Made by a program: the position numbers and the translations under genes. Below are positions 1-64,000 of a DNA stretch of 64,000 nucleotides, piece by piece. This stretch comes from Macrostomum lignano. Taxonomy: Eukaryota. The stretch is taken from the NCBI GenBank assembly GCA_002269645.1, contig NIVC01002239.1, positions 14,837-78,836 on the forward strand, read 5' to 3'. The notes under the pieces are model-generated. The model was not told where the DNA came from. It ran no database searches and worked only from the letters and a program-made list of their open reading frames with translations. The number at the start of each line of letters is the position of its first letter. Position 1 is the first letter of the stretch.

Positions 1-2077
1 AGACTTGAATGGCTTAATGATCCTTTAATATACTCATTTTCTAAGTTTGTTAAAAAAACTCCGTGTCAAAATAATAAAAAAACAGAAACTAGGACATTGT
101 CAAAAACTCTAATATTGTTAGTTGCTTCCTATAGACTTTTTGTAGCTTAAATAGTCCTTCTAGAAGCTAATGACTCTAAAACATTTTTGCCATTGATTAA
201 AAATTTAACTTGGTATGCTTTCTTTTAAATTTGAGCAACTTAACTATAGCATAGTTTTGTGCTTCATTGTGAAATTACAATTGATTTGAGTCACATAAGA
301 AATAAATGTCAATCAAATGATTAAAAAAGCAAGGTTAAGAAAATATATAAAATTTAAATGTTGCTCATTTCTTTTTTTATTTTTAGTTCATAATTGTAGT
401 CTAATCATTAAATTAGATTTCATATAGTTCTTTGACTGTTAATTTTTATTAAGTATCAACAAATAATTACTAGATATTTTGTTATTGTTTGCATGGTGTA
501 GTCCTACACTACACTACATATATTAAAATTAAAAAAGACTATTCTTGATGGACAGTTAGCAATCCATCTATGTATTATCTATCGAAATTATCTAGCTTAT
601 CTAGATTTTAGTATCTAATATTAGTATAATTACAAAACAACGATTTTATACATTCTCTGCTCTAGATTTTAGTCATGGTGGTTAGAAGTCAAAATTTAGA
701 TTTGCAATTGTTTACTTAGTAACCCATATCATTTATAAAGTTGCTCTTTGTATACGCTTCGTGTCGCGCAACGCACGATAATATTTTGTTTTGAGTGAGT
801 ATTAACGACGTCTGTGAATACAAATTTGCAAAAAAATATGTTGGCAATCATTTTTTATAAACGGCGGTAATAATCTCTAAATTTTAAAAATCAGGACGAA
901 TTTTTGCGTTAAAAAATGTGTGCGTAAATAATAAGTTCATCAAAACAAAACTATATTCTTTTTGACTGTCAAGCTTGCTTTTCTTTATCAGTTGATTTTT
1001 GAAAATATTGATAATCTATAAAACATTTGTATACAGGATGATAAATTCAATTACTAATAAAGCAAAGTGACGAACACGGACGTCTTACCATGTTGATTAT
1101 TGCTTAAATCATATTTGAGTATATTAATTATTGAGGACGGAATTTATGCACCTTCCCAAGCTCCTTCTAATGTACTTTACTGCCTACTGCCAGTGGTAAT
1201 GTCATTTTCTTCTTCCTCGATTTTGTTCCCCATTACCATTATTAATTCCTTCCTTTGTTCAGGCGCCAATCTAGTTGGCGCCAGATGATATGGGAGAATC
1301 ACATGACTGACAGATTTTGCTCGTCTGTAGGGTCAAACCATGCTTATAATACGAGATAGGGGCGCATCGCTGCGAGATAGACTGCAGTTCCAAAGCGACT
1401 CCTCCATATACTATAGCAATCAAGCAATCAAAGACTGAAAGATAATCTAAAAAAGTAAACTTCGGCGTTCGTCTAAAATAGATATTTATAAAAGTTGATA
1501 CGGAAAGTTGATTACCCTTAAGCTCCCCACGTCAGAATCATATCATATTTCTAAATTATACATGTACATGTAGGTCAGTTTATTGGCTCAATAAGCAGCC
1601 TCTTTGTCGACAGGCAGTTAAATTATGGGGGGGGGATCAGCCATAATTTATAACGCGTACGACAAAAAGTACATTCAAAGAAAGAATTAGATCATAAATA
1701 AGATCAAAAAGCTTTTCCCAGAATCTCTAGTGTAGCAGCAGTTAAAATACCAATAAATCTCTATATCTATATGCTAAAATGAACCTTATTTACAATAGAA
1801 GATTCAGGAAGGAGAGAACAGCGGCCAGTGCATGAGTTTAGGAGAAGCCGGCAACGTCTCAAAGCGGCACTAAGTGGATTTCTTTGTTCGGAAAAGGTGA
1901 GAAATTCCAATGATTGCTTTTCACTCAAAGCTTGGAGTGTTGCTGTGGCAACCAAACTAACTGGCAAAGAAGCTTATAATCACACTGCGCACACATAGGA
2001 AATATGCATTAGGTTGGCTCAGACGAGCTTGCTTTCTACCAAGGAGCATAAGGAGGGACTACCAAACCTCTTGAGTC

Positions 2078-4015
2078 ATGCTACTTCACTCGGAAGCTCT
2101 GTACTCTCTGCTGCTGCTGCTGCTGTTCCTGTCTGCCCGCCTGCCTGCAGCTGACGGCCTCGAAAACTCGCGCGCCTGGCTGAGGGGTTTCGACAACCTC
2201 AGCGACTACGAGGAGACGTCAAACCGAACACCTGTATACTCGATAAAACTTTGCCTGTTTGACGCCTCCGAGGCAGCTCACCTGGTCACCTACAATGAGA
2301 CTGACAGAACCTGCAAGGAGTTTCGGTGTCGACTGGGTCTGCCGAACTGCCGAAAGTGCCGCAGCTTGTCACTGGGCGGCTCGGGCGCGAACAATGTCAC
2401 GGAGGTCTAGGTGAGTTGAAGCCTTTACCGACTGTTTCAACTTTAATCTCGAGAAAGTTTGGCGCAGATCTTCATTTAGAAATCGCTTTCCTGTCTTGAC
2501 AATCAAGTGAGCCAGAAGACTTCATTGTACAGTTTTTTTAACACCGCAGACCCCGAAGCCCTTCGCCGACCAGTGCTGGATCACGGTGCAGCACCGAGTG
2601 TCCGACTCCGTGGACTTCAACCGCAGCTGGGCCGAATACAAGGCCGGCTTTGGCGAGGGACCGGCTGGCAACTTCTGGATCGGTGCGAACTGTTCTTGCT
2701 GCACTGCTGCTTGTTTGCCTTTCCCTCTTAATGTGTCTCAAACTTGTCTATGGTTGAGATGCTTTTGAAGTATAGCGTCGTCATAATTGAGATACGTCTT
2801 CTATATATGATGTTCGTGAAATAGTCCAAATTTCTATGGTGATGTCAGTTTGTTAGTCTATGGTGATGTCAGTTGTTAGTCTATGGTGATGTCAGTTGTT
2901 AGTCTATGGTGATGTCAGTTGTTATTCTATGGTGATGTCAGTTGTTAGTCTATGGTGATGTCAGTTGTTAGTCTATGGTGATGTCAGTTGTTAGTCTATG
3001 GTGATGTCAGTTGTTAGTCTATGGTGATGTCAGTTGTTAGTCTATGGTGATGTCAGTTGTTGGTCTATGGTGATGTCAGTTGTTAGTCTATGGTGATGTC
3101 AGTTGTTAGTCTATGGTGATGTCAGTTGTTAGTCTATGGTGATGTCAGTTGTTAGTCTATGGTGATGTCAGTTGTTAGTCTATGGTGATGTCAGTTGTTA
3201 GTCTATGGTGATGTCAGTTGTTAGTCTATGGTGATGTCCGTTGTTAGTCTATGGTGATGTCAGTTGTTAGTCTATGGTGATGTCCGTTGTTAGTCTATGG
3301 TGATGTCAGTTGTTAGTCTATGGTGATGTCAGTTGTTAGTCTATGGTGATGTCAGTTGTTAGTCTATGGTGATGTCAGTTGTTAGTCTATGGTGATGTCA
3401 GTTGTTGGTCTATGGTGATGTCAGTTGTTAGTCTATGGTGATGTCAGTTGTTAGTCTATGGTGATGTCAGTTATTAGTCTATGGTGATGTCAGTTGTTAG
3501 TCTATGATGATAGACACGCTGAGCACAGCCGCTCCACTTAAAAGACTCGCACTCCAACATTATGCCTGTTAACAGGACTGGAGCAGCTGCACTCTCTCAC
3601 CAACTCAAGCACTCAGTCGCGAAAGCTTCGAATTCTGATGAAGTCGTGGAACAGCACCGAGTTCTGGGCCGAATACTCCAACTTCAAGGTGGGCCCGGAG
3701 TCCGGCAAATACAAGATCAGCTTTTCCAGCTCTTACTCAAAAAGCCACTCAACAATTGGAAACTCGATGTCTGTCGCTAATGGCCAGCTGTTCTCCGCCA
3801 GGGACGCCAACAATGACGAATGCAGCAACAGAAACTTCAACTGCGCAGCCCACTACAACGGCTGGTGGTTCAGCTGCTGCTCCAATATCTTTCCGAATGG
3901 GCAGTTCTTCAACTATCCGACTGCTCTGAGCGCTCCGGACTGGAAAGGCATCGTGTGGCGCTACGGATTCGGGCCAGCGTACTCGCTGATGGAGATAGAG
4001 ATTCTCATCGCCTGA
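2078..4015 (+). CDS. Secreted fibrinogen-related domain protein (FReD) with a Cys-containing, PAN/apple-like N-terminal region; 3 exons: 2078-2404 (or -2410), 2550-2682, 3576-4015
   Basis: Signal peptide ([20 protein letters not shown]). Spliced frame gives [26 protein letters not shown]...NFWIG|LEQLHSLT...FSARDANND...[18 protein letters not shown], which are fibrinogen C-terminal domain motifs. AG/GT sites and phases are consistent. A TAG sits directly before the best exon-1 donor (see findings). Confidence 0.85.
2833..3506. repeat. 23-bp minisatellite (GTCTATGGTGATGTCAGTTGTTA)n, about 29 copies, in FReD intron 2
   Basis: Near-identical tandem units visible directly. Confidence 0.97.
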
Positions 4016-4031
4016 GTTGTACCGCTGAGTG

Positions 4032-4548
<517 letters not shown>

Positions 4549-4549
<1 letters not shown>

Positions 4550-6953
4550 TAGATCAAGTAGGCGGAACCGACTTTCTTATCATAAGCTTTATGCACCCAG
4601 TTTTGACCATAGATATCTGTTTGAAAACCCCAAGCGCAAAGCCCCGGAATCAAGTCATCCTTGCCACGAAATGGCACCAATTCAAATTCGCGTATATATT
4701 GAAACCTTCCTTCGTTTCCTTGTGCGAAAATGGCAAACACTGTGGCCCGATGGGGCGTTTTCCTTGTGCTCCCGGGAGGCAAAGCTACGACACGAGACAA
4801 AGGGAGTGAGCATCGGTGGAATGCATCTTGATTTCCTGAGCAGCAGTCCAGATGCTAGCTAGAGAAGTCCATGATTTCTTCATACATAAGCACAAGTAGC
4901 CAAGTCCTTCTCTGCTCCATACTGTCAACATCATTAATAATTCCGTTTAAGGTTTCTGCAAAATAAAAGCACTGCAGGTGATCCGTGCATGCAGAATTCA
5001 TAGCAAAATTTACACTGCAGTCTCATGATGTAGCTCGTAGCAAAGAAGAGAGAGTATGGCTGTTTTCCTTGTGAAATCATTGATTTATCCCAACGAATGT
5101 ATGAATAGAAATTTATTTTTTCAAAGAGAGTTTCAGCCTTGGTGGCAAAATTCACTTGGTTAGTAAAACAGCGTCTAAGAGGTTCGCGGGTGAACATCTG
5201 ATATTTTAATTTCAAGAATCTTACCATAGAGACCTGAGTGGAATGGAGACGCTTTCATAAGATGTCCTGTGTTTGCACGTCGTGTTTGCTTAAAAAGCAG
5301 AACCGATTTCTTTGCCACGAACCAGCCAGCAGAAAGTTCAACTAAGGGAGACATTAGAAGCAGTGTTCTACCGGTATGGCGTGCTCCCATAGCAACCTGC
5401 ATGCGCTCAGCCTCCAAAAGGCAGGAAGTCCTGTTCGACAACGTCAAAATTAAAGAAGCAGCTTGCATTGGCTAAACTCACTCGTGTAACCACGCCATAG
5501 AGAAAGACCGTCAAAGACTCTACTTAAAGGGGGCCATGGTTTGCTTGTTTTCCTTTAGGATGCTCATTTTGGCAATGACAGGGTCGTGGACAGCTGTACG
5601 CTCTCAGCAACGAAGTTTTTCGTCCTTAGCAACCAACTAATTTTCAAATAAGCTTTATTCCTCATCGCATATTGCGGCTTCCTACATTAGACTTCTTTCC
5701 TTCTCTGCCAGACTCTTTCTCCATAATGTATTCTCTCGCTATTTTGTCCCACATTGCTTCGGGATGTTAGACTAGCTGCGACGATGTTGTTTGATGTGAA
5801 ATTGATAGAAAAAAGGTACCTACGAGGAACAGTTTTCATGGAATTACTTTTAAAGTGGTTTAAGCAATAGGCATATACTACTGTTGAAGTGGTTACTTGC
5901 ATCGCCATTCCGCGAAAAAGAGTTGCGGCAAGAAAACTCTCTGGCTTTCTGGCTTCGCAGAAATTCACAATATGAAGAACTACCAATAAGTGCAGTTCTG
6001 TAAAGCCGAGAGATTTCATGGGCTTCGGTTGCAGTCAGGCTGGCGAGGAAGCTAAGAAACCGTTTCTAACTCGGCCTTCCTGCTCAAGAAAGAGAATTTT
6101 TCCAGCTGTTCGTTAGACAAACACACTTGGCAACATCGGCTGCCGCTGCCAGTCGCCAACGCAAGTGCGGCATATGGGAACTGGGGGCGTTGCTCAGCGC
6201 AATTCGCACATTTCAACAGGTCATTCAAGTCAGTCCAGGCTTGAACCCCATTGAGCATGTTTGGGAATTCAGCGACGAGTTCAACAGGGTGCATGATTGT
6301 GAAGCAATTGTATGAGGGTCTGTCTGATAGTACATGCTATTGTTATTTTGATGTGCTGATGTGGTGCTTTGGCGAAGATTATCTAGGTATTCTTTATTAG
6401 CATTAGGGATAGGGTTGGACTTTAGGTACATGCATGCAGGACACGGAAATTTGGGTAGGACTTCAAAACTAGCCCTGTTCTTTGTTGGTGTTTTGTCAAC
6501 CAAAATTTGGTTACTCTTCAACAACTTATACTACTTAAAGTTAGTAGCCTTTAGTCGCTTCGAATCCGCTTCGCAAATTGACTAGGTGAGCGCATGATTG
6601 GATTACGGGAAGCTTTGTTCAAGCAGTTCTCTACCTGGTAAAGCAGCACTTGCGCTTTCTGCCACTTCATTGGAGGCGAATCCATTTAACTCATTTCCTG
6701 ACCACCCGAACAGAACAGAGAGAAGAACATTTTCTAGCCTATAGCAGCTCCAAGGCTGTTGTCGGATTTTTCTATTAAAGCTTGGAGTTCTGTTCATCAC
6801 AGGTTGAGTCACAGGATTGCAAGCACAGAGCTGAACTCAGTCATGAACTGCACTCTGCTGCTGGGCCTCGCCGTCTGCTGCCTGGCACTGAATAGTCTTG
6901 TCCAAGCAATCTCTGCTGATGAGGCTCTTCTAAAAGCAATGGGTCTCAAGTCC
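4549..6953 (+). repeat. Copy 1 of a ~2.4-kb segment repeated at 7410-9810 (probable unmerged contig overlap)
   Basis: Both copies start ATAGATCAAGTAGGCGGAACCGAC after a GACA array and run colinearly to GGGTCTCAAGTCC. Differences are mostly 1-2 nt indels. Confidence 0.93.
6843..6953 (+). other. Truncated duplicate of LGIC1 exon 1, cut by the gap
   Basis: MNCTLLLGLAVCC...AMGLKS matches 9700-9810. Confidence 0.85.
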
Positions 6954-7036
6954 NNNNNNNNNNNNNNNNNNNNNNNNNNNNNNNNNNNNNNNNNNNNNNN
7001 NNNNNNNNNNNNNNNNNNNNNNNNNNNNNNNNNNNN
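6954..7036. other. Assembly gap (83 N)
   Basis: Run of N. Confidence 1.
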
Positions 7037-7410
<374 letters not shown>

Positions 7411-9699
7411 TAGATCAAGTAGGCGGAACCGACTTCTATCATAAGCTTATGCACCCAGTTTGACCATAGATATCTGTTTGAAAACCCCAAGCGCAAAGCC
7501 CGGAATCAAGTCATCCTTGCCACGAAATGCACCAATTCAAATTCGCGTATATATTGAAACCTTCCTTCGTTTCCTTGTGCGAAAATGGCAAACACTGTGG
7601 CCCGATGGGGCGTTTTCCTTGTGCTCCCGGAGGCAAAGCTACGACACGAGACAAAGGGAGTGAGCATCGGTGGAATGCATCTTGATTTCTGAGCAGCAGT
7701 CAGATGCTAGCTAGAGAAGTCCATGATTTCTTCATACATACGCACAAGTAGCCAAGTCCTTCCCTGCTCCATACTGTCAACATCATTAATAATTCCGTTT
7801 AAGGTTTCTGCAAAATAAAAGCACTGCAGGTGATCCGTGCATGCAGAATTCATAGCAAAATTTACACTGCAGTCTCATGATGTAGCTCGTAGCAAAGAAG
7901 AGAGAGTATGGCTGTTTTCCTTGTGAAATCATTGATTTATCCCAACGAATGTATGAATAGAAATTTATTTTTTCAAAGAGAGTTTCAGCCTTGGTGGCAA
8001 AATTCACTTGGTTAGTAAAACACGTCTAAGAGGTTCGCGGTGAACATCTGATATTTTAATTTCAAGAATCTTACCATAGAGACCTGAGTGGAATGGAGAC
8101 GCTTTCATAATGTCCTGTGTTTGCACGTCGTGTTTGCTTAAAAAGCAGAACCGATTTCTTTGCCACGAACCAGCCAGCAGAAAGTTCAACTAAGGGAGAC
8201 ATTAGAAGCAGTGTTCTACCGGTATGGCGTGCTCCCATAGCAACCTGCATGCGCTCAGCCTCCAAAAGGCAGGAAGTCCTGTTCGACAACGTCAAATTAA
8301 AGAAGCAGCTTGCATTGGCTAAACTCACTCGTGTAACCACGCCATAGAGAAAGACGTCAAAGACTCTACTTAAAGGGGGCCATGGTTTGCTTGTTTTCCT
8401 TTAGGATGCTCATTTTGGCAATGACAGGGTCGTGGACAGCTGTACGCTCTCAGCAACGAAGTTTTTCGTCCTTAGCAACCAACTAATTTTCAAATAAGCT
8501 TTATTCCTCATCGCATATTGCGGCTTCCTACATTAGACTTCTTTCCTTCTCTGCCAGACTCTTTCTCCATAATGTATTCTCTCGCTATTTTGTCCCACAT
8601 TGCTTCGGGATGTTAGACTAGCTGCGACGATGTTGTTTGATGTGAAATTGATAGAAAAAAGGTACCTACGAGGAAAGTTTTCATGGAATTACTTTTAAAG
8701 TGGTTTAAGCAATAGGCATATACTACTGTTGAAGTGGTTACTTGCATCGCCATTCCGCGAAAAAGAGTTGCGGCAAGAAAACTCTCTGGCTTTCTGGCTT
8801 CGCAGAAATTCACAATATGAAGAACTACCAATAAGTGCAGTTCTGTAAAGCCGAGAGATTTCATGGGACTTCGGTTGCAGTCAGGCTGGCGAGGAAGCTA
8901 AGAAACCGTTTCTAACTCGGCCTTCCTGCTCAAGAGAGAATTTTTCCAGCTGTTCGTTAGACAAACACACTTGGCAACATCGGCTGCCGCTGCCAGTCGC
9001 CAACGCAAGTGCGGCATATGGGAACTGGGGCGTTGCTCAGCGCAATTCGCACATTTCAACAGGTCATTCAAGTCAGTCCAGGCTTGAACCCCATTGAGCA
9101 TGTTTGGGAATTCAGCGACGAGTTCAACAGGGTGCATGATTGTGAAGCAATTGTATGAGGGTCTGTCTGATAGTACATGCTATTGTTATTTTGATGTGCT
9201 GATGTGTGTGCTTTGGCGAAGATTATCTAGGTATTCTTTATTAGTTTTTGGCAAAGCATTAGGGATAGGGTTGGACTTTAGGTACATGCATGCAGGACAC
9301 GGAAATTTGGGTAGGACTTCAAAACTAGCCCTGTTCTTTGTTGGTGTTTTGTCAACCAAAATTTGGTTACTCTTCAACAACTTATACTACTTAAAGTTAG
9401 TAGCCTTTAGTCGCTTCGAATCCGCTTCGCAAATTGACTAGGTGAGCGCATGATTGGATTACGGGAAGCTTTGTTCAAGCAGTTCTCTACCTGGTAAAGC
9501 AGCACTTGCGCTTTCTCTGCCACTTCATTGGAGGCGAATCCATTTAACTCATTTCCTGACCACCCGAACAGAACAGAGAGAAGAACATTTTCTAGCCTAT
9601 AGCAGCTCAAGGCTGTTGTCGGATTTTTCTATTAAAGCTTGGAGTTCTGTTCATCACAGGTTGAGTCACAGGATTGCAAGCACAGAGCTGAACTCAGTC

Positions 9700-12600
9700 A
9701 TGAACTGCACTCTGCTGCTGGGCCTCGCCGTCTGCTGCCTGGCACTGAATAGTCTTGTCCAAGCAATCTCTGCTGATGAGGCTCTTCTAAAAGCAATGGG
9801 TCTCAAGTCCATCTACAATCGAGAGGTTCGCCCGGAGCCAGACCTGGACAATGCCAACCTCATTGATGTGTCATTCAACCTGAACAGGCTGGTTAAAGTG
9901 GTACGCTCGTAATCGAACTTCTGAAACTCTTGCCTGAATAAGGATCTTACGTAAACCAGATTTTTAGATTTTTAATAAAGATTTTCTTAGTTTTTTAGCA
10001 ATCAAAATCCAATATTCTCCTTCTTTTCTGGATTTTCGCTGGAGTTTGGGGTCCTACTTGGGATCCAAAGGTCATTGACACACAAGTCATTCATATTCAT
10101 CGCAAATTCTTTTCATGCTTTTCAGGATTCCGCTGCTCAAGAAATTATGCTCCAGATGTGGTTCAACTTGGTGAGTCTTCATCCAATAGACTTAGTTGGG
10201 TAGGCTCTACAATTCCCTCATGAAGATTTGATCGAGCGCAAAGATCTTCGCCCCAAACCCCGGCAGGAGTGGACGGACCCTCGGCTGGCCTGGTTGGGAA
10301 AATTCAACTCAACTTTCGACAATGTGAGCTCGATATTCGTGCCGGCAGACCTGATCTGGCAGTCCGATGTCGGCTTCTTCGATCTGTGAGACCCTTCTGC
10401 ATCATTCTTTAGAGAAACTTTACGAGGAACCTGCTGACTTCATCATTTTTAAACAAATTTCCAAGGCCCACGGGCAGTGCATTCAGAAGGATGTACTTGG
10501 AACACTTTTAAATTATAAAATTATCATCACCTGAAGTCGCTTGATTTAACATTTTCCAATTTTTGGATATGAAACTTTTTCAATGCATTTTGAAATGCTA
10601 CTACTCATTTTACGAGTTGTCCTTGTCCGAAATTTAAAGCTTCATTCGCATTCTAGATTGGATTTCAAGCGAACATCAAGTGAGCGAGTAGTTCTTGTTC
10701 TGAAAAACAATGGCATGGTGCAGTACTCAATCGAGGTTCTCACTCTGTCCAAGTGCGAGATGGACATGGCCGGGTTTCCCTACGACACGCAGACCTGCAC
10801 TCAGCAGGTGGGCTCGGCAGTCCAGACAACGGAGACAATCAGGCTCAAGTTGGAAATTCAGAGCGAGAGGGATACTATAACTACCTATTAGGCTAAGAAT
10901 ACCGACTTCTGCATTCTGAATGTGACAGCGAAACAGACGGTCGATGTTGAGTACGACAAGATCGACTTTACTATAAAGATCAAGGTGAGTTCAACTATGA
11001 AAAAGAAAGCTAACTATCTGTTCAGTGCCCAACTGGCTGAGAATATTGGCAAGGGAATAAAAGTATTATCTAAGCCACGAATCAAAGGGCAGAACTGCAA
11101 CGCGTTTGACTCTCTCGCGAAAAGTACCTGTCTGGATTCGGTTCCGTGAGCGGTCACACAAATTTTGTGTTGCTATCCGTATGCGTTCTCAAGGTTTTGT
11201 GTCCTGGCTGGCTGTGGGTCAACCGTCATATCGCCTTGATACGGCAGAAATGTTCAAAAAGCCCCGCTAACGAAGTAACGAATGCACCTCAATTAGTCAA
11301 AAGCCAAAAAGAGTAAAATGACAGTAAAAGCACGAAATCTAGCAGCAAAGCGATCGGATTTCAATAAAATCTCCTGAAAACTCCTGAAATTTAAAAGCCA
11401 CTGATGGTAACGCTACAGAAAAATGCTTACTGTGTATTTCAGCGTCGAACCACTTTCTACGTGATGAACCTCATCTTGCCCAGCATCCTCCTGCTCGCCA
11501 TCTCAACTCTGGCCTTCTGCCTGCCGCCAGACTGCGGCGAGCGAATCTCGTTCAGCGTCACCATCGTGCTGTCCATGTGCGTGTTCCTGCAGCTCACTAG
11601 CAACTACATACCTGCTCAAAGCAATTCCGTGCCTCTACTCAGTGAGTGCAGCTTCAGCACTTTTTCATTTAGCATCTCTGCTCACTGTCACCCGAATGTA
11701 ATTTTGCATCAGAATAAAATTTTACCCTGAGCCAAGAGTCCTTTTTGGCAGTAATGTTTAAGCGCCGAAGGCAGGTGTTTTTTGGGAACTTGACCAGCTG
11801 AGCACCCCCATACTATTTACTCCCCTCACTCGAGCCCATCGCCGCGAGCACTTAATTAACCTGAGACCTGTTTTGCCAGAGAATAAGTACTTCGTTCACA
11901 GGCACAGCTACCTTCTGCTTCTCTACCTTCTGAGTGGCTAACTTCCCCTTGACCTCTGCTGTATGGCTAACTAACAGCTAATGGCAGCTAAGCAATAATC
12001 TCAAAGGTAGTGCCCCAAACTCAATGCCAGGAAACATTACCGAACACCGAATTTCCTTTGCCGCCAGCCTACTACTGCAGCCTAGCAGTCGGCATGACGA
12101 TGGTCAATGTTCTAGCGAATGCGTTCGTGTTGAACTGCCACTACCGCCGGCTGACGCAGCCCCGGGTTTCCAACTGGCTGATCCGCCTGCTGTTCCTCAA
12201 CCGGTTCGTGGCCCGTCGCAGGCGGCTGTTTGGCATCGATTCGGTGAGCGGCGACGCACTCTGGCCCAGCAATTGCTAAGCATTGCTGTTGGAATAGCAC
12301 GGATGTCAAAAGTTCATGGGGAATAGCTCAAATGCTACCCGATCCCTGGGACATTGTCGGGTTTTTTCAAGCTAGCTATCTGATATGTGCAAAATCTCCT
12401 TATAGCGCACTGCATGCGTTTGCTCTAGGCCTATGAAAATGTCAAAAGTGAAATTTTATTTTGCGTAGGAACTTTAGTTCCAAGAGGGTGCCCGCATGTG
12501 CACTGGCTAGCAGTATATATAGTAGATTTGATGTTGTTAGAAATCTACTCTTTGATGGAACAATGCGCACGATGTCTCACGTGTGTGCTTTTATAGTTAC

Positions 12601-13781
12601 CTGGACTTTTGGGTACGTAGAAACGGAAAAAGATGATTTTTTTCGCATCAAAGGCCAATAAAGCGACTTAATTTGTCTATGCTAGTTAATTGTTCCAGTG
12701 GAACTCCTCCTCTGGAGGAGAAAGGGGGTGGCAATCCCATCGCCAGAATTCCATTCCCTGAAATCCATCAGCCGAAATCCCATGACTTGAATCTTATCTT
12801 TCAAATCGTCTCCAAATCCTCTATAAAACCTTTCAAATCCTTTCAAATACCAAAACTTGTTTTCCGTGTTCACGAAAACTTTATATTAAATGGCCCAGCT
12901 ACTTAACAAATCCCAGACCTTTTTGTTTGGAGTTTGAAATTGAACTTTGAGCAGCCGTTAAATAGATTTCCAACTAAAAGCAGTATCTTTGCACAATCAC
13001 ATGACAAAATGAGAGTTAGAAAGGCTTATAGCCATTTTTTAAACCTAGAATCATAATTACGCACGTATTTAAAGAGGTAGACTACACCTTTTCACGTTCA
13101 ATTTTGAACAAAGTCCAGTTCTAAAAAAACTAGCGGAAATTCAATTCAGACAATTCAGACTGGGGACAATTTTGTCTATGGCTAAACCTCGCTTCCGTAG
13201 CAGAATGTTTTGAACTGGGGTTTGTTGCCCCAGTCTGAATTGTCTGAATTGAATTTCCGCTAGTTTTTTTAGAACTGGACTTTGTTCAAAATTGAACGTG
13301 AAAAGGTGTAGTATTGTTGCATGCACTAGGATCACCCGAAACAGTGAAAACCCGACATGGTAAATAAAGCCAGACGGCCCAACTCAGGCTTCAATCGTTT
13401 TGTTTGAGCAATCTCACGCTAGTTAACCAAACAATTTCGTTTCAAGTACATGTACTTTTCAGACGAGTTGATGCCTCAGTCCTCTTTACTGATTTTCAGC
13501 GCACCAGAAAGGCCGTCAACGCTCTGGATGGCAGAGCGGAGGGCTGTCAGAAACCTCCGGGCGAGTCAGCTGAAGGCAAGGACTCGCCATTGCCGGATGC
13601 CGCTCCCAGAAGGCTCGACTCGGCTTTCCTGCATTGTCATGACAACGATTGGGATGTTGTAGTCTCAGTCACGGACACTGTTTTCTTTCTGCTGTATTTT
13701 TTCTTGACCACGGCCATCATCGTGACTCTGGTGATAATCGAGACCAGGAACTCCAAGGTGAACTGCATCACTGGTGACTGA
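9700..13781 (+). pseudogene. LGIC1: nAChR-like Cys-loop channel subunit, 7 exons (9700-9900, 10126-10170, 10267-10385, 10657-10984, 11443-11641, 12068-12243, 13500-13781), one in-frame TAG at 10889-10891
   Basis: Signal peptide, YNREVRP, WTDPRLAW, WQSDV, Cys-loop CEMDMAGFPYDTQTC, M1-M2 LPPDCGERISFSVTIVLSMCVFLQ, M3 and M4 (DWDVVVSVTDTVFF). All splice sites are GT/AG with matching phases. The stop is the only lesion seen. Confidence 0.85.
13081..13312. mobile_element. MITE with perfect 85-bp terminal inverted repeats, in LGIC1 intron 6
   Basis: 13081-13165 is the exact reverse complement of 13228-13312. TA dinucleotides at 13083-84 and 13309-10 fit a Tc1/mariner-type TA duplication. Confidence 0.85.
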
Positions 13782-13992
13782 CGTGGGGCAACTTCTCCGA
13801 CGAGACAATAGAGAAACTAATGACTGACTGATGGAATGAATATTTAAGTTTGATCTATAAGTTTGTCTTCGTTTTGCAGTGCAGGAGAGAAATTCAGAAA
13901 TCACTGGCGAACCTGATTACGAATATAAAGAAGATTCGTACATTGCCTATGAGCGTATAGAAAAGGTTATAGTGTAAAGATGCTTTCGAGCT

Positions 13993-14345
13993 ATTTTTAT
14001 TAGATGCAGGGGGCTGTGTGCACCCTGGCGCACTTTAAGCGACATTGTCACACAACCGGCGTGAGGCATTGCTGCCCATTCCGCCGACTCCCCTGAGCAG
14101 GCACACAAGCGCGAATACCTACGCAGTCATACGCACAGGCACACACTCACACAGGAGTTTACAGCGGCCCTGACTTTATTATCGTTAGGCATGTACACTT
14201 CATTGTGCCTTAGAGGTTGGCCCTCAAGGCCGGTTAATTGCACGTGCAGAGCCAAGCCGAGATTCCAATTTAGCCCCAAATGAATGTGACTGCACTTGGA
14301 ATCGAGAATGGGCCGCTGGCACATCAGAGCGCCGCGGTCGTCCCC
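13993..14345 (-). mobile_element. tRNA-derived SINE, family A copy 1
   Basis: Shares body (GGGGCTGTGTGCACCCTGGCGCACTTTAAGCGAC...TGCCCATTCCGCCGACTCCCCTGAGCAGGC) and B-box region with the copies at 17.1, 26.7 and 54.9 kb. A-rich tail on the - strand. Confidence 0.8.
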
Positions 14346-15924
14346 TGCTTACGAGCTTACGAGTGTCCTGCAGTAGTAACGGAGACAACCTTCATTTTTG
14401 GTTCGACCCGAGCGTCTTTGAGCTCTAAGCTACTTTATTTGATTTCGCTGGCCAGCAACACGAAAGTATAAATCGGTTGCTTGGGTGAGAAATTAGTTTT
14501 AAAAAAGAGGAAAAAAATGTGTATTTCTGAGGGCTAGACATGCTAAATTTGGTGTCAGGGGCGGGCTGGGGGTTAGGGATGATCGCAATGTAGGTAGCGA
14601 CCTACTCAAACTGACAAGGAAGGATACAACATCATAAGTTTGAACAGCTAAATGTAGGCATTTCGGTTGTTGGTTCGTCGCAAAGGGACATTTGGCACCG
14701 CCGGAAACATTTTTTAATGTATTCATTCATTGTTAACTTCCGGTTAGCAACCAGCCCTCACAATGCTTCCAATTCCCCCGACGAGTCGGTCCGGAAAATG
14801 CTCATGGTTTGGACGAGTATCAAGGCAAATCTGAAAGTAGCTTTATGTCGGACCTGGACGGAAATTGACTGAACTGATTTATTTAGTTTAACTGAGTGGA
14901 CAGTAGTTGTCATGAAAGGGCATTCAGGACAGAATTTCCACTGCCTCCGTAATCCCATTAACTTTATCTGTATTGTTCCTAATACCTTGGTTGAACAGTT
15001 TGAAAATCTTCCAAACATACATCTACCAATGAATCAATTTAAGGACAAAATGTTCCCAGTTGTTTTACTAGATTCCTATTCCTAGCTCGAGCCTAACTAC
15101 AAATTCAAGTACCAGTGCAAGATGAAATGTACCCAGAATGTACGCAAATGTACGAATGTACCGAAGCCCACCACGGAATGAATTGCTTGAATTTACCACT
15201 CCTCTCTCTGCGTCTGATTATTTTGAAGACAGAGCAGCTATCCAGTGAAATTGTACGATTGAAGGCAGCTGAGGAAAAAACTCCTTTTGCATCAGTTGTC
15301 ATGGCAACGAGAGGGTCATAGTTGCTGGTACAACGGAAAAGTTCTTCTTTGTCGTGTTCAGAAACTCATACATGTTGTTCAAGAGCAAATACAAAATTTG
15401 AGTCTTTCGACAAACGTAGCCGAAGAAATCAGGTGAGAATGCATAGGTAGGGACACACTTTAATGTTAAAAAAGTTACAATTCATATTTCTATAGAGCCG
15501 TATCAGACTTGTTAAAGCCTCGCTGTTTGCTATCGTCCTTGAGAAACGGAGGCTGTAGAGAACTAGGCAAATACCGCTTGTAGCAGACAGGCTCACTGAC
15601 ATTGTCAGTAAATAAATGGGAAATAAATACGATTGAAGCCCTGTCGAAGCCCTTCGTCAGCATTTCGACCAAATATCGGAGCGCTCCATCAATCGATAGG
15701 CCTAGAGTTGAGATCTACGCGGCTCATGGACCTTCGGCTTCCAGGCAAATAATATCTTTTTATCTCCCATATCCTAAGTCTAAGTCTAAGAGAGTGCTTG
15801 AAAATGTGGCTAATCTTGATCTCAAGACAATCTTGATGTCTGGAACACTATCCGCCAAGCAAAATTTGTACTTGCACAGTGTAAATATATGCCAAGAGCA
15901 ACTGTGGTTGTTGATTGCATTAAA

Positions 15925-16390
15925 ACTCTCCTCTGACGGCAACGGCATCTCCGGCGGCAGCCTCAGATCGTTTGGCAGCGGCGGCGCGTTGCCTGACCGC
16001 CTGAGGGTGGCGTTGTTCCAGGCGGTGATCGAGACCGTCCTGTTGTACAACGCCGAGACCAATGCGGCACTCTATCACCGCACCGACCTGTTCCGTCCCA
16101 GCGAACTGTTGCGCCATCGGCGACTCCAGCTGGCAGGCCATCATCCGAGCCGAGACGTGCTACCCACAGCCGGTGCAGGAGGTGCTGCTGCTGACGCTGC
16201 AGACACCCTACTATCGGCGGGGACAGGTGCGCACTCGGCGCTTTGTTGACTGCCTGCTGTCTGATGCCGGCGCCCCGGACACTGCCGGCGGTGCGGCCTA
16301 CGTTCACGCCCAGGCCCTGAAACGCGACCTGTGACATTGTCCCACACTTTACTGGCTGACAACGTATTTTGTTATTATAGTTGTTGTTGT
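15925..16390 (+). mobile_element. 3' fragment of a non-LTR retrotransposon (RTE-like C-terminal region), internally deleted
   Basis: LRVALFQAVIETVLLYNAET / RHRRLQLAGH(fs)IIRAE resembles LINE post-RT motifs (VLLYG.E.W ... RRLR.AGH), followed by a (TTG)n-like tail. Family recognition from recall only. Confidence 0.6.
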
Positions 16391-16698
16391 TGAGAGCATT
16401 GTAATTCAGGTTTATCTCGCTCGTGACCTTGCAAAGAAAGGTCTGACAGACAATTTGTGTTGATTCCAGCCTCTTTTTGGCCTTGTTTCTCAAGTAGCAT
16501 CCGTACTTTAACGGCTATAGTCACATTGTTTGAAGAAGGCAAGCAGGAGTGACAGCAAAGAGAGACCCAATGAGATCCCTTCAGACAGTGTAAGTGGGCC
16601 GCATCCTTGAAGCAGATAGTTATTCACGAAATAGTTTCTCCAACACCTTGGCTGCCAGCCAGAACTGAACAGAATATAGCGAACTGTGACTCACTAGC

Positions 16699-18371
16699 AT
16701 GCTGTGGGCTGCACTATCAAGCTTCATCGCTCTCTTGCTCTGCCGTGCCGCAGCGGCAGCGGCTGCCTCGGCTTCTCCAGACGAGGCCTTGGAATTGGCG
16801 CTGAAACTGAAATCCGCCTACAACAAGGACGCCAGGCCGCCACCTGACAACGGTTCGGCAAACTTGGTGACCGTCTTTTTCAACCTGAATAATTTGGTTC
16901 GAGTGGTGAGCCTCCAATTTTAATGTGTTTGTGAGCCGATATCATTGCTCTGAGCATGCAGTCTAGCTTGGATCTTTCCAACCCGCAGGACTCGGCAGCG
17001 CAGGAGATCATGCTGCAGGTCTGGTTCAGCCTGGTGAGACTTCTTGTTATTCGATGCGCAGCAATCTCGTAATAAAGTCGAAAAATGTCTTATTAAGATT
17101 TGGGGGCCGTAGCCTAGTGGGTCTAGCGCGGTGCTCTTATGTGCCAGCGGCCCAGGCTCGATTCCTGTGCGTATGAATGCGAACGTATCCGCGCGCTTGT
17201 GTGCCAAGGATCACTGTAGTGTACAGGACGAAAAATTCAAAGATTGCGTAATTTTAGGGGGTGCTACAGTGGTCCTTGTTGTGTGCCTGCTCAGAGGAGT
17301 CGGCGGAATGGGCAGTAATGCCTCTCGCCGGTTGTGTGACAATGTTCACCTGAAGTGCGCCAGGGTGCACACAGCCCCGAGTCCCTGCCTCTAACTAAAA
17401 AACTAAACTTATAAAGATTTCATCTACGTCGGATGATACGCGACCATTTCATAGGTTAAGTGTATTAAAGCTCACAGCAGTAAAATTTACCAACACACAA
17501 ATGTCTCAAGCAACTAGCATTTTTAAAGAAACAACGAGGCTTTGGATGGACGCCTATCTGCAACTGTCAAGTATTTACGCTTTTTTCCTTCCCAGTTTTC
17601 CACAATATCCGAATCTGCATGATAAGAGTTAAAAAGTAACAAATACAAGAGTTAAGACACTCATAGATAGCAACAACCTTCTAACTAAGAGACGATACTT
17701 GGGTAAGTGCATTAGCGCTTCCAGCGTATGTAAAAACTATCGATTTTTTCGAATAAATATCTCATGAAAGACAATTCAATGGGTTTGCATGGCATCACGG
17801 AAGCTTGTTTACGTACTCGTACGTGCCAACACTATTCCCTGCAGTACTGGTTTGACAGCCGCTTGGCCTGGAAAGGAAAATTCAACTCCAGCTTTGACAA
17901 CGTGAGCTCCATTTTCGTGCCAGCCGACCTGCTCTGGCAACCCGACGTGGCCTTTTATGACCTGTAAGTTCGTCCGTACGAACGATTGATGGCACTGATA
18001 AAGGTAGAGAAGTCACTTGTAGATCACAGACACTATAGTACCTGGATAGGCCACTCAGTACATTTGAGTATAAACTTTGAGTTGAGTATGAGATAATTAG
18101 AAGCACTTAAATGTAGTTTAGGTCAAGACTCACCCCTAGCCTCTCTCAATCTTCCGACCGCGTCTTTACACGCTTATTTACGTTTTCATTTTTTTGTCAT
18201 TTTACGATATCTTTTATTTTCTATGCTTCCTAAATATAAGATATATAATATATAGTATAATTGATTACACCTGCCACAATAGGCAGATGTGCAACTGACT
18301 GCTCAGCTATTTTCAGTCATTGCTATCTGAAGGCGCGTACGGCTATTCAGTCCAAGGAAATGGGAGGGTCG

Positions 18372-18416
<45 letters not shown>

Positions 18417-20594
18417 AATAATCAGAAAGGACTTTCTTAAGCTCATTAGCATCGTAATGAACAATGCATTCTAGTCTGGACCTGCGTCGAACATCCAGCG
18501 AAAAGATCGTGTTGGTTGTCAAAAGCGACGGCCTGGTGCAGTACACATCGGAGCTGCTCACCCATTCCAAGTGCGAAATGAATATGGCTGAGTTTCCTTA
18601 CGACACGCAGAGCTGTCACCAGCGGGTGTCCTCGGTGGTGCACACGAACGAGACAATCGCGTTGCGCATTAGGGAATCGAAACCCGGGGACTCGCTGACG
18701 GACTTTCTGGTCAAAAATATCGACTTCTGCATTGTGAATGTCAGTACTGCTAAGTCCATTGACGTGATCTACGATTTTGTGGAGCTCCGTGTTGATATCA
18801 AGGTTCGGTCCCAGTTAGAGGTTACATTTGCCCATGAATGCTTGTTTGATGCGGTCCGTTGGTGATAGATGTCTTTAATGGTGGATGTCTTTGTGATGGA
18901 TGTCTTTGTGATGGATGTCTTTGTGATGGATGTCTCTGTGATGGATGTCTCTGTGATGGATGTCCTTGTGATGGATGTCCTTGTGATGGATGTCTTTGTG
19001 ATGGATGTCTTTGTGATGGATGTCTTTGTGATGGATGTCTTTGTGATGGATGTCTCTGTGATGGATGTCTTTGTGATGGATGTCTTTGATGCATGGATGC
19101 CTTTGTGATGGATTTCTTTGATGCATGGATGCCTTTGTGATGGATGTCTCTGTGATGGATGTCTTTGTGATGGATTTCTTTGATGCATAACAAGAGGCTG
19201 ATGGAGTGATCATGCATGCAGATATTTAGATAGCATAGCACTGTACTAGAGCATCTGTGGGCTAGCGAAAAGATGTCACATAATGTAGGACTTACTGAGA
19301 ATTCCAGAATTTTCCATATCTAGCTCAAGGTTAAAATTTTAATGAGAATAATTTTGCATTCATTCTTAACTCCCGAAAATTATTGACAGCGGAAAACTAC
19401 GTTCTACATGATGAACCTAATTCTGCCCAGCTTCCTACTGCTCGCCATCTCAACTCTGGCCTTCTGTCTCCCACCGGAATGTGGAGAGAGATTGTCCCTG
19501 AGCATCACCATCGTGCTGTCCATGTGCGTGTTTCTGCAGCTGACTGGAAACTTCACGCCAACACAGGGAGACTCGGTGCCTCTTCTAAGTGAGTTCTTCG
19601 TTTTGCCGCAGTAGAAATGTGTCAAGTGTCATGGGGCTCATGGAGGGCTCATAGGGCAGTTGCTAAGATTTCAAAGGCTCATAGGGAACTGCAGGAATTC
19701 TTGGGCTCATGGAGAATCGATGAAATGCCACGGTTCATGGGGGGAATTGCTGAAATTCTGTGGCTCATGTGTTCAGATGCTTTGAGCCAAAGCCCATAGG
19801 GGATCTGATCTTTTAGGCTAGATATTCAGGGCGGATGCTTTTTTGGTTCTAACATCATTTTCCTTAAAAGATTGACAATAGTGACTGTACAAGGTTAAAA
19901 GCCACACGTAGTTTATTCAAAAAAAGATTCTTTCCTTTGTTGCCTCCCCAACGGGGGGGGGGCAGACGAAATTGCTAGTTGCAGTCTAAATCTTCTTAAA
20001 GAACAGCAGCAGAAAGTGTGTTGCTATTAGAAGAAATTGCTTGCAACATTGCAGCCTGGTACTTCAGCCTCGCGGTGCTTCTGACCATGGCTAACCTGGT
20101 TGCCAATGCCTTCGTTCTGAGCTGCCACTTTGAGCAGTTTTCTGAGAACGCTCGAGTCCCCGGCAGTCTCACTCGGCTGCTGTTTCTCAATAGGCTCTTC
20201 TGCGGCCATCCGTCTCGTCGAGAATCTCCGTCGGCACGAAATTCCAATGTGGTGATCGAGCCAACTGCTGCTGAAGTGCGTGACCAACAATCATTTACTG
20301 TGGATTGTTGATTAGCTTTTGCACAGGTGCATGCATTCACATATTTCATTCCAACTCTAGAACACGTCCTCCGACGGAACAGAACTTCGCGTCATCTCTC
20401 GGTTAGGAAAAGCCGAATCTGAAACAACGATGCAACCCCCAAGTTTCAAAAGTGACTGGAGCGCCGTTGTGACCGCCGCTGACCGCTGCTTTTTTGCCTT
20501 CTTCTTCTCGTTGACAATGTCGCTAGCGCTGGCGATTGCGATTCTGGATGCCATGAACTCCAAGACCAGCTGCATCGTGGGCAAGAATAATTAA
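16699..20594 (+). CDS. LGIC2: apparently intact nAChR-like Cys-loop subunit, ~442 aa, 7 exons (16699-16905, 16989-17033, 17845-17963, 18475-18802, 19390-19588, 20055-20251, 20361-20594)
   Basis: Signal peptide, YNKDARP, WFDSRLAW, WQPDV, CEMNMAEFPYDTQSC, LPPECGERLSLSITIVLSMCVFLQ, M4 DWSAVVTAADRCFF. Exons 2-5 are 45/119/328/199 bp as in LGIC1. The exon-6 donor (GTGATC) is the least certain boundary. Confidence 0.9.
17102..17410 (+). mobile_element. tRNA-derived SINE, family A copy 2 (internally deleted, interrupted by a micro-MITE), in LGIC2 intron 2
   Basis: Head GGGGCCGTAGCCTAGTGG (A box) ... GGCTCGATTCC (B box). Body matches the other copies. A-rich tail. Confidence 0.85.
17205..17278. mobile_element. 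74-bp micro-MITE with 15-bp TIRs and 8-bp target-site duplication (hAT- or P-like)
   Basis: TIR CAAGGATCACTGTAG / CTACAGTGGTCCTTG (14/15). TTGTGTGC is duplicated at 17197-17204 and 17279-17286, whereas the other SINE copies carry a single copy of this site. Confidence 0.88.
18262..18410 (-). mobile_element. Degenerate 3' fragment of SINE family B
   Basis: TTGATTACACCTGC...ATCTGAAGGC.CGTACGG...CACACAC resembles 50343-50430. Confidence 0.45.
18866..19186. repeat. 15-bp minisatellite (GATGGATGTCTTTGT)n in LGIC2 intron 4
   Basis: Direct reading. Confidence 0.95.
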
Positions 20595-21408
20595 GAAACT
20601 ATGGTTCTTGCTAACAAATAGTTTGTTGACTGTCCTCTGAGTCCAGGGTTACTGTCGAATTCAATCAAGGATGTTGATTGAATGGTAATAGTTTCTGCCT
20701 AAATAATAAGTCCGGCTCCGGGAATAAAAAAGCCACTTTTTGACTCGACAGCTTTGAAAATGTCTTGGCTAAACATTCTGCTCATTTTTCAGACAGATTA
20801 CCGCATCAGATATTCTTATCAGTGAAAAGCTCTAAAGTATGATTTTCAAAAGACTGTTGAAGTCGCAGTTAGTAGTAGACGTGTGGTTTTGCACACTTTG
20901 TTCTTTCTACTGAAGCCGAGAGCATAGAGTAGAGCGTAACCATGGAAATGGACTTGCTAAACATGTTAGATGGACACTCTATGTGATAGGAGCAGAGAGA
21001 GAAGATCAATATTTGAACACTCAAAAGCCTGGAAAACAGTTTCTCTTTTCATACATGCAGTTATGTTGGCCTCACGCCAATAGTTGGCTTGATCGATACG
21101 TGGGTCAGGTTTCTCGCGTGAGCACTATACGATAAGCAGAGCCGTGAATAAAATAGAGTCCCAGCCATTGTCTTTCACTCCTGGCTAATTCTCGCTCAGC
21201 GCGTTAAATTGATTTGTTTCTGCTAGAATTGATCTTAATTTAATTGAGACCCAATTGGCTACTAGTGCTCTTAACCTTGCAACATCGACGGGAAAAGCCT
21301 ATCACGATCGGGTCTAAGTTGACAGGAAAGATGCATAGAACGAGTGACGTTAAACCCAGAGTGTCTACACAAACATACGCTCGTAGCAGCTCAGTCAGAC
21401 TGAAAACA

Positions 21409-22962
21409 ATGTCATACCAGACTCCCCAAGGCTTCATCGTTGCCATTCTGTACTTTGTATCCTTCACTGCCGCTGAGACCTCGCCTGACGAAGCTCTGTC
21501 ATTGGCACTGGGCTTGAAGACCAGCTACAACAAGGACGCGCGTCCTCCGCCCGATGCTGGCTCAGCGAATCAAATCGGCGTTTTCTTTAACCTGAACAGC
21601 CTCGCCAGAGTGGTGAGACTGATCGTTTTTAATCGTCCTTCATCGGCATAATTGGTTATAGCTACCTGTAGTTACAGCCAAAAATCAAGGCACACCCCAT
21701 GGGGTACATCAGCCCCGATTTACTCATTGGCAAGCATGCATAGCACACTCTGCGCCTTGGATGCTGTGAATCGCACGACAGGCTCCTGCAGGCCAATTTT
21801 TCTGTACGGACCGCAAATGATCGCGCGACTGTCTGTAAGACACAACAAAATTGTATCCAAGACCATTGATGACCGATTTTACTGCCCACAGAACTCAGCG
21901 ACAGGGGAGATGACTCTGCAAGTCTGGTTTAATTTGGTATGACTAATTTGCAATTAATAAGTTTCTGTTAAACTTTCCCACCCCGAAGTTGCAGCAGACG
22001 TACACATAAAGTGGCCAAGGTAAACTCAACAATTCTGGGTAATTAGAGAAAATTGGAATAAATGCTCCTCTAGTTTGGAGTTCCGACGGACCTCCAGCGA
22101 CAACATTGTTCTAGTTGTCGAAAACAACGGCTGGGTGTCACACACTGCGGAGTTTCTGACCCAGTCCAAGTGCGCAATGAATATGGCTAGCTTTCCCTAC
22201 GACACGCAGAGCTGTCGACAGCTCGTGTCCTCAGTGGTGCACTCAAATGACACCGTTAAGCTGTTCATTCGTCCAACAAAATCAGCGGACTCGCTGACAA
22301 CCTACCTGGATAGGAACAATGATTTCTGCATTGTCAACGTCAGCACAGCCAAGTCAGTAGATGTGCAATACGAATATGTTGAGCTCCGCGTTGCTATGAA
22401 GGTTTTGTGCTCAGGTTCTTCTCGATTGGTATTTTATGCTGACATTAGATTGTCAATACAATCATATCATATACAATCATATATGTTTCTCAATGGATTC
22501 GTCTGCGGGCGCCGATTTCGTCGAGAGCCGTCCGGAAGTCAAACTTTTGACAGTGTCGCGCAACGAAGCTCCATCGGAGTAAGTGTTCGTTTACTGCTAG
22601 TGCCGCTCTATCAGGAGAAGCAAAATCAAATACGCTCATATGTCACGGTCCCACAGGTCAGTGATGCTGACAGCAAAGAAATGAGCGATATCTCGTCGCG
22701 ACGAACCGTCAACTTCGACTCGCAGTTGGAGCAGCCTTCGCGTTGCCGGGCCACTGATGTCAACAGCTGGAGCGCTGTCGTGGCCACTGCTGAACGCTGC
22801 TTTTTCGCGATCTTTTTCGGCCTGACGCTGGCTTTGGCGCTGACGCTGGCGATCCTGGGGAGGCAGCGAACTCCCAGACCGTCTGCATCACTGGCAGAGA
22901 GAAGTAGCCGGCCAAGGGACGTCTGGGTTTCTAAAATGCAGTGTCTGATAAAACTGGAGTAG
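21409..22962 (+). pseudogene. LGIC3: Cys-loop pseudogene lacking exon 3 and M1-M3 (exons 21409-21612, 21892-21936, 22074-22401, remnant ~22483-22578, 22657-22907/22962)
   Basis: Exon 1 (YNKDARP), the 45-bp exon, the 328-bp Cys-loop exon (CAMNMASFPYDTQSC), the post-M3 FLNGF remnant and M4 (SWSAVVATAERCFF) are present. No WxDxRLxW/WQPD exon and no GER-M2 exon lie between them. A frameshift near 22858 hides the ancestral tail EAANSQTVCITGREK*. Confidence 0.85.
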
Positions 22963-23354
22963 AAAAAGGTCGCACGTGTAAAATTAGATGCTTAATAAAC
23001 TTAAAAATCAAGAGATTCTGCTATGAGTAGCGTGTCTGTCTGACAGTTAAAAATAGTTTCTTGAGTTTAGCTAATAATATATCTTTGGTGACATACTTCT
23101 CATACTTTTTGTGGCAGCCATAGGCCTCCAGCTGCCCCATCAAAATGCTTTAATTTTTAATACGCACTCCACAACAAAACCTAATGCGAGTGAGCAACCC
23201 TCTGTGCAATTAGTGGTCCGTAACTATTTTGTCAATTACGCAAATGGGCTTTGAGCAACGTAGAGGTAATAAAACCTACTTAGCTTCTCCGCAGCCTAAC
23301 TACCTGCAAACTCTATTTGTCAGAAATTCAATAAATAGTCTGAACTCTTTTTAT

Positions 23355-26050
23355 AAAGGGATGTGAACTTAAGAGTCAAAATGGAGCCTGAAGCATTGGG
23401 TCCCGATTTCACTACGCCAGTCCCTTCATTTGGAGCCAAATAGCTCCCGTTATGCCGAAAACCCGACCACTTTAACATTTGGGGATCTCTGTGGGGAGAA
23501 ATGGGATAAATGGTGATTTCATGTGAACTTAAGACTCTAGGAGCTTCAAATCTTTAAATGACGAGGTGAACAGATTACCTGAGCGTTAGCATGGTCATCA
23601 CGCGATGAACGACTGACCCATCTGGCGACCAGATCCATCAATTCCAGGACGACCACACCACAGCCTCTGCTGAAGCGGCCTCTGAAGTGGCCCCTGCCGC
23701 GGGGCAGCCGCACATCGAACCCAGCGGCCCACCCACTGCAACTTCAGCTGCCCCCGAGTATGGATCCTCCCTTTTCATCCCTGAACACTGTCTCATCACC
23801 TGCTGCACCTGTCATCGACGTTAACGCCCTCCTCACCTCCACGACTGCGATGATGCAGCAGAATCAGTTGCTTATAGAACAGCTCGCCGCTATATTTATC
23901 CTGGCACGACATCAGCGTCGTCGTCCGCTACGAGTGATTGTGATCCGGCCGCTCTCATCCGCTCCAATGTCCTCCAGAAAGTTCGTCTCCCGACATTCGA
24001 CGGCATCGACCCTGCCGCATTCCCTGGGTTCTGGGACGCCTTCCTCTACCGCCTCGACCAATCCCGTCTCAACGTCGACAAGTTCGAACCACTCCGCGGT
24101 CTCCTATTCGGCTCCGCCCTCAGAAAGCTGGGCGCCCTCGATGCCTGCCAACCCATCGCTTACGCTGAGGCCTGCCGCGTTCTCCAGGCTAACTGCGCCG
24201 ACGCCCAGGAGCAGAAGAACGCCTGCTTCCAACGCCTCGCGCTATTATGCAGCTTCGCTTTTGACGTAGACGAGTTTGAAACCTTCACCAACGCCCTCCG
24301 ACTTGCTATCAGCCAACTTCTCGGCCTTAGCGAGCTCACTGCACCCTCGACAGCCACGTCTAAGCCCTATGGAGCCGCCTCCCGAACAAGCTCCAGAACG
24401 AGATCCGCAACCGCCGTGCTGCAAACGGGCAGCCTCTCATGCCCACTATGGCACAGCTCCAGGTCCACCACTTCTCGCACGGGCGCTAACCCCTCGCCTC
24501 GTCCCTCCGAATGCTTCGCTTCCACCGCCAACCAGCAGCAGCAGAAGCCCAGCCGCCCATGCCTCTATTGCGACACTTCCGACCATGCCACCATGTCTTG
24601 CTGCAACATCCGCAAGCCCGATGACCGGCTTAAAATAGTTCTGAACAAGAACCTTTGCGACAATGCCTTCGCCGACACCACACCAGGCACTGCCGCGACA
24701 CCCGAAACTGTCGTGCGTGCGACGCCCCACATCACACCTCGCTGCAGGGGGCCATCTTTGACAGCGCTCGCTTCAGCCATCGCTCGCCTAACACAGGCCA
24801 AAGTGCCCACGTTAATTCGGGCTGACGCCGACTCCAAAGAAAAAGCCAACTCCCAAGTCTCTGCCGCAGCCGACGGAGGTCTCGTGCCGACCACCATGGC
24901 TACTTTCCGGGCGAAGGCCGTCAACCCGAAAGATGGCCGCTCCGTCGACTGCACAATTTTCTCGATTCTCGATACTCGCATCTCGACGGCACTGTTGCCC
25001 ACAACCTTGGTCTCAAAGCCGCTAAGAGACTCACGATAGCCACCTCCACCTTACACTCGTACTCGTACTTCCGCGTTAGATTACTGCGGACCTCGTCAGT
25101 TTCGACCTCCAGGCCCCAGACAGCCGTCGCTGGACAATCACATCCCTCGCCTCCGATCAGCTAGTCGCCCCGATCCATATACCGGACATTAAGCTCCCTG
25201 AAGATGTCCTAACACCTTCAGCAGTGTCAAAAACGGCGTCTGCAACCTTCCGCCCGATCATGATGCAGACGGTACTCTCGACCCCATCCTCGGTGGTGAC
25301 TGAACCAGTTACTCATCGGCCCTGCCGTTCCTGCCCTCGCTCCGGCTCTAACGGCCCACTTGACGCCCTTCGAAGCCATCCTCAACAATGCTATCACTGA
25401 CACGGATGCCCGCAGCATAAACAGCTTCCTCGGGTCCTCGCAGGCCTCTCAGGTCCTTATCGCTAACACCTGCCTCAACATGAACAACGATAACGGCTCC
25501 TCGAAGTTCTCAGCATCGCGAAGGACGCTGGAAAGCATGGCCCCAAAGACAGCGAGCTGACTCGACGCCTCCTCGCGTCCATTACCCGTCGTGACTAAGA
25601 TGGCCGCATCTCCGTCAACCCGCCATTCAAAGACGGCGATGCTTTGGCTCCAAATAAAGGAATTGGCGTAGAGAAATCGGGACCCAATGCTTCAGGCTCC
25701 ATTCTAGAGCCTTAAGTTCACATGAAATCCCCATTTATCCCATTTCTCCCCACAGAGATCCCCAAATGTTAAAGTGGTCGGGTTTTCGGCATAACGGGAG
25801 CTATTTGGCTCCAAATGAAGGGACTGGCGTAGAGAAATCGGGACCCAATGCTTCAGGCTCCATTCTAGAGCCTTAAGTTCACATGAAATCCCCATTTATC
25901 CCATTTCTCCCCACAGAGATCCCCAAATGTTAAAGTGGTCGGGTTTTCGGCATAACGGGAGCTATTTGGCTCCAAATGAAGGGACTGGCGTAGAGAAATC
26001 GGGACCCAATGCTTCAGGCTCCATTTTGACTCTTAAGTTCACATCCCTTT
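23355..26050. mobile_element. ~2.7-kb non-autonomous DNA element with long terminal inverted repeats built of 161-bp units
   Basis: 23355-23540 (AAAGGGATGTGAACTTAAGAGTC...) is the reverse complement of the right end (...GACTCTTAAGTTCACATCCCTTT). The right arm has about 2.5 tandem 161-bp units (CCATT at 25699, 25860, 26021). The TSD is ambiguous (TA or AT). Confidence 0.85.
23900..25050 (+). pseudogene. Frameshifted BEL/Pao LTR-retrotransposon gag-protease relic inside the TIR element
   Basis: From 23972: LQKVRLPTFDGIDPAAFPGFWDAF...VDKFEPLRGLLFGSA (DUF1759-like). Then RPCLYCDTSDHATMSC, NLC(fs)CLRRHHTRHCRDTRNCRACDAPHHTSL (Pao triple zinc knuckle) and TFRAKAVNPKDGRSVDCTIFSILD (DUF1758-like protease start). 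Confidence 0.8.
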
Positions 26051-26303
26051 ATTATCTCAATTTGTCTTCGCATCCAATAATAATTGCCACTATCGGGTTG
26101 TTAACGGGCAGGAATTTATTGGCCTCAGCTTAAGCTGTCAACGCTTTTAGAGGTTTTAAAACAGAAATAATTACCGAGGCAGACTCTGCCTGGGATGCCC
26201 GAGTGGACTGGAGAAGAGGGGGGAATGGAGGGGCTGCAACTGCTGGATAAATAATGAGCCCAAACCACCTGTCTGAGCCGCGTCCAGACTCCAGCTCATT
26301 AGC

Positions 26304-28769
26304 ATGCCGCAGTCTCCGCTATCAAGCTTCATAGTTTTCTTGCTCTGCCGTGCCGCGGCGGCTGCCTCAGTGTCCCCGGATGAGGCCCTGAAAACGGCGC
26401 TGAATTTAAATTCCGACTACAACAAAGACGTCCGGCCGCCACCGGACAACGGCTCAGCCAACTTGGTGACCGTCTTGTTCAACTTGAAAAGCCTGGCTCA
26501 TGTGGTGAGTACTTCGGCTTTGTCGATTTTTTGTGAGAACACGTTGAATTTTCGAGCAGATCGTGAGCATTAAATTATTTCTAACCAAACAATGAAGGAC
26601 TCGGCAACGCAGGAGATCGTGCTGCAACCCTGGTTCAATTTGGTACGTGACTCATTCTTTTTATTAGAGGCAGGGGGGTTGTGTGCACCCTGGCGCAATT
26701 TAAGCGACATAGGCACACAACCGGCGAGAGGCATTACTGCCCATTCCGCCGATTCCCCTGAGCAGGCATACAAGCGCGCGGATACGTTACGCAGGAACAC
26801 CCTCACACAGGAGTGTACAGCGGCACCAACATTATTTATTGTTAGGCATGTACACTTCACTGCGCCTTGGGGGGGTTGGCTCTCAAGGCCGTTAATTGCA
26901 CAAGCGAGCCAAGCCAAGATTCCAATCCAGCCCCAAATTAATGTGGCTGCACTTGGAATCGAGCCTGGGTCGCGGCACACCAGAGCAGCTGCGCTACCGC
27001 TGGGCTACGGCCCCCCCTGTACGTGACTCATAAGTTCAGTGCTGCCGCAGAGACATTGACATATCGAGTTTTATTGCATCATACTCACGGTGCAGCCATG
27101 AGCTATCGATTCATTTAATTTGCACTTTCACTACAGTACTAGCGAGACAGCCGCCTGGCCTGGAAAGGAAAATTCAACTCTACCTTCGATAACGTGAGCT
27201 CCATTTTTGTACCAGCCAGTCTGCTCTGGCAACCGGATGTGGCCTTCTGCAACCTGTAAGTGCGACACTTTTTCCTTGGGCTTGATCATTCCTATGCAAT
27301 TGCAGCCATACCGCTTTGCTAAGTCTCCCAATGGCACCCCGATTGTTCTCTTAGAGAAACTTCAAGATAATGGAGTAACGGTGACATTCATCTAATGGTA
27401 CTCATGTTGACCTTTCTCATACTCACCTTTCAGCCTGCACTTCCGGCGCACCTCCAGCGATAAAGTTTTCCTGACTGTGAGCAGCGACGGCATGGTGCTG
27501 TTCCTTGTTGAGCTGCTCTCCTGGTCCAAGTGCGAAATGAATATGGCCAACTTTTCCTATGACATGCAGATCTGCCACCAGCGCGTATCTTCGGTGGTGC
27601 ACACGAGAAAAACCACTGCGCATCGAGCCTGGACCACCTGGAATCACGCCTTCCCTCTTCAAGAACCACGACTTCTGCGTGATGAACGTCAGCGTTTCAA
27701 ATTCTATCGATAAGTGGAACTACGATATTGTTCAGCTGCAGGTGGAAATAAAGGTAGAAACTTCTCAGAATTTGGTTGAGTTGGAACGGGGATCACACAC
27801 TTTTTGTGGACTCCCCTGTCATAGTCCCCGTTTTTTCGCAGAGCCAGTTTCACCTTTGACACTTTCAGCGTAAAGCACTATTCTACTTCATGAACCTGAT
27901 CATTCGAGTCTCGTGCTGCTCTACATCTCTACCCTGGTCTTCTGCCTGCCGCCCGAGTGCGGAGAGCGAATATCATTGAGATTCACCATCGTGCTGTCTA
28001 TGTGCGTGTTCCTGCAGCTCAGCAGCAACTATATGCCTCCACAGGGGGACTCTGTGCCTCTGCTCAGTGAGTTTCGAGCTAATTTCACTCCAACACTTTG
28101 TTCGCTGATAGTGAACTACAGGCTGGAATATTGAGACTCATGACCTATTTGTCCTCCTCCAATTTCCAGCCTGGTACTTCAGCCTCGCGGTCTTTCTGAC
28201 AATGCTTCACTTGATTGCCAACATTTTCGTACTGAGCTGCTACTTTGAGCATTCGTCCGAGAATGAGCATACCAAAGTCCCAAGCCGGCTAACGCGACTT
28301 CTGTTTCTCAATAAGTTTGAATGCGCCCGGCTGCAGTGCAGAATGTGCTACCAGGTTCGAAACCACGGCGAAACCGCCGCTGTACGGAGCTCGGTGAGAG
28401 TAAGGGAGATACGGAGACCTGGGTTGGATTTTGTTAAGCCTGCCAAGCCTGTGTCGGATTTGGCAGACCTGCAAGTTTCTGTGTCCATTTGCGGTTAAAA
28501 ATTGGCACCCCATTCGCAGGAATCCAACGAGAGCGAGTTGAACGTCGTCTCGCCCAGGCGACCAGCTACGCCAAGTCAACCGCAGGCGGAGCAGACTCCG
28601 CGTTGCCGGGACAACGACCCTCGCAAAGAATGGATCCCCATTGCTGTTCGCCGCCGACCGCTGCTTCTTCGCTGTCTTCTTCAGCCTGAAGCTGGCGCTG
28701 ACGCTGACGCTGTTAATCCTGGAGATCACGAACTCGCGGACCAACTGCGACATGTCGAGTAATGATTGA
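26304..28769 (+). pseudogene. LGIC4: Cys-loop pseudogene, 7 exons (26304-26504, 26598-26642, 27137-27255, 27434-27753, 27869-28066, 28170-28393, 28520-28769)
   Basis: Close paralogue of LGIC2. Lesions: TGG>TAG at 27140-42, exon 4 is 320 bp vs 328, exon 5 is 198 vs 199, frameshift near 28640, FPYD>FSYD. Confidence 0.9.
26655..27014 (-). mobile_element. tRNA-derived SINE, family A copy 3 (most complete), in LGIC4 intron 2
   Basis: The minus strand reads GGGGCCGTAGCCCAGCGG (A box) ... GGCTCGATTCC (B box), then the shared body and an A-rich tail. Confidence 0.87.
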
Positions 28770-29716
28770 AGATGAAGAGTTGTGAAGAACTGGGCAGTCA
28801 CGACCACGAAGTATTTTGGATTAACAGAGACAACTTCGAGTTACAGATGGACTTTAGATAGTGGGAAGAGTATATCCGAAGAAGGAATATTTATTTATCC
28901 TAGGAAACCGCAATGAATACTATATTTTTAACAGCTGCACAAACTACTACTAGTGCTACTCGTTGCAAATTAACCTACAATAGGAAAGTCCTATAAAATT
29001 CTATCACCTTTGACGCAAAAGAAGCATCACTCACTGACTTTGATGCACTTTTTGGGATCAGCAAAAAGCGGTCATGCTGATTTTATTAATTGAAAGTTTT
29101 TGAGCCAACTGACTATGTAGCTCGTGTCAAAGCAAACGGACAGATTTTATTTGCTCAGCGAATCTCTGTTTGTTAATAACTATCAACGATTGACTGAAAG
29201 CTCAAATATGAATAGGATTAGTGAAGGGGAGGCAAAGACAAGACAAACCGAGTGTGGTGATGGCGAGGCAGCGAAAAGCCAGAGGATGCAACCCTCAGAC
29301 GATCGTATTTATTTCATGACTTGTTAAAACGAATTAAACTGATTAAAATTTATAATTAGCGAGGAAAAAAAAATTCAACCGCGAGCAACCCCGCGCAGCC
29401 ACAAAGGTGGCGGCCTAAATAGGCACGCGCATGCACCAACGCACCCACCACCCCACCAGACAGCCAGCACCCAAACAGCCCCCCTTGCACTAACAGCGGT
29501 TAGCCCTCGCGGGCTCGCGCAAACCGATGCATTAGTGAAGGGGAGGCAAAGACAAGACAAACCGAGTGTGGTGATGGCGAGGCAGCGAAAAGCCAGAGGA
29601 TGCAACCCCAAGGCCAAACAAACAAATGAATGAACGAAGGAGAGAATTTACGAAACGGCGGAAATAAGGCTCGGGATAAGAACGGAAATAAAACTTTGAA
29701 CACAAGCAAAAGTTAC

Positions 29717-30700
29717 TCAAAGGCAACTCTCGTTAAAAGCACCAGCAAAACGCGAACCAGCCCGCACAGAATCAGCAGATGGAAGGTAGGCAGTCACAGC
29801 ATCACTTCGCCAGTCACCGATGCACTTCACCTCCTGAACAGATAGTCCGAGACGGTAGGCCCAGGTGGCACCACCTCTGCGCAGGCTGTGCGCTGAGAAA
29901 GAACGAGCGTCCTGCTCAGCAGTTGCTAGGCAGCGCTTGAGGAACCTGTCGAATCTTGAGGCAGACAGGACAACAGAGGATCCGCTCGCCAACTGGTAGG
30001 AGAACACAGGCTGCCTGCAGCCAAGCTTGCTGACACGGAGGTGACCCTCTAGCGCAGCCACTGGGCAAAGCGGATGTCCTTCTTTTAGCCTTGGAAGCAA
30101 CACCCGGTGCAGCTTCGCGCCGAACTGATTCGTCTTGCCATAACTGACAGAGAGCACAACCCCCTTCGGGTGGCGTTGAAAGGCTGAGACGGAAATCGGT
30201 GAAGCGGACTGCTGACTGGGCAGGAGACTGGAGCGCCGAAACATCCCCCACCAAGCAGAGCCAGCAGACTCTGTCAAGCGAACTGCTCGAGTTAAGCCGG
30301 TTTTTCACAGACAGCAGCATCGCAGGCGAGATCGGCAGCTTCCGTCTTGGTCGCTGGCCCATCCTCCGTTTAGCGCCGCGAACGAGCAGTGAGACCAGGT
30401 GGTGTTTTGTTAGGTCCTCAGCACCACAGGCTTTGAACCAGCTGGACAGTGCACTGACATGGACACGCAGACTGTTGAACGATCTCAGGCGGCATTCGAC
30501 CAGGTGAGCCAGGTAGTTGAGTAGCACCGACCGGTCGGATCGAGCCGGGTTGGTCCCGTTCTCGTTGCAGAAGCTGTGCCAGGACCGGACGGCCGATGAG
30601 ATCGCCCTGCGTGACTGCGGTGCGTATGCTGCGGCGAGGAGGCTGGAGGCGGCGGCGCCGAGGGTCGGCGTTGCAGGGAGGCGGCCTGCGAAAATAAAAA
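29717..30700 (-). pseudogene. Ngaro tyrosine recombinase, one frameshift (~30250)
   Basis: Catalytic set visible: FRRS (R), GKTNQ (K), HSLRRG (HxxR), IGDW, AVTAY (Y). Also CPVAAL. Confidence 0.9.
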
Positions 30701-32395
30701 ACGGGAGGCAAAAACAGAAAACGCGTGATCCGAAAACTCCACAGGGCAAACTGGTACAGACCCGTAAACACGGAAAATAAAATTAAGCAACTCATGACGC
30801 GAGTGCAGGCGGGACCCTGCATCAGCAAACAGCTGATAAGCACCAGGAACGTGAAAGACCTCAAATTCAACGTCAAAACGCAGACAGAGCAACGCCAGAC
30901 TGCAGCAACCACATCAGACGCGAGTCCTTGGAGACACCTCGCCTTAGAATCCAACACGCCGTCTCATTGTCGCAGTACACAGCAAGCCGACAACCAGCCA
31001 AGGATTGGCCCCATCTCAAAACAGCCAGCAATATAACCACAGCCTCCTTGTAATTGATGCAGTAATTCTGAAAAACACCATTTGCGTCGATCTGCCAGTC
31101 AATAAAGCACCAATCACGAATCCCATCACCGTCACGGAGCACCGCCGCGGCGCCTGAAGACGACGAGTCAGTCTCTATGGCAACACAAGCCCTCGGCGAA
31201 GTCCACAGGCCAACACCGATGCGATGTTGCAAAGCCAACCGCCACCAGGAGAGGTGGTGCACCACGGAGGGACTAACAAGAACCCTGTCATGAGGCCGAT
31301 GCAGCTTGTTAACAATGTCGATAAGAGGTCGGAGGAAAACTCTCCCGTGCCGAACAACTTGCGACGCCCAGTTTAACTTGCCGATCAACTTCTGCAAACA
31401 CGACTTTGACAGCCTTTTCTTCGAAGAGCAGAGGGATAAAACATGCAACAAGTCTTGGACTTTTTCGGCAGGAAGAGACATCTGGCCTGCCACGCTATCA
31501 AATAAAATGCCCAGAAAGGTCATCCGCGTTGTCGGCGGAACACACTTGCTACGGTTAACGGTGAAGCCTAGCCGCTCGAGCAGATCGATGAGATGGTTGT
31601 AGAACTTCCAGCAGGACTCCAGATCTCCACAAAGGCGAAGTCATCCATGTAGGCCTCCATAGCGTAGAAACCATGCTTTAACATCATAAAACGCACAGCT
31701 TGGCTCAGCTCGTAAAAGCAGAAGACGGAAGCCGAAGCACCAAACGGGAGCCGCGTGTCGTACAGGTACACTGGCTGGCCCTCGCCTTGGAGCTGAATCT
31801 TCATGCCTGTGACCCGGTGGTCATCAGGGTGCACACCACATGAACGATATGCTTGCGACAGATCCACTTTGCACATGTACGCGCCGCTGTACAGCTTCGA
31901 GGCAAAGTTGCTGGCCGAAGTAAAACGCAACTTCCGTTTCGACTCAAAGAAATCATTCACAGAGGCGCCAGTTGGCAGGCTGCAGTCGTGAATAAGGCGG
32001 ATGGAAGACGAATCCGCCTTAGGGATCGCACCAAGTGCACTAACGATGAGCGGCCGGTTGCCTGCCTGGCAGCGCCTGTAGCGGTCCTGCTTGAGCTCCT
32101 GGCGCACCTGGGCCTCAACAGCTTGCTGGTGAATGGTAGCTGATCTGTGATTTGCCATCTCAGTGTGGTTCTTACAATCCATCACTTTATTAGTAATTCG
32201 AAAGCCATTCTTCACACCATCGAGCACGAACCTGACACGGTCCTCCGGCATCTCGGTCCCAGCCAGCTCTTCCCGCCAAACCGCAAACACAAGGTCGCTC
32301 GACAACTCAGTTGAACTCGGGTCACATAGGGGGAGCTCCCCCATGGGGGCACAGGAGGGCGACCCGACGGCAGACATTGAGTCCTGTGCCCCCAC
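30485..32395 (-). pseudogene. Ngaro pol (reverse transcriptase + RNase H), two frameshifts (~31620, ~30895)
   Basis: SSIRLIHDCS, KVDLSQAY, RLPFGASAS, YMDDF, FLGILFD, LIGKLNW. RNase H motifs ETDSS, NYKEA, YCDN, HVPG...ADAGSR. Confidence 0.9.
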
Positions 32396-32403
32396 CTCGC
32401 ACG

Positions 32404-33495
32404 CTAGTTTTTTGAAAATTGGCCTGGGTCCCCATCAGCGTGGGCTCGGGCTTCAGAGTGCGGCTGTGAGCACCTTCGGCACTGATGGGCGAAGCGGCAG
32501 TGAGTTCTGTTGCAGCCGCTAAGACTGTTGAAGTCGAAACAGACAGGTGGCTGCGTTCGCTTTTTAGGCGCTGTTGCGTTTATCATTTTTGTTGGTGCCA
32601 TCAAGTGTGTTGCCACCAGACCCAGGTCTGCGCTAACAGCGCTCCACCGCGTTCCATCATGCTGGAGAAGCCGACATTCGTCATCATATCTCATGACTTT
32701 AGTGCGATCGAAGCCTAAATCTAGCAGGTCACCAATTCTAGCGTTATGTCGGAGATGATCGATCAACTCGGATGAATCGATTCTGCCATCAACAATGCGC
32801 AGCAGTTTGCCATCACGCAGCATTTGCACCAGTAAGTTACAGCTACCGGAGATGAAATCGCCAAACGACAGTGACTCGGGACTGACGTGTCTCAACCTCT
32901 CTGGCTTTGCCGCTCCCACAACAGACTGGCTTCCTTGTCTCCGCTTACGCTCACTGATAAAATCAACGACTCTGTACACCGCCGGCGCCTGAGCATGCGA
33001 AGTTGCAGCCCCAGCCTGCCCGAGTATACACTCGCCAACCAAATCATGCCACTCACCGGGAGTCTGATCACGTTCTCTCGCAGCCGCCGTGCCACTGTGA
33101 CGCGCTTCAGCGAGCTCGGCTTCGAGCTGAGCCTCTCTTTTTTTCAGGTCCAGCAGCCGAATGCGCAGTTCAGTCTCTCGCAGCTGATCCTCGAGACCGC
33201 CTCCCGTCGCCGCCCGACCCTCGGCCGAGGCGCCCACCGCCGGTAGCATCTCGTCCTCAGGTGGAGCCAGACTTAGCTCGGGTGCGCCCGCATTCGTCGG
33301 TGATGTCTTGTCATCTTGAGCACGACGAGATGAGCCTCTGTCCTGCTCCAACGCCTGCCGCTCAAGCTCCTTGGGAATGCTGAGTTTTAGACGACTTGTT
33401 AGCTCTTGCTTATTGCCATTAGTAGGCAGGCCGCGCTCACTAAGGGCTTCTCGTAGCGCTTTGTTAGTTGCGGGCAGTACAAGGCTATCTGCCAT
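32404..33495 (-). CDS. Ngaro ORF1 gag-like protein, 363 aa, with N-terminal SAP-like motif and C-terminal Cys/His finger
   Basis: LREALSERGLPTNGNKQELTSRL, a coiled-coil-like region, and CFDFNSLSGCNRTHCRFAHQCRRCSQPH. The ATG immediately follows repeat A1. Confidence 0.8.
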   Translation of the reverse strand: MADSLVLPATNKALREALSERGLPTNGNKQELTSRLKLSIPKELERQALEQDRGSSRRAQDDKTSPTNAGAPELSLAPPEDEMLPAVGASAEGRAATGGGLEDQLRETELRIRLLDLKKREAQLEAELAEARHSGTAAARERDQTPGEWHDLVGECILGQAGAATSHAQAPAVYRVVDFISERKRRQGSQSVVGAAKPERLRHVSPESLSFGDFISGSCNLLVQMLRDGKLLRIVDGRIDSSELIDHLRHNARIGDLLDLGFDRTKVMRYDDECRLLQHDGTRWSAVSADLGLVATHLMAPTKMINATAPKKRTQPPVCFDFNSLSGCNRTHCRFAHQCRRCSQPHSEARAHADGDPGQFSKN

Positions 33496-34169
33496 GATTC
33501 AGCAAAAAAATTCAACCGCGAGCAACCCCGCGCAGCCACAAAGGTGGCGGCCTAAATAGGCACGCGCATGCACCAACGCACCCACCACCCCACCAGACAG
33601 CCAGCACCCAAACAGCCCCCCTTGCACTAACAGCGGTTAGCCCTCGCGGGCTCGCGCAAACCGATGCATTATGAAAAGATTCTGACAGCGGGCCACAAGG
33701 CTTGACTCAGAGAGAATGAGTAGAATGCGTTTAGACTCTCTGGGAGCTAGCGAGGAGAAAAACAAAGAAGAGAAATTGGCACATAAAAAGCAGATACCTG
33801 CAAAAACAGGCGATTTAACGTGCAGAAAACGTACAATTCTGAACATTGGAAGGGTGGCCCAGGGAGAAGCGTGATGTTATATAACGATATGCATATATGC
33901 AGCTTTAGTGAGCCACGACCAAATTTGATGGAACAGAGTGCTTTGCCAAGCAAGGTCGGGCCAGCGGATCCGGGCAGAAGGGTAAACACTGAGGCCAGGG
34001 ATGTGGAACTGACTGAGATGAGTGGATTCTGAGGGATAGACGAACGGAAAGCACTGCCACTAAAAAGTATATAGGATGGCCTGCATGACCAGTGGTGGAT
34101 GCAGTTAAACCCACAAGACTTCAGCTGAAATTCTAAGCAATTCCGTGCGACCAGGGCTACTGATCTCAC

Positions 34170-36596
34170 ATGCTGCTACTAGGCCTAATTTTGATCTGCG
34201 CTGTCACCGCGACCGCCACGGTGCCAGATGTCTCCTCTGATGAGCGAATTGCCGCGGCACTGCGCTTAAAGTCTGCCAACGGCTACAACTCGGATGTGAG
34301 ACCGCCACCGGATAATGGGACGGCTAATCTGGTCCGGGTGCACACCAACTTTAATAGTCTGGTGGCTGTCGTGAGTTTTGGACGATATCAACTAATGAAC
34401 TCGACATATGTACGCAAATGTTCCCACATTTACTCATTAATTATTCATTATTTCTGCTGTTCAGAATTCCGCATCTCAGGAGGTCAGTCTACTCCTGTGG
34501 CTTACACTGGTAAGACATATTTAGAGACCGCGAATCACTCTCTAATATTCTGCAGATTTTTCAGGATCAGCAACAGGTAAAAAGTCATAAACTTTTTTCC
34601 AGTCCTGGACAGACCGCCGACTTGCCTGGCACGGTCGCTTCAACGACAGTTTGGACAGCGAGACGGCGGTCTACTTTCCGGCCAGGCTGCTGTGGCTACC
34701 GGATGTGTCTTTCATCGATCTGTGAGACCGGGATGTGTTCGTTACCATTTTGATTCTCACTAGCTGCTCTGTTCTACTAGGTAGATACTCGTTTGTGTAT
34801 TAATTAATATAAATGAAAAAAAATCAATGAGTCCATTGGTTGTTTATACGAGTGTACAGTCTGCAATGTGGATACCCACTTTGCTTTTGTATATTCCTCT
34901 AACTGGTAAGTAGAAGCCCTCTATAGAATATTACTGGGACTTTGTACAACATTTTTCTTGCGGATTCAACGAGTTGACGATGCGGCATTACTGAAGCATT
35001 TTAAGAGTAAGCAAATCGTGTGTCTGAACTGCATGGTTAATGGAAGCTCTAATAGACGTTACTAAACACAAGAGCAATAAAGAAGCAATCCACGGGATGC
35101 TTGCAACGTTACACTGTCCAACCAAAACTTGCAGCTTGTTCATACAGCGGGTGTCATTTAGCAACGCAATGGCTCACGTTAGCTCTCAGGGACCGGTAAT
35201 GTACACCTCCCAGTACGTGATTACCAGCAAGTGCCCAATGAGCATGTTCGAGTTTCCCTATGACAAGCAGCGCTGCGTAGTGCCCATCTCGTCAGCCATT
35301 CATTCGAAGCAGGTGCTGGCTTTGCACATCGGAGCCTACCTAGAGAACGACTCCATCACGAAGTACCTGGCCCGCAACGACGAGTTTTGCATTACAGGAG
35401 CGACAATCAGGAAGACTGTGGACTACTACTTTGATATTCTGCAGTTTGCCATCACTTTCAAGGTAAGAATATTGCGTCTGTATCTAAAAAATTTAATTGG
35501 CTTGCAAAATTTTTAGGCAACATCACGTTCCAATATTTTTTTTCAGAGACGGCCCATTTTCTACGTGATAAACCTAATCCTGCCCAGCCTCCTGCTGCTC
35601 GCCATCTCCACCGTCACCTTCCGACTGCCACCGGACTGCGGCGAGCGGATGTCATTCAGCATCACCATCGTGCTGTCCATGTGCGTGTTCCTGCAGATGG
35701 TGAATGAGCACACGCCCACGCAGAGTGAATCCGTCCCTCTGCTAAGTGAGTTCTGTGGACATAAATCCAGATATCTGCTGCAGTTAATTGCACAGGAGTT
35801 GTGTCACTCGACAAAAAACGATATAAATCTATTCGTTTATGATTTACGTTTATGTTGATGAAAATGATTTGTAATGATTTTTGAGTAACAACAGCAAAGT
35901 TACTCAAGTTAAAATTCGCAAAAGAAATTTAGCTATAAACTTAGAGTGGCTTGGGTTATCACGTTCTTTGTTGAGTTGTTTTTTAATGCGAGTCTATCTG
36001 CATACCAGACGACCTTGTGAATGAATGACTGCATACTTACTTGCCGGACCTCGTACGAGCTAGTTTGTTGTTTATTCTTCTTATCAATGTAGCACGAGCT
36101 CCGGCATCCTTTACTTGTACCCACGGCTTTGTATGTACCACTTCCTCTCGACGTTAACCCACTCGATTTCAAATTTTTCTCATAGGCACTCGCCCACTCT
36201 CTTCTATTTCCTGGTCCAGCCTGCTACTGCACTCTGGCGGTGGTGATGACAATGACCGTCGTCTTGGGCAACGCCTTCGTTCTCAGCTGCCACAGCCGGT
36301 GTTGCCGCTCCGCTCCCCCGGGACGTCTGCTCCGGACGCTGTTCCTTCACTCGTTCGTCGCTCGTCGGAGCCGTCGGCAGCCGGAAGCCGACGGTTCAGT
36401 CCGGCAGAGCTTGTCGCCCGACAACGAGTCTGAGACCGCCTGCGGGAACGCTCTGCGCTGTCAATGGAGCACCATAATTTCAGGCGTTGACACCTGCCTG
36501 TTTGCGTTCTATTTTGGCATCACCGTGTCTTTGGTGATAGCACTGGCCGCTATTGGACTTGTTACAGATAGCCAGAAGTGCATCAATGAGGACTAA
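34170..36596 (+). CDS. LGIC5: apparently intact nAChR-like subunit, ~422 aa, 6 exons (34170-34370, 34465-34509, 34603-34721, 35135-35462, 35547-35745, 36220-36596)
   Basis: Signal peptide, YNSDVRP, WTDRRLAW, WLPDV, CPMSMFEFPYDKQRC, LPPDCGERMSFSITIVLSMCVFLQ. M3 and M4 are in one exon. Exon sizes are 201/45/119/328/199 as in the paralogues. Confidence 0.92.
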
Positions 36597-39535
36597 TTAG
36601 TTGCGGAAAGAGGAATTGATTCTTTAGAGTTGCAACTTAAAAATTACGCGTTAACGCTTGCGTCAAGTCGATGGTTCTCTGTTCCTTTCCCTAGACCAGC
36701 ATATGTGATTCTTTCGTCAGCTTTTATCAAGTCACAGTTAAACAATAGCATTGTGTAGAAAATGGAAAAATCATTGAGTGACTGCAGTCAAGTTTTAAAC
36801 TCGACCAAAACAGAGTCTTAAATCTTATCCTGCGGTGTAATTTTCGGTGTAGAAAGAAGTTTCTGTAGGCCAAGAATGAGTTTTCAGTTGTACTTGTCGA
36901 GCATTGCTATCCATACATGCGCATATGAAACGTGAACGTATGCAAAGCATTCGCCGCGCTTGCAGCAGCTTTTTGCTTTTCATGCATGCAGATCAAACTG
37001 AGGCAGGATTGTCTTGGAGATTTTGATGGATCTGTTCTTGCAGTCAGTAGGGGTGCCGTACTGTACAGTGAGTTGTACTTGAATGCGAATATGCGATGGG
37101 GAATACGAGTGGCGTCTTGCAACAGTAGCCGAACCAAATCGATGCATCATCGGCCAATCTCGACGAGAATTTTAACAACAGCAGCCGCAGGACTTCCGGC
37201 AAACCTACGAGTAGTTCCGGACTCTGGCTAGCCGCCAGGTTGGGCTGTCAGGTGTCGGGCAAAAGTTCGCTTGCCATGTGTCACGAAGAGCCGGAATACG
37301 TGGCCCCCAGCCGAAAATAATGACCTCAGTGGCCTAATGGCAGGTCTATCAGCATGTCCTGTTGGACAGACGGGAAAGCGGTCTCGACTGTACCGTGTGC
37401 AGTCGTCGACTTCAAGGGTCGGCCCTCTCGAGGGGCTCCTTGAGGGGCTCTCTCGATATTTGGTGTGGCACAAAAAGCAAAGCAAACAGACAGCAAAAAC
37501 CTTTGTTCTATGCAAAAAATTTCTCCCTTGACGTGTTGGGCTTGAATGATTTATTATTCTGCAGTAAAAACAGTTGCAATTAATTTTCCTCGGAAAATCT
37601 CTTACCTTGGTTAAAATATAGGCTTCCATATCTTTTTTTGTCAAGTTCGATTTTGATTTTCATACTATTAGTAGCATATAGATATGTCACCAGCGTCTGA
37701 TTCGAATAATCGTGGAATAATTATGAGTCAAAGATAATGTTTTGATTTTTATTCTATGCCTATGATAGGTGTGGGTCCACACCTTGAGGCCCAAATGCGA
37801 GTAGCTAAGATAGGGTAACTGAAATTCTACTGCTGTTTACTGCACTTCTTGCTGTCTGTCTCAAAGCAAGGTACACAACGAAGGATCCGCAAAGTTGTTT
37901 TCGGCTTTTTTAAACAAGCTTCCGGTACAAATGTTGGTGGAAAGGATATCTTGACAAATCGACAAGTCTTCAAATATTGAACGAGAGACAAAACGATTAT
38001 TTTAGACTAATACTAAAAGTATTACTAGTAACACTAATGGTGGTAGTAATGATAATAGCAGTACTAATGATACTTGCAAGTGGACTGTAGGCACCCTGTT
38101 GCAACGCCTTCAGACACATCGTCCGAAAACCAGTTTCTTCTACTTCTTCTACTTCAAGTAGTAGTTAACCAAGTTTGAAACCTTTTAAAAACTTTAAACT
38201 AACTGAATTATCCAATTCAATGATGTACCGTGCCAGCAAATTTTCGACTCCCTTAACTTAAAAGTAGCCTCAGAGGTCATGAAATGATCTGAGAGGCTGA
38301 GAACAATCACAAATACTGTATGCAGACACGCACACAGGGTGTAAAACGGCCCCGACTTTCTAATCGCTAGGCAGGTTTGAAAAATAAATCAATAATGTAA
38401 AATGAAAATTCCTGGGCATTGCAGCACTCCGGTTATCGCAGAGAGATTTACCTAAACGAGAAATGAAAATAAAAAAAGATTTGAAGAGAAACAGACTTGA
38501 GAGTGAGAGAATATGAGAACTCAAGGGCGCAGATGTTAAATTTTAGGAAACTTTAGAAGGCCAGAGCAAACCATCGCATTGTGTCGGCAGGCCTGAGCAC
38601 TCCACTTGATTGCAGAGACATCTGAGGACAAAAGTCGCCTTCCCACAGACTTTGGGAGTAACCCCATGAAGACAGAAAGTCAGACTGAGGCAGAAACGCA
38701 GCCTCACCGGCCTATTCAAATCCTCCATTTTATCTTTTCCCTAACTTTTCAAGTGTCCTACTACAGGTGGCGAACGTCTCTTCAATGTCATTCTCCAGCA
38801 GCCGGGTTTTTCCCAGAGGAAATTTCCAGCCACATAGAAGAGCAAGCAGAATTTCTGCCGTGAAAGCACACTACCATTAGAGTTCCCGTGTTGCTAGGGT
38901 GACTGCAAGCTGAGGGCAGAATGAAGAACGATTAATTCGTTTCCTTCGACAGGTCGTAGTGTATTTGAATTATAAGTTCTCTCTTGCAATATAAACTTTT
39001 TGTATGCGAGTAATTATTGATTCTACTAGTATCTAATATCATTTTATGCAGGCAGCATCTCTGCAGTGGCTGTAGCTATAAGAAAGAGAATTTAAAAAGT
39101 TAAGACAAACGTTGCATAGAGCTAGAATAGGCAAGGGTAATTGTTCTATAAAGGTAGGACTAACCAAGGCAACGCAATACATTTTCGTCGAAAATTCAGA
39201 AAGTTACTTTAGGCTAAAAAATATGTCTACTTCTGCCGTACAATTAGTTGAGATACAGTGGTTACATATTTAGTTTGTTTATTATCAAGAAAAAAGACGG
39301 ATTACAAGCTAAGGCAGTTTCTAAATAAAGCTTTTTCGCTGCTTTTCAAAAACTTGGTTGGAGAAAAACTGAAAATAAATTTTGAACGCAAGCAGGTATA
39401 TGTAGGTTTCATGAAGTTGAAAATCATAAGCTACTTCGTATAGCAATGTAAGGATATTAAAAAAACTTTTTGTAACCGTTTTTAACACACGCAAGATTTC
39501 GTCATTGTTGGATCATAATTTCAATGTTAGACTCT

Positions 39536-40288
39536 TCAGAACACGGACTGGCACTCGCAGATGTACTTGCGAGCACTGCTGCAGGAGTCATCGTCAACGC
39601 CTCCAGTTGAATGGCCATGCCAAAGATTTGTGCACTCCAATGACGCAGGACCGTTCGGCTCTCCAGAGTGCCATACGCTGGCGTTCACGGGCAGGTTGCA
39701 GGCGGCCCAGAACCAGTCAGAGTGCGCATTCGAAGTTCCAGATCCGCCAAGGAAAAAATCAGACGAGCTGCCCATCAGCTGCTTCAGCGACCTCAGGTGC
39801 AGAGCCTCATCAAGGTCGATCGCATCAGAGAACTTGGTCAGTCCGGGATCCGCACTGCAGGTCAGGTTGGCGTTGTTCCAGGTGAGTGTCACCGACGTGA
39901 CCACCTTGTACGATGTGCCGTATCTCGTGTGCTCGTATCCGGACGGACACAGGCGACCCGGAGGTACGCCGGGCAGAGACCTCACATACACAGTCACCTG
40001 GTGAGTGCAGCTCGGCACAGACTGCACACGGTGACTGCACGCATCGAACAGGAACAGCTTGCACTGACAGGCTCCAGCTGTCAGCACTGAGAAGGCCTGA
40101 CACTTGTCCTTCCTAGCGCAGACGAGGCTGCATTCGAGCGGAGTGCACAGACCGGACACGATGCTGGTGAAGTCGGAGCTCACGCAGTCCAGTCCGGTGG
40201 TTTGGTGGAATTTCAGCCTGGCGGAGCTGCAGGACTCGGACAGCACCGCAGGGACCCACAGCAGCAGTAGAAAAACACAAAGCTGCAT
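39536..40288 (-). CDS. Intronless secreted C-type lectin (Cys-rich PAN-like N-domain + CTLD with EPN motif), 250 aa
   Basis: Signal peptide MQLCVFLLLLWVPAVLS. CTLD hallmarks TWNNANLTC, FFLGG, WHSGEPN, DDSCSSARKYICE. Confidence 0.9.
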   Translation of the reverse strand: MQLCVFLLLLWVPAVLSESCSSARLKFHQTTGLDCVSSDFTSIVSGLCTPLECSLVCARKDKCQAFSVLTAGACQCKLFLFDACSHRVQSVPSCTHQVTVYVRSLPGVPPGRLCPSGYEHTRYGTSYKVVTSVTLTWNNANLTCSADPGLTKFSDAIDLDEALHLRSLKQLMGSSSDFFLGGSGTSNAHSDWFWAACNLPVNASVWHSGEPNGPASLECTNLWHGHSTGGVDDDSCSSARKYICECQSVF

Positions 40289-41220
40289 TGGGCTTAATTT
40301 GTTTTGCTTCTAATGAACAAATAATTCGGTAAACGTTAATACCTTTTAAGATACGCCGGGTCTTAACAGGTTAGAAGGAAATTCTAAGGTTTTTATGAAC
40401 GGTCAGGAAGCAACTTTTTTCAGTCAGAAAACTTCTGATTGGTTTATTTTTTAACTAGAACGCAGAAATTTCAGCGAGTAAGTTAGTTACTCAGGATGCA
40501 TTTTACTTCATTACTCTAGTAGTTTCCTGGAAACGAATGCCATCCTTAAATCTCTCTTAATCAGCTCAATCGCCACCGTTTCTCTTGCGACGAGCCAGTG
40601 CTTTTCTACGAGTAAATACGCTCGTAGCCTCAATTTGGCAGACCTTGATGATATAATTTTATCATTTTATATATAGTTCTAAGCTTAGCACCTGTCTGTG
40701 GAGTAATTATCGCTTTTTGTAGTCAATTTCTTTATTGGGGCTTGCAAAAGTGGACATGGAGAAGTAGTTTTTGTAACAGGTAGCATTTTGCGTCCTGCCT
40801 ACAACTTCTGCTCACGTCGGATAACAAAGAATTGAATTCGAAACACGGTATTTCTGGGCCCAGGCTGCTGCGGTCCAGCCGAGCCGAGTCCAGCGAAGCC
40901 CAGCCGAGGCAATGGGGGGTTAACTGGAAGAGAGAACTCCAGGCAACGGCCAAAGCCACGAGCGGCTAGCAACATTGCAGGATTGCAGGAAATATCTATG
41001 GCACGAATCGAAGTGGCCCAGAAGGAGGAGGCACAAACGTCTATGGCACGAAAGCCAAAAGGCGGGGAGAGTTCATGGCAATGACAATCCTATTGATTGA
41101 ATGGAGGGTTGAAATGTCTTCCACCAAAACTTTCAGTGGGGGTGAAGGGGTTTGTGTGAGGGATTCCCAGGCAGTAAGTAGTCTGTCCAAACCTGTTGAT
41201 TCAAGAGTTTTCTGTCCATC

Positions 41221-42677
41221 ATGAGCGACCCGATAATACATTATATTAATTGGGGTAACCTCCCGTGTGAGGACCTCGGCAACATCACGCAGGATGAACT
41301 GAACTTCCTCTCGGAATCCTCTGCCGTTGATCGGCACGACGAAGATTTCGATGCGTTCCTGAAGTATGTCCAAAATGGTCCAGCTGATACTGGGCTGCCA
41401 ATGATCGATGGAGATGAAAAGATAGACGTTTCCGAGATGGACAGAATCGAGATCGAGAGTCTGCCTGAGGATACTCGGAAGCAGATGTACCAGCATGGCC
41501 AACGTTTTCGAGACTTCCTGGAAGGGGAGAATCTGCGCAACATTCAGCATGTCAACAATCCTACATTGAACCAATATCTTCGGTACTTCTACTTCAAGCT
41601 GAAGAAACAGGATGGCTCGTTTTACTCGCCGGCCTCTCTCATCTGTATCCGGGCTGGAATTCAGCGTTTCCTACGCATGGTTCTGAAGCTGCCTGTCGAT
41701 ATAATCGGTGGTGAGGAATTCAATTCCTGCAACGAGATGCTGCGTGTCAAGGTTCGTGATTTCCATCGAGATGGTGGCTGCACCAGGCAGTATGAACCAA
41801 TTGAAGAAGGCGACATGCAGAAGTTGCGGTGCTACTTTGAAGGGACTACGGCTGAAATCGAGCAGGCTAAATTTCTGTTCTATGTTCTTTACTCCTTTGG
41901 AGAGCGTGGCCAGGAGCATCTGAAGTTCCTGAGACAAAGGGACTCGCTTGAATTGCACACGGATTCTGACGGCAAGGAGTACTACTGTCTTCCTGCTCTG
42001 CCAACGAAGAATAAGTCAGCCGATCCTGTGAAGGCGAAGGCCAGGCCGGACAACAAACAAGCTCGGATCTACGACACGGCCAAAGTGAGGAGATATCTAC
42101 AACTGCTACCTCCAACAACCAAGGACAACCATCTGTTCCCGCGTCCACTATCCAACACGGATTCCAATGGACAGCCTATGTTCTCAACAAAGCAGAATCG
42201 CGGGGAGAACTACTTCCTGCGTTTCATGCGAAACTTGAGCGAGAAGGCCGGTTTGTCCAAGATGTACACGAATCATTGCATTCGGTAAGCCTTTTTCTTC
42301 ATATTGCTTTAAACCAGTTGCATATTTTCTATGCAATACTTTATTTCTGTTGTAGAGTGAGCAGGATTGCTGATCTAGAGGCTGCTGGGTACAACCTGGC
42401 TGACATCATGTCGATAACCGGTCAGGTTTCTGAGAGGACAACTCGCCGTTACCTGTCCAAGCGCCGTGATCGCTCGCTGCAGTCTACCAGTGAGGCTGTT
42501 TCTATGGCACTTGATTTGAATGGTTCTTCACAAGCTGTTGCGACTCCATTGCGTGAGAGTTCACCGGTGCCAGTACCTGTGTCGTCTTCCGTGCAGATCA
42601 CCGGCATCAGTCATGACAATCCGTCGGTCAGGTACAGTTTCCACAACTGTTCATTCAATGGTTGCAAATTTGAGTAA
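41221..42677 (+). CDS. Crypton-like tyrosine recombinase (DUF3504/ZMYM-KCTD1-type), ~461 aa, 2 exons (41221-42284, 42356-42677)
   Basis: YSPASLICIRAGIQRFL, FGERGQEHL (R), TKN (K), NHCIR| (HxxR split by a 71-bp GT-AG intron), IMSITGQ...TTRRY (Y). No RT, and no element termini identified. Confidence 0.85.
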
Positions 42678-44604
42678 TGGACTCAACCGTCGTATTTTCT
42701 GGACTTTCTCCTGCTGTCGTGATGAGAACATGACCATAGGTTAGACTTGCACTCAATTGACTAAGCAGTGTTATTGTTGGAACATTTTTTGTTGGACTTC
42801 AATAAATATAAGAATTTCACGCTTCGTGTTACTTTTTTCGCCTATGGTATTGTTGTCCAGTCTTGTTATTTTACCTCCAGAAAATGGCCGGTCATTGTCC
42901 GGAGGTCATTGCCATGAACAAATATTTCGGGCAATGGCCATGCCTTTGGGCCCGCAGAAGCGGGCGAGAGAAGAAGTGAAGCGAGCGCCTACACTGTCTC
43001 TCTCATTTTATTTTAAACACGCGTTGGAACGAAAATTCTAATAAGCTACATAAAACAAATATGGTTTTAGGCACCCCCCCTTCGCAAATACGAGTATGAC
43101 TGCATTCTATGCAGTCATAGTCTATGGCCCAAACCAAAATGGCTAGAAAGCGCAATCAGTTTTCCAACTGAGATAATACCAAAAGATGCTGGCAAGTCCT
43201 ACAGCGTATATATTGCTGTCAAAGGGCAAACAGTTGTAGAAATGGCACTGCATCAAAACCAAGCAAAAGCTTTGTGGAGGTTCAATCTCTGCCATTGGAG
43301 AGCAGGCAACGCGTCAGTCAATCAAGTTGTCAAAAGAGAAGGGCTCTTTCCAGCTAGCCAAGAAGACATGCAGTTTGGAAGACCTGTATGAATGCACAAG
43401 AAGCATTGTCAAGTCTACGTCAAACCCCTTAAGCTCTGTCTATTGTGAGAATTTCCGTCCGCACACTTGCTGTGAAAGAGCTACATAACACGCCATAGAA
43501 ACGGCTGAGGGCTGGAGTTGTGAATGTCTACCAATTAGGAAAAACAAAGACATAAAGGACTTCCTAGCTCAATATCCATCCTTGCAGATTTACCTCAGAA
43601 AAACTGCCAAAGTTATTGCCACATTTGTCTTCCTCAGTTTCATATGACGAGTGTAACGAATGTAATCAGATAATTTGTGTAGTATTTCCCTATATTTCCC
43701 CCTGTATTTGGCCTCATCATGGGTGCTGTCTTTGAATTTCTTCTTGCCTGTGTTGTGTCGTGGCAAGGAGCCCTTAAAAGGGTCGTTTTACTAACTAACT
43801 AAAAGGGATATTTTTCTTACTACTCTACTGTAAGTAGGCGTCACCGTAAATGTGATGCAGACAATTAATACATTTTCTTGTTGCCAAATTTATCGATCGC
43901 GTAATAATTCATGGTTGGATGTGTAATATAAGCGCGGGTTGTCCTAAGTTACTCGCGGTTTTCCTGTGTTTGTCTATCAAGACACCACAGCCTGCATTTT
44001 GTTGAGTTTCCTTTGACGTGATGTGCAGTATTGAAGCAGCAGCTGTCTGTGGGTCACTAGTTTCTGTCTGCGTGACACTGCTTTCCTTCTACCATGGTTG
44101 GTTGATCATTGCCAGGCGCATTGTGCCTTGGGGTCCTCACCCGATCGGCAAAAAGTTTTTGAAGCGGAACTCTCCTGCTTGCAAGCTTTAGCATCTCCTG
44201 CATCTCCTAAAGACTCCTGCTGCATTCACACGCCTTTCTCTATGGAGAAAACGTGTTTAAAGTCAAGAATTCTCATTCGAAACTCAATTCCCAGAGTCCA
44301 ACGAATGGTTTCGGTTGAAGATTGAAAGTCATTGTTAAGATAGCTCGCAAGTGGATTACATAAAAGTCTAGCCCTACGACGCGTAACCCCGCAATTCATA
44401 TTCATACCGTCTGCGCCCCACTCCATAAACCCCACTAATTCTTAATTCCTTTCATTTAGCCCCGTTAATCCTAGTCTTAAAACCCTTGCCACTTACGACC
44501 TCCCCCTAAACCACTGTCCCTAAACCCTTCGCCCTTCACCCCTGGCCCTAAAATCCCTGTCAATAAAAAACCTGGCCCTAAACCCTGTCTTTAAACGCCT
44601 GTAT

Positions 44605-46125
<1,521 letters not shown>

Positions 46126-46748
46126 TTGTCGCTAAACAAAAACAGCTCAAGTTCTGCAGAGCAGAAAGCAGTCCAGCAAAGAAACAGTGGGGACAGAGTC
46201 CAGCACACTATTCACACGCTGGCGCCCTCTCCAGTGAGCTCAAGCCTTACCTTGACGGTCTAATGGGACCATCTCCGCCTCACCGCTTCTCTACAGAGCC
46301 ACTCCACCCGCTGTTAAAAGCTGCAGTTTAGTTACCATGGCAACTTGACTGGGGGGGGGGAATTTCTGCCGCAAAACAGCTGCTTTGAAATTTTGGTTGG
46401 GTGAGGCTGTCTTCAACAATGGGGCTGTTTTTCCTTTCAAAAAGAAAAAACTTTCTAAGAAGGCATTTTGGCAGGATCCAGACAGATGCATTTTGTGACA
46501 GCGCTCATAATACGCTCGCACATAAGAATATATTTGTTGGGACTCACGTATTCTACGTGTAAGGCAGCTCCTAAAGTAACTTTTTTCAGTAAATTAAATG
46601 GACAGATTAACGATAGATCACGGAAAATTAGAAATGGTAGATAATTTTAGTAATAAAACATAGCTAGAGAAACAAATAATTGTACTCATTAGGCTGCTTT
46701 TTCCAGTGGAGTTTCCAGCGTTCAAAGTTTTTTAATTTCCAACCGGCT

Positions 46749-47142
46749 CAGGGCGTAGCCAAGGTCTTTCATTGGGGCCACATCGTGGGGGCGTCATCGT
46801 GGCGGCTTTAGCACCAGGGGCTTTAGCACCAGGAGCTTTAGCTCCAGGGGCTTTAGCACCAGGGGCGCCAGCACCAGGGGCGCCAGCACCAGGGGCGCCA
46901 GCACCAGGGGCGCCAGCACCAGGGGCGCCAGCACCAGGGGCGCCAGCACCAGGGGCGCCAGCACCAGGGGCGCCAGCACCAGGGGCGCCAGCACCAGGGG
47001 CGCCAGCACCAGGGGCGCCAGCACCAGGGGCGCCAGCACCAGGGGCGCCAGCACCAGGGGCGCCAGCACCAACTGGCAAGGGAACGCCAGAGTTTTGGCA
47101 TCCCTTCGGCCTCCCTTGGCGCCCGACCCGGCTACGGCCCTG
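46749..47142. mobile_element. hAT-like MITE whose interior has expanded into a 15-bp minisatellite (GCACCAGGGGCGCCA)n
   Basis: Termini CAGGGCGTAGCC / GGCTACGGCCCTG are imperfect inverted repeats. About 18 internal 15-bp units. No clean 8-bp TSD seen. Confidence 0.65.
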
Positions 47143-47423
47143 CAATTTTCCATAATATTTCTGTTTATAGTTTTCCATAATATCCGGATAAATAGAGAAT
47201 ATATCGCTAATATCTATCTAGTATCTAAGCATTGCTAAAGCTAGCCTTAAATCAAGACTGCGACTACACAAAATGGTACTCTGTATTGTAAGAGTGGTGC
47301 ATTCAATGGAGAGCTACAATGGAAAATTTTGCTGGTGCCGAAAGTTTAGTTCATTTTCAGATGGCCTAAGATTCAAAATGGCCCTGTTAACTATTGTATC
47401 AAGAGAAATTGTCGAAGGCAGTG

Positions 47424-48197
47424 TCAGAACACGGACTGGCACTCGCAGATGTACCAGGTTGAGATGTCGCATCCATGGTCGTCGATGCCTCCGTTGCCAA
47501 AATAAGAGCACAGGTTGGCGCAGCCGCTGCTATTATATTCATTGACTCCGTCGGGCTGCCCGCCCTGCCAGACACTCGCATCGATGGTCAGGTTGCAGGC
47601 GGTCCAGACCCAGTTGGACTTGGTTGTGGCAGTGGATATGTCAGTTGTCAGCTTGCCGCCCAGGAAGCAGTCGGGGTTGTAGTCTGCCCGCACCAGCAAC
47701 CTCAGGTACGCGGCTTCCTCGAAATCGATTGCGTCAGCGAACTTCGAAAGTCCCGGTTGCGTACTGCAGATTTGGTTGGCAGTTTGCCAATTCTTGTTTG
47801 GAGACGATGTAATCTTGTACGAGGTGCCGTATTTGGTATGCTCGTATCCGGTCGGACACAGGCGACCCGGAGGTACGCCGGGCAGAGACCTCACATACAC
47901 AGTCACCTGGTGAGTGCAGTTCGGCACAGACTGCACACGGTGACTGCACGCATCGAACAGGAACAGCTTGCACTGACAGGCTCCAGCTGTCAGCAGTCTG
48001 AAAGCCTGACACTTGGGCATTTGAGCGCACTGAATGCTGCATTCGAGTGGAGAGCACAGGCCCGACACAGTTCGAGTGAACTCGGGGCTCACGCAGTCCA
48101 CACCGGTGATTGGAGAGAATTTCACTCCGTCAGAGCTGCAGGAATCGGACAGAACTGCCGACACCCACAGCAGCTGCAGCAGTGCGAAGAGCAGCAT
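47424..48197 (-). CDS. Intronless secreted C-type lectin paralogue with QPD motif, ~257 aa from the Met at 48197
   Basis: Signal peptide MLLFALLQLLWVSAVLS. Shares long identical stretches with 39536-40288 (LFLFDACSHRVQSVP..YVRSLPGVPPGRLCP). WQGGQPDG, DDHGC..WYICE. Confidence 0.9.
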   Translation of the reverse strand: MLLFALLQLLWVSAVLSDSCSSDGVKFSPITGVDCVSPEFTRTVSGLCSPLECSIQCAQMPKCQAFRLLTAGACQCKLFLFDACSHRVQSVPNCTHQVTVYVRSLPGVPPGRLCPTGYEHTKYGTSYKITSSPNKNWQTANQICSTQPGLSKFADAIDFEEAAYLRLLVRADYNPDCFLGGKLTTDISTATTKSNWVWTACNLTIDASVWQGGQPDGVNEYNSSGCANLCSYFGNGGIDDHGCDISTWYICECQSVF

Positions 48198-48943
48198 TGG
48201 ACAGCAGATTGCTGGAATGATCGTTGAGCAGTGGAACTTCAGTGTGAAATAAACGACTACAGTCTTGCTTCTTGCTTCAATAGCTCCTGTCACGTCTTTC
48301 AAGTCTTAGGAGTGATCTTTTTAAGGAGACATTCAGACAGACACTTCTTGCCGTGGAACCTGGCGCCCGGTGGTTACAAGTCTTCACTTCTCTTTGTTGA
48401 GCCTCTTCCAACTTAACTTGTGACTCTGCTGCGCAGAAAATCGAAACAAAAGACAGCATTTCAACAGCGCCCTCAAGTCGGTCCTGTGCCTCGCGTCCTC
48501 AGTCCCAACCTCTGTAGGATGATTCCACACCCAGTAAAACCCGCGCAGCAGAGCTAAGGACTACTAAAGTTACTAAAGCCGTCTTTGAGTAGAGCAAGCT
48601 CATGGACAACTGAAGTAAAAGGACGGGGCATTATATTTTCCAAGAAATGTGCAGGAGGCCGATAAGGCACATATTAGTCGTATCGTTAACTGTAGTGCAT
48701 TGAGTATGCTGGGAGAAATCCAAATTTCTAGCGAAGTTTTTGCTCCCCCGAATTCGTCTATGGCAAAACCTATTCAGCGCTTTGCGTTCCCCAAATTATT
48801 GGCTGCTATTTTAGACAGATGTGTTTTCGAAACAGTTTACTATGAGTAGCGAGTTGTACACGTAAACAATAAGTTAGTCTGAGGTAGCAATCGAGCTTGA
48901 ATCAGGACCATTACAATGGTTCTTACGAGTACTTAATGGTGTC

Positions 48944-49728
48944 TCTTGGTGGGCGCCCTGTCTCTTAGTCGGGGCCCCTTTTTCTTGGTGGGCGCCCCTG
49001 TCTCTTGGTCGGGGCCCCTGTTTCTTGATGGGCGCCCCTGTCTCTTGATGGGCGCCCCTGTCTCTTGGTGGGCGCCCCTGTCTCTTGATGGGCGCCCCTG
49101 TCTCTTGGTGGGTGCCCCTGTCTCTTGATGGGCGACCCTGTCTCTTGGTGGGCGCCCATGTCTCTTGGTGGGCGCCCTTATCTCTTGGTGGGCGCCCCTA
49201 TCTCTTGGTGGGTGCCCCTGTGTCTTGGTGGGCGCCCCTGTCTCTTGGTGGGTGCCCTTGTCTCTTGGTGGGCGCCCCTGTCTCTTGGTGGGTGCCCCTG
49301 TGTCTTGGTAGGTGCCCCTGTCTCTAGGTGGGTGCCCCTGTGTCTTGGTAGGTGCCCCTGTCTCTAGGTGGGTGCCCCTGTGTCTTGGTGGGCGCCCCTG
49401 TCTCTTGGTGGGTGCCCCTGTGTCTTGGTGGGCGCCCCTGTCTCTTGGTGGGTGCCCCTGTGTCTTGGTAGGTGCCCCTGTCTCTAGGTGGGTGCCCCTG
49501 TGTCTTGGTGGGCGCCCCTGTCTCTTGGTGGGTGCCCTTGTCTCTTGGTGGGCGCCCCTGTCTCTTGGTGGGTGCCCTTGTCTCTTGGTGGGCGCCCCTG
49601 TCTCTTGGTGGGTGCCCCTGTGTCTTGGTAGGTGCCCCTGTCTCTAGGTGGGTGCCCCTGTGTCTTGGTGGGCGCCCCTGTCTCTTGGTGGGTGCCCTTG
49701 TCTCTTGGTGGGCGCCCCTGTCTCTTAG
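48944..49728. repeat. 20-bp minisatellite (GGGCGCCCCTGTCTCTTGGT)n
   Basis: Direct reading. About 39 variant units. Confidence 0.95.
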
Positions 49729-49792
49729 TCGGCACAGACTGCACACGGTGACTGCACGCATCGAATAGGAACAGCTTGCTCTGACAGCTGCA
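49729..49792 (-). pseudogene. Short fragment of a third C-type lectin paralogue
   Basis: Encodes CSCQSKLFLFDACSHRVQSVP, nearly identical to both lectin genes, and abuts the minisatellite. Confidence 0.7.
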
Positions 49793-50019
49793 TCGAAATC
49801 GAAATGGAAAACATAACTTTAATAATCGATTGATGAATAAAAACGGCATTTTTACTCGTAGAAGTAAAGCCAGATTCTTGGCGCTTTTTATTGTAATTTC
49901 AATCCAATACATGTCATCATGTATGTGCTTCTTTGATGAGTACGTGGGTAGCAACACGCATTGCTTGCATCACTAATCTGCGGTTTAGAAGCTTTAAGCT
50001 CAGTACTTCCTGCTCAGTC

Positions 50020-53000
50020 TCAGTAGGCGCTGTACTGGCAGGCTCGCACAGAGCTCGTCTCAACGCAGCAAACTGCGACGGCTATGGTGAGAGTGGCGGA
50101 CAGGAACAGGGCGAACAGACACCTGTCAGCGGCCGCAACCACGATCAGCCATTCGTTGACTTCTCTGCCGGCTGCCTCCTCCGTCTCGGCGTCAGAGCTG
50201 CCCGAAGTCTTGTTGGCTGGTAGTACCCTCTGTGGAAATGGGACGGCACAATGTAACGATGCAATGTTACACCAGGAGCTGATCTTGACGTTTTATCAGA
50301 GAAATAGCGAGTGGGAACTAAGAAACTGTTCAATAATAATAATTGATTACACCTGCACTAATCGGGACAGATCGACAGCTCAGCCGCAGCTATTGCGCGG
50401 CGCATCTGAAGGCTGCGTACGGTCGTCACACACACCCTCAATTACCCCAGCTAATGCTGACACCCATTTTACAGCTGGATAAACTGAAGCAATGCAGAGT
50501 TAGGTGTCTTGCTCAAGGAAACAAATTGTTCCAGTGGGATCGACCACTAGGCTACAACCCCCAATGCAACCAACCACCATAGATGGCGCCAACCATCATT
50601 CACTTGACCTAATTACTATATAGTTATCTATATAAAAGGCTAAACGTTGAATGCGAGTGAGTCCGTAACTTTGCGGTTATAACCAGCTAGCATATAAGTT
50701 ACTAAAGAGTTTGAATCTCACTTTTAGATACACATTTAATAGCTCAATTTATCTTGCTTAACTCTTCAAAAGCTTCTTATAAGTCCGAGTTCTCCCCTCT
50801 ATAGATTTATATTCAACTCGCAGGCTTAGTGGCGTGCACAATAATTTATTTAACCCTAAGGGTCGACAATATTTGCTGTCTTGGTGGCCGCCCCTGTCTC
50901 TTGGTGGCCGCCCCTGTCTCTTGGTGGGCGCCCTGTCTCTTGGTGGGTGCCCCTGTCTCTTGGTTGGCGCCCCTGTCTCCTTGTGGCTCAAATTTAGCTT
51001 CTGTCAGATGCCTTTCGAGATTGTCGCGTGACTCACCGCGTCTGCCGTTCGCTTGCAATTCCCAGTAATGCAGCGGTTGAGAAACAGCAGCCGGACCAGC
51101 GGACTGAACACCCGCCTGCCGCCCCGCTGCAGCTTGAAGTGGCAGTCGAGCACGAACACATTGCCGAGCAGGCTGCCCATGGTCAGCATGGCCACCGCGC
51201 TGCAGTGATAGGCTGAAATTTGATTAAGAAGATGACTACTATAAGTAGCTCGAAACGCTTTTAACAGTAGGAATACCAAGCCATTTTTTCGCCCGTCGAA
51301 CTACCAAGAGAAGGGGGGAATCCCCCTGACCATTTTTTTGCTGCGCCGGAACGGAGTAACGCAGGCACACGAAATTCAAGAAAACGGGCCAACTTTTTGT
51401 TGCGCACCTTCTCAAACAAGAATCAAGTCGCCAGATCTCCGGACCGTTGAGATATTCGACGATTCTGCCAGAAGGTCGGATTTTTCCCATAAGCGCCAGT
51501 GTATTCAGTGCACCCCTGTGCGCCAGTCAGCACTGCGCCTCAGTGCAGCCTTGCCAAGCCTCCAAATTTCATCAGCACGTAGACCACATGTGTCTGCATC
51601 AGCTCTGACTTCGTTGGTCACTAGCCTTCACCCAGGCGGAGCTTCTGGACTTTCAACAGGTGGCACCAGGTGACTATGGACACCCTGATACGAATTTCTC
51701 TAGTTTCGCTGATCAAGCCTCGACAGTGGGCAAAATCAACTGCTGGACATCCTCAGCTGGTCTGTCAAGCATTCCGTCATCACCTCGACGCCGTCGGCAC
51801 CTTCAACAGATGACACAAGATGACTATGAACATCCTGTTGCAAATATGTCAGATTTTTCTTATCAAGCTTCAATAATGGGCAAGCCTCAACCGACGGACA
51901 TTCTCAGATAGTCTCTCGAGCATTCTATCATCACCCCGACGCCGTCGGCTCCTTCAACAGATGACAACAGGTGACAATGGACACGCTGTTGCGAATTTCT
52001 TTGATGTCGCTGACCAACATCAATAATAGGCAAACTTTAACTTCTGGTCGTTCTCAGCTATACTCTCAAACAGTCTATCATCACCGGACATAATTAAGTA
52101 AACTTGATGACGTAATTTGCTAATTAAACTGTAAATTGAACAGAATCTTCGCGAAGAAAAAATTACTAGAAATTATCCAATTTTCTGTTCGGAATGAAGA
52201 TCAATTCATAATATACTGGATATCTAGTCTTGTGTCTTAAAAATTGCTAAAATTGTTAACAATAAAAATATTCTCTTTTGGGTGTCTATAGTCGGTTTCG
52301 TCTTCTTGAAGGTGCCGACGACGGCTGAATGACGACCGGATGCTTGAAAAACTAGTTGAGGATACCTAGCAGTAGAGGCTTGCCCATTATTGAAGATTGA
52401 TCAGAACAGTCTAACATATTTGCAACAGGATGCCCATAATCGCCTGGTGTAATCTGTTGAAGGTGCCGACGGTGTCGGGGTGTTGACGGAATGTTTGAGA
52501 GACTAGCTGAGGATGCCCAGCAGTTGATTTTTGCTCACTGTCAAGGCTTGATCGGCGAAACTAGAGAAATCTGCATCAGGCTGTCCATAGTCACTTGGTG
52601 CCACCTGCTGAAGGTCCAGAAGCTCCGCCTGGGTAAAGGCTAGTGACCAACGAAGTCAGAGCTGATGCAGACACATGTGGTCTACGTGCTGATGAAATTT
52701 GGAGGCTTGGCGAGGCTGCACTGAGGCGCAGTGCTGACTGGCGCACAGGGGTGCACTGAATACACTGGCGCTTATGGGAAAAATCCGACCTTCTGGCATA
52801 ATCGTCGAATATCTCGACGGTCCGGAGGGCTGGCGACTTGATTCTTGTTTGAGAAGGTGCGCAACAAAAAATTAGCCCGTTTTCTTGAATTTCGTGTGCC
52901 TGCGTTACTCCGTTCCGGCGCAGCAAAAAAATGTCAGGGGGGGGGGGGAATTCCATCCTCTTGGTAGTTCTACTGTTAATACTGGCTTCACGCGAAAGTA

Positions 53001-56000
53001 CGAGAAAAATAACACTACTGAGATTGGACCTTTTCATTTCTTCGGATGAAAGGCTAATCCTTACAATACTTCCGTATGACTTGCCTGTTATAAATTTTAC
53101 AAAAATGCGTTGTAAAAGCAAAGAACCAATAAAACTGGCAATCATATATTTAAAGATAAGTGTTGTATCTTCTTTCGATGTGTGTGTGTGTGTGTATGCA
53201 TCCTTGCACTTTTGTACATTCTACCGAAAGTTTTGTATCAGGATCCAAAAACGGAGTTCTGAAATTTATTTAACTCACTGAGCAGAGGCACAGCTTCGCT
53301 CTGCGTTGGGGTGTAGCTGCCAGCCAGCTGCAGGAACACGCACATCGACAGCACAATGGTGACGCTCAGGGACATTCTCTCGCCGCATTCCGGTGGCAGG
53401 CGAAATACCAGGGTTGAGATGGCGAGCAGCAGGAGGCTGGGTATGACGATGTTCACCAGGTAGAATGTTGATCGGCGCTTTGGTGAACGAAATCAAATTA
53501 TTAATTTTCGAGTGAGTTCCACAGTAAATTATCCAAAATTTACTTTGTCTCAGGTGACAACCTAGGAGGCCACCCTGTCCGTTTGCTTTCTACACCTTTC
53601 TACAGCTTCATTAACCTCTTCCACTTTGAAAACTCCTCTCGGATCCCTTCTGTCAGATTCCTCCCCCCCCGAACCCTTTCCTTTCGACCCCTGCCCTTCC
53701 GACCTATTCCCCTCCAACCTCTTCCCCTCTGACCCCTTCCCCTCTGACCCCTTCCCCTCTGACCCCTTCCCTCTGACCCCTTCCCCTCTGACCCCTTCCC
53801 CTCTGACCCCTTCCCCTCTGACCCCTTCCCCTCCGACCCCTTCCCCTCTGACCCCTTCCCCTCTGACCCCTTCCCTTCTGACCCTTCCCCTCTGACCCCT
53901 TCCCCTCTGACCCCTTCCCCTCCGACCCCTTCCCCTCTGACCCCTTCCCCTCTGACCCCTTCCCTTCTGACCCTTCCCTCTGACCCCTTCCCCTCTGACC
54001 CCTTCCCCTCTGACCCCTTCCCCTCTGACCCCTTCCCCTCTGACCCCTTCCCCTCTGACCCCTTCCCTTCTGACCCTTCCCCTCTGACCCCTTCCCCTCT
54101 GACCCCTTCCCCTCTGACCCCTTCCCCTCTGACCCCTTCCCCTCTGACCCCTTCCCCTCTGACCCCTTCCCTTCTGACCCCTTCCCCTCTGACCCCTTCC
54201 CCTCTGACCCCTTCCCCTCTGACCCCTTCCCTTCTGACCCTTCCCCTCCAACTCTTCCCCTCCAACTCTTCCCCTCCAACTCTTCCCCTCCAACTCTTCC
54301 CCTCCAACTCTTCCCCTCCGATCCCTTCCCCCCGACCCAGTAAGCAGCGCACCGAGAAGACGACAACCAGCCGAACGAATGGAAATTCGCCTTCAGCTCC
54401 TTCCTCAGTGAAGACGCTCTGCACGCAGAACTCGTGGCTGCCTGTGGCTCCGCTAAACTCCACCTCGCTGGCCGGCATCATCCGCACTCTCACAGAGGCC
54501 GAGCTCTGCATAATCGAGCCGATCTTGACGCCGCAACGCTGCGCATCGTATGGGAAATTGCGCATGTCAAAGCGGCACTTGAAGCGGACCATGAACTGCT
54601 GGCTGTGTGCCACGCCGCCTGCGCTGGTCAGGTTTAGCAGAACGCGGTCGCCCGATACCCGCTGAAGGCTCAAGCTGCAGGCCTCAGTGAGTGCAAAAGT
54701 ACTTTTATTTTGTAGGCACGTAAATTTCACTATTCTATTTGACTGGCTTCAGCAGGGGCTGTGCATCGATTTTTAAGCTTTTAATTTCATCATCACTCTT
54801 GCAGGATTGGAGAGACAGAGAACGTACTTTAGTTTCTAGACTTCTGCATAGACAGTAACTGTAATTTAGCCCTTATTCTGTAAATGGCTTAGATAGTGAA
54901 TGTACTTTTAGTCTTCTTAGGTTTAGTTAAAGCCAGGGGGCTGTGTGCACCCTGGCGCACTTTAAGCGACATTGTCGCACAACCGGCGAGAGGCATTGCT
55001 GCCCATTCCGCCGACTCCCCTGAGCAGGCACACAAGCGCGCGGATACGTACGCAGTCACACGCACAGGCACTCACACAGGAGTGCACAGCGGCCCTAACT
55101 TTATTTATCGTTAGGCATGTACACTTCACTTTAGTTCCTGGTCTATGATTGGATATGCATCTCTATAAAAAATTTCCACCTGTCTAAGAAGGACACGTCC
55201 GGCTGCCAGACGAGCTCCGCAGGTGCAAACACGGTTCCGATGCTGTCAAAGCTGGAGTTGAATCGTCCCCGCCAAGCCAGACGATTGTCGTTCCAGACCT
55301 GAAGTTTTGAGATTTGAATTTTCAAGTCAATTTTCATACGGAGCAGCAGCAGCGAATTGAATATTCATTAGCTCACCAGAGTAAGCCACACCTGCAAGGT
55401 CAACTCCTGCGCTGTTGAGTCCTGAAACAATGAGGCTCCCCAGTTTAAGCAATGTCATTAAATAGAAACTAATTAGAAGTCTTAAATTTGAGGCCGAACA
55501 AAATTTGTCTGGTAAACAATTGCGACTTGCTGAACCCAAGCAGACTGCTTCTAGAGTTACAAGACATTATACAAAGCAAATGGTCAGTATTCGGACACCA
55601 ATGTTAGACATTTGGACTCCAAACACTAGAAATCAGTGGTGAATTTTCGGACACTAGACTTACAGATCAGTGTTAGACTATTGAACACCAGAAATCGGTG
55701 TAGGAGTTTACGGACACTAAGGATCAGTTTTTTAGATTTGGACACTTGAAATCAGTGTTGCAATTTTGGACACTAAATATCGGTGTTGGAGTTTCGCTAG
55801 AGATCGGTGTTGGAGTTTCGGACACTAGAGATCGGTGTTGGAGTTTCGGACACTAGAGATCGGTGTTGGAGTTTCGGACACTAGAGATATTTGCTGTTTA
55901 AATTCCGATCCCAAGCCCAGCTCCTCACCACAGCGGCCAAGGCGGACATAATTGCCTGCACTATGACGGTGTTGGCCGAGCCATTGTCCGGCTTCGGCCG

Positions 56001-56168
56001 GACAGCCGGTGAGTAGCTTCCGTCCCCGGCCGACTGGCCAAGCAGCCCAAGTCGCGTCATCAGCGCCTGCTCAAGTGATGGCGTCAGCTCCGCTAAGGCG
56101 GACGGCATCGCCAGCGACAGCAGCGCTGCAGCCGGTAAGATGAGGCTACAAAGAGGTTGGGTTGTCAT
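50020..56168 (-). CDS. LGIC6: apparently intact nAChR-like subunit, ~436 aa, 7 exons (56168-55929, 55421-55377, 55298-55180, 54674-54353, 53477-53279, 51212-51037, 50229-50020)
   Basis: Signal peptide, YSPAVRP, WNDNRLAW, WQPDV, CRFDMRNFPYDAQRC, LPPECGERMSLSVTIVLSMCVFLQ, M3, M4 NEWLIVVAAADRCLF. All GT/AG sites and phases are consistent. Confidence 0.9.
50343..50561 (-). mobile_element. SINE family B with CORE-like domain, in LGIC6 intron 6
   Basis: 50462-50520 CCCATTTTACAGCTGGATAAACTGAAGC...GTTAGGTGTCTTGCTCAAGG aligns by eye with the recalled MIR/CORE consensus. The minus-strand head GGGGTTGTAGCCTAGTGG is a tRNA A box. Confidence 0.7.
50878..50985. repeat. Short second array of the 20-bp GGGCGCCCCTGTCTCTTGGT repeat
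   Basis: About 5 units of the same motif as 48944-49728. Confidence 0.85.
51298..52970. mobile_element. Foldback-type element: ~1.7 kb with ~650-bp imperfect inverted arms, in LGIC6 intron 5
   Basis: 51298-~51950 is the reverse complement of ~52300-52970 (GAACTACCAAGAG / CTCTTGGTAGTTC). The ORF track shows near-identical peptides on opposite strands. The arms contain internal sub-repeats. No TSD found. Confidence 0.85.
53670..54335. repeat. Pyrimidine-rich 15-bp minisatellite (CCCCTTCCCCTCTGA)n in LGIC6 intron 4
   Basis: Direct reading. Confidence 0.95.
54934..55130 (-). mobile_element. SINE family A copy 4 (5'-truncated), in LGIC6 intron 3
   Basis: Body matches 14003-14210. No tRNA head. 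Confidence 0.82.
55580..55890. repeat. Degenerate ~28-bp repeat (CGGACACTAGAGATCGGTGTTGGAGTTT)n in LGIC6 intron 1
   Basis: About 3 near-perfect units at 55800-55890, preceded by diverged units. Confidence 0.8.
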
Positions 56169-56689
56169 GCCTATTCACAGATGGACCTCGGGTCTCAGTC
56201 AGTGCGATTGCACAGACAGCCAATCTGTCACTCCTGGGGATTATACGAGCGATAGATAATGTAGTAAAAGAGCGATTGGACCGCGAGAGATCAAGCCTGA
56301 GTGAATGAGGGACAGCCGAGTGTTAATATCAGTTCCCAGCAACTGCATCTGGGCTCTCTGAGCAAATATTTGCCTTTACTGCACCGTTTATTACGTATGA
56401 ATGCTGCCATCACCGATGTTGCAGTTATTGCACCTGGCAATGAGACCGATTTTCTCTGTATTTATTTTACCAGCTATCCTGGCTGGCTTAATAATGACTT
56501 TTCTGTGTAGCTCCGCTTTAAAAAGTTTTTACGCTACATATCGTCGACTGGGTCCGAAACTCGTCACTCATTAGTGCTTTAAGTACTGCTAAGCTCGAAA
56601 TTGATTTGCCTCAACTATAAGAATTCCGATCAAAGATTTTTGTCATAAAAACGCATTATGGATGTATCATCCATGAGAGCCTCATGACC

Positions 56690-57125
56690 AAGAATCTCAT
56701 CCAGGAACTCTCATACCGAATTACTCCTAGAGAATCTCTCCCCTAAGAACTCACCCCTGAGAATCTCACCTCCAGAGAATCCCACCCTGAAAATCTCACC
56801 CTTTGAGAACCTCACCCCTGAGAATCTCACCCTTTGAGAACCTCACCCCTGAGAATCTCACCCCAGAGAGTCTCATCCTTCGAGAAGCTAACCCCTATAT
56901 AAGCTCATCCTGAGAGGATCTCACCCCTGAGAAACTCACTCCCAGAGAATCTCAACCCTAGCCAATCTTAGCCAGATAATCCCACCTCAGAGAATCTCAC
57001 ACCTAGTTAATCTCACCCCGGAGAATCTCACACAGATAATCTTACCTTAGAAAATCTCACCTCTATGCAATCTCCTCCCGGAGAATCTCACCCCTAGAGA
57101 ATCTTAGGCCAAGAATCTTCCCCCC
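56690..57125. repeat. Degenerate 15-16-bp repeat (GAGAATCTCACCCCT-like)
   Basis: Recurrent GAGAATCTCAC motif. Confidence 0.8.
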
Positions 57126-57342
57126 AAAAACTTGGCGCTACATTTGTTGAGTAAAATTACTGGAAAATCACCGGTAAGCCACTCCACCGAGCTGTTAGTA
57201 AAAGGTATAAATAAAAGAAATGAAGCCATTGATATTAACTCTCAAAGTGATTACAGCCTGCATAGCGTATATTTCTCAACGGCTCAAATGAACGCGAAAA
57301 ATTCTCTTCCAGGAGAATGTCCCACACCTGTCCGGTCGCAGC

Positions 57343-57627
57343 TCAGAGGCTGATGCAGCCCAGCATCTCGGCCAGACGGCCGCCGCACTTGCTCACTAGG
57401 CACTTGACAATCGAGCTGAGGTCGGAGCTGCCAACGCCGCAGCCAAGGAGGGCGCTCAGAACGCAGGAGGCGCTGGAGGCGCCGGCGCTGAGCACGCAGT
57501 TCCAGTCAACCGACAGGGCCGGCAGGGCCTCGTGCAGCACAGCGTCGTAGACTTCGTACTTCTGCTCCAGCGTGTAGCTAGAGGCTGCGGCGGCGGCCAG
57601 CAGGCAAGCGAGGATGGCGAGCTTCAG
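57343..57627 (-). CDS. Terminal exon of a small secreted six-cysteine peptide (94 codons, initiator Met not in this exon)
   Basis: After the acceptor CCCGCAG: LKLAILACLLAAAAASS (signal-like) YTLEQKYEVYDAVLHEALPALSVDWNCVLSAGASSASCVLSALLGCGVGSSDLSSIVKCLVSKCGGRLAEMLGCISL*. GC3-rich codons like the other genes here. Confidence 0.7.
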   Translation of the reverse strand: MKLAILACLLAAAAASSYTLEQKYEVYDAVLHEALPALSVDWNCVLSAGASSASCVLSALLGCGVGSSDLSSIVKCLVSKCGGRLAEMLGCISL

Positions 57628-57709
57628 CTGCGGGATGGCCGGGGGTTCAATAAGGCTTCCTTAACTAGCATTGATGGGTCTTGGTTGCAGAGGCATCCAC
57701 TTGGTGAAC

Positions 57710-60700
57710 AGGGTAGTGACTCACTGAAGGATCGGGGGAGACAAGGTAGCGATGGCTCACTGAAGGATCGGGGGAGACGGGTAGCATCTATTAAGGATCG
57801 GGGGAGACAGGTAGCATCTATTAAGGATCGGGGAAGACGGGTAGCATCTATTAAGGATCAGGGGAGACAGGTAGCATCTATATTAAGGATCGCGGGAGAC
57901 AGGTAGCATCTATTAAGGATCGGGGGGGGGACGGTAGCATCTATTAAGTATCGGGGAAGACGGGTAGCATCTATTAAGGATCGGGGGAGACAGGTAGCAT
58001 CTATTAAGGATCGGGGGAGACAGGTAGCATCTATTAAGGATCAGGGGAGACAGGTAGCATCTATTTTAAGGATCGGGGGAGACGGGTAGCATCTATTAAG
58101 GATCGGGGGAGACAGGTAGCATCTATTAAGGATCGGGGGAGACAGGTAGCATCTATTAAGGATCGGGGGAGACAGGTAGCATCTATTAAGGATCGGGGAG
58201 ACAAGGTAGCGATGGCTCACTGAAGGATCGGGGGAGACGGGTAGCATCTATATTAAGGATCGGGGGAGACGGGTAGCATCTATTAAGGATCGGGGGGGGG
58301 ACGGGTAGCATCTATTAAGTATCGGGGAAGACGGGTAGCATCTATTAAGGATCAGGGGAGACAGGTAGCATCTATATTAAGGATCGCGGGAGACAGGTAG
58401 CATCTATTAAGGATCGGGGGGGGGACGGGTAGCATCTATTAAGTATCGGGGAAGACGGGTAGCATCTATTAAGGATCGGGGGAGACAGGTAGCATCTATT
58501 AAGGATCGGGGGAGACAGGTAGCATCTATTAAGGATCAGGGGAGACAGGTAGCATCTATTAAGGATCGGGGGAGACGGGTAGCATCTATTAAGGATCGGG
58601 GGAGACAGGTAGCATCTATTAAGATCGGGGGAGACAGGTAGCATCTATTAAGGATCGGGGGAGACAAGGTAGCGATGGATCTCTGAAGGATCGGGGGAGA
58701 CGGGTAGCATCTATATTAAGGATCGGGGGAGACGGGTAGCATCTATTAAGGATCGGGGGAGACAGGTAGCATCTATTAAGGATCGGGGGAGACAGGTAGC
58801 ATCTATTAAGAATCGGGGGAGACAGGTAGCATCTATTAAGGATCGGGGGAGACAAGGTAGCGATGGCTCACTGAAGGATCGGGGGAGACGGGTAGCATCT
58901 ATATTAAGGATCGGGGGAGACGGGTAGCATCTATTAAGGATCGGGGGAGACGGGTAGCATCTATTAAGGATCGGGGGAGACAGGTAGCATCTATTAAGGA
59001 TCGGGGGAGACAGGTAGCATCTATTAAGGATCGGGGGAGACGGGTAGCATCTATATTAAGGATCGGGGGAGACAGGTAGCATCTATTAAGAATCGGGGGA
59101 GACAGGTAGCATTTATTAAGGATCGGGGGAGACAGGTAGCATCTATTAAGGATCAGGGGAGACGGGTAGCATCTATTAAGGATCGGGGGAGACAGGTAGC
59201 ATCTATTAAGATCGGGGAGACAGGTAGCATCTATTAAGGATCGGGGGAGACAGGTAGCATCTATTAGGGATCGGGGGAGACGGGTAGCATCTATTAAGGA
59301 TCGGGGGAGACAGGTAGCATCTATTAAGGATCGGGGGAGACAGGTAGCATTATTAAGGATCGGGGGAGACAGGTAGCATCTATTAAGAATCGGGGGAGAC
59401 AGGGGTAGCATCTATTAAGGATCGGGGGAGACAGGTAGCATCTATTAAGGATCGGGGGAGACAGGGGTAGCATCTATTAAGGATCGGGGGAGACAGGTAG
59501 CATATATTAAGAATCGGGGGAGACAGGTAGCATCTATATTAAGGATCGGGGGAGACAGGTAGCATCTATTAAGGATCGGGGGAGACAGGTAGCATCTATT
59601 AAGGATCGGGGGAGACAGGTAGCATCTATTAAGATCGGGGGAGACGGGTAGCATCTATTAAGGATCGGGGGAGACAGGTAGCATCCATTAAGGATCGGGG
59701 GAGACAGGTAGCATCTATTAAGGATCGGGGGAGACGGGTAGCATCTATTAAGGATCGGGGGAGACGGGTAGCATCTATTAAGGATCAGGGGAGACGGGTA
59801 GCATCTATTAAGGATCGGGGAGACGGGTAGCATCTATTAAGGATCGGGGGAGACAGGTAGCATCTATTAAGGATCGGGGGAGACAGGTAGCATCTATTAA
59901 GGATCAGGGGAGACAGGGGTAGCATCTATTAAGGATCGGGGGAGACAGGTAGCATCTATTAAGGATCGGGGGAGACAGGTAGCATCTATTAAGAATCGGG
60001 GGAGACGGGTAGCATCTATTAAGGATCGGGGGAGACGGGTAGCATCTATTAGAATCGGGGGAGACAGGTAGCATCTATTAAGGATCGGGGGAGACAGGTA
60101 GCATCTATTAAGGATCGGGGGAGACAGGTAGCATCTATTAAGGATCGGGGGAGACAGGTAGCATCTATTAAGAATCGGGGGAGACAGGTAGCATCTATTA
60201 AGGATCGGGGGAGACAGGTAGCATCTATTAAGGATCGGGGAGACGGTAGCATCTATTAAGGATCGGGGAGACAGGTAGCATCTATTAAGGATCGGGGGGA
60301 CGGTAGCATCTATTAAGGATCGGGGAGACAGGTAGCATCTATTAAGGATCGGGGGAGACAGGTAGCATCTATTAAGGATCGGGGGAGACAGGTAGCATCT
60401 ATTAAGGATCGGGGGAGACAGGTAGCATCTATTAAGATCGGGGGAGACGGTAGCATCTATTAAGGATCAGGGGGAGACAGGTAGCATCTATTAAGGATTG
60501 GGGGAGACAGGTAGCATCTATTAAGGATCGGGGAGACGGGTAGCATCTATTAAGGATCGGGGGAGACGGGTAGCATCTATTAAGGATCGGGGGAGACAGG
60601 TAGCATCTATTAAGGATCGGGGGAGACGGGTAGCATCTATTAAGGATCGGGGGAGACGGGTAGCATCTATTAAGGATCAGGGGAGACAGGGGTAGCATCT

Positions 60701-63700
60701 ATTAAGGATCGGGGGAGACAGGGGTAGCATCTATTAAGAATCGGGGGAGACAGGGGTAGCATCTATTAAGGATCGGGGGAGACAGGGGTAGCATCTATTA
60801 AGGATCGGGGGAGACAGGTAGCATCTATTAAGGATCGGGGGAGACAGGTAGCATCTATTAAGGATCGGGGGAGACAGGTAGCATCTATTAAGGATCGGGG
60901 GAGACAGGTAGCATCTATTAAGGATCGGGGGAGACAGGTAGCATCTATTAAGGATCGGGGGAGACAGGTAGCATCTATTAAGGATCGGGGGAGACAGGTA
61001 GCATCTATTAAGGATCGGGGGAGACAGGTAGCATCTATTAAGGATCGGGGGAGACGGGTAGCATCTATTAAGGATCGGGGGAGACAGGTAGCATCTATTA
61101 AGGATCGGGGGAGACAGGTAGCATCTATTAAGGATCGGGGGAGACAGGTAGCATCTATTAAGGATCGGGGGAGACGGTAGCATCTATTAAGGATCGGGGA
61201 GACGGTAGCATCTATTAAGATCGGGGGAGACAGGTAGCATCTATTAAGGATCGGGGGAGACAGGTAGCATATATTAAGGATCGGGGGAGACAGGTAGCAT
61301 CTATTAAGGATCGGGGAGACAGGTAGCATCTATTAAGGATCGGGGGAGACAGGTAGCATCTACTTAAGGATCGGGGGACAGGTAGCATCTATTAAGGATC
61401 GGGGAGACGGGTAGCATCTATTAAGGATCGGGGGAGACAGGGGTAGCATCTATTAAGGATCGGGGGAGACGGGTAGCATCTATTAAGGATCGGGGGAGAC
61501 AGGTAGCATCTATTAAGAATCGGGGGAGACAGGTAGCATCTATTAAGGATCGGGGGAGACAGGTAGCATCTATTAAGGATCGGGGGAGACAGGTAGCATC
61601 TATTAAGGATCGGGGGAGACAGGTAGCATCTATTAAGGATCGGGGGAGACAGGTAGCATCTATTAAGGATCGGGGAGACAGGTAGCATCTATTAAGGATC
61701 GGGGAGACAGGTAGCATCTATTAAGAATCGGGGGAGACGGGTAGCATCTACTAAGGATCGGGGGAGACAGGTAGCATCTATTAAGGATTGGGGGAGACAG
61801 GTAGCATCTATATTAAGGATTGGGGGAGACGGGTAGCATCTATTAAGGATCCGGGGAGACGGGTAGCATCTATTAAGGATCGGGGGAGACAGGTAGCATC
61901 TATTAAGAATCGGGGGAGACAGGTAGCATCTATATTAAGGATCGGGGGAGACAGGTAGCATCTATTAAGGATCGGGGGAGACAGGTAGCATCTATTAAGG
62001 ATCGGGGGAGACAGGAAGCATCTATTAAGGATCGGGGGAGACAGGTAGCATCTATTAAGGATCGGGGGAGACAGGAAGCATCTATTAAGGATCGGGGGAG
62101 ACAGGTAGCATCTATTAAGAATCGGGGGAGACGGGTAGCATCTACTAAGGATCGGGGGAGACAGGTAGCATCTATTAAGGATTGGGGGAGACAGGTAGCA
62201 TCTATATTAAGGATTGGGGGAGACGGGTAGCATCTATTAAGGATCGGGGGAGATGGGTAGCATCTATTAAGGATCGGGGGAGACAGGTAGCATCTATTAA
62301 GGATCGGGGGAGACGGGTAGCATCTATTAAGGATCGGGGGAGACGGGTAGCATCTATTAAGGATCAGGGGAGACAGGGGTAGCATCTATTAAGGATCGGG
62401 GGAGACAGGGGTAGCATCTATTAAGAATCGGGGGAGACAGGGGTAGCATCTATTAAGGATCAGGGGAGACAGGGGTAGCATCTATTAAGAATCGGGGGAG
62501 ACAGGGGTAGCATCTATTAAGGATCAGGGGAGACAGGTAGCATCTATATTAAGGATCGCGGGAGACAGGTAACATCTATTAAGGATCGGGGGAGACGGGT
62601 AGCATCTATTAAGGATCGGGGGAGACAGGTAGCATCTATTAAGATCGGGGGAGACAGGTAGCATCTATTAAGGATCGGGGGAGACAGGTAGCATCTATTA
62701 AGGATCGGGGGACAGGTAATCTATTAAGGATCGGGGAGACGTAGCATCTATTAAGGATCGGGGGAGATCTATTAAGGATCGGGGGACAAGGTAGCATCTA
62801 TTAAGGATCGGGGGAGGGTAGCATCTATTAAGGATCGGGGGAGACAGGGTAGCATCTATTAAGGATCGGGGGAGACGGTAGCATCTATATTAAGGATCGG
62901 GGGAGACAGGTAGCATCTATTAAGAATCGGGGGAGACAGGTAGCATCTATTAAGGATCGGGGGAGACAGGTAGCATATATTAGAAATCGGGGGAGACAGG
63001 TAGCATCTATTAAGGATCGGGGGAGACAGGTAGCATCTAGAAGGGGGACAGGTAGCTCATTAAGGATCGGGGGAGACAGGTAGCATCTATTAAGGATCGG
63101 GAGACAGGTAGCATATTAAGGATCGGGAGACAGGGGTAGCATCTATTAAGGATCGGGGAGACGGTAGCATCTATTAAGGATCGGGGGAGACAGGTAGCAT
63201 CTATTAAGATCGGGGGACAGGTAGCATCTATATAAGGATCGGGGGAGACAGGTAGCATCTATTAAGGATCGGGGGAGACAGGTAGCATCTATTAAGGATC
63301 GGGGGAACGGTAGCATCTATTAAGGATCGGGGGAGACAGGGTAGCATCTATTAAGGATCGGGGGACGGGTAGCATCTATTAAGGATCGGGGGAGACAGGT
63401 AGCATATATTAAGATCGGGGGAGACGGTAGCATCTATATTAAGGATCGGGGGAGACGGGTAGCATCTATTAAGGATCGGGGAGACAGGTAGCATCTATTA
63501 AGGATCGGGGAGACAGGTAGCATCTATTAAGGATCGGGGGAGACAGGTAGCATCTATTAAGGATCGGGGAGACAGGTAGCATCTATTAAGGATCGGGGGA
63601 GACAGGTAGCATCTATTAAGAATCGGGGGAGACGGGTAGCATCTACTAAGGATCGGGGGAGACAGGTAGCATCTATTAAGGATTGGGGGAGACAGGTAGC

Positions 63701-64000
63701 ATCTATTAAGGATCGGGGGAGACGGGTAGCATCTAATTAGGATCAGGGGAGACAGGGGTAGCATCTATTAAGGATCGGGGGAGACAGGTAGCATCTATTA
63801 AGGATCGGGGGAGACAGGTAGCATCTATTAAGAATCGGGGGAGACAGGTAGCATATATTAAGGATCGGGGAGACAGTAGCATCTATTAAGATCGGGGAGA
63901 CAGGTAGCATCTATATTAAGGATCGGGGGAGACGGGTAGCATCTATTAAGGATCGGGGAGACAGGTAGCATCTATTAAGATCGGGGGAGACGGGTAGCAT
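57710..64000. repeat. 30-bp satellite (GGGGGAGACAGGTAGCATCTATTAAGGATC)n, >6.2 kb, ~200 units, runs off the window
   Basis: Direct reading. Confidence 0.99.

What the first reader, a model, noticed from the sequence alone, without database searches (positions are those of the whole stretch)
10892..13781. Family-specific extra cysteine pair: possible disulfide tying the post-M4 tail to the extracellular domain
Seen: all six have Cys right after the beta8-beta9 aromatic (DFC, DFC, DFC, DFC, EFC, EFC), where nAChRs have E-W-x. All six also have one Cys in the short extracellular tail after M4: KVNCITGD, KTSCIVGKNN, TVCITGREK (hidden frame of LGIC3), RTNCDMSSND, QKCINED, RACQYSAY. These survive despite low identity around them. 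Inference: the two Cys form a disulfide linking M4 to the ECD at the gating interface, which is not a standard Cys-loop feature as far as I recall.
Basis: partly seen in the sequence, partly recalled or inferred. Interest (0 to 1): 0.7.

Follow-up and report, generated by a model that had tools for sequence, protein, structure and literature searches.

The report
Conserved cysteine pair in flatworm receptor genes
Six tandem ion-channel receptor genes of the flatworm Macrostomum lignano all carry two extra extracellular cysteines that look like a disulfide pinning the tail after the last membrane helix to the base of the ligand-binding domain. The bond is inferred from sequence only.

Summary
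All six Cys-loop receptor paralogs in the window have a TGC Cys codon right after the beta8-beta9 aromatic ((D/E)-F-C) and one in the short post-M4 tail.

Only three copies are intact here (G2, G5, G6). G1 has an in-frame TAG at 10889-10891, one codon before the finding's start. G3 has lost exons and is frameshifted. G4 has a TAG and frameshifts.

An exhaustive profile search found the (D/E)-(F/Y)-C cysteine only in M. lignano proteins. All 10 non-redundant members with a natural C-terminus also keep the tail Cys, at 25-63% pairwise identity, with poorly conserved flanks. None of about 200 other nAChR-like units has the beta9 Cys.

Core members have exactly three ECD cysteines plus one tail Cys, so the beta9 Cys would otherwise be unpaired. 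A disulfide between the two is the best reading.

The SG-SG distance could not be measured: the AlphaFold model was poor and the tool gives no coordinates. A same-subunit bond and a neighbour-subunit bond both remain possible.

The closest precedent is human ZAC, whose C-tail Cys394 bonds Cys289 in the M2-M3 loop. I rate this a new variant of a known kind, of moderate interest.

The parts
9700..13781 (+). G1, Cys-loop receptor paralog. Exons 9700-9900, 10126-10170, 10267-10385, 10657-10984, 11443-11641, 12068-12243, 13500-13781. In-frame TAG at 10889-10891. Beta9 Cys codon 10910-10912; tail Cys codon 13764-13766.
16699..20594 (+). G2, intact paralog, 450 aa. Exons 16699-16905, 16989-17033, 17845-17963, 18475-18802, 19390-19588, 20055-20275, 20361-20594. 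Beta9 Cys 18728-18730; tail Cys 20571-20573. 97% identical to the M. lignano UniRef protein P0001.
21409..22907 (+). G3, decayed copy. Exon 3 and the M1-M3 exons are missing, and there is a frameshift at the end of M4. Beta9 Cys 22327-22329. The tail Cys 22884-22886 is only in the shifted frame.
26304..28769 (+). G4, copy with TAG for the conserved Trp (about 27140) and at least three frameshifts. Beta9 Cys 27676-27678; tail Cys 28746-28748. Another public copy (P0007) is intact at several of these sites.
34170..36596 (+). G5, intact paralog, 422 aa. Exons 34170-34370, 34465-34509, 34603-34721, 35135-35462, 35547-35745, 36220-36596. Beta9 Cys 35388-35390; tail Cys 36579-36581.
50020..56168 (-). 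G6, intact paralog, 436 aa. Exons 56168-55929, 55421-55377, 55298-55180, 54674-54353, 53477-53279, 51212-51037, 50229-50020. Beta9 Cys 54425-54427; tail Cys 50038-50040.

Best explanation
The window holds a tandem cluster of six paralogs of a Macrostomum lignano-specific family of orphan, cation-type Cys-loop (nAChR/5-HT3-like) receptor subunits.

The family carries two extra extracellular cysteines. One is at the first outward-facing position of strand beta9, directly after the conserved beta8-beta9 aromatic (G2 Cys209). The other lies 5-8 residues after the end of M4 (G2 Cys444).

The most likely reading is that these two cysteines form a disulfide with each other. It would staple the extracellular end of the lipid-facing M4 helix to the base of the beta9-beta10 hairpin, next to pre-M1, at the interface between the ligand-binding and pore domains.

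I think the bond is most likely within one subunit. A bond to the beta9 Cys of the neighbouring subunit is the main alternative topology.

The probable role is to lock the post-M4 tail in place. That would stabilise folding and assembly and stiffen the M4/ECD coupling, and it might make the channel sensitive to redox state.

Shown here: the gene models, both cysteines, their strict co-conservation and the cysteine parity. Inferred: the bond itself, its topology and its function.
For: 1. Both Cys columns are invariant in 10 of 10 non-redundant members at 25-63% pairwise identity, and their flanks are poorly conserved.

2. P0011 and P0047, the most divergent members, lack the family's other conserved cysteines (PPxCGER, SMCVF) but keep this pair.

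3. The beta9 Cys occurs only in M. lignano proteins among the 150 best hits of an exhaustive profile search. No intact member has one cysteine without the other.

4. Core members have exactly three ECD cysteines (the Cys-loop pair plus Cys209) and one tail Cys. P0011 has an extra pair but an even total. Without the proposed bond there would be two conserved unpaired extracellular cysteines.

5. The strand pattern is F208 (core), C209, I/V210 (core), variable 211. The relatives have Asp or Glu at this position. Both facts indicate an exposed side chain.

6. Outside the family, tail cysteines are rare (5 of 55 complete units). They are enriched in units with an odd ECD Cys count (3/5 against 7/50, Fisher p=0.037).

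7. A Lingula alpha9-like subunit has a pre-M1 Cys (LIVCRK), cross-strand from the beta9 start, together with a tail Cys.

8. A C-tail disulfide at this interface has been shown experimentally in human ZAC (PMC11707272).
Against: No distance or structure is available. The AlphaFold model had pLDDT 47, and the tool gives no coordinates.

All carriers belong to one lineage of one species. Co-conservation could therefore reflect one origin plus two independent constraints, and the Fisher tests are not phylogenetically independent.

P0047 has an odd number of extracellular cysteines and lacks the second Cys-loop Cys, so parity is not universal.

Functional post-M4 cysteines without a known partner exist, for example human epsilon C470 (PMC9260303).

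Three of the six copies in this window are damaged.
Confidence: 0.6

Rival explanations
1. The two cysteines do bond to each other, but across the subunit interface. The tail Cys of one subunit links to the beta9 Cys of its neighbour and covalently rings the pentamer.
For: The beta8-beta9 loop lies at the subunit interface. In human ZAC the C-tail leaves M4, bonds the M2-M3 loop two residues later and then contacts the beta8'-beta9' loop of the complementary protomer (PMC11707272). A Cys 5-8 residues after M4 could therefore reach a neighbour (tail lengths).
Against: The Lingula analogue has its extra Cys in its own pre-M1 and a tail Cys only about 4 residues after M4, which suits a same-subunit bond better. 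No covalently ringed pLGIC is known.
Confidence: 0.2
2. The two cysteines are conserved for separate reasons, or together as free thiols. They could be a metal or redox sensing site at the ECD-TMD interface, or the tail Cys could be needed for maturation as in human epsilon C470. No bond forms between them.
For: Epsilon C470 in the post-M4 tail matters for surface expression without a described partner (PMC9260303). ZAC shows that atypical Cys-loop receptors with a short loop C can be gated by metal ions at non-canonical sites. This family also has a short loop C and lacks the loop B Trp. P0047 has an odd extracellular Cys count.
Against: Two invariant unpaired cysteines in an oxidising extracellular compartment would be unusual. 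Core members have exactly the count that makes one extra pair. The two arise and persist together.
Confidence: 0.12
3. The tail Cys forms a disulfide with another molecule. This could be a second pentamer, as in the Torpedo delta-delta dimer, or an auxiliary protein. The beta9 Cys would be unrelated.
For: In Torpedo, the penultimate delta Cys500 links neighbouring receptors through a disulfide near the membrane (PMC3820380).
Against: This leaves the invariant beta9 Cys unexplained and unpaired. In a homomer, five reactive tails would give uncontrolled networks. In Torpedo only one subunit type carries the Cys.
Confidence: 0.05
4. The pattern has no functional meaning. The six copies are recent duplicates and partly pseudogenes, so shared cysteines only reflect shared ancestry.
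For: G1, G3 and G4 carry stops, deletions or frameshifts. G1-G4 are 48-63% identical to one another.
Against: The pair is also invariant in intact, far more divergent paralogs elsewhere in the genome at 25-33% identity. There most other positions, including other family cysteines, have changed.
Confidence: 0.03

Closest known systems
Human zinc-activated channel (ZAC): C-tail disulfide Cys394-Cys289 (PMC11707272)
   Same: A cysteine just after M4 is covalently anchored at the ECD-TMD gating interface. [quoted passage not shown] The pore motif is cation-type. In ZAC the tail is functionally important, because deleting it gives constitutive activity.
   Different: The partner in ZAC is in the M2-M3 loop, whereas here it is at the start of beta9 in the ECD. 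The ZAC tail continues about 18 residues into the orthosteric site, whereas here only 0-6 residues follow the Cys. The flatworm proteins score best against 5-HT3A and nAChR chains, and ZAC is not among the 60 best PDB matches. This is an analogue, not an orthologue.
Torpedo nAChR delta subunit penultimate Cys500 (delta-delta dimer; PMC3820380)
   Same: A post-M4 extracellular Cys forms a disulfide close to the membrane.
   Different: The Torpedo bond links two receptors through one subunit type and has no ECD partner. Here a second invariant ECD Cys accompanies the tail Cys in every subunit.
Human muscle nAChR epsilon C470 (PMC9260303, citing Ealing et al. 2002)
   Same: A post-M4 tail Cys is important for maturation and surface expression in some cell types.
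   Different: No partner cysteine is described. It is a single subunit in a heteromer, and it is dispensable in oocytes.
Alpha7 nAChR C-terminal latch, and the ACR-16 tail/Cys-loop interaction (PMC9318448, PMC10443321)
   Same: The post-M4 segment docks on the base of the ECD around the Cys-loop and influences folding, assembly and function.
   Different: The contact is non-covalent and involves no cysteine.
Second ECD disulfides of other Cys-loop receptors (vicinal loop C Cys of nAChR alpha subunits; loop C pair of GlyR/GluCl). This comparison rests on my own knowledge.
   Same: These are lineage-specific extra disulfides added to the Cys-loop fold.
   Different: Both of their cysteines lie within loop C of the ECD. 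The flatworm family has a loop C six residues shorter with no cysteines.

Membership tests
Cys-loop (pentameric ligand-gated ion channel) superfamily | Neur_chan_LBD plus Neur_chan_memb domains | tested here: met
   PF02931 (98-120 bits) and PF02932 (70-76 bits) are found in G2, G5 and G6, above the curated cut-offs.
Cys-loop (pentameric ligand-gated ion channel) superfamily | C-x13-C Cys-loop with the FPxD motif, and four transmembrane helices with an extracellular C-terminus | tested here: met
   All six copies have C-x13-C with FPYD (FSYD in G4). M1-M4 align with 5-HT3A and nAChR. The extracellular C-terminus follows from the N-out, four-helix topology of the superfamily, which is established knowledge.
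Cation-selective branch (nAChR / 5-HT3 type) | Glu at M2 -1' (G-E-R/K) rather than P-A-R | tested here: met
   CGER precedes M2 in all copies that have an M2. The best PDB matches are 5-HT3A, alpha7 and alpha4. Ion selectivity itself was not measured.
Acetylcholine-binding nAChR alpha-type subunit | Vicinal Cys-Cys and aromatic residues in loop C, plus the loop B Trp | tested here: not met
   Loop C is six residues shorter and has no Cys. Loop B has A, V or I in place of Trp in the core members. The ligand is unknown.
ZAC (zinc-activated channel) family | Closest sequence relationship to ZAC, and a C-tail Cys paired with an M2-M3 loop Cys | tested here: not met
   No ZAC chain is among the 60 best PDB sequence matches. 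The M2-M3 loop has no Cys in any member.
Post-M4-to-ECD disulfide (the proposed feature) | The two cysteines are co-conserved across the family and absent together elsewhere | tested here: met
   10 of 10 non-redundant members have both. No non-family unit (about 200) has the beta9 Cys.
Post-M4-to-ECD disulfide (the proposed feature) | SG-SG distance compatible with a disulfide, or chemical evidence of the bond | not testable with these tools
   The AlphaFold run had pLDDT 47 and gave no coordinates.

The most novel reading that the evidence does not exclude
Covalent stapling of the post-M4 tail to the base of the beta9-beta10 hairpin may be a recurrent, independently evolved solution in lophotrochozoan nAChR-like subunits. 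Three candidates support this: the Macrostomum family (Cys after the beta8-beta9 aromatic), a Lingula alpha9-like subunit (pre-M1 Cys plus tail Cys), and an unassigned ENA protein (Cys higher on beta9 plus a longer tail). If so, ZAC's C-tail disulfide would be one case of a wider, unrecognised class of M4-ECD covalent couplings that tune gating or assembly.
Probability: 0.25. Interest if true: 0.6.

Novelty: new variant of a known kind. Interest (0 to 1): 0.45.

Why it matters
M4 and its tail are thought to pass lipid and folding signals to the gating interface of pentameric channels. How much the post-M4/ECD contact matters differs between receptors and is debated.

A natural family in which this contact is covalent would be a clean test case. 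Reducing the bond or mutating either Cys should reveal what the contact does for assembly and gating.

It would also be the second kind of C-tail disulfide in the superfamily after ZAC, whose authors described theirs as unique. The family is specific to a laboratory flatworm and has a degenerate acetylcholine site, so it is also an orphan receptor group awaiting a ligand.

Tried and rejected
- The word-indexed homologue search was run with G2 and then with a six-sequence profile. It returned only five proteins each time, too few for a co-conservation test.
I used the public M. lignano proteins P0001-P0003 as the profile instead.
- AlphaFold2 on P0001 with the only admissible five-row alignment gave mean pLDDT 47. 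I did not run fold searches on it because matches to such a model would be meaningless.
- The tool reports no coordinates, so the SG-SG distance would still be unknown.
- Literature searches for a described post-M4-to-ECD disulfide in flatworm or other pLGICs found none beyond ZAC. The schistosome 'Cys-less' LGIC paper is unrelated. A search on epsilon C470 disulfide partners was unproductive.
- I considered that the tail Cys might pair with an M2-M3 or M3-top Cys. I rejected this because no such Cys is conserved.
- I considered that the apparent frameshifts in G4 might be assembly errors. Another public copy is intact at several sites, so the pseudogene status of G1 and G4 stays provisional. 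The exon losses in G3 are large deletions.
Full report
**What the region is.** The window is eukaryotic DNA with short GT-AG introns. A tblastn of the G1 exons against the window shows six copies of one gene structure. I built gene models by hand from the junction sequences.

- G2 (16699-20594, +), G5 (34170-36596, +) and G6 (56168-50020, -) are intact open reading frames of 450, 422 and 436 aa. All introns are GT-AG.
- G1 (9700-13781, +) is the gene under the finding's coordinates. It has the same structure but an in-frame TAG at 10889-10891, where the paralogs have Leu. This lies inside one continuous exon, one codon before the finding's start and six codons before the Cys.
- G3 (about 21409-22907) has lost exon 3 and the exons for M1-M3. 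It is also frameshifted at the end of M4, so its tail Cys is only in a shifted frame.
- G4 (about 26304-28769) has TAG in place of the conserved Trp of W-x-D and at least three frameshifts.

A public protein from another copy of this locus (P0007) is intact at several of the G3 and G4 sites. Some lesions may therefore be differences between homeologous copies or assembly errors, not fixed pseudogenisation.

**Organism and family.** G2 is 97% identical to a UniRef protein of the free-living flatworm Macrostomum lignano. G2, G5 and G6 carry Pfam Neur_chan_LBD and Neur_chan_memb. Their best solved relatives are 5-HT3A and the alpha7 and alpha4 nAChR subunits (E about 1e-38).

They have a C-x13-C Cys-loop with FPYD and a cation-type G-E-R before M2. 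Loop C is six residues shorter than in alpha7 and has no cysteines. The loop B Trp is replaced by A, V or I. The acetylcholine site is therefore degenerate and the ligand is unknown.

**The observation.** In the alignment of the six copies, every one has (D/E)-F-C after the beta8-beta9 aromatic and one Cys in the post-M4 tail. All twelve codons are TGC.

**Co-conservation in wider homologues.** The word-indexed search was too insensitive, returning five hits. The exhaustive profile search found 12,602 hits and listed the best 150. Many of these are fused models of tandem genes, so I split them into 218 receptor units and aligned them to a family HMM.

A Cys at the G2-209 position occurs only in M. 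lignano proteins: P0001, P0002, P0003, P0006, P0007, P0008, P0009/P0160, P0011/P0155 and P0047. Every such unit with a natural C-terminus also has a tail Cys. The exceptions are truncated models or models fused to the next gene, where the stop codon and tail were spliced out.

In a non-redundant alignment of 10 members at 25-63% pairwise identity, both Cys columns are invariant. Neighbouring columns have pair identities of 0.03-0.64, and only 37 of 421 columns are invariant.

P0011 (about 32% identity) and P0047 (about 27%) are the most divergent members. They have lost the family's other characteristic cysteines (PPxCGER, SMCVF) but keep this pair. Among 55 complete non-family units, none has the beta9 Cys and five have a Cys somewhere in the tail. 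All carriers belong to one lineage, so this is persistence of a pair after probably one origin. It is not repeated co-gain, and the Fisher p-values are not phylogenetically independent.

**Other evidence for pairing.**

- Core members have exactly three cysteines in the mature ECD (the Cys-loop pair and Cys209) and one in the tail. P0011 has an additional pair and an even total. Without a 209-444 bond there would be two invariant unpaired extracellular cysteines.
- The strand pattern is F208, C209, I/V210, variable 211. Relatives have Asp or Glu at this position. This places the Cys side chain on the exposed face at the bottom of the outer sheet, next to the end of beta10 and pre-M1 (sheet topology from established pLGIC structures).
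- The tail Cys lies 5-8 residues beyond the last hydrophobic M4 residue. That is long enough to reach the ECD base.
- Outside the family, a tail Cys is enriched in units with an odd ECD Cys count (3/5 against 7/50, p=0.037, small numbers).
- A Lingula anatina alpha9-like subunit has a pre-M1 Cys (LIVCRK), cross-strand from the beta9 start, with a tail Cys four residues after M4.
- An unassigned ENA protein (P0125) has a Cys seven residues further up beta9 with a tail Cys about 15 residues after M4.

These last two are anecdotal, but they fit the same geometry.

**What could not be tested.** The five-row alignment gave a poor model with mean pLDDT 47, and no coordinates are returned.

The topology also remains open. 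The beta8-beta9 loop sits at the subunit interface. In human ZAC the C-tail runs from M4 to the M2-M3 loop and then to the beta8'-beta9' loop of the complementary protomer. A bond to the neighbour's Cys209 is therefore conceivable as well as one within the subunit.

**Comparison with known systems.**

- The nearest precedent is human ZAC. There Cys394, two residues after M4, bonds Cys289 in the M2-M3 loop. This was verified by a 3C-cleavage assay, tail deletion gives constitutive activity, and the authors state that no such bond had been seen in any other pLGIC (PMC11707272).
- In Torpedo, the penultimate delta Cys500 links two receptors (PMC3820380).
- Human epsilon C470 in post-M4 matters for maturation in HEK cells and muscle (PMC9260303).
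- Non-covalent docking of post-M4 on the Cys-loop affects folding and function in alpha7 and ACR-16, but is dispensable in muscle nAChR.

The flatworm pair differs from all of these in its partner site, the start of beta9 in the ECD. The family is not a ZAC orthologue. I found no description of this pair in the literature library.

**Verdict.** My confidence is as follows.

| Reading | Confidence |
|---|---|
| The two cysteines bond to each other, either topology (best explanation) | about 0.6 |
| ... across the subunit interface to a neighbour, as a share of that 0.6 | about 0.2 |
| No mutual bond (free thiols or separate roles) | about 0.12 |
| Tail Cys bonds another molecule | about 0.05 |
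| No functional meaning | about 0.03 |

Within the 0.6, a same-subunit bond is the more likely topology. This is a new variant of a known kind, a C-tail disulfide in a Cys-loop receptor, found in a lineage-specific orphan family. It is moderately interesting and easy to test at the bench.

Noticed in passing
window 10889-10891: There is an in-frame TAG inside exon 4 of G1, one codon before the finding's start. The paralogs have Leu (CTG) there. G1 is otherwise intact, so this is a young pseudogene, a polymorphism or a base error.
   Followed up: partly
window 21409-22907 (G3) and 26304-28769 (G4): G3 lacks exon 3 and the M1-M3 exons. G4 has TAG for the conserved Trp plus at least three frameshifts, some next to short homopolymers. 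A public protein from another copy of the locus (P0007) is intact at several of these sites.
   Followed up: partly
window 6157-6953 and 6954-7036: Positions 6157-6953 are a 98% identical copy of the G1 5' region (9001-9810, including the first 37 codons). The copy ends at an 83-base run of N, so it is probably an assembly artefact at a scaffold gap.
   Followed up: partly
window 57727-64000: A 30-bp satellite (about 209 copies, 92% matches) with strong GC skew fills the last 6.3 kb of the window.
   Followed up: no
window 2833-3511, 4032-4549, 7037-7410, 18862-19182, 44607-46125, 48940-49726, 53686-54331: There are many micro- and minisatellites: (CAGA)n, (AGAT)n of 1.5 kb, and 15-23 bp units. 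Some lie inside introns of G2 and G6.
   Followed up: no
window 39536-40288 (-) and 47424-48302 (-): Two ORFs match C-type lectin domains (Pfam Lectin_C) between G5 and G6. The 47424-48302 match (20.8 bits) is just below Pfam's 22.6-bit cut-off, so it is provisional. The public model P0008 fuses a G6-like receptor to a C-type lectin, so this neighbourhood is shared with another copy of the locus.
   Followed up: partly
window 31568-33495 (-): ORFs with a SAP domain and a weak reverse-transcriptase match suggest a retroelement remnant between G4 and G5.
   Followed up: no
G2 residues 264 and 279 (all copies with M1-M2): The core family has two further cysteines: one in the M1-M2 loop (PP-E/D-C-GER, position -3') and one in M2 (SMCVF, about 12'). 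Both are absent from the divergent members P0011 and P0047 and from ordinary nAChRs.
   Followed up: partly
G1, G2, G5 and G6 loop B and loop C (e.g. G2 residues 174-180 and 214-224): The loop B Trp is replaced by A, V or I, and loop C is six residues shorter with no vicinal Cys. The canonical ACh/5-HT site is degenerate, much as described for ZAC, and the ligand is unknown.
   Followed up: partly
P0075 (Lingula anatina XP_013380777) and P0125 (ENA, unassigned): Outside the family, P0075 has a pre-M1 Cys (LIVCRK) plus a tail Cys (TPACHED). P0125 has a Cys seven residues after the beta8-beta9 Trp plus a tail Cys about 15 residues after M4. Both have an odd ECD Cys count and may be independent analogues of the pair.
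   Followed up: partly
P0047 (M. lignano UniRef A0A1I8G5P5): This divergent member has Val in place of the second Cys-loop Cys and two other ECD cysteines, giving an odd extracellular total. It keeps the loop B Trp. This could be a real variant or a model or sequence error.
   Followed up: no

What the first reader, a model, noticed from the sequence alone, without database searches (positions are those of the whole stretch)
18475..18802. Canonical ACh-binding site dismantled in every paralogue: no loop-B Trp, no vicinal Cys-Cys, loop C about 6 residues short
Seen: after the Cys-loop the alpha7 'GSW' position reads GSA, SSV, SSV, SSV, SSA, GSI in LGIC1-6. The loop-A Tyr position is F/Y/deleted/C/I/L. 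Loop C (e.g. AKSIDVIYDFVEL) has no CC and is about 6 residues shorter than recalled human alpha7. The LGIC6 loop C is strongly acidic (EEGAEGEF). Established: these aromatic residues form the cation-pi box for ACh. Inference: ACh is unlikely to be the ligand, and the paralogues may differ in specificity.
Basis: partly seen in the sequence, partly recalled or inferred. Interest (0 to 1): 0.7.

Follow-up and report, generated by a model that had tools for sequence, protein, structure and literature searches.

The report
Flatworm orphan Cys-loop channel gene cluster
The region is the ligand-binding exon of one gene in a tandem cluster of six flatworm (Macrostomum lignano) nicotinic/5-HT3-like channel genes that keep a normal cation pore but lack key acetylcholine-contact residues, a pattern already common among invertebrate 'orphan' receptors.

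Summary
The sequence facts are correct. Positions 18475-18802 are exactly exon 4 of LGIC2. This exon holds the Cys-loop and loops B, F and C. LGIC2 is one of six tandem Cys-loop receptor paralogues in a Macrostomum lignano window.

- **Lost in all six copies:** the loop-B Trp is A/V/V/V/A/I, there is no vicinal Cys-Cys, and loop C is six residues shorter than in human alpha7.
- **"Dismantled" overstates it:** the loop-D Trp and an aromatic at the TyrC2 position (Y/F) survive in all six. TyrA survives as Y in LGIC2 and as F in LGIC1.
- **Copy integrity:** only LGIC2, LGIC5 and LGIC6 are intact. LGIC1 has an in-frame stop, LGIC3 has lost exons, and LGIC4 has a stop plus frameshifts.
- **One event, not six:** the loss is a single inherited ancestral state. 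It is unresolved whether the ancestor ever had an alpha-type Cys-Cys site.
- **Conservation pattern:** the pore (GER...L9') and the coupling elements are extremely conserved, while the binding loops are the most variable parts. Even so, dN/dS stays below 1.

My best reading is that these are functional orphan cation-channel subunits with a non-cholinergic principal face. The main rival is that they are non-alpha accessory subunits; human muscle beta1 also lacks the loop-B Trp and the Cys-Cys. Loss of the loop-B Trp is common, seen in 66 of 194 related domains. This is a new member of a known kind and of moderate interest.

The parts
18475..18802 (+). LGIC2 exon 4 (the finding). It holds loop E strands, the Cys-loop C-EMNMAEFPYDTQS-C, loop B 'VSSVVHT', loop F, and the beta9-loop C-beta10 hairpin 'CIVNVSTAKSIDVIYDFVELRVDIK'.
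   Evidence: AG/GT boundaries and 328-nt length. Pfam Neur_chan_LBD hit at 1.8e-25.
18635..18637 (+). LGIC2 codon GTG (Val) at the loop-B Trp position (alpha7 W149).
   Evidence: Read directly from the sequence. Alignments.
18758..18772 (+). LGIC2 loop C tip 'IDVI' plus a Tyr codon (TAC, 18770-18772) aligned with alpha7 Y195 (TyrC2).
   Evidence: MAFFT alignments. AF2 secondary structure.
17956..17958 (+). LGIC2 TAT (Tyr) at the loop-A Tyr position (alpha7 Y93), in exon 3.
17022..17024 (+). LGIC2 Trp codon at the loop-D position (alpha7 W55), in the conserved 45-nt exon 2 (16989-17033).
16699..20594 (+). LGIC2, a complete gene of 450 aa. Exons: 16699-16905, 16989-17033, 17845-17963, 18475-18802, 19390-19588, 20055-20275, 20361-20594.
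   Evidence: Model with all-canonical splice sites and an open frame. About 99% identical to M. lignano UniRef protein P0001 across shared exons.
9700..13781 (+). LGIC1, with the same 7-exon structure but an in-frame TAG at 10889-10891 in exon 4 (10657-10984). Loop B reads GSA.
21409..22870 (+). LGIC3, a truncated copy. Exon 1 is 21409-21612, exon 2 is 21892-21936, and exon 4 is 22074-22401 (loop B SSV). A TM4 remnant starts near 22765. Exon 3 and the TM1-3 exons are missing, and joining exon 2 to exon 4 would shift the frame.
   Evidence: The counterpart inside P0009 keeps TM1-3.
26304..28766 (+). LGIC4, a pseudogene. A TAG at 27140-27142 replaces the Trp of W.D..L.W. Exon 4 (27434-27753) is 8 nt short and exon 5 (27869-28066) is 1 nt short. 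Loop B reads SSV.
34170..36596 (+). LGIC5, a complete gene of 422 aa. Exon 4 is 35135-35462. Loop B reads SSA and loop C reads 'RKTVDYYFDIL'.
50020..56168 (-). LGIC6, a complete gene of 436 aa on the minus strand. Exon 4 is 54353-54674 (322 nt). Loop B reads GSI and loop C is acidic, 'TEEGAEGEFPF'.
19390..19588 (+). LGIC2 exon 5, covering pre-M1, M1 and M2: 'PPECGERLSLSITIVLSMCVFLQL'. It has the -1' Glu and 9' Leu of a cation-selective pore and is nearly invariant across the family.
   Evidence: Invariant columns. Regional identity.

Best explanation
**Shown.**
- The window carries a tandem cluster of Cys-loop pentameric ligand-gated ion channel subunit genes belonging to a clade found only in Macrostomum lignano.
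- The clade lies in the cationic nAChR/5-HT3 branch.
- Three copies are intact (LGIC2, LGIC5, LGIC6) and three are damaged.
- Signal peptide, Cys-loop FPYD, pre-M1 Arg, M2-M3 'SVPLL', four TM helices and a cation-type pore (GER, 9' Leu) are all conserved.
- The principal-face agonist loops lack the loop-B Trp, TyrC1 and the vicinal disulfide, and loop C is a minimal hairpin.

**Inferred.**
- The intact copies make functional cation channels.
- Their (+) face cannot hold acetylcholine in the canonical cation-pi box.
- They are orphan receptors gated by some other ligand or ligands.
- Binding loops that are variable yet still constrained give the paralogues different specificities. This is the arrangement seen in cephalopod chemotactile receptors and other lophotrochozoan orphan nAChR-like channels.
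For: **Family and fold.**
- Pfam LBD and TM domains are both found.
- The best PDB sequence matches are 5-HT3A at 1e-38 and alpha7 at about 1e-36.
- Foldseek matches to alpha7, muscle nAChR and 5-HT3A reach E about 1e-17.

**Gene integrity.** The models have canonical splice sites and conserved exon sizes of 45/119/328/199 nt.

**Binding-site residues.**

**Conservation.**
- M1-M2 is invariant over 7 family members.
- Pairwise identity is 0.65-0.73 in pre-M1 to M2, against 0.19 in loop B and 0.23 in loop C. In canonical alpha-like subunits those loops are 0.43-0.46.
- dN/dS is 0.13-0.4 per exon and below 1 in every exon-4 partition. For LGIC1-3 it is 0.56 in loop B and 0.15 in loop C. The loops are constrained, not junk.

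**Taxonomic scope.** The family is monophyletic in 97 of 100 bootstraps and contains only M. lignano sequences.

**Precedents.** Octopus chemotactile receptors (PMC11526382), Alpo4 (PMC10338036), and the short, poorly conserved loop C of ZAC (PMC11536092).
Against: - No functional or expression data are available.
- TrpD and a TyrC2-equivalent aromatic are kept in all copies, and TyrA in LGIC2. An amine ligand, even ACh, is therefore not excluded; GABA-A and glycine receptors use Tyr/Phe boxes (my own knowledge, not tested here).
- Retention of TrpD with loss of the principal-face residues is also the signature of non-alpha subunits.
- Three of the six copies are broken, so part of the cluster is decaying.
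- dS is saturated (about 1-2), so the dN/dS values are rough.
- The AF2 model is of only moderate quality (mean pLDDT 60). It was built from P0001, whose gene model skips 'YWFDSRLA'.
Confidence: 0.5

Rival explanations
1. These are non-alpha accessory or complementary subunits. They would co-assemble with canonical alpha-type M. lignano nAChR subunits and contribute only their (-) face, or a purely structural position. ACh would still gate the pentamer through the partner's (+) face.
For: - Human muscle beta1 (PDB 9gu0_B) has Tyr, not Trp, at the loop-B position, and no Cys-Cys.
- The loop-D Trp, which is a complementary-face residue, is the one box residue kept in all six copies.
- Loop B is the least constrained segment.
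Against: - The complementary loops E and F are also poorly conserved, at 0.23 and 0.30 identity.
- A lineage-specific clade of at least 10 distinct such subunits is a large number for a purely structural role.
- The loop C hairpin is under purifying selection (dN/dS about 0.15-0.34), although it would be unused in this model.
- Beta1 keeps an aromatic at the loop-B position, whereas these subunits have A, V or I.
Confidence: 0.28
2. These are still amine- or ACh-gated receptors that use a rearranged aromatic box made of TyrA, the TyrC2-equivalent and TrpD, without the loop-B Trp.
For: - LGIC2 keeps 3 of the 5 box residues, and all copies keep 2.
- Other Cys-loop receptors bind amines with Tyr/Phe boxes or with a loop-C Trp (my own knowledge of GABA-A, GlyR, MOD-1 and ACC channels, not tested here).
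Against: - The loop-B position is aliphatic in every copy.
- No Trp occurs in loops A-C of the intact copies.
- Loop C is too short to cap a pocket in the canonical way.
- LGIC5 and LGIC6 lack TyrA as well.
Confidence: 0.1
3. The cluster is a decaying remnant of a duplicated gene family, and the unusual binding site simply reflects relaxed constraint on the way to pseudogenisation.
For: - LGIC1 has a stop, LGIC3 has exon deletions, and LGIC4 has a stop plus two frameshifts.
- The LGIC4 counterpart in another assembly is also disrupted in exon 4.
Against: - LGIC2, LGIC5 and LGIC6 have complete ORFs with intact splice sites, despite dS of about 1-2 between them.
- dN/dS is 0.13-0.4.
- The pore is invariant across the wider family.
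- The same loop-B state is shared by unlinked family members P0002-4, P0008 and P0012.
Confidence: 0.08

Closest known systems
Cephalopod chemotactile receptors (octopus CRT1, squid CRB1)
   Same: - They are nAChR-like cationic pentameric channels in a lophotrochozoan.
- The canonical ACh-binding residues are lost.
- The genes form lineage-specific tandem expansions.
- Binding pockets are diversified on a conserved channel (PMC11526382, PMC10338036).
   Different: - They are not orthologous. CRT1 is a weaker match (8e-20) than 5-HT3A or nAChRs, and the family forms its own M. lignano-only clade.
- The genes here are intron-rich.
- Sensory expression and hydrophobic ligands are unknown here.
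- ZAC literature describes CRT1's loop C as longer than the shortest known; the hairpin turn here is only 4 residues.
Non-alpha nAChR subunits (e.g. human muscle beta1)
   Same: - There is no vicinal Cys-Cys.
- The loop-B Trp is replaced (beta1 has Tyr).
- The complementary-face Trp and the cation pore are retained.
   Different: - The family is not orthologous to vertebrate beta1.
- The loop-B residue is aliphatic rather than aromatic.
- It is a large lineage-specific clade.
- Partner alpha subunits are not identified.
Zinc-activated channel (ZAC)
   Same: - It is a cationic Cys-loop channel with a very short, poorly conserved loop C.
- Acidic residues in or near loop C are implicated in ion sensing (PMC11536092). 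This recalls the 'EEGAEGEF' of LGIC6.
   Different: - ZAC is a vertebrate family, and no specific sequence relationship was shown here.
- Metal or proton gating was not tested.
Alpo4 and other orphan lophotrochozoan nAChR-like receptors; bivalve nAChR expansions
   Same: - These are orphan cationic Cys-loop receptors without the Cys-Cys tip.
- They belong to lineage-specific tandem expansions that include degenerate copies (PMC10338036, PMC6896357).
   Different: - Alpo4 keeps the whole aromatic box, including the loop-B Trp.
- The bivalve expansions are largely intronless retrogenes, whereas these genes keep 6-7 exons.
5-HT3A receptor
   Same: - It is the best PDB sequence match for LGIC2 (1.2e-38).
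- It shares the 'FCLPP(D/E)xGER' pre-M2 motif and the 'HT' after loop B.
- It has no Cys-Cys, and its loop C has 'SID'.
   Different: - 5-HT3A has the essential loop-B Trp (TSW) where LGIC2 has Val.
- LGIC6 matches alpha7 better.
- The relationship is not resolved.

Membership tests
Cys-loop pentameric ligand-gated ion channel superfamily | Extracellular Cys-loop C-x13-C with (F/Y)PxD; Neur_chan_LBD and Neur_chan_memb domains; four TM helices. | tested here: met
   Motif scan. Pfam hits at 1.8e-25 and 3.2e-10. AF2 helices M1-M4. Foldseek to nAChR/5-HT3A at E about 1e-17.
Cationic branch (nAChR/5-HT3/ZAC) | M2 with a -1' Glu ('GE(K/R)') and a 9' Leu; best matches to cationic receptors. | tested here: met
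   'GERLSLSITIVLSMCVFLQL' is invariant in the family. The listed PDB sequence hits (top 60 per search) are all nAChR, 5-HT3A or octopus CRT1 chains.
nAChR alpha-type (agonist-binding) subunit | Vicinal Cys-Cys at the loop C tip (alpha7 C190-C191). | tested here: not met
   Absent in all six copies. Both alignments place a 6-residue gap there.
nAChR alpha-type (agonist-binding) subunit | Loop-B Trp (alpha7 W149). | tested here: not met
   A, V, V, V, A, I in LGIC1-6.
nAChR alpha-type (agonist-binding) subunit | Loop-A Tyr (Y93), and loop-C Tyr C1 (Y188) and C2 (Y195). | tested here: inconclusive
   Y93 position: F, Y, absent, C, I, L. Y188 falls in the gap. Y195 position: Y, Y, Y, Y, F, F. The loop C alignment is model-dependent.
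5-HT3 receptor | Loop-B Trp (W183 in mouse 5-HT3A, 'TSW') and orthology to 5-HT3. | tested here: not met
   5-HT3A 'TSWLHT' aligns with LGIC2 'SSVVHT'. 5-HT3A fell in the sister group in only 11 of 100 bootstraps.
Cephalopod chemotactile receptors | Orthology to the CR clade. | tested here: not met
   CRT1 scores 8e-20, weaker than nAChR and 5-HT3A. The family is an M. lignano-only clade.
Cephalopod chemotactile receptors | Expression in sensory cells and gating by hydrophobic or bitter ligands. | not testable with these tools
   No expression or electrophysiology data are accessible.
Non-alpha structural/complementary nAChR subunit | Lacks principal-face residues but keeps the complementary-face Trp (loop D); obligate co-assembly with alpha subunits. 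| tested here: inconclusive
   The residue pattern fits. Co-assembly is not testable. Loops E and F are not conserved.
Zinc-activated channel | Gating by Zn2+/Cu2+/H+; very short loop C. | not tested
   A short loop C is shared (PMC11536092). No sequence comparison with ZAC was made, and function cannot be tested.

The most novel reading that the evidence does not exclude
The Macrostomum-specific clade could be an independently evolved family of chemosensory or environmental-ligand-gated cation channels. That would make it a flatworm parallel to cephalopod chemotactile receptors, with each paralogue's diversified pocket tuned to a different non-neurotransmitter cue. The acidic LGIC6 loop C, for example, might sense a cation or metal.
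Probability: 0.2. Interest if true: 0.6.

Novelty: new member of a known kind. Interest (0 to 1): 0.35.

Why it matters
If the intact copies are functional non-cholinergic channels, they add a flatworm case to a recurring theme. In that theme, nAChR-like scaffolds are recruited for new ligands while the pore is kept.

M. lignano is a tractable laboratory flatworm with RNAi, transgenesis and cell atlases (my own knowledge, not checked here). The ligand and the cell type could therefore be found.

The practical lesson for annotation is that these genes should not be labelled acetylcholine receptors. In addition, the public M. lignano models for this locus are chimeric or mis-spliced.

The general phenomenon is already well documented. 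About one third of related domains in public data also lack the loop-B Trp.

Tried and rejected
- **Bacterial-style ORF reading.** It was rejected because the genes are spliced, so I built exon models by hand.
- **Handing spliced proteins to the restricted tools.** I did not hand them to the structure tool, which states the same restriction. UniRef models P0001-4 were used instead, although P0001 mis-splices exon 3.
- **Profile run of the search for homologous proteins.** It added little.
- **Fetching another assembly.** The look-up of encoding contigs has no record for P0001. I therefore could not compare haplotypes at the DNA level, nor confirm the LGIC1 stop or the LGIC3 deletion there.
- **Placing the family as 5-HT3-like or nAChR-like.** The PDB ranking flips between paralogues, and the NJ bootstrap does not resolve the sister group. 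I therefore dropped any claim of 5-HT3 orthology.
- **Positive selection in the binding loops.** dS is saturated and all partitions give dN/dS below 1. Positive selection is neither shown nor excluded.
- **Pfam on the two neighbouring Cys-rich ORFs.** No hit was found.
- **Literature search.** I found no paper that characterises this clade. M. lignano LGICs have been catalogued only as 'nAChR-like' (PMC6896357 does not cover flatworm binding loops; PMC6881066).
Full report
**What is at the coordinates**

The window is eukaryotic and intron-rich. Positions 18475-18802 are bounded by an AG acceptor and a GT donor. They encode 109 codons that hold a canonical Cys-loop (CEMNMAEFPYDTQSC), the loop-B strand, loop F and the beta9-loop C-beta10 hairpin.

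Joining this exon to its neighbours gives a 7-exon, 450-aa gene, LGIC2 (16699-20594). It has a signal peptide, Pfam Neur_chan_LBD and Neur_chan_memb domains, four TM helices, and canonical GT-AG introns throughout.

A protein search returned Macrostomum lignano UniRef entries. P0001 is about 99% identical to LGIC2 across shared exons, so the window is from this free-living flatworm.

**The six paralogues**

tblastn and a motif scan find six copies.

| Copy | Span, strand | State |
|---|---|---|
| LGIC1 | 9700-13781, + | In-frame TAG at 10889-10891 in exon 4, where the other copies have Leu |
| LGIC2 | 16699-20594, + | Complete ORF, 450 aa |
| LGIC3 | 21409 to about 22870, + | Lacks exon 3 and the TM1-3 exons; joining exon 2 to exon 4 would shift the frame |
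| LGIC4 | 26304-28766, + | TAG replaces the Trp of W.D..L.W; exon 4 is 8 nt short and exon 5 is 1 nt short |
| LGIC5 | 34170-36596, + | Complete ORF, 422 aa |
| LGIC6 | 56168-50020, - | Complete ORF, 436 aa |

Exon sizes of 45, 119, 328 (322 in LGIC6) and 199 nt are conserved.

A 1792-aa fused UniRef model from another assembly (P0009) covers the same array. Its LGIC3 counterpart keeps TM1-3. Its LGIC4 counterpart has the Trp and an intact exon 5, but is still disrupted in exon 4.

**Check of the observation**

I verified my recalled human alpha7 sequence as identical to PDB 9j37_A and used it as the ruler.

- **Loop B.** The position is the seventh residue after the second Cys, in an ungapped strand. 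It is A, V, V, V, A, I in LGIC1-6, W in alpha7, 5-HT3A and a tick alpha7, and I, I, Q, V in unlinked M. lignano relatives P0002, P0003, P0004 and P0012.
- **Loop A.** The Tyr position is F, Y, absent, C, I, L.
- **Loop C.** There is no Cys-Cys. Two MAFFT alignments, of 12 and of 109 sequences, both place a six-residue gap against alpha7-type loop C. An AlphaFold2 model (mean pLDDT 60; LBD core 70-85) shows beta9 and beta10 joined by a four-residue turn, 'IDVI'. LGIC6 reads TEEGAEGEF.

All items are confirmed.

- The loop-D Trp (alpha7 W55) lies in the conserved 45-nt exon ('LQVWF') and is present in all six copies.
- The residue aligned with TyrC2 (Y195) is Y, Y, Y, Y, F, F. HMMER also aligns LGIC6 'EFPFV' to alpha7 'PYPDV'.
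- LGIC2 therefore keeps three of the five aromatic-box residues, so 'dismantled' is too strong.
- The shared state is one inherited change, not six.
- A more distant M. lignano relative (P0046) shares lineage motifs (RPPPD, (D/E)(F/Y)C). It is closer to LGIC2 (151 bits) than to alpha7 (109 bits) and still has FGSW.

**Is the channel otherwise intact?**

In a 7-member family alignment, pre-M1, M1 and M2 are almost invariant: PS.LLLAIS, PP.CGER.S.S.TIVLSMCVFLQ. The -1' Glu and 9' Leu of cation-selective pores are present. The Cys-loop FPxD and the M2-M3 'SVPLL' are also conserved.

Mean pairwise identity by region:

| Region | This family | Canonical alpha-like subunits |
|---|---|---|
| pre-M1 to M2 | 0.65-0.73 | 0.50-0.59 |
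| Loop B | 0.19 | 0.43 |
| Loop C | 0.23 | 0.46 |

Synonymous divergence between copies is saturated (dS about 1-2). dN/dS is 0.13-0.4 per exon and below 1 in every partition of exon 4. Among LGIC1-3 it is 0.56 for loop B and 0.15 for the loop C hairpin.

The intact copies are therefore old genes under selection, and their binding loops are variable but not neutral.

**Placement**

- phmmer against the PDB ranks 5-HT3A first for LGIC2 (1.2e-38, against alpha4 and alpha7 at about 1e-36). It ranks alpha7 first for LGIC6 (6e-37, against 5-HT3A at 4e-32 or weaker).
- Foldseek gives alpha7, muscle nAChR and 5-HT3A at similar scores.
- A HMMER profile search over 1.84 billion representatives finds 13,677 relatives. 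The closest are all M. lignano. After them come mollusc and annelid nAChR-like proteins and teleost '5-HT3A-like' proteins.
- In NJ bootstraps the family is monophyletic in 97 of 100 replicates. Its sister group is not resolved. It was free of Cys-Cys in 67 of 100 replicates and contained 5-HT3A in 11 of 100.

Whether a Cys-Cys loop C was lost or never present cannot be decided here.

**How unusual is it?**

Among 194 Cys-loop domains in the 154 proteins collected, 66 lack a loop-B Trp. These include teleost 5-HT3A-like, bivalve and annelid proteins.

Human muscle beta1, a genuine AChR subunit that does not bind agonist on its (+) face, has Tyr at this position and no Cys-Cys.

The literature already describes:
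- lineage-specific tandem expansions of diverse nAChR-like genes in lophotrochozoans, with degenerate copies (PMC6896357);
- the orphan Alpo4 (PMC10338036);
- octopus and squid chemotactile receptors that no longer bind ACh (PMC11526382);
- ZAC, with a very short, poorly conserved loop C (PMC11536092).

M. lignano LGICs have been catalogued only as 'nAChR-like' (PMC6881066). I found no study of this clade.

**Interpretation**

Best reading (confidence about 0.5): the intact genes encode functional cation-channel subunits. Their principal face cannot form the canonical cholinergic cation-pi site, so they are orphan receptors with paralogue-specific pockets.

Main rival (about 0.28): they are non-alpha accessory or complementary subunits working with alpha-type partners. 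This reading is favoured by the universal retention of the loop-D Trp. It is weakened by poor conservation of loops E and F and by constraint on loop C.

Lesser rivals are a rearranged amine or ACh site built from TyrA, TyrC2 and TrpD (about 0.1) and wholesale decay of the cluster (about 0.08).

None of these can be settled without expression and electrophysiology.

**Verdict**

This is a new member of a known kind, namely divergent orphan nAChR/5-HT3-like subunits in a lineage-specific tandem array, and it is of moderate interest.

Noticed in passing
window 10889-10891: LGIC1 has a single in-frame TAG in exon 4, where LGIC2, LGIC3 and LGIC5 have CTG (Leu). The gene is otherwise intact, with dN/dS of about 0.3 against LGIC2. 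This could be recent pseudogenisation, an allele, or a sequencing error.
   Followed up: partly
window 21409-22870: LGIC3 has lost exon 3 and the TM1-3 exons. The exon-4 reading frame runs on into a remnant of the M3-M4 loop and TM4. The counterpart in another M. lignano assembly (inside P0009) keeps TM1-3, so this is a haplotype-specific deletion or an assembly collapse.
   Followed up: partly
window 27140-27142, ~27620, ~27905: LGIC4 carries a TAG in place of the invariant Trp of W.D..L.W. Exon 4 is 8 nt short and exon 5 is 1 nt short.
   Followed up: yes
LGIC2 18728-18730 (Cys of 'DFC') and equivalents in all copies: A family-invariant Cys in '(D/E)(F/Y)C' sits where nAChRs have the 'GEW' Trp. 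It has no obvious invariant extracellular partner. Further invariant Cys residues lie in the M1-M2 loop ('PPECGER') and at M2 12'.
   Followed up: no
P0001, P0009, P0010 (UniRef M. lignano models of this locus): The public gene models are chimeric or mis-spliced. P0001 has a spurious 90-aa N-terminus and skips 'YWFDSRLA'. P0009 (1792 aa) fuses the LGIC3 tail, LGIC4, LGIC5 and non-coding translation. P0010 fuses LGIC6 with a neighbouring gene.
   Followed up: partly
window 57727-64000: A 30-bp satellite (about 209 copies, 92% matches, strong G over C skew) runs to the end of the window.
   Followed up: no
window 18862-19182; 53686-54331; 44607-46125; 4032-4549; 7037-7410; 2833-3511; 48940-49726: There are many minisatellites and microsatellites. 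They include 15-mers inside intron 4 of both LGIC2 and LGIC6, (AGAT)380, and (CAGA)n flanking an 83-N gap at 6954-7036.
   Followed up: no
window 47448-48245 (-) and 39581-40291 (-): Two paralogous Cys-rich ORFs with signal-peptide-like starts lie here. By eye they carry C-type-lectin-like motifs (WVW, GQPDG). Pfam gave no hit at E<0.01.
   Followed up: partly
P0046 (M. lignano relative, not in window): It keeps loop-B 'FGSW'. In a BLAST alignment it has 'GACQE' opposite alpha7 'ECCKE', which may be a vestige of a Cys-Cys loop C. Its gene model looks damaged around loop A and the second Cys of the Cys-loop.
   Followed up: partly
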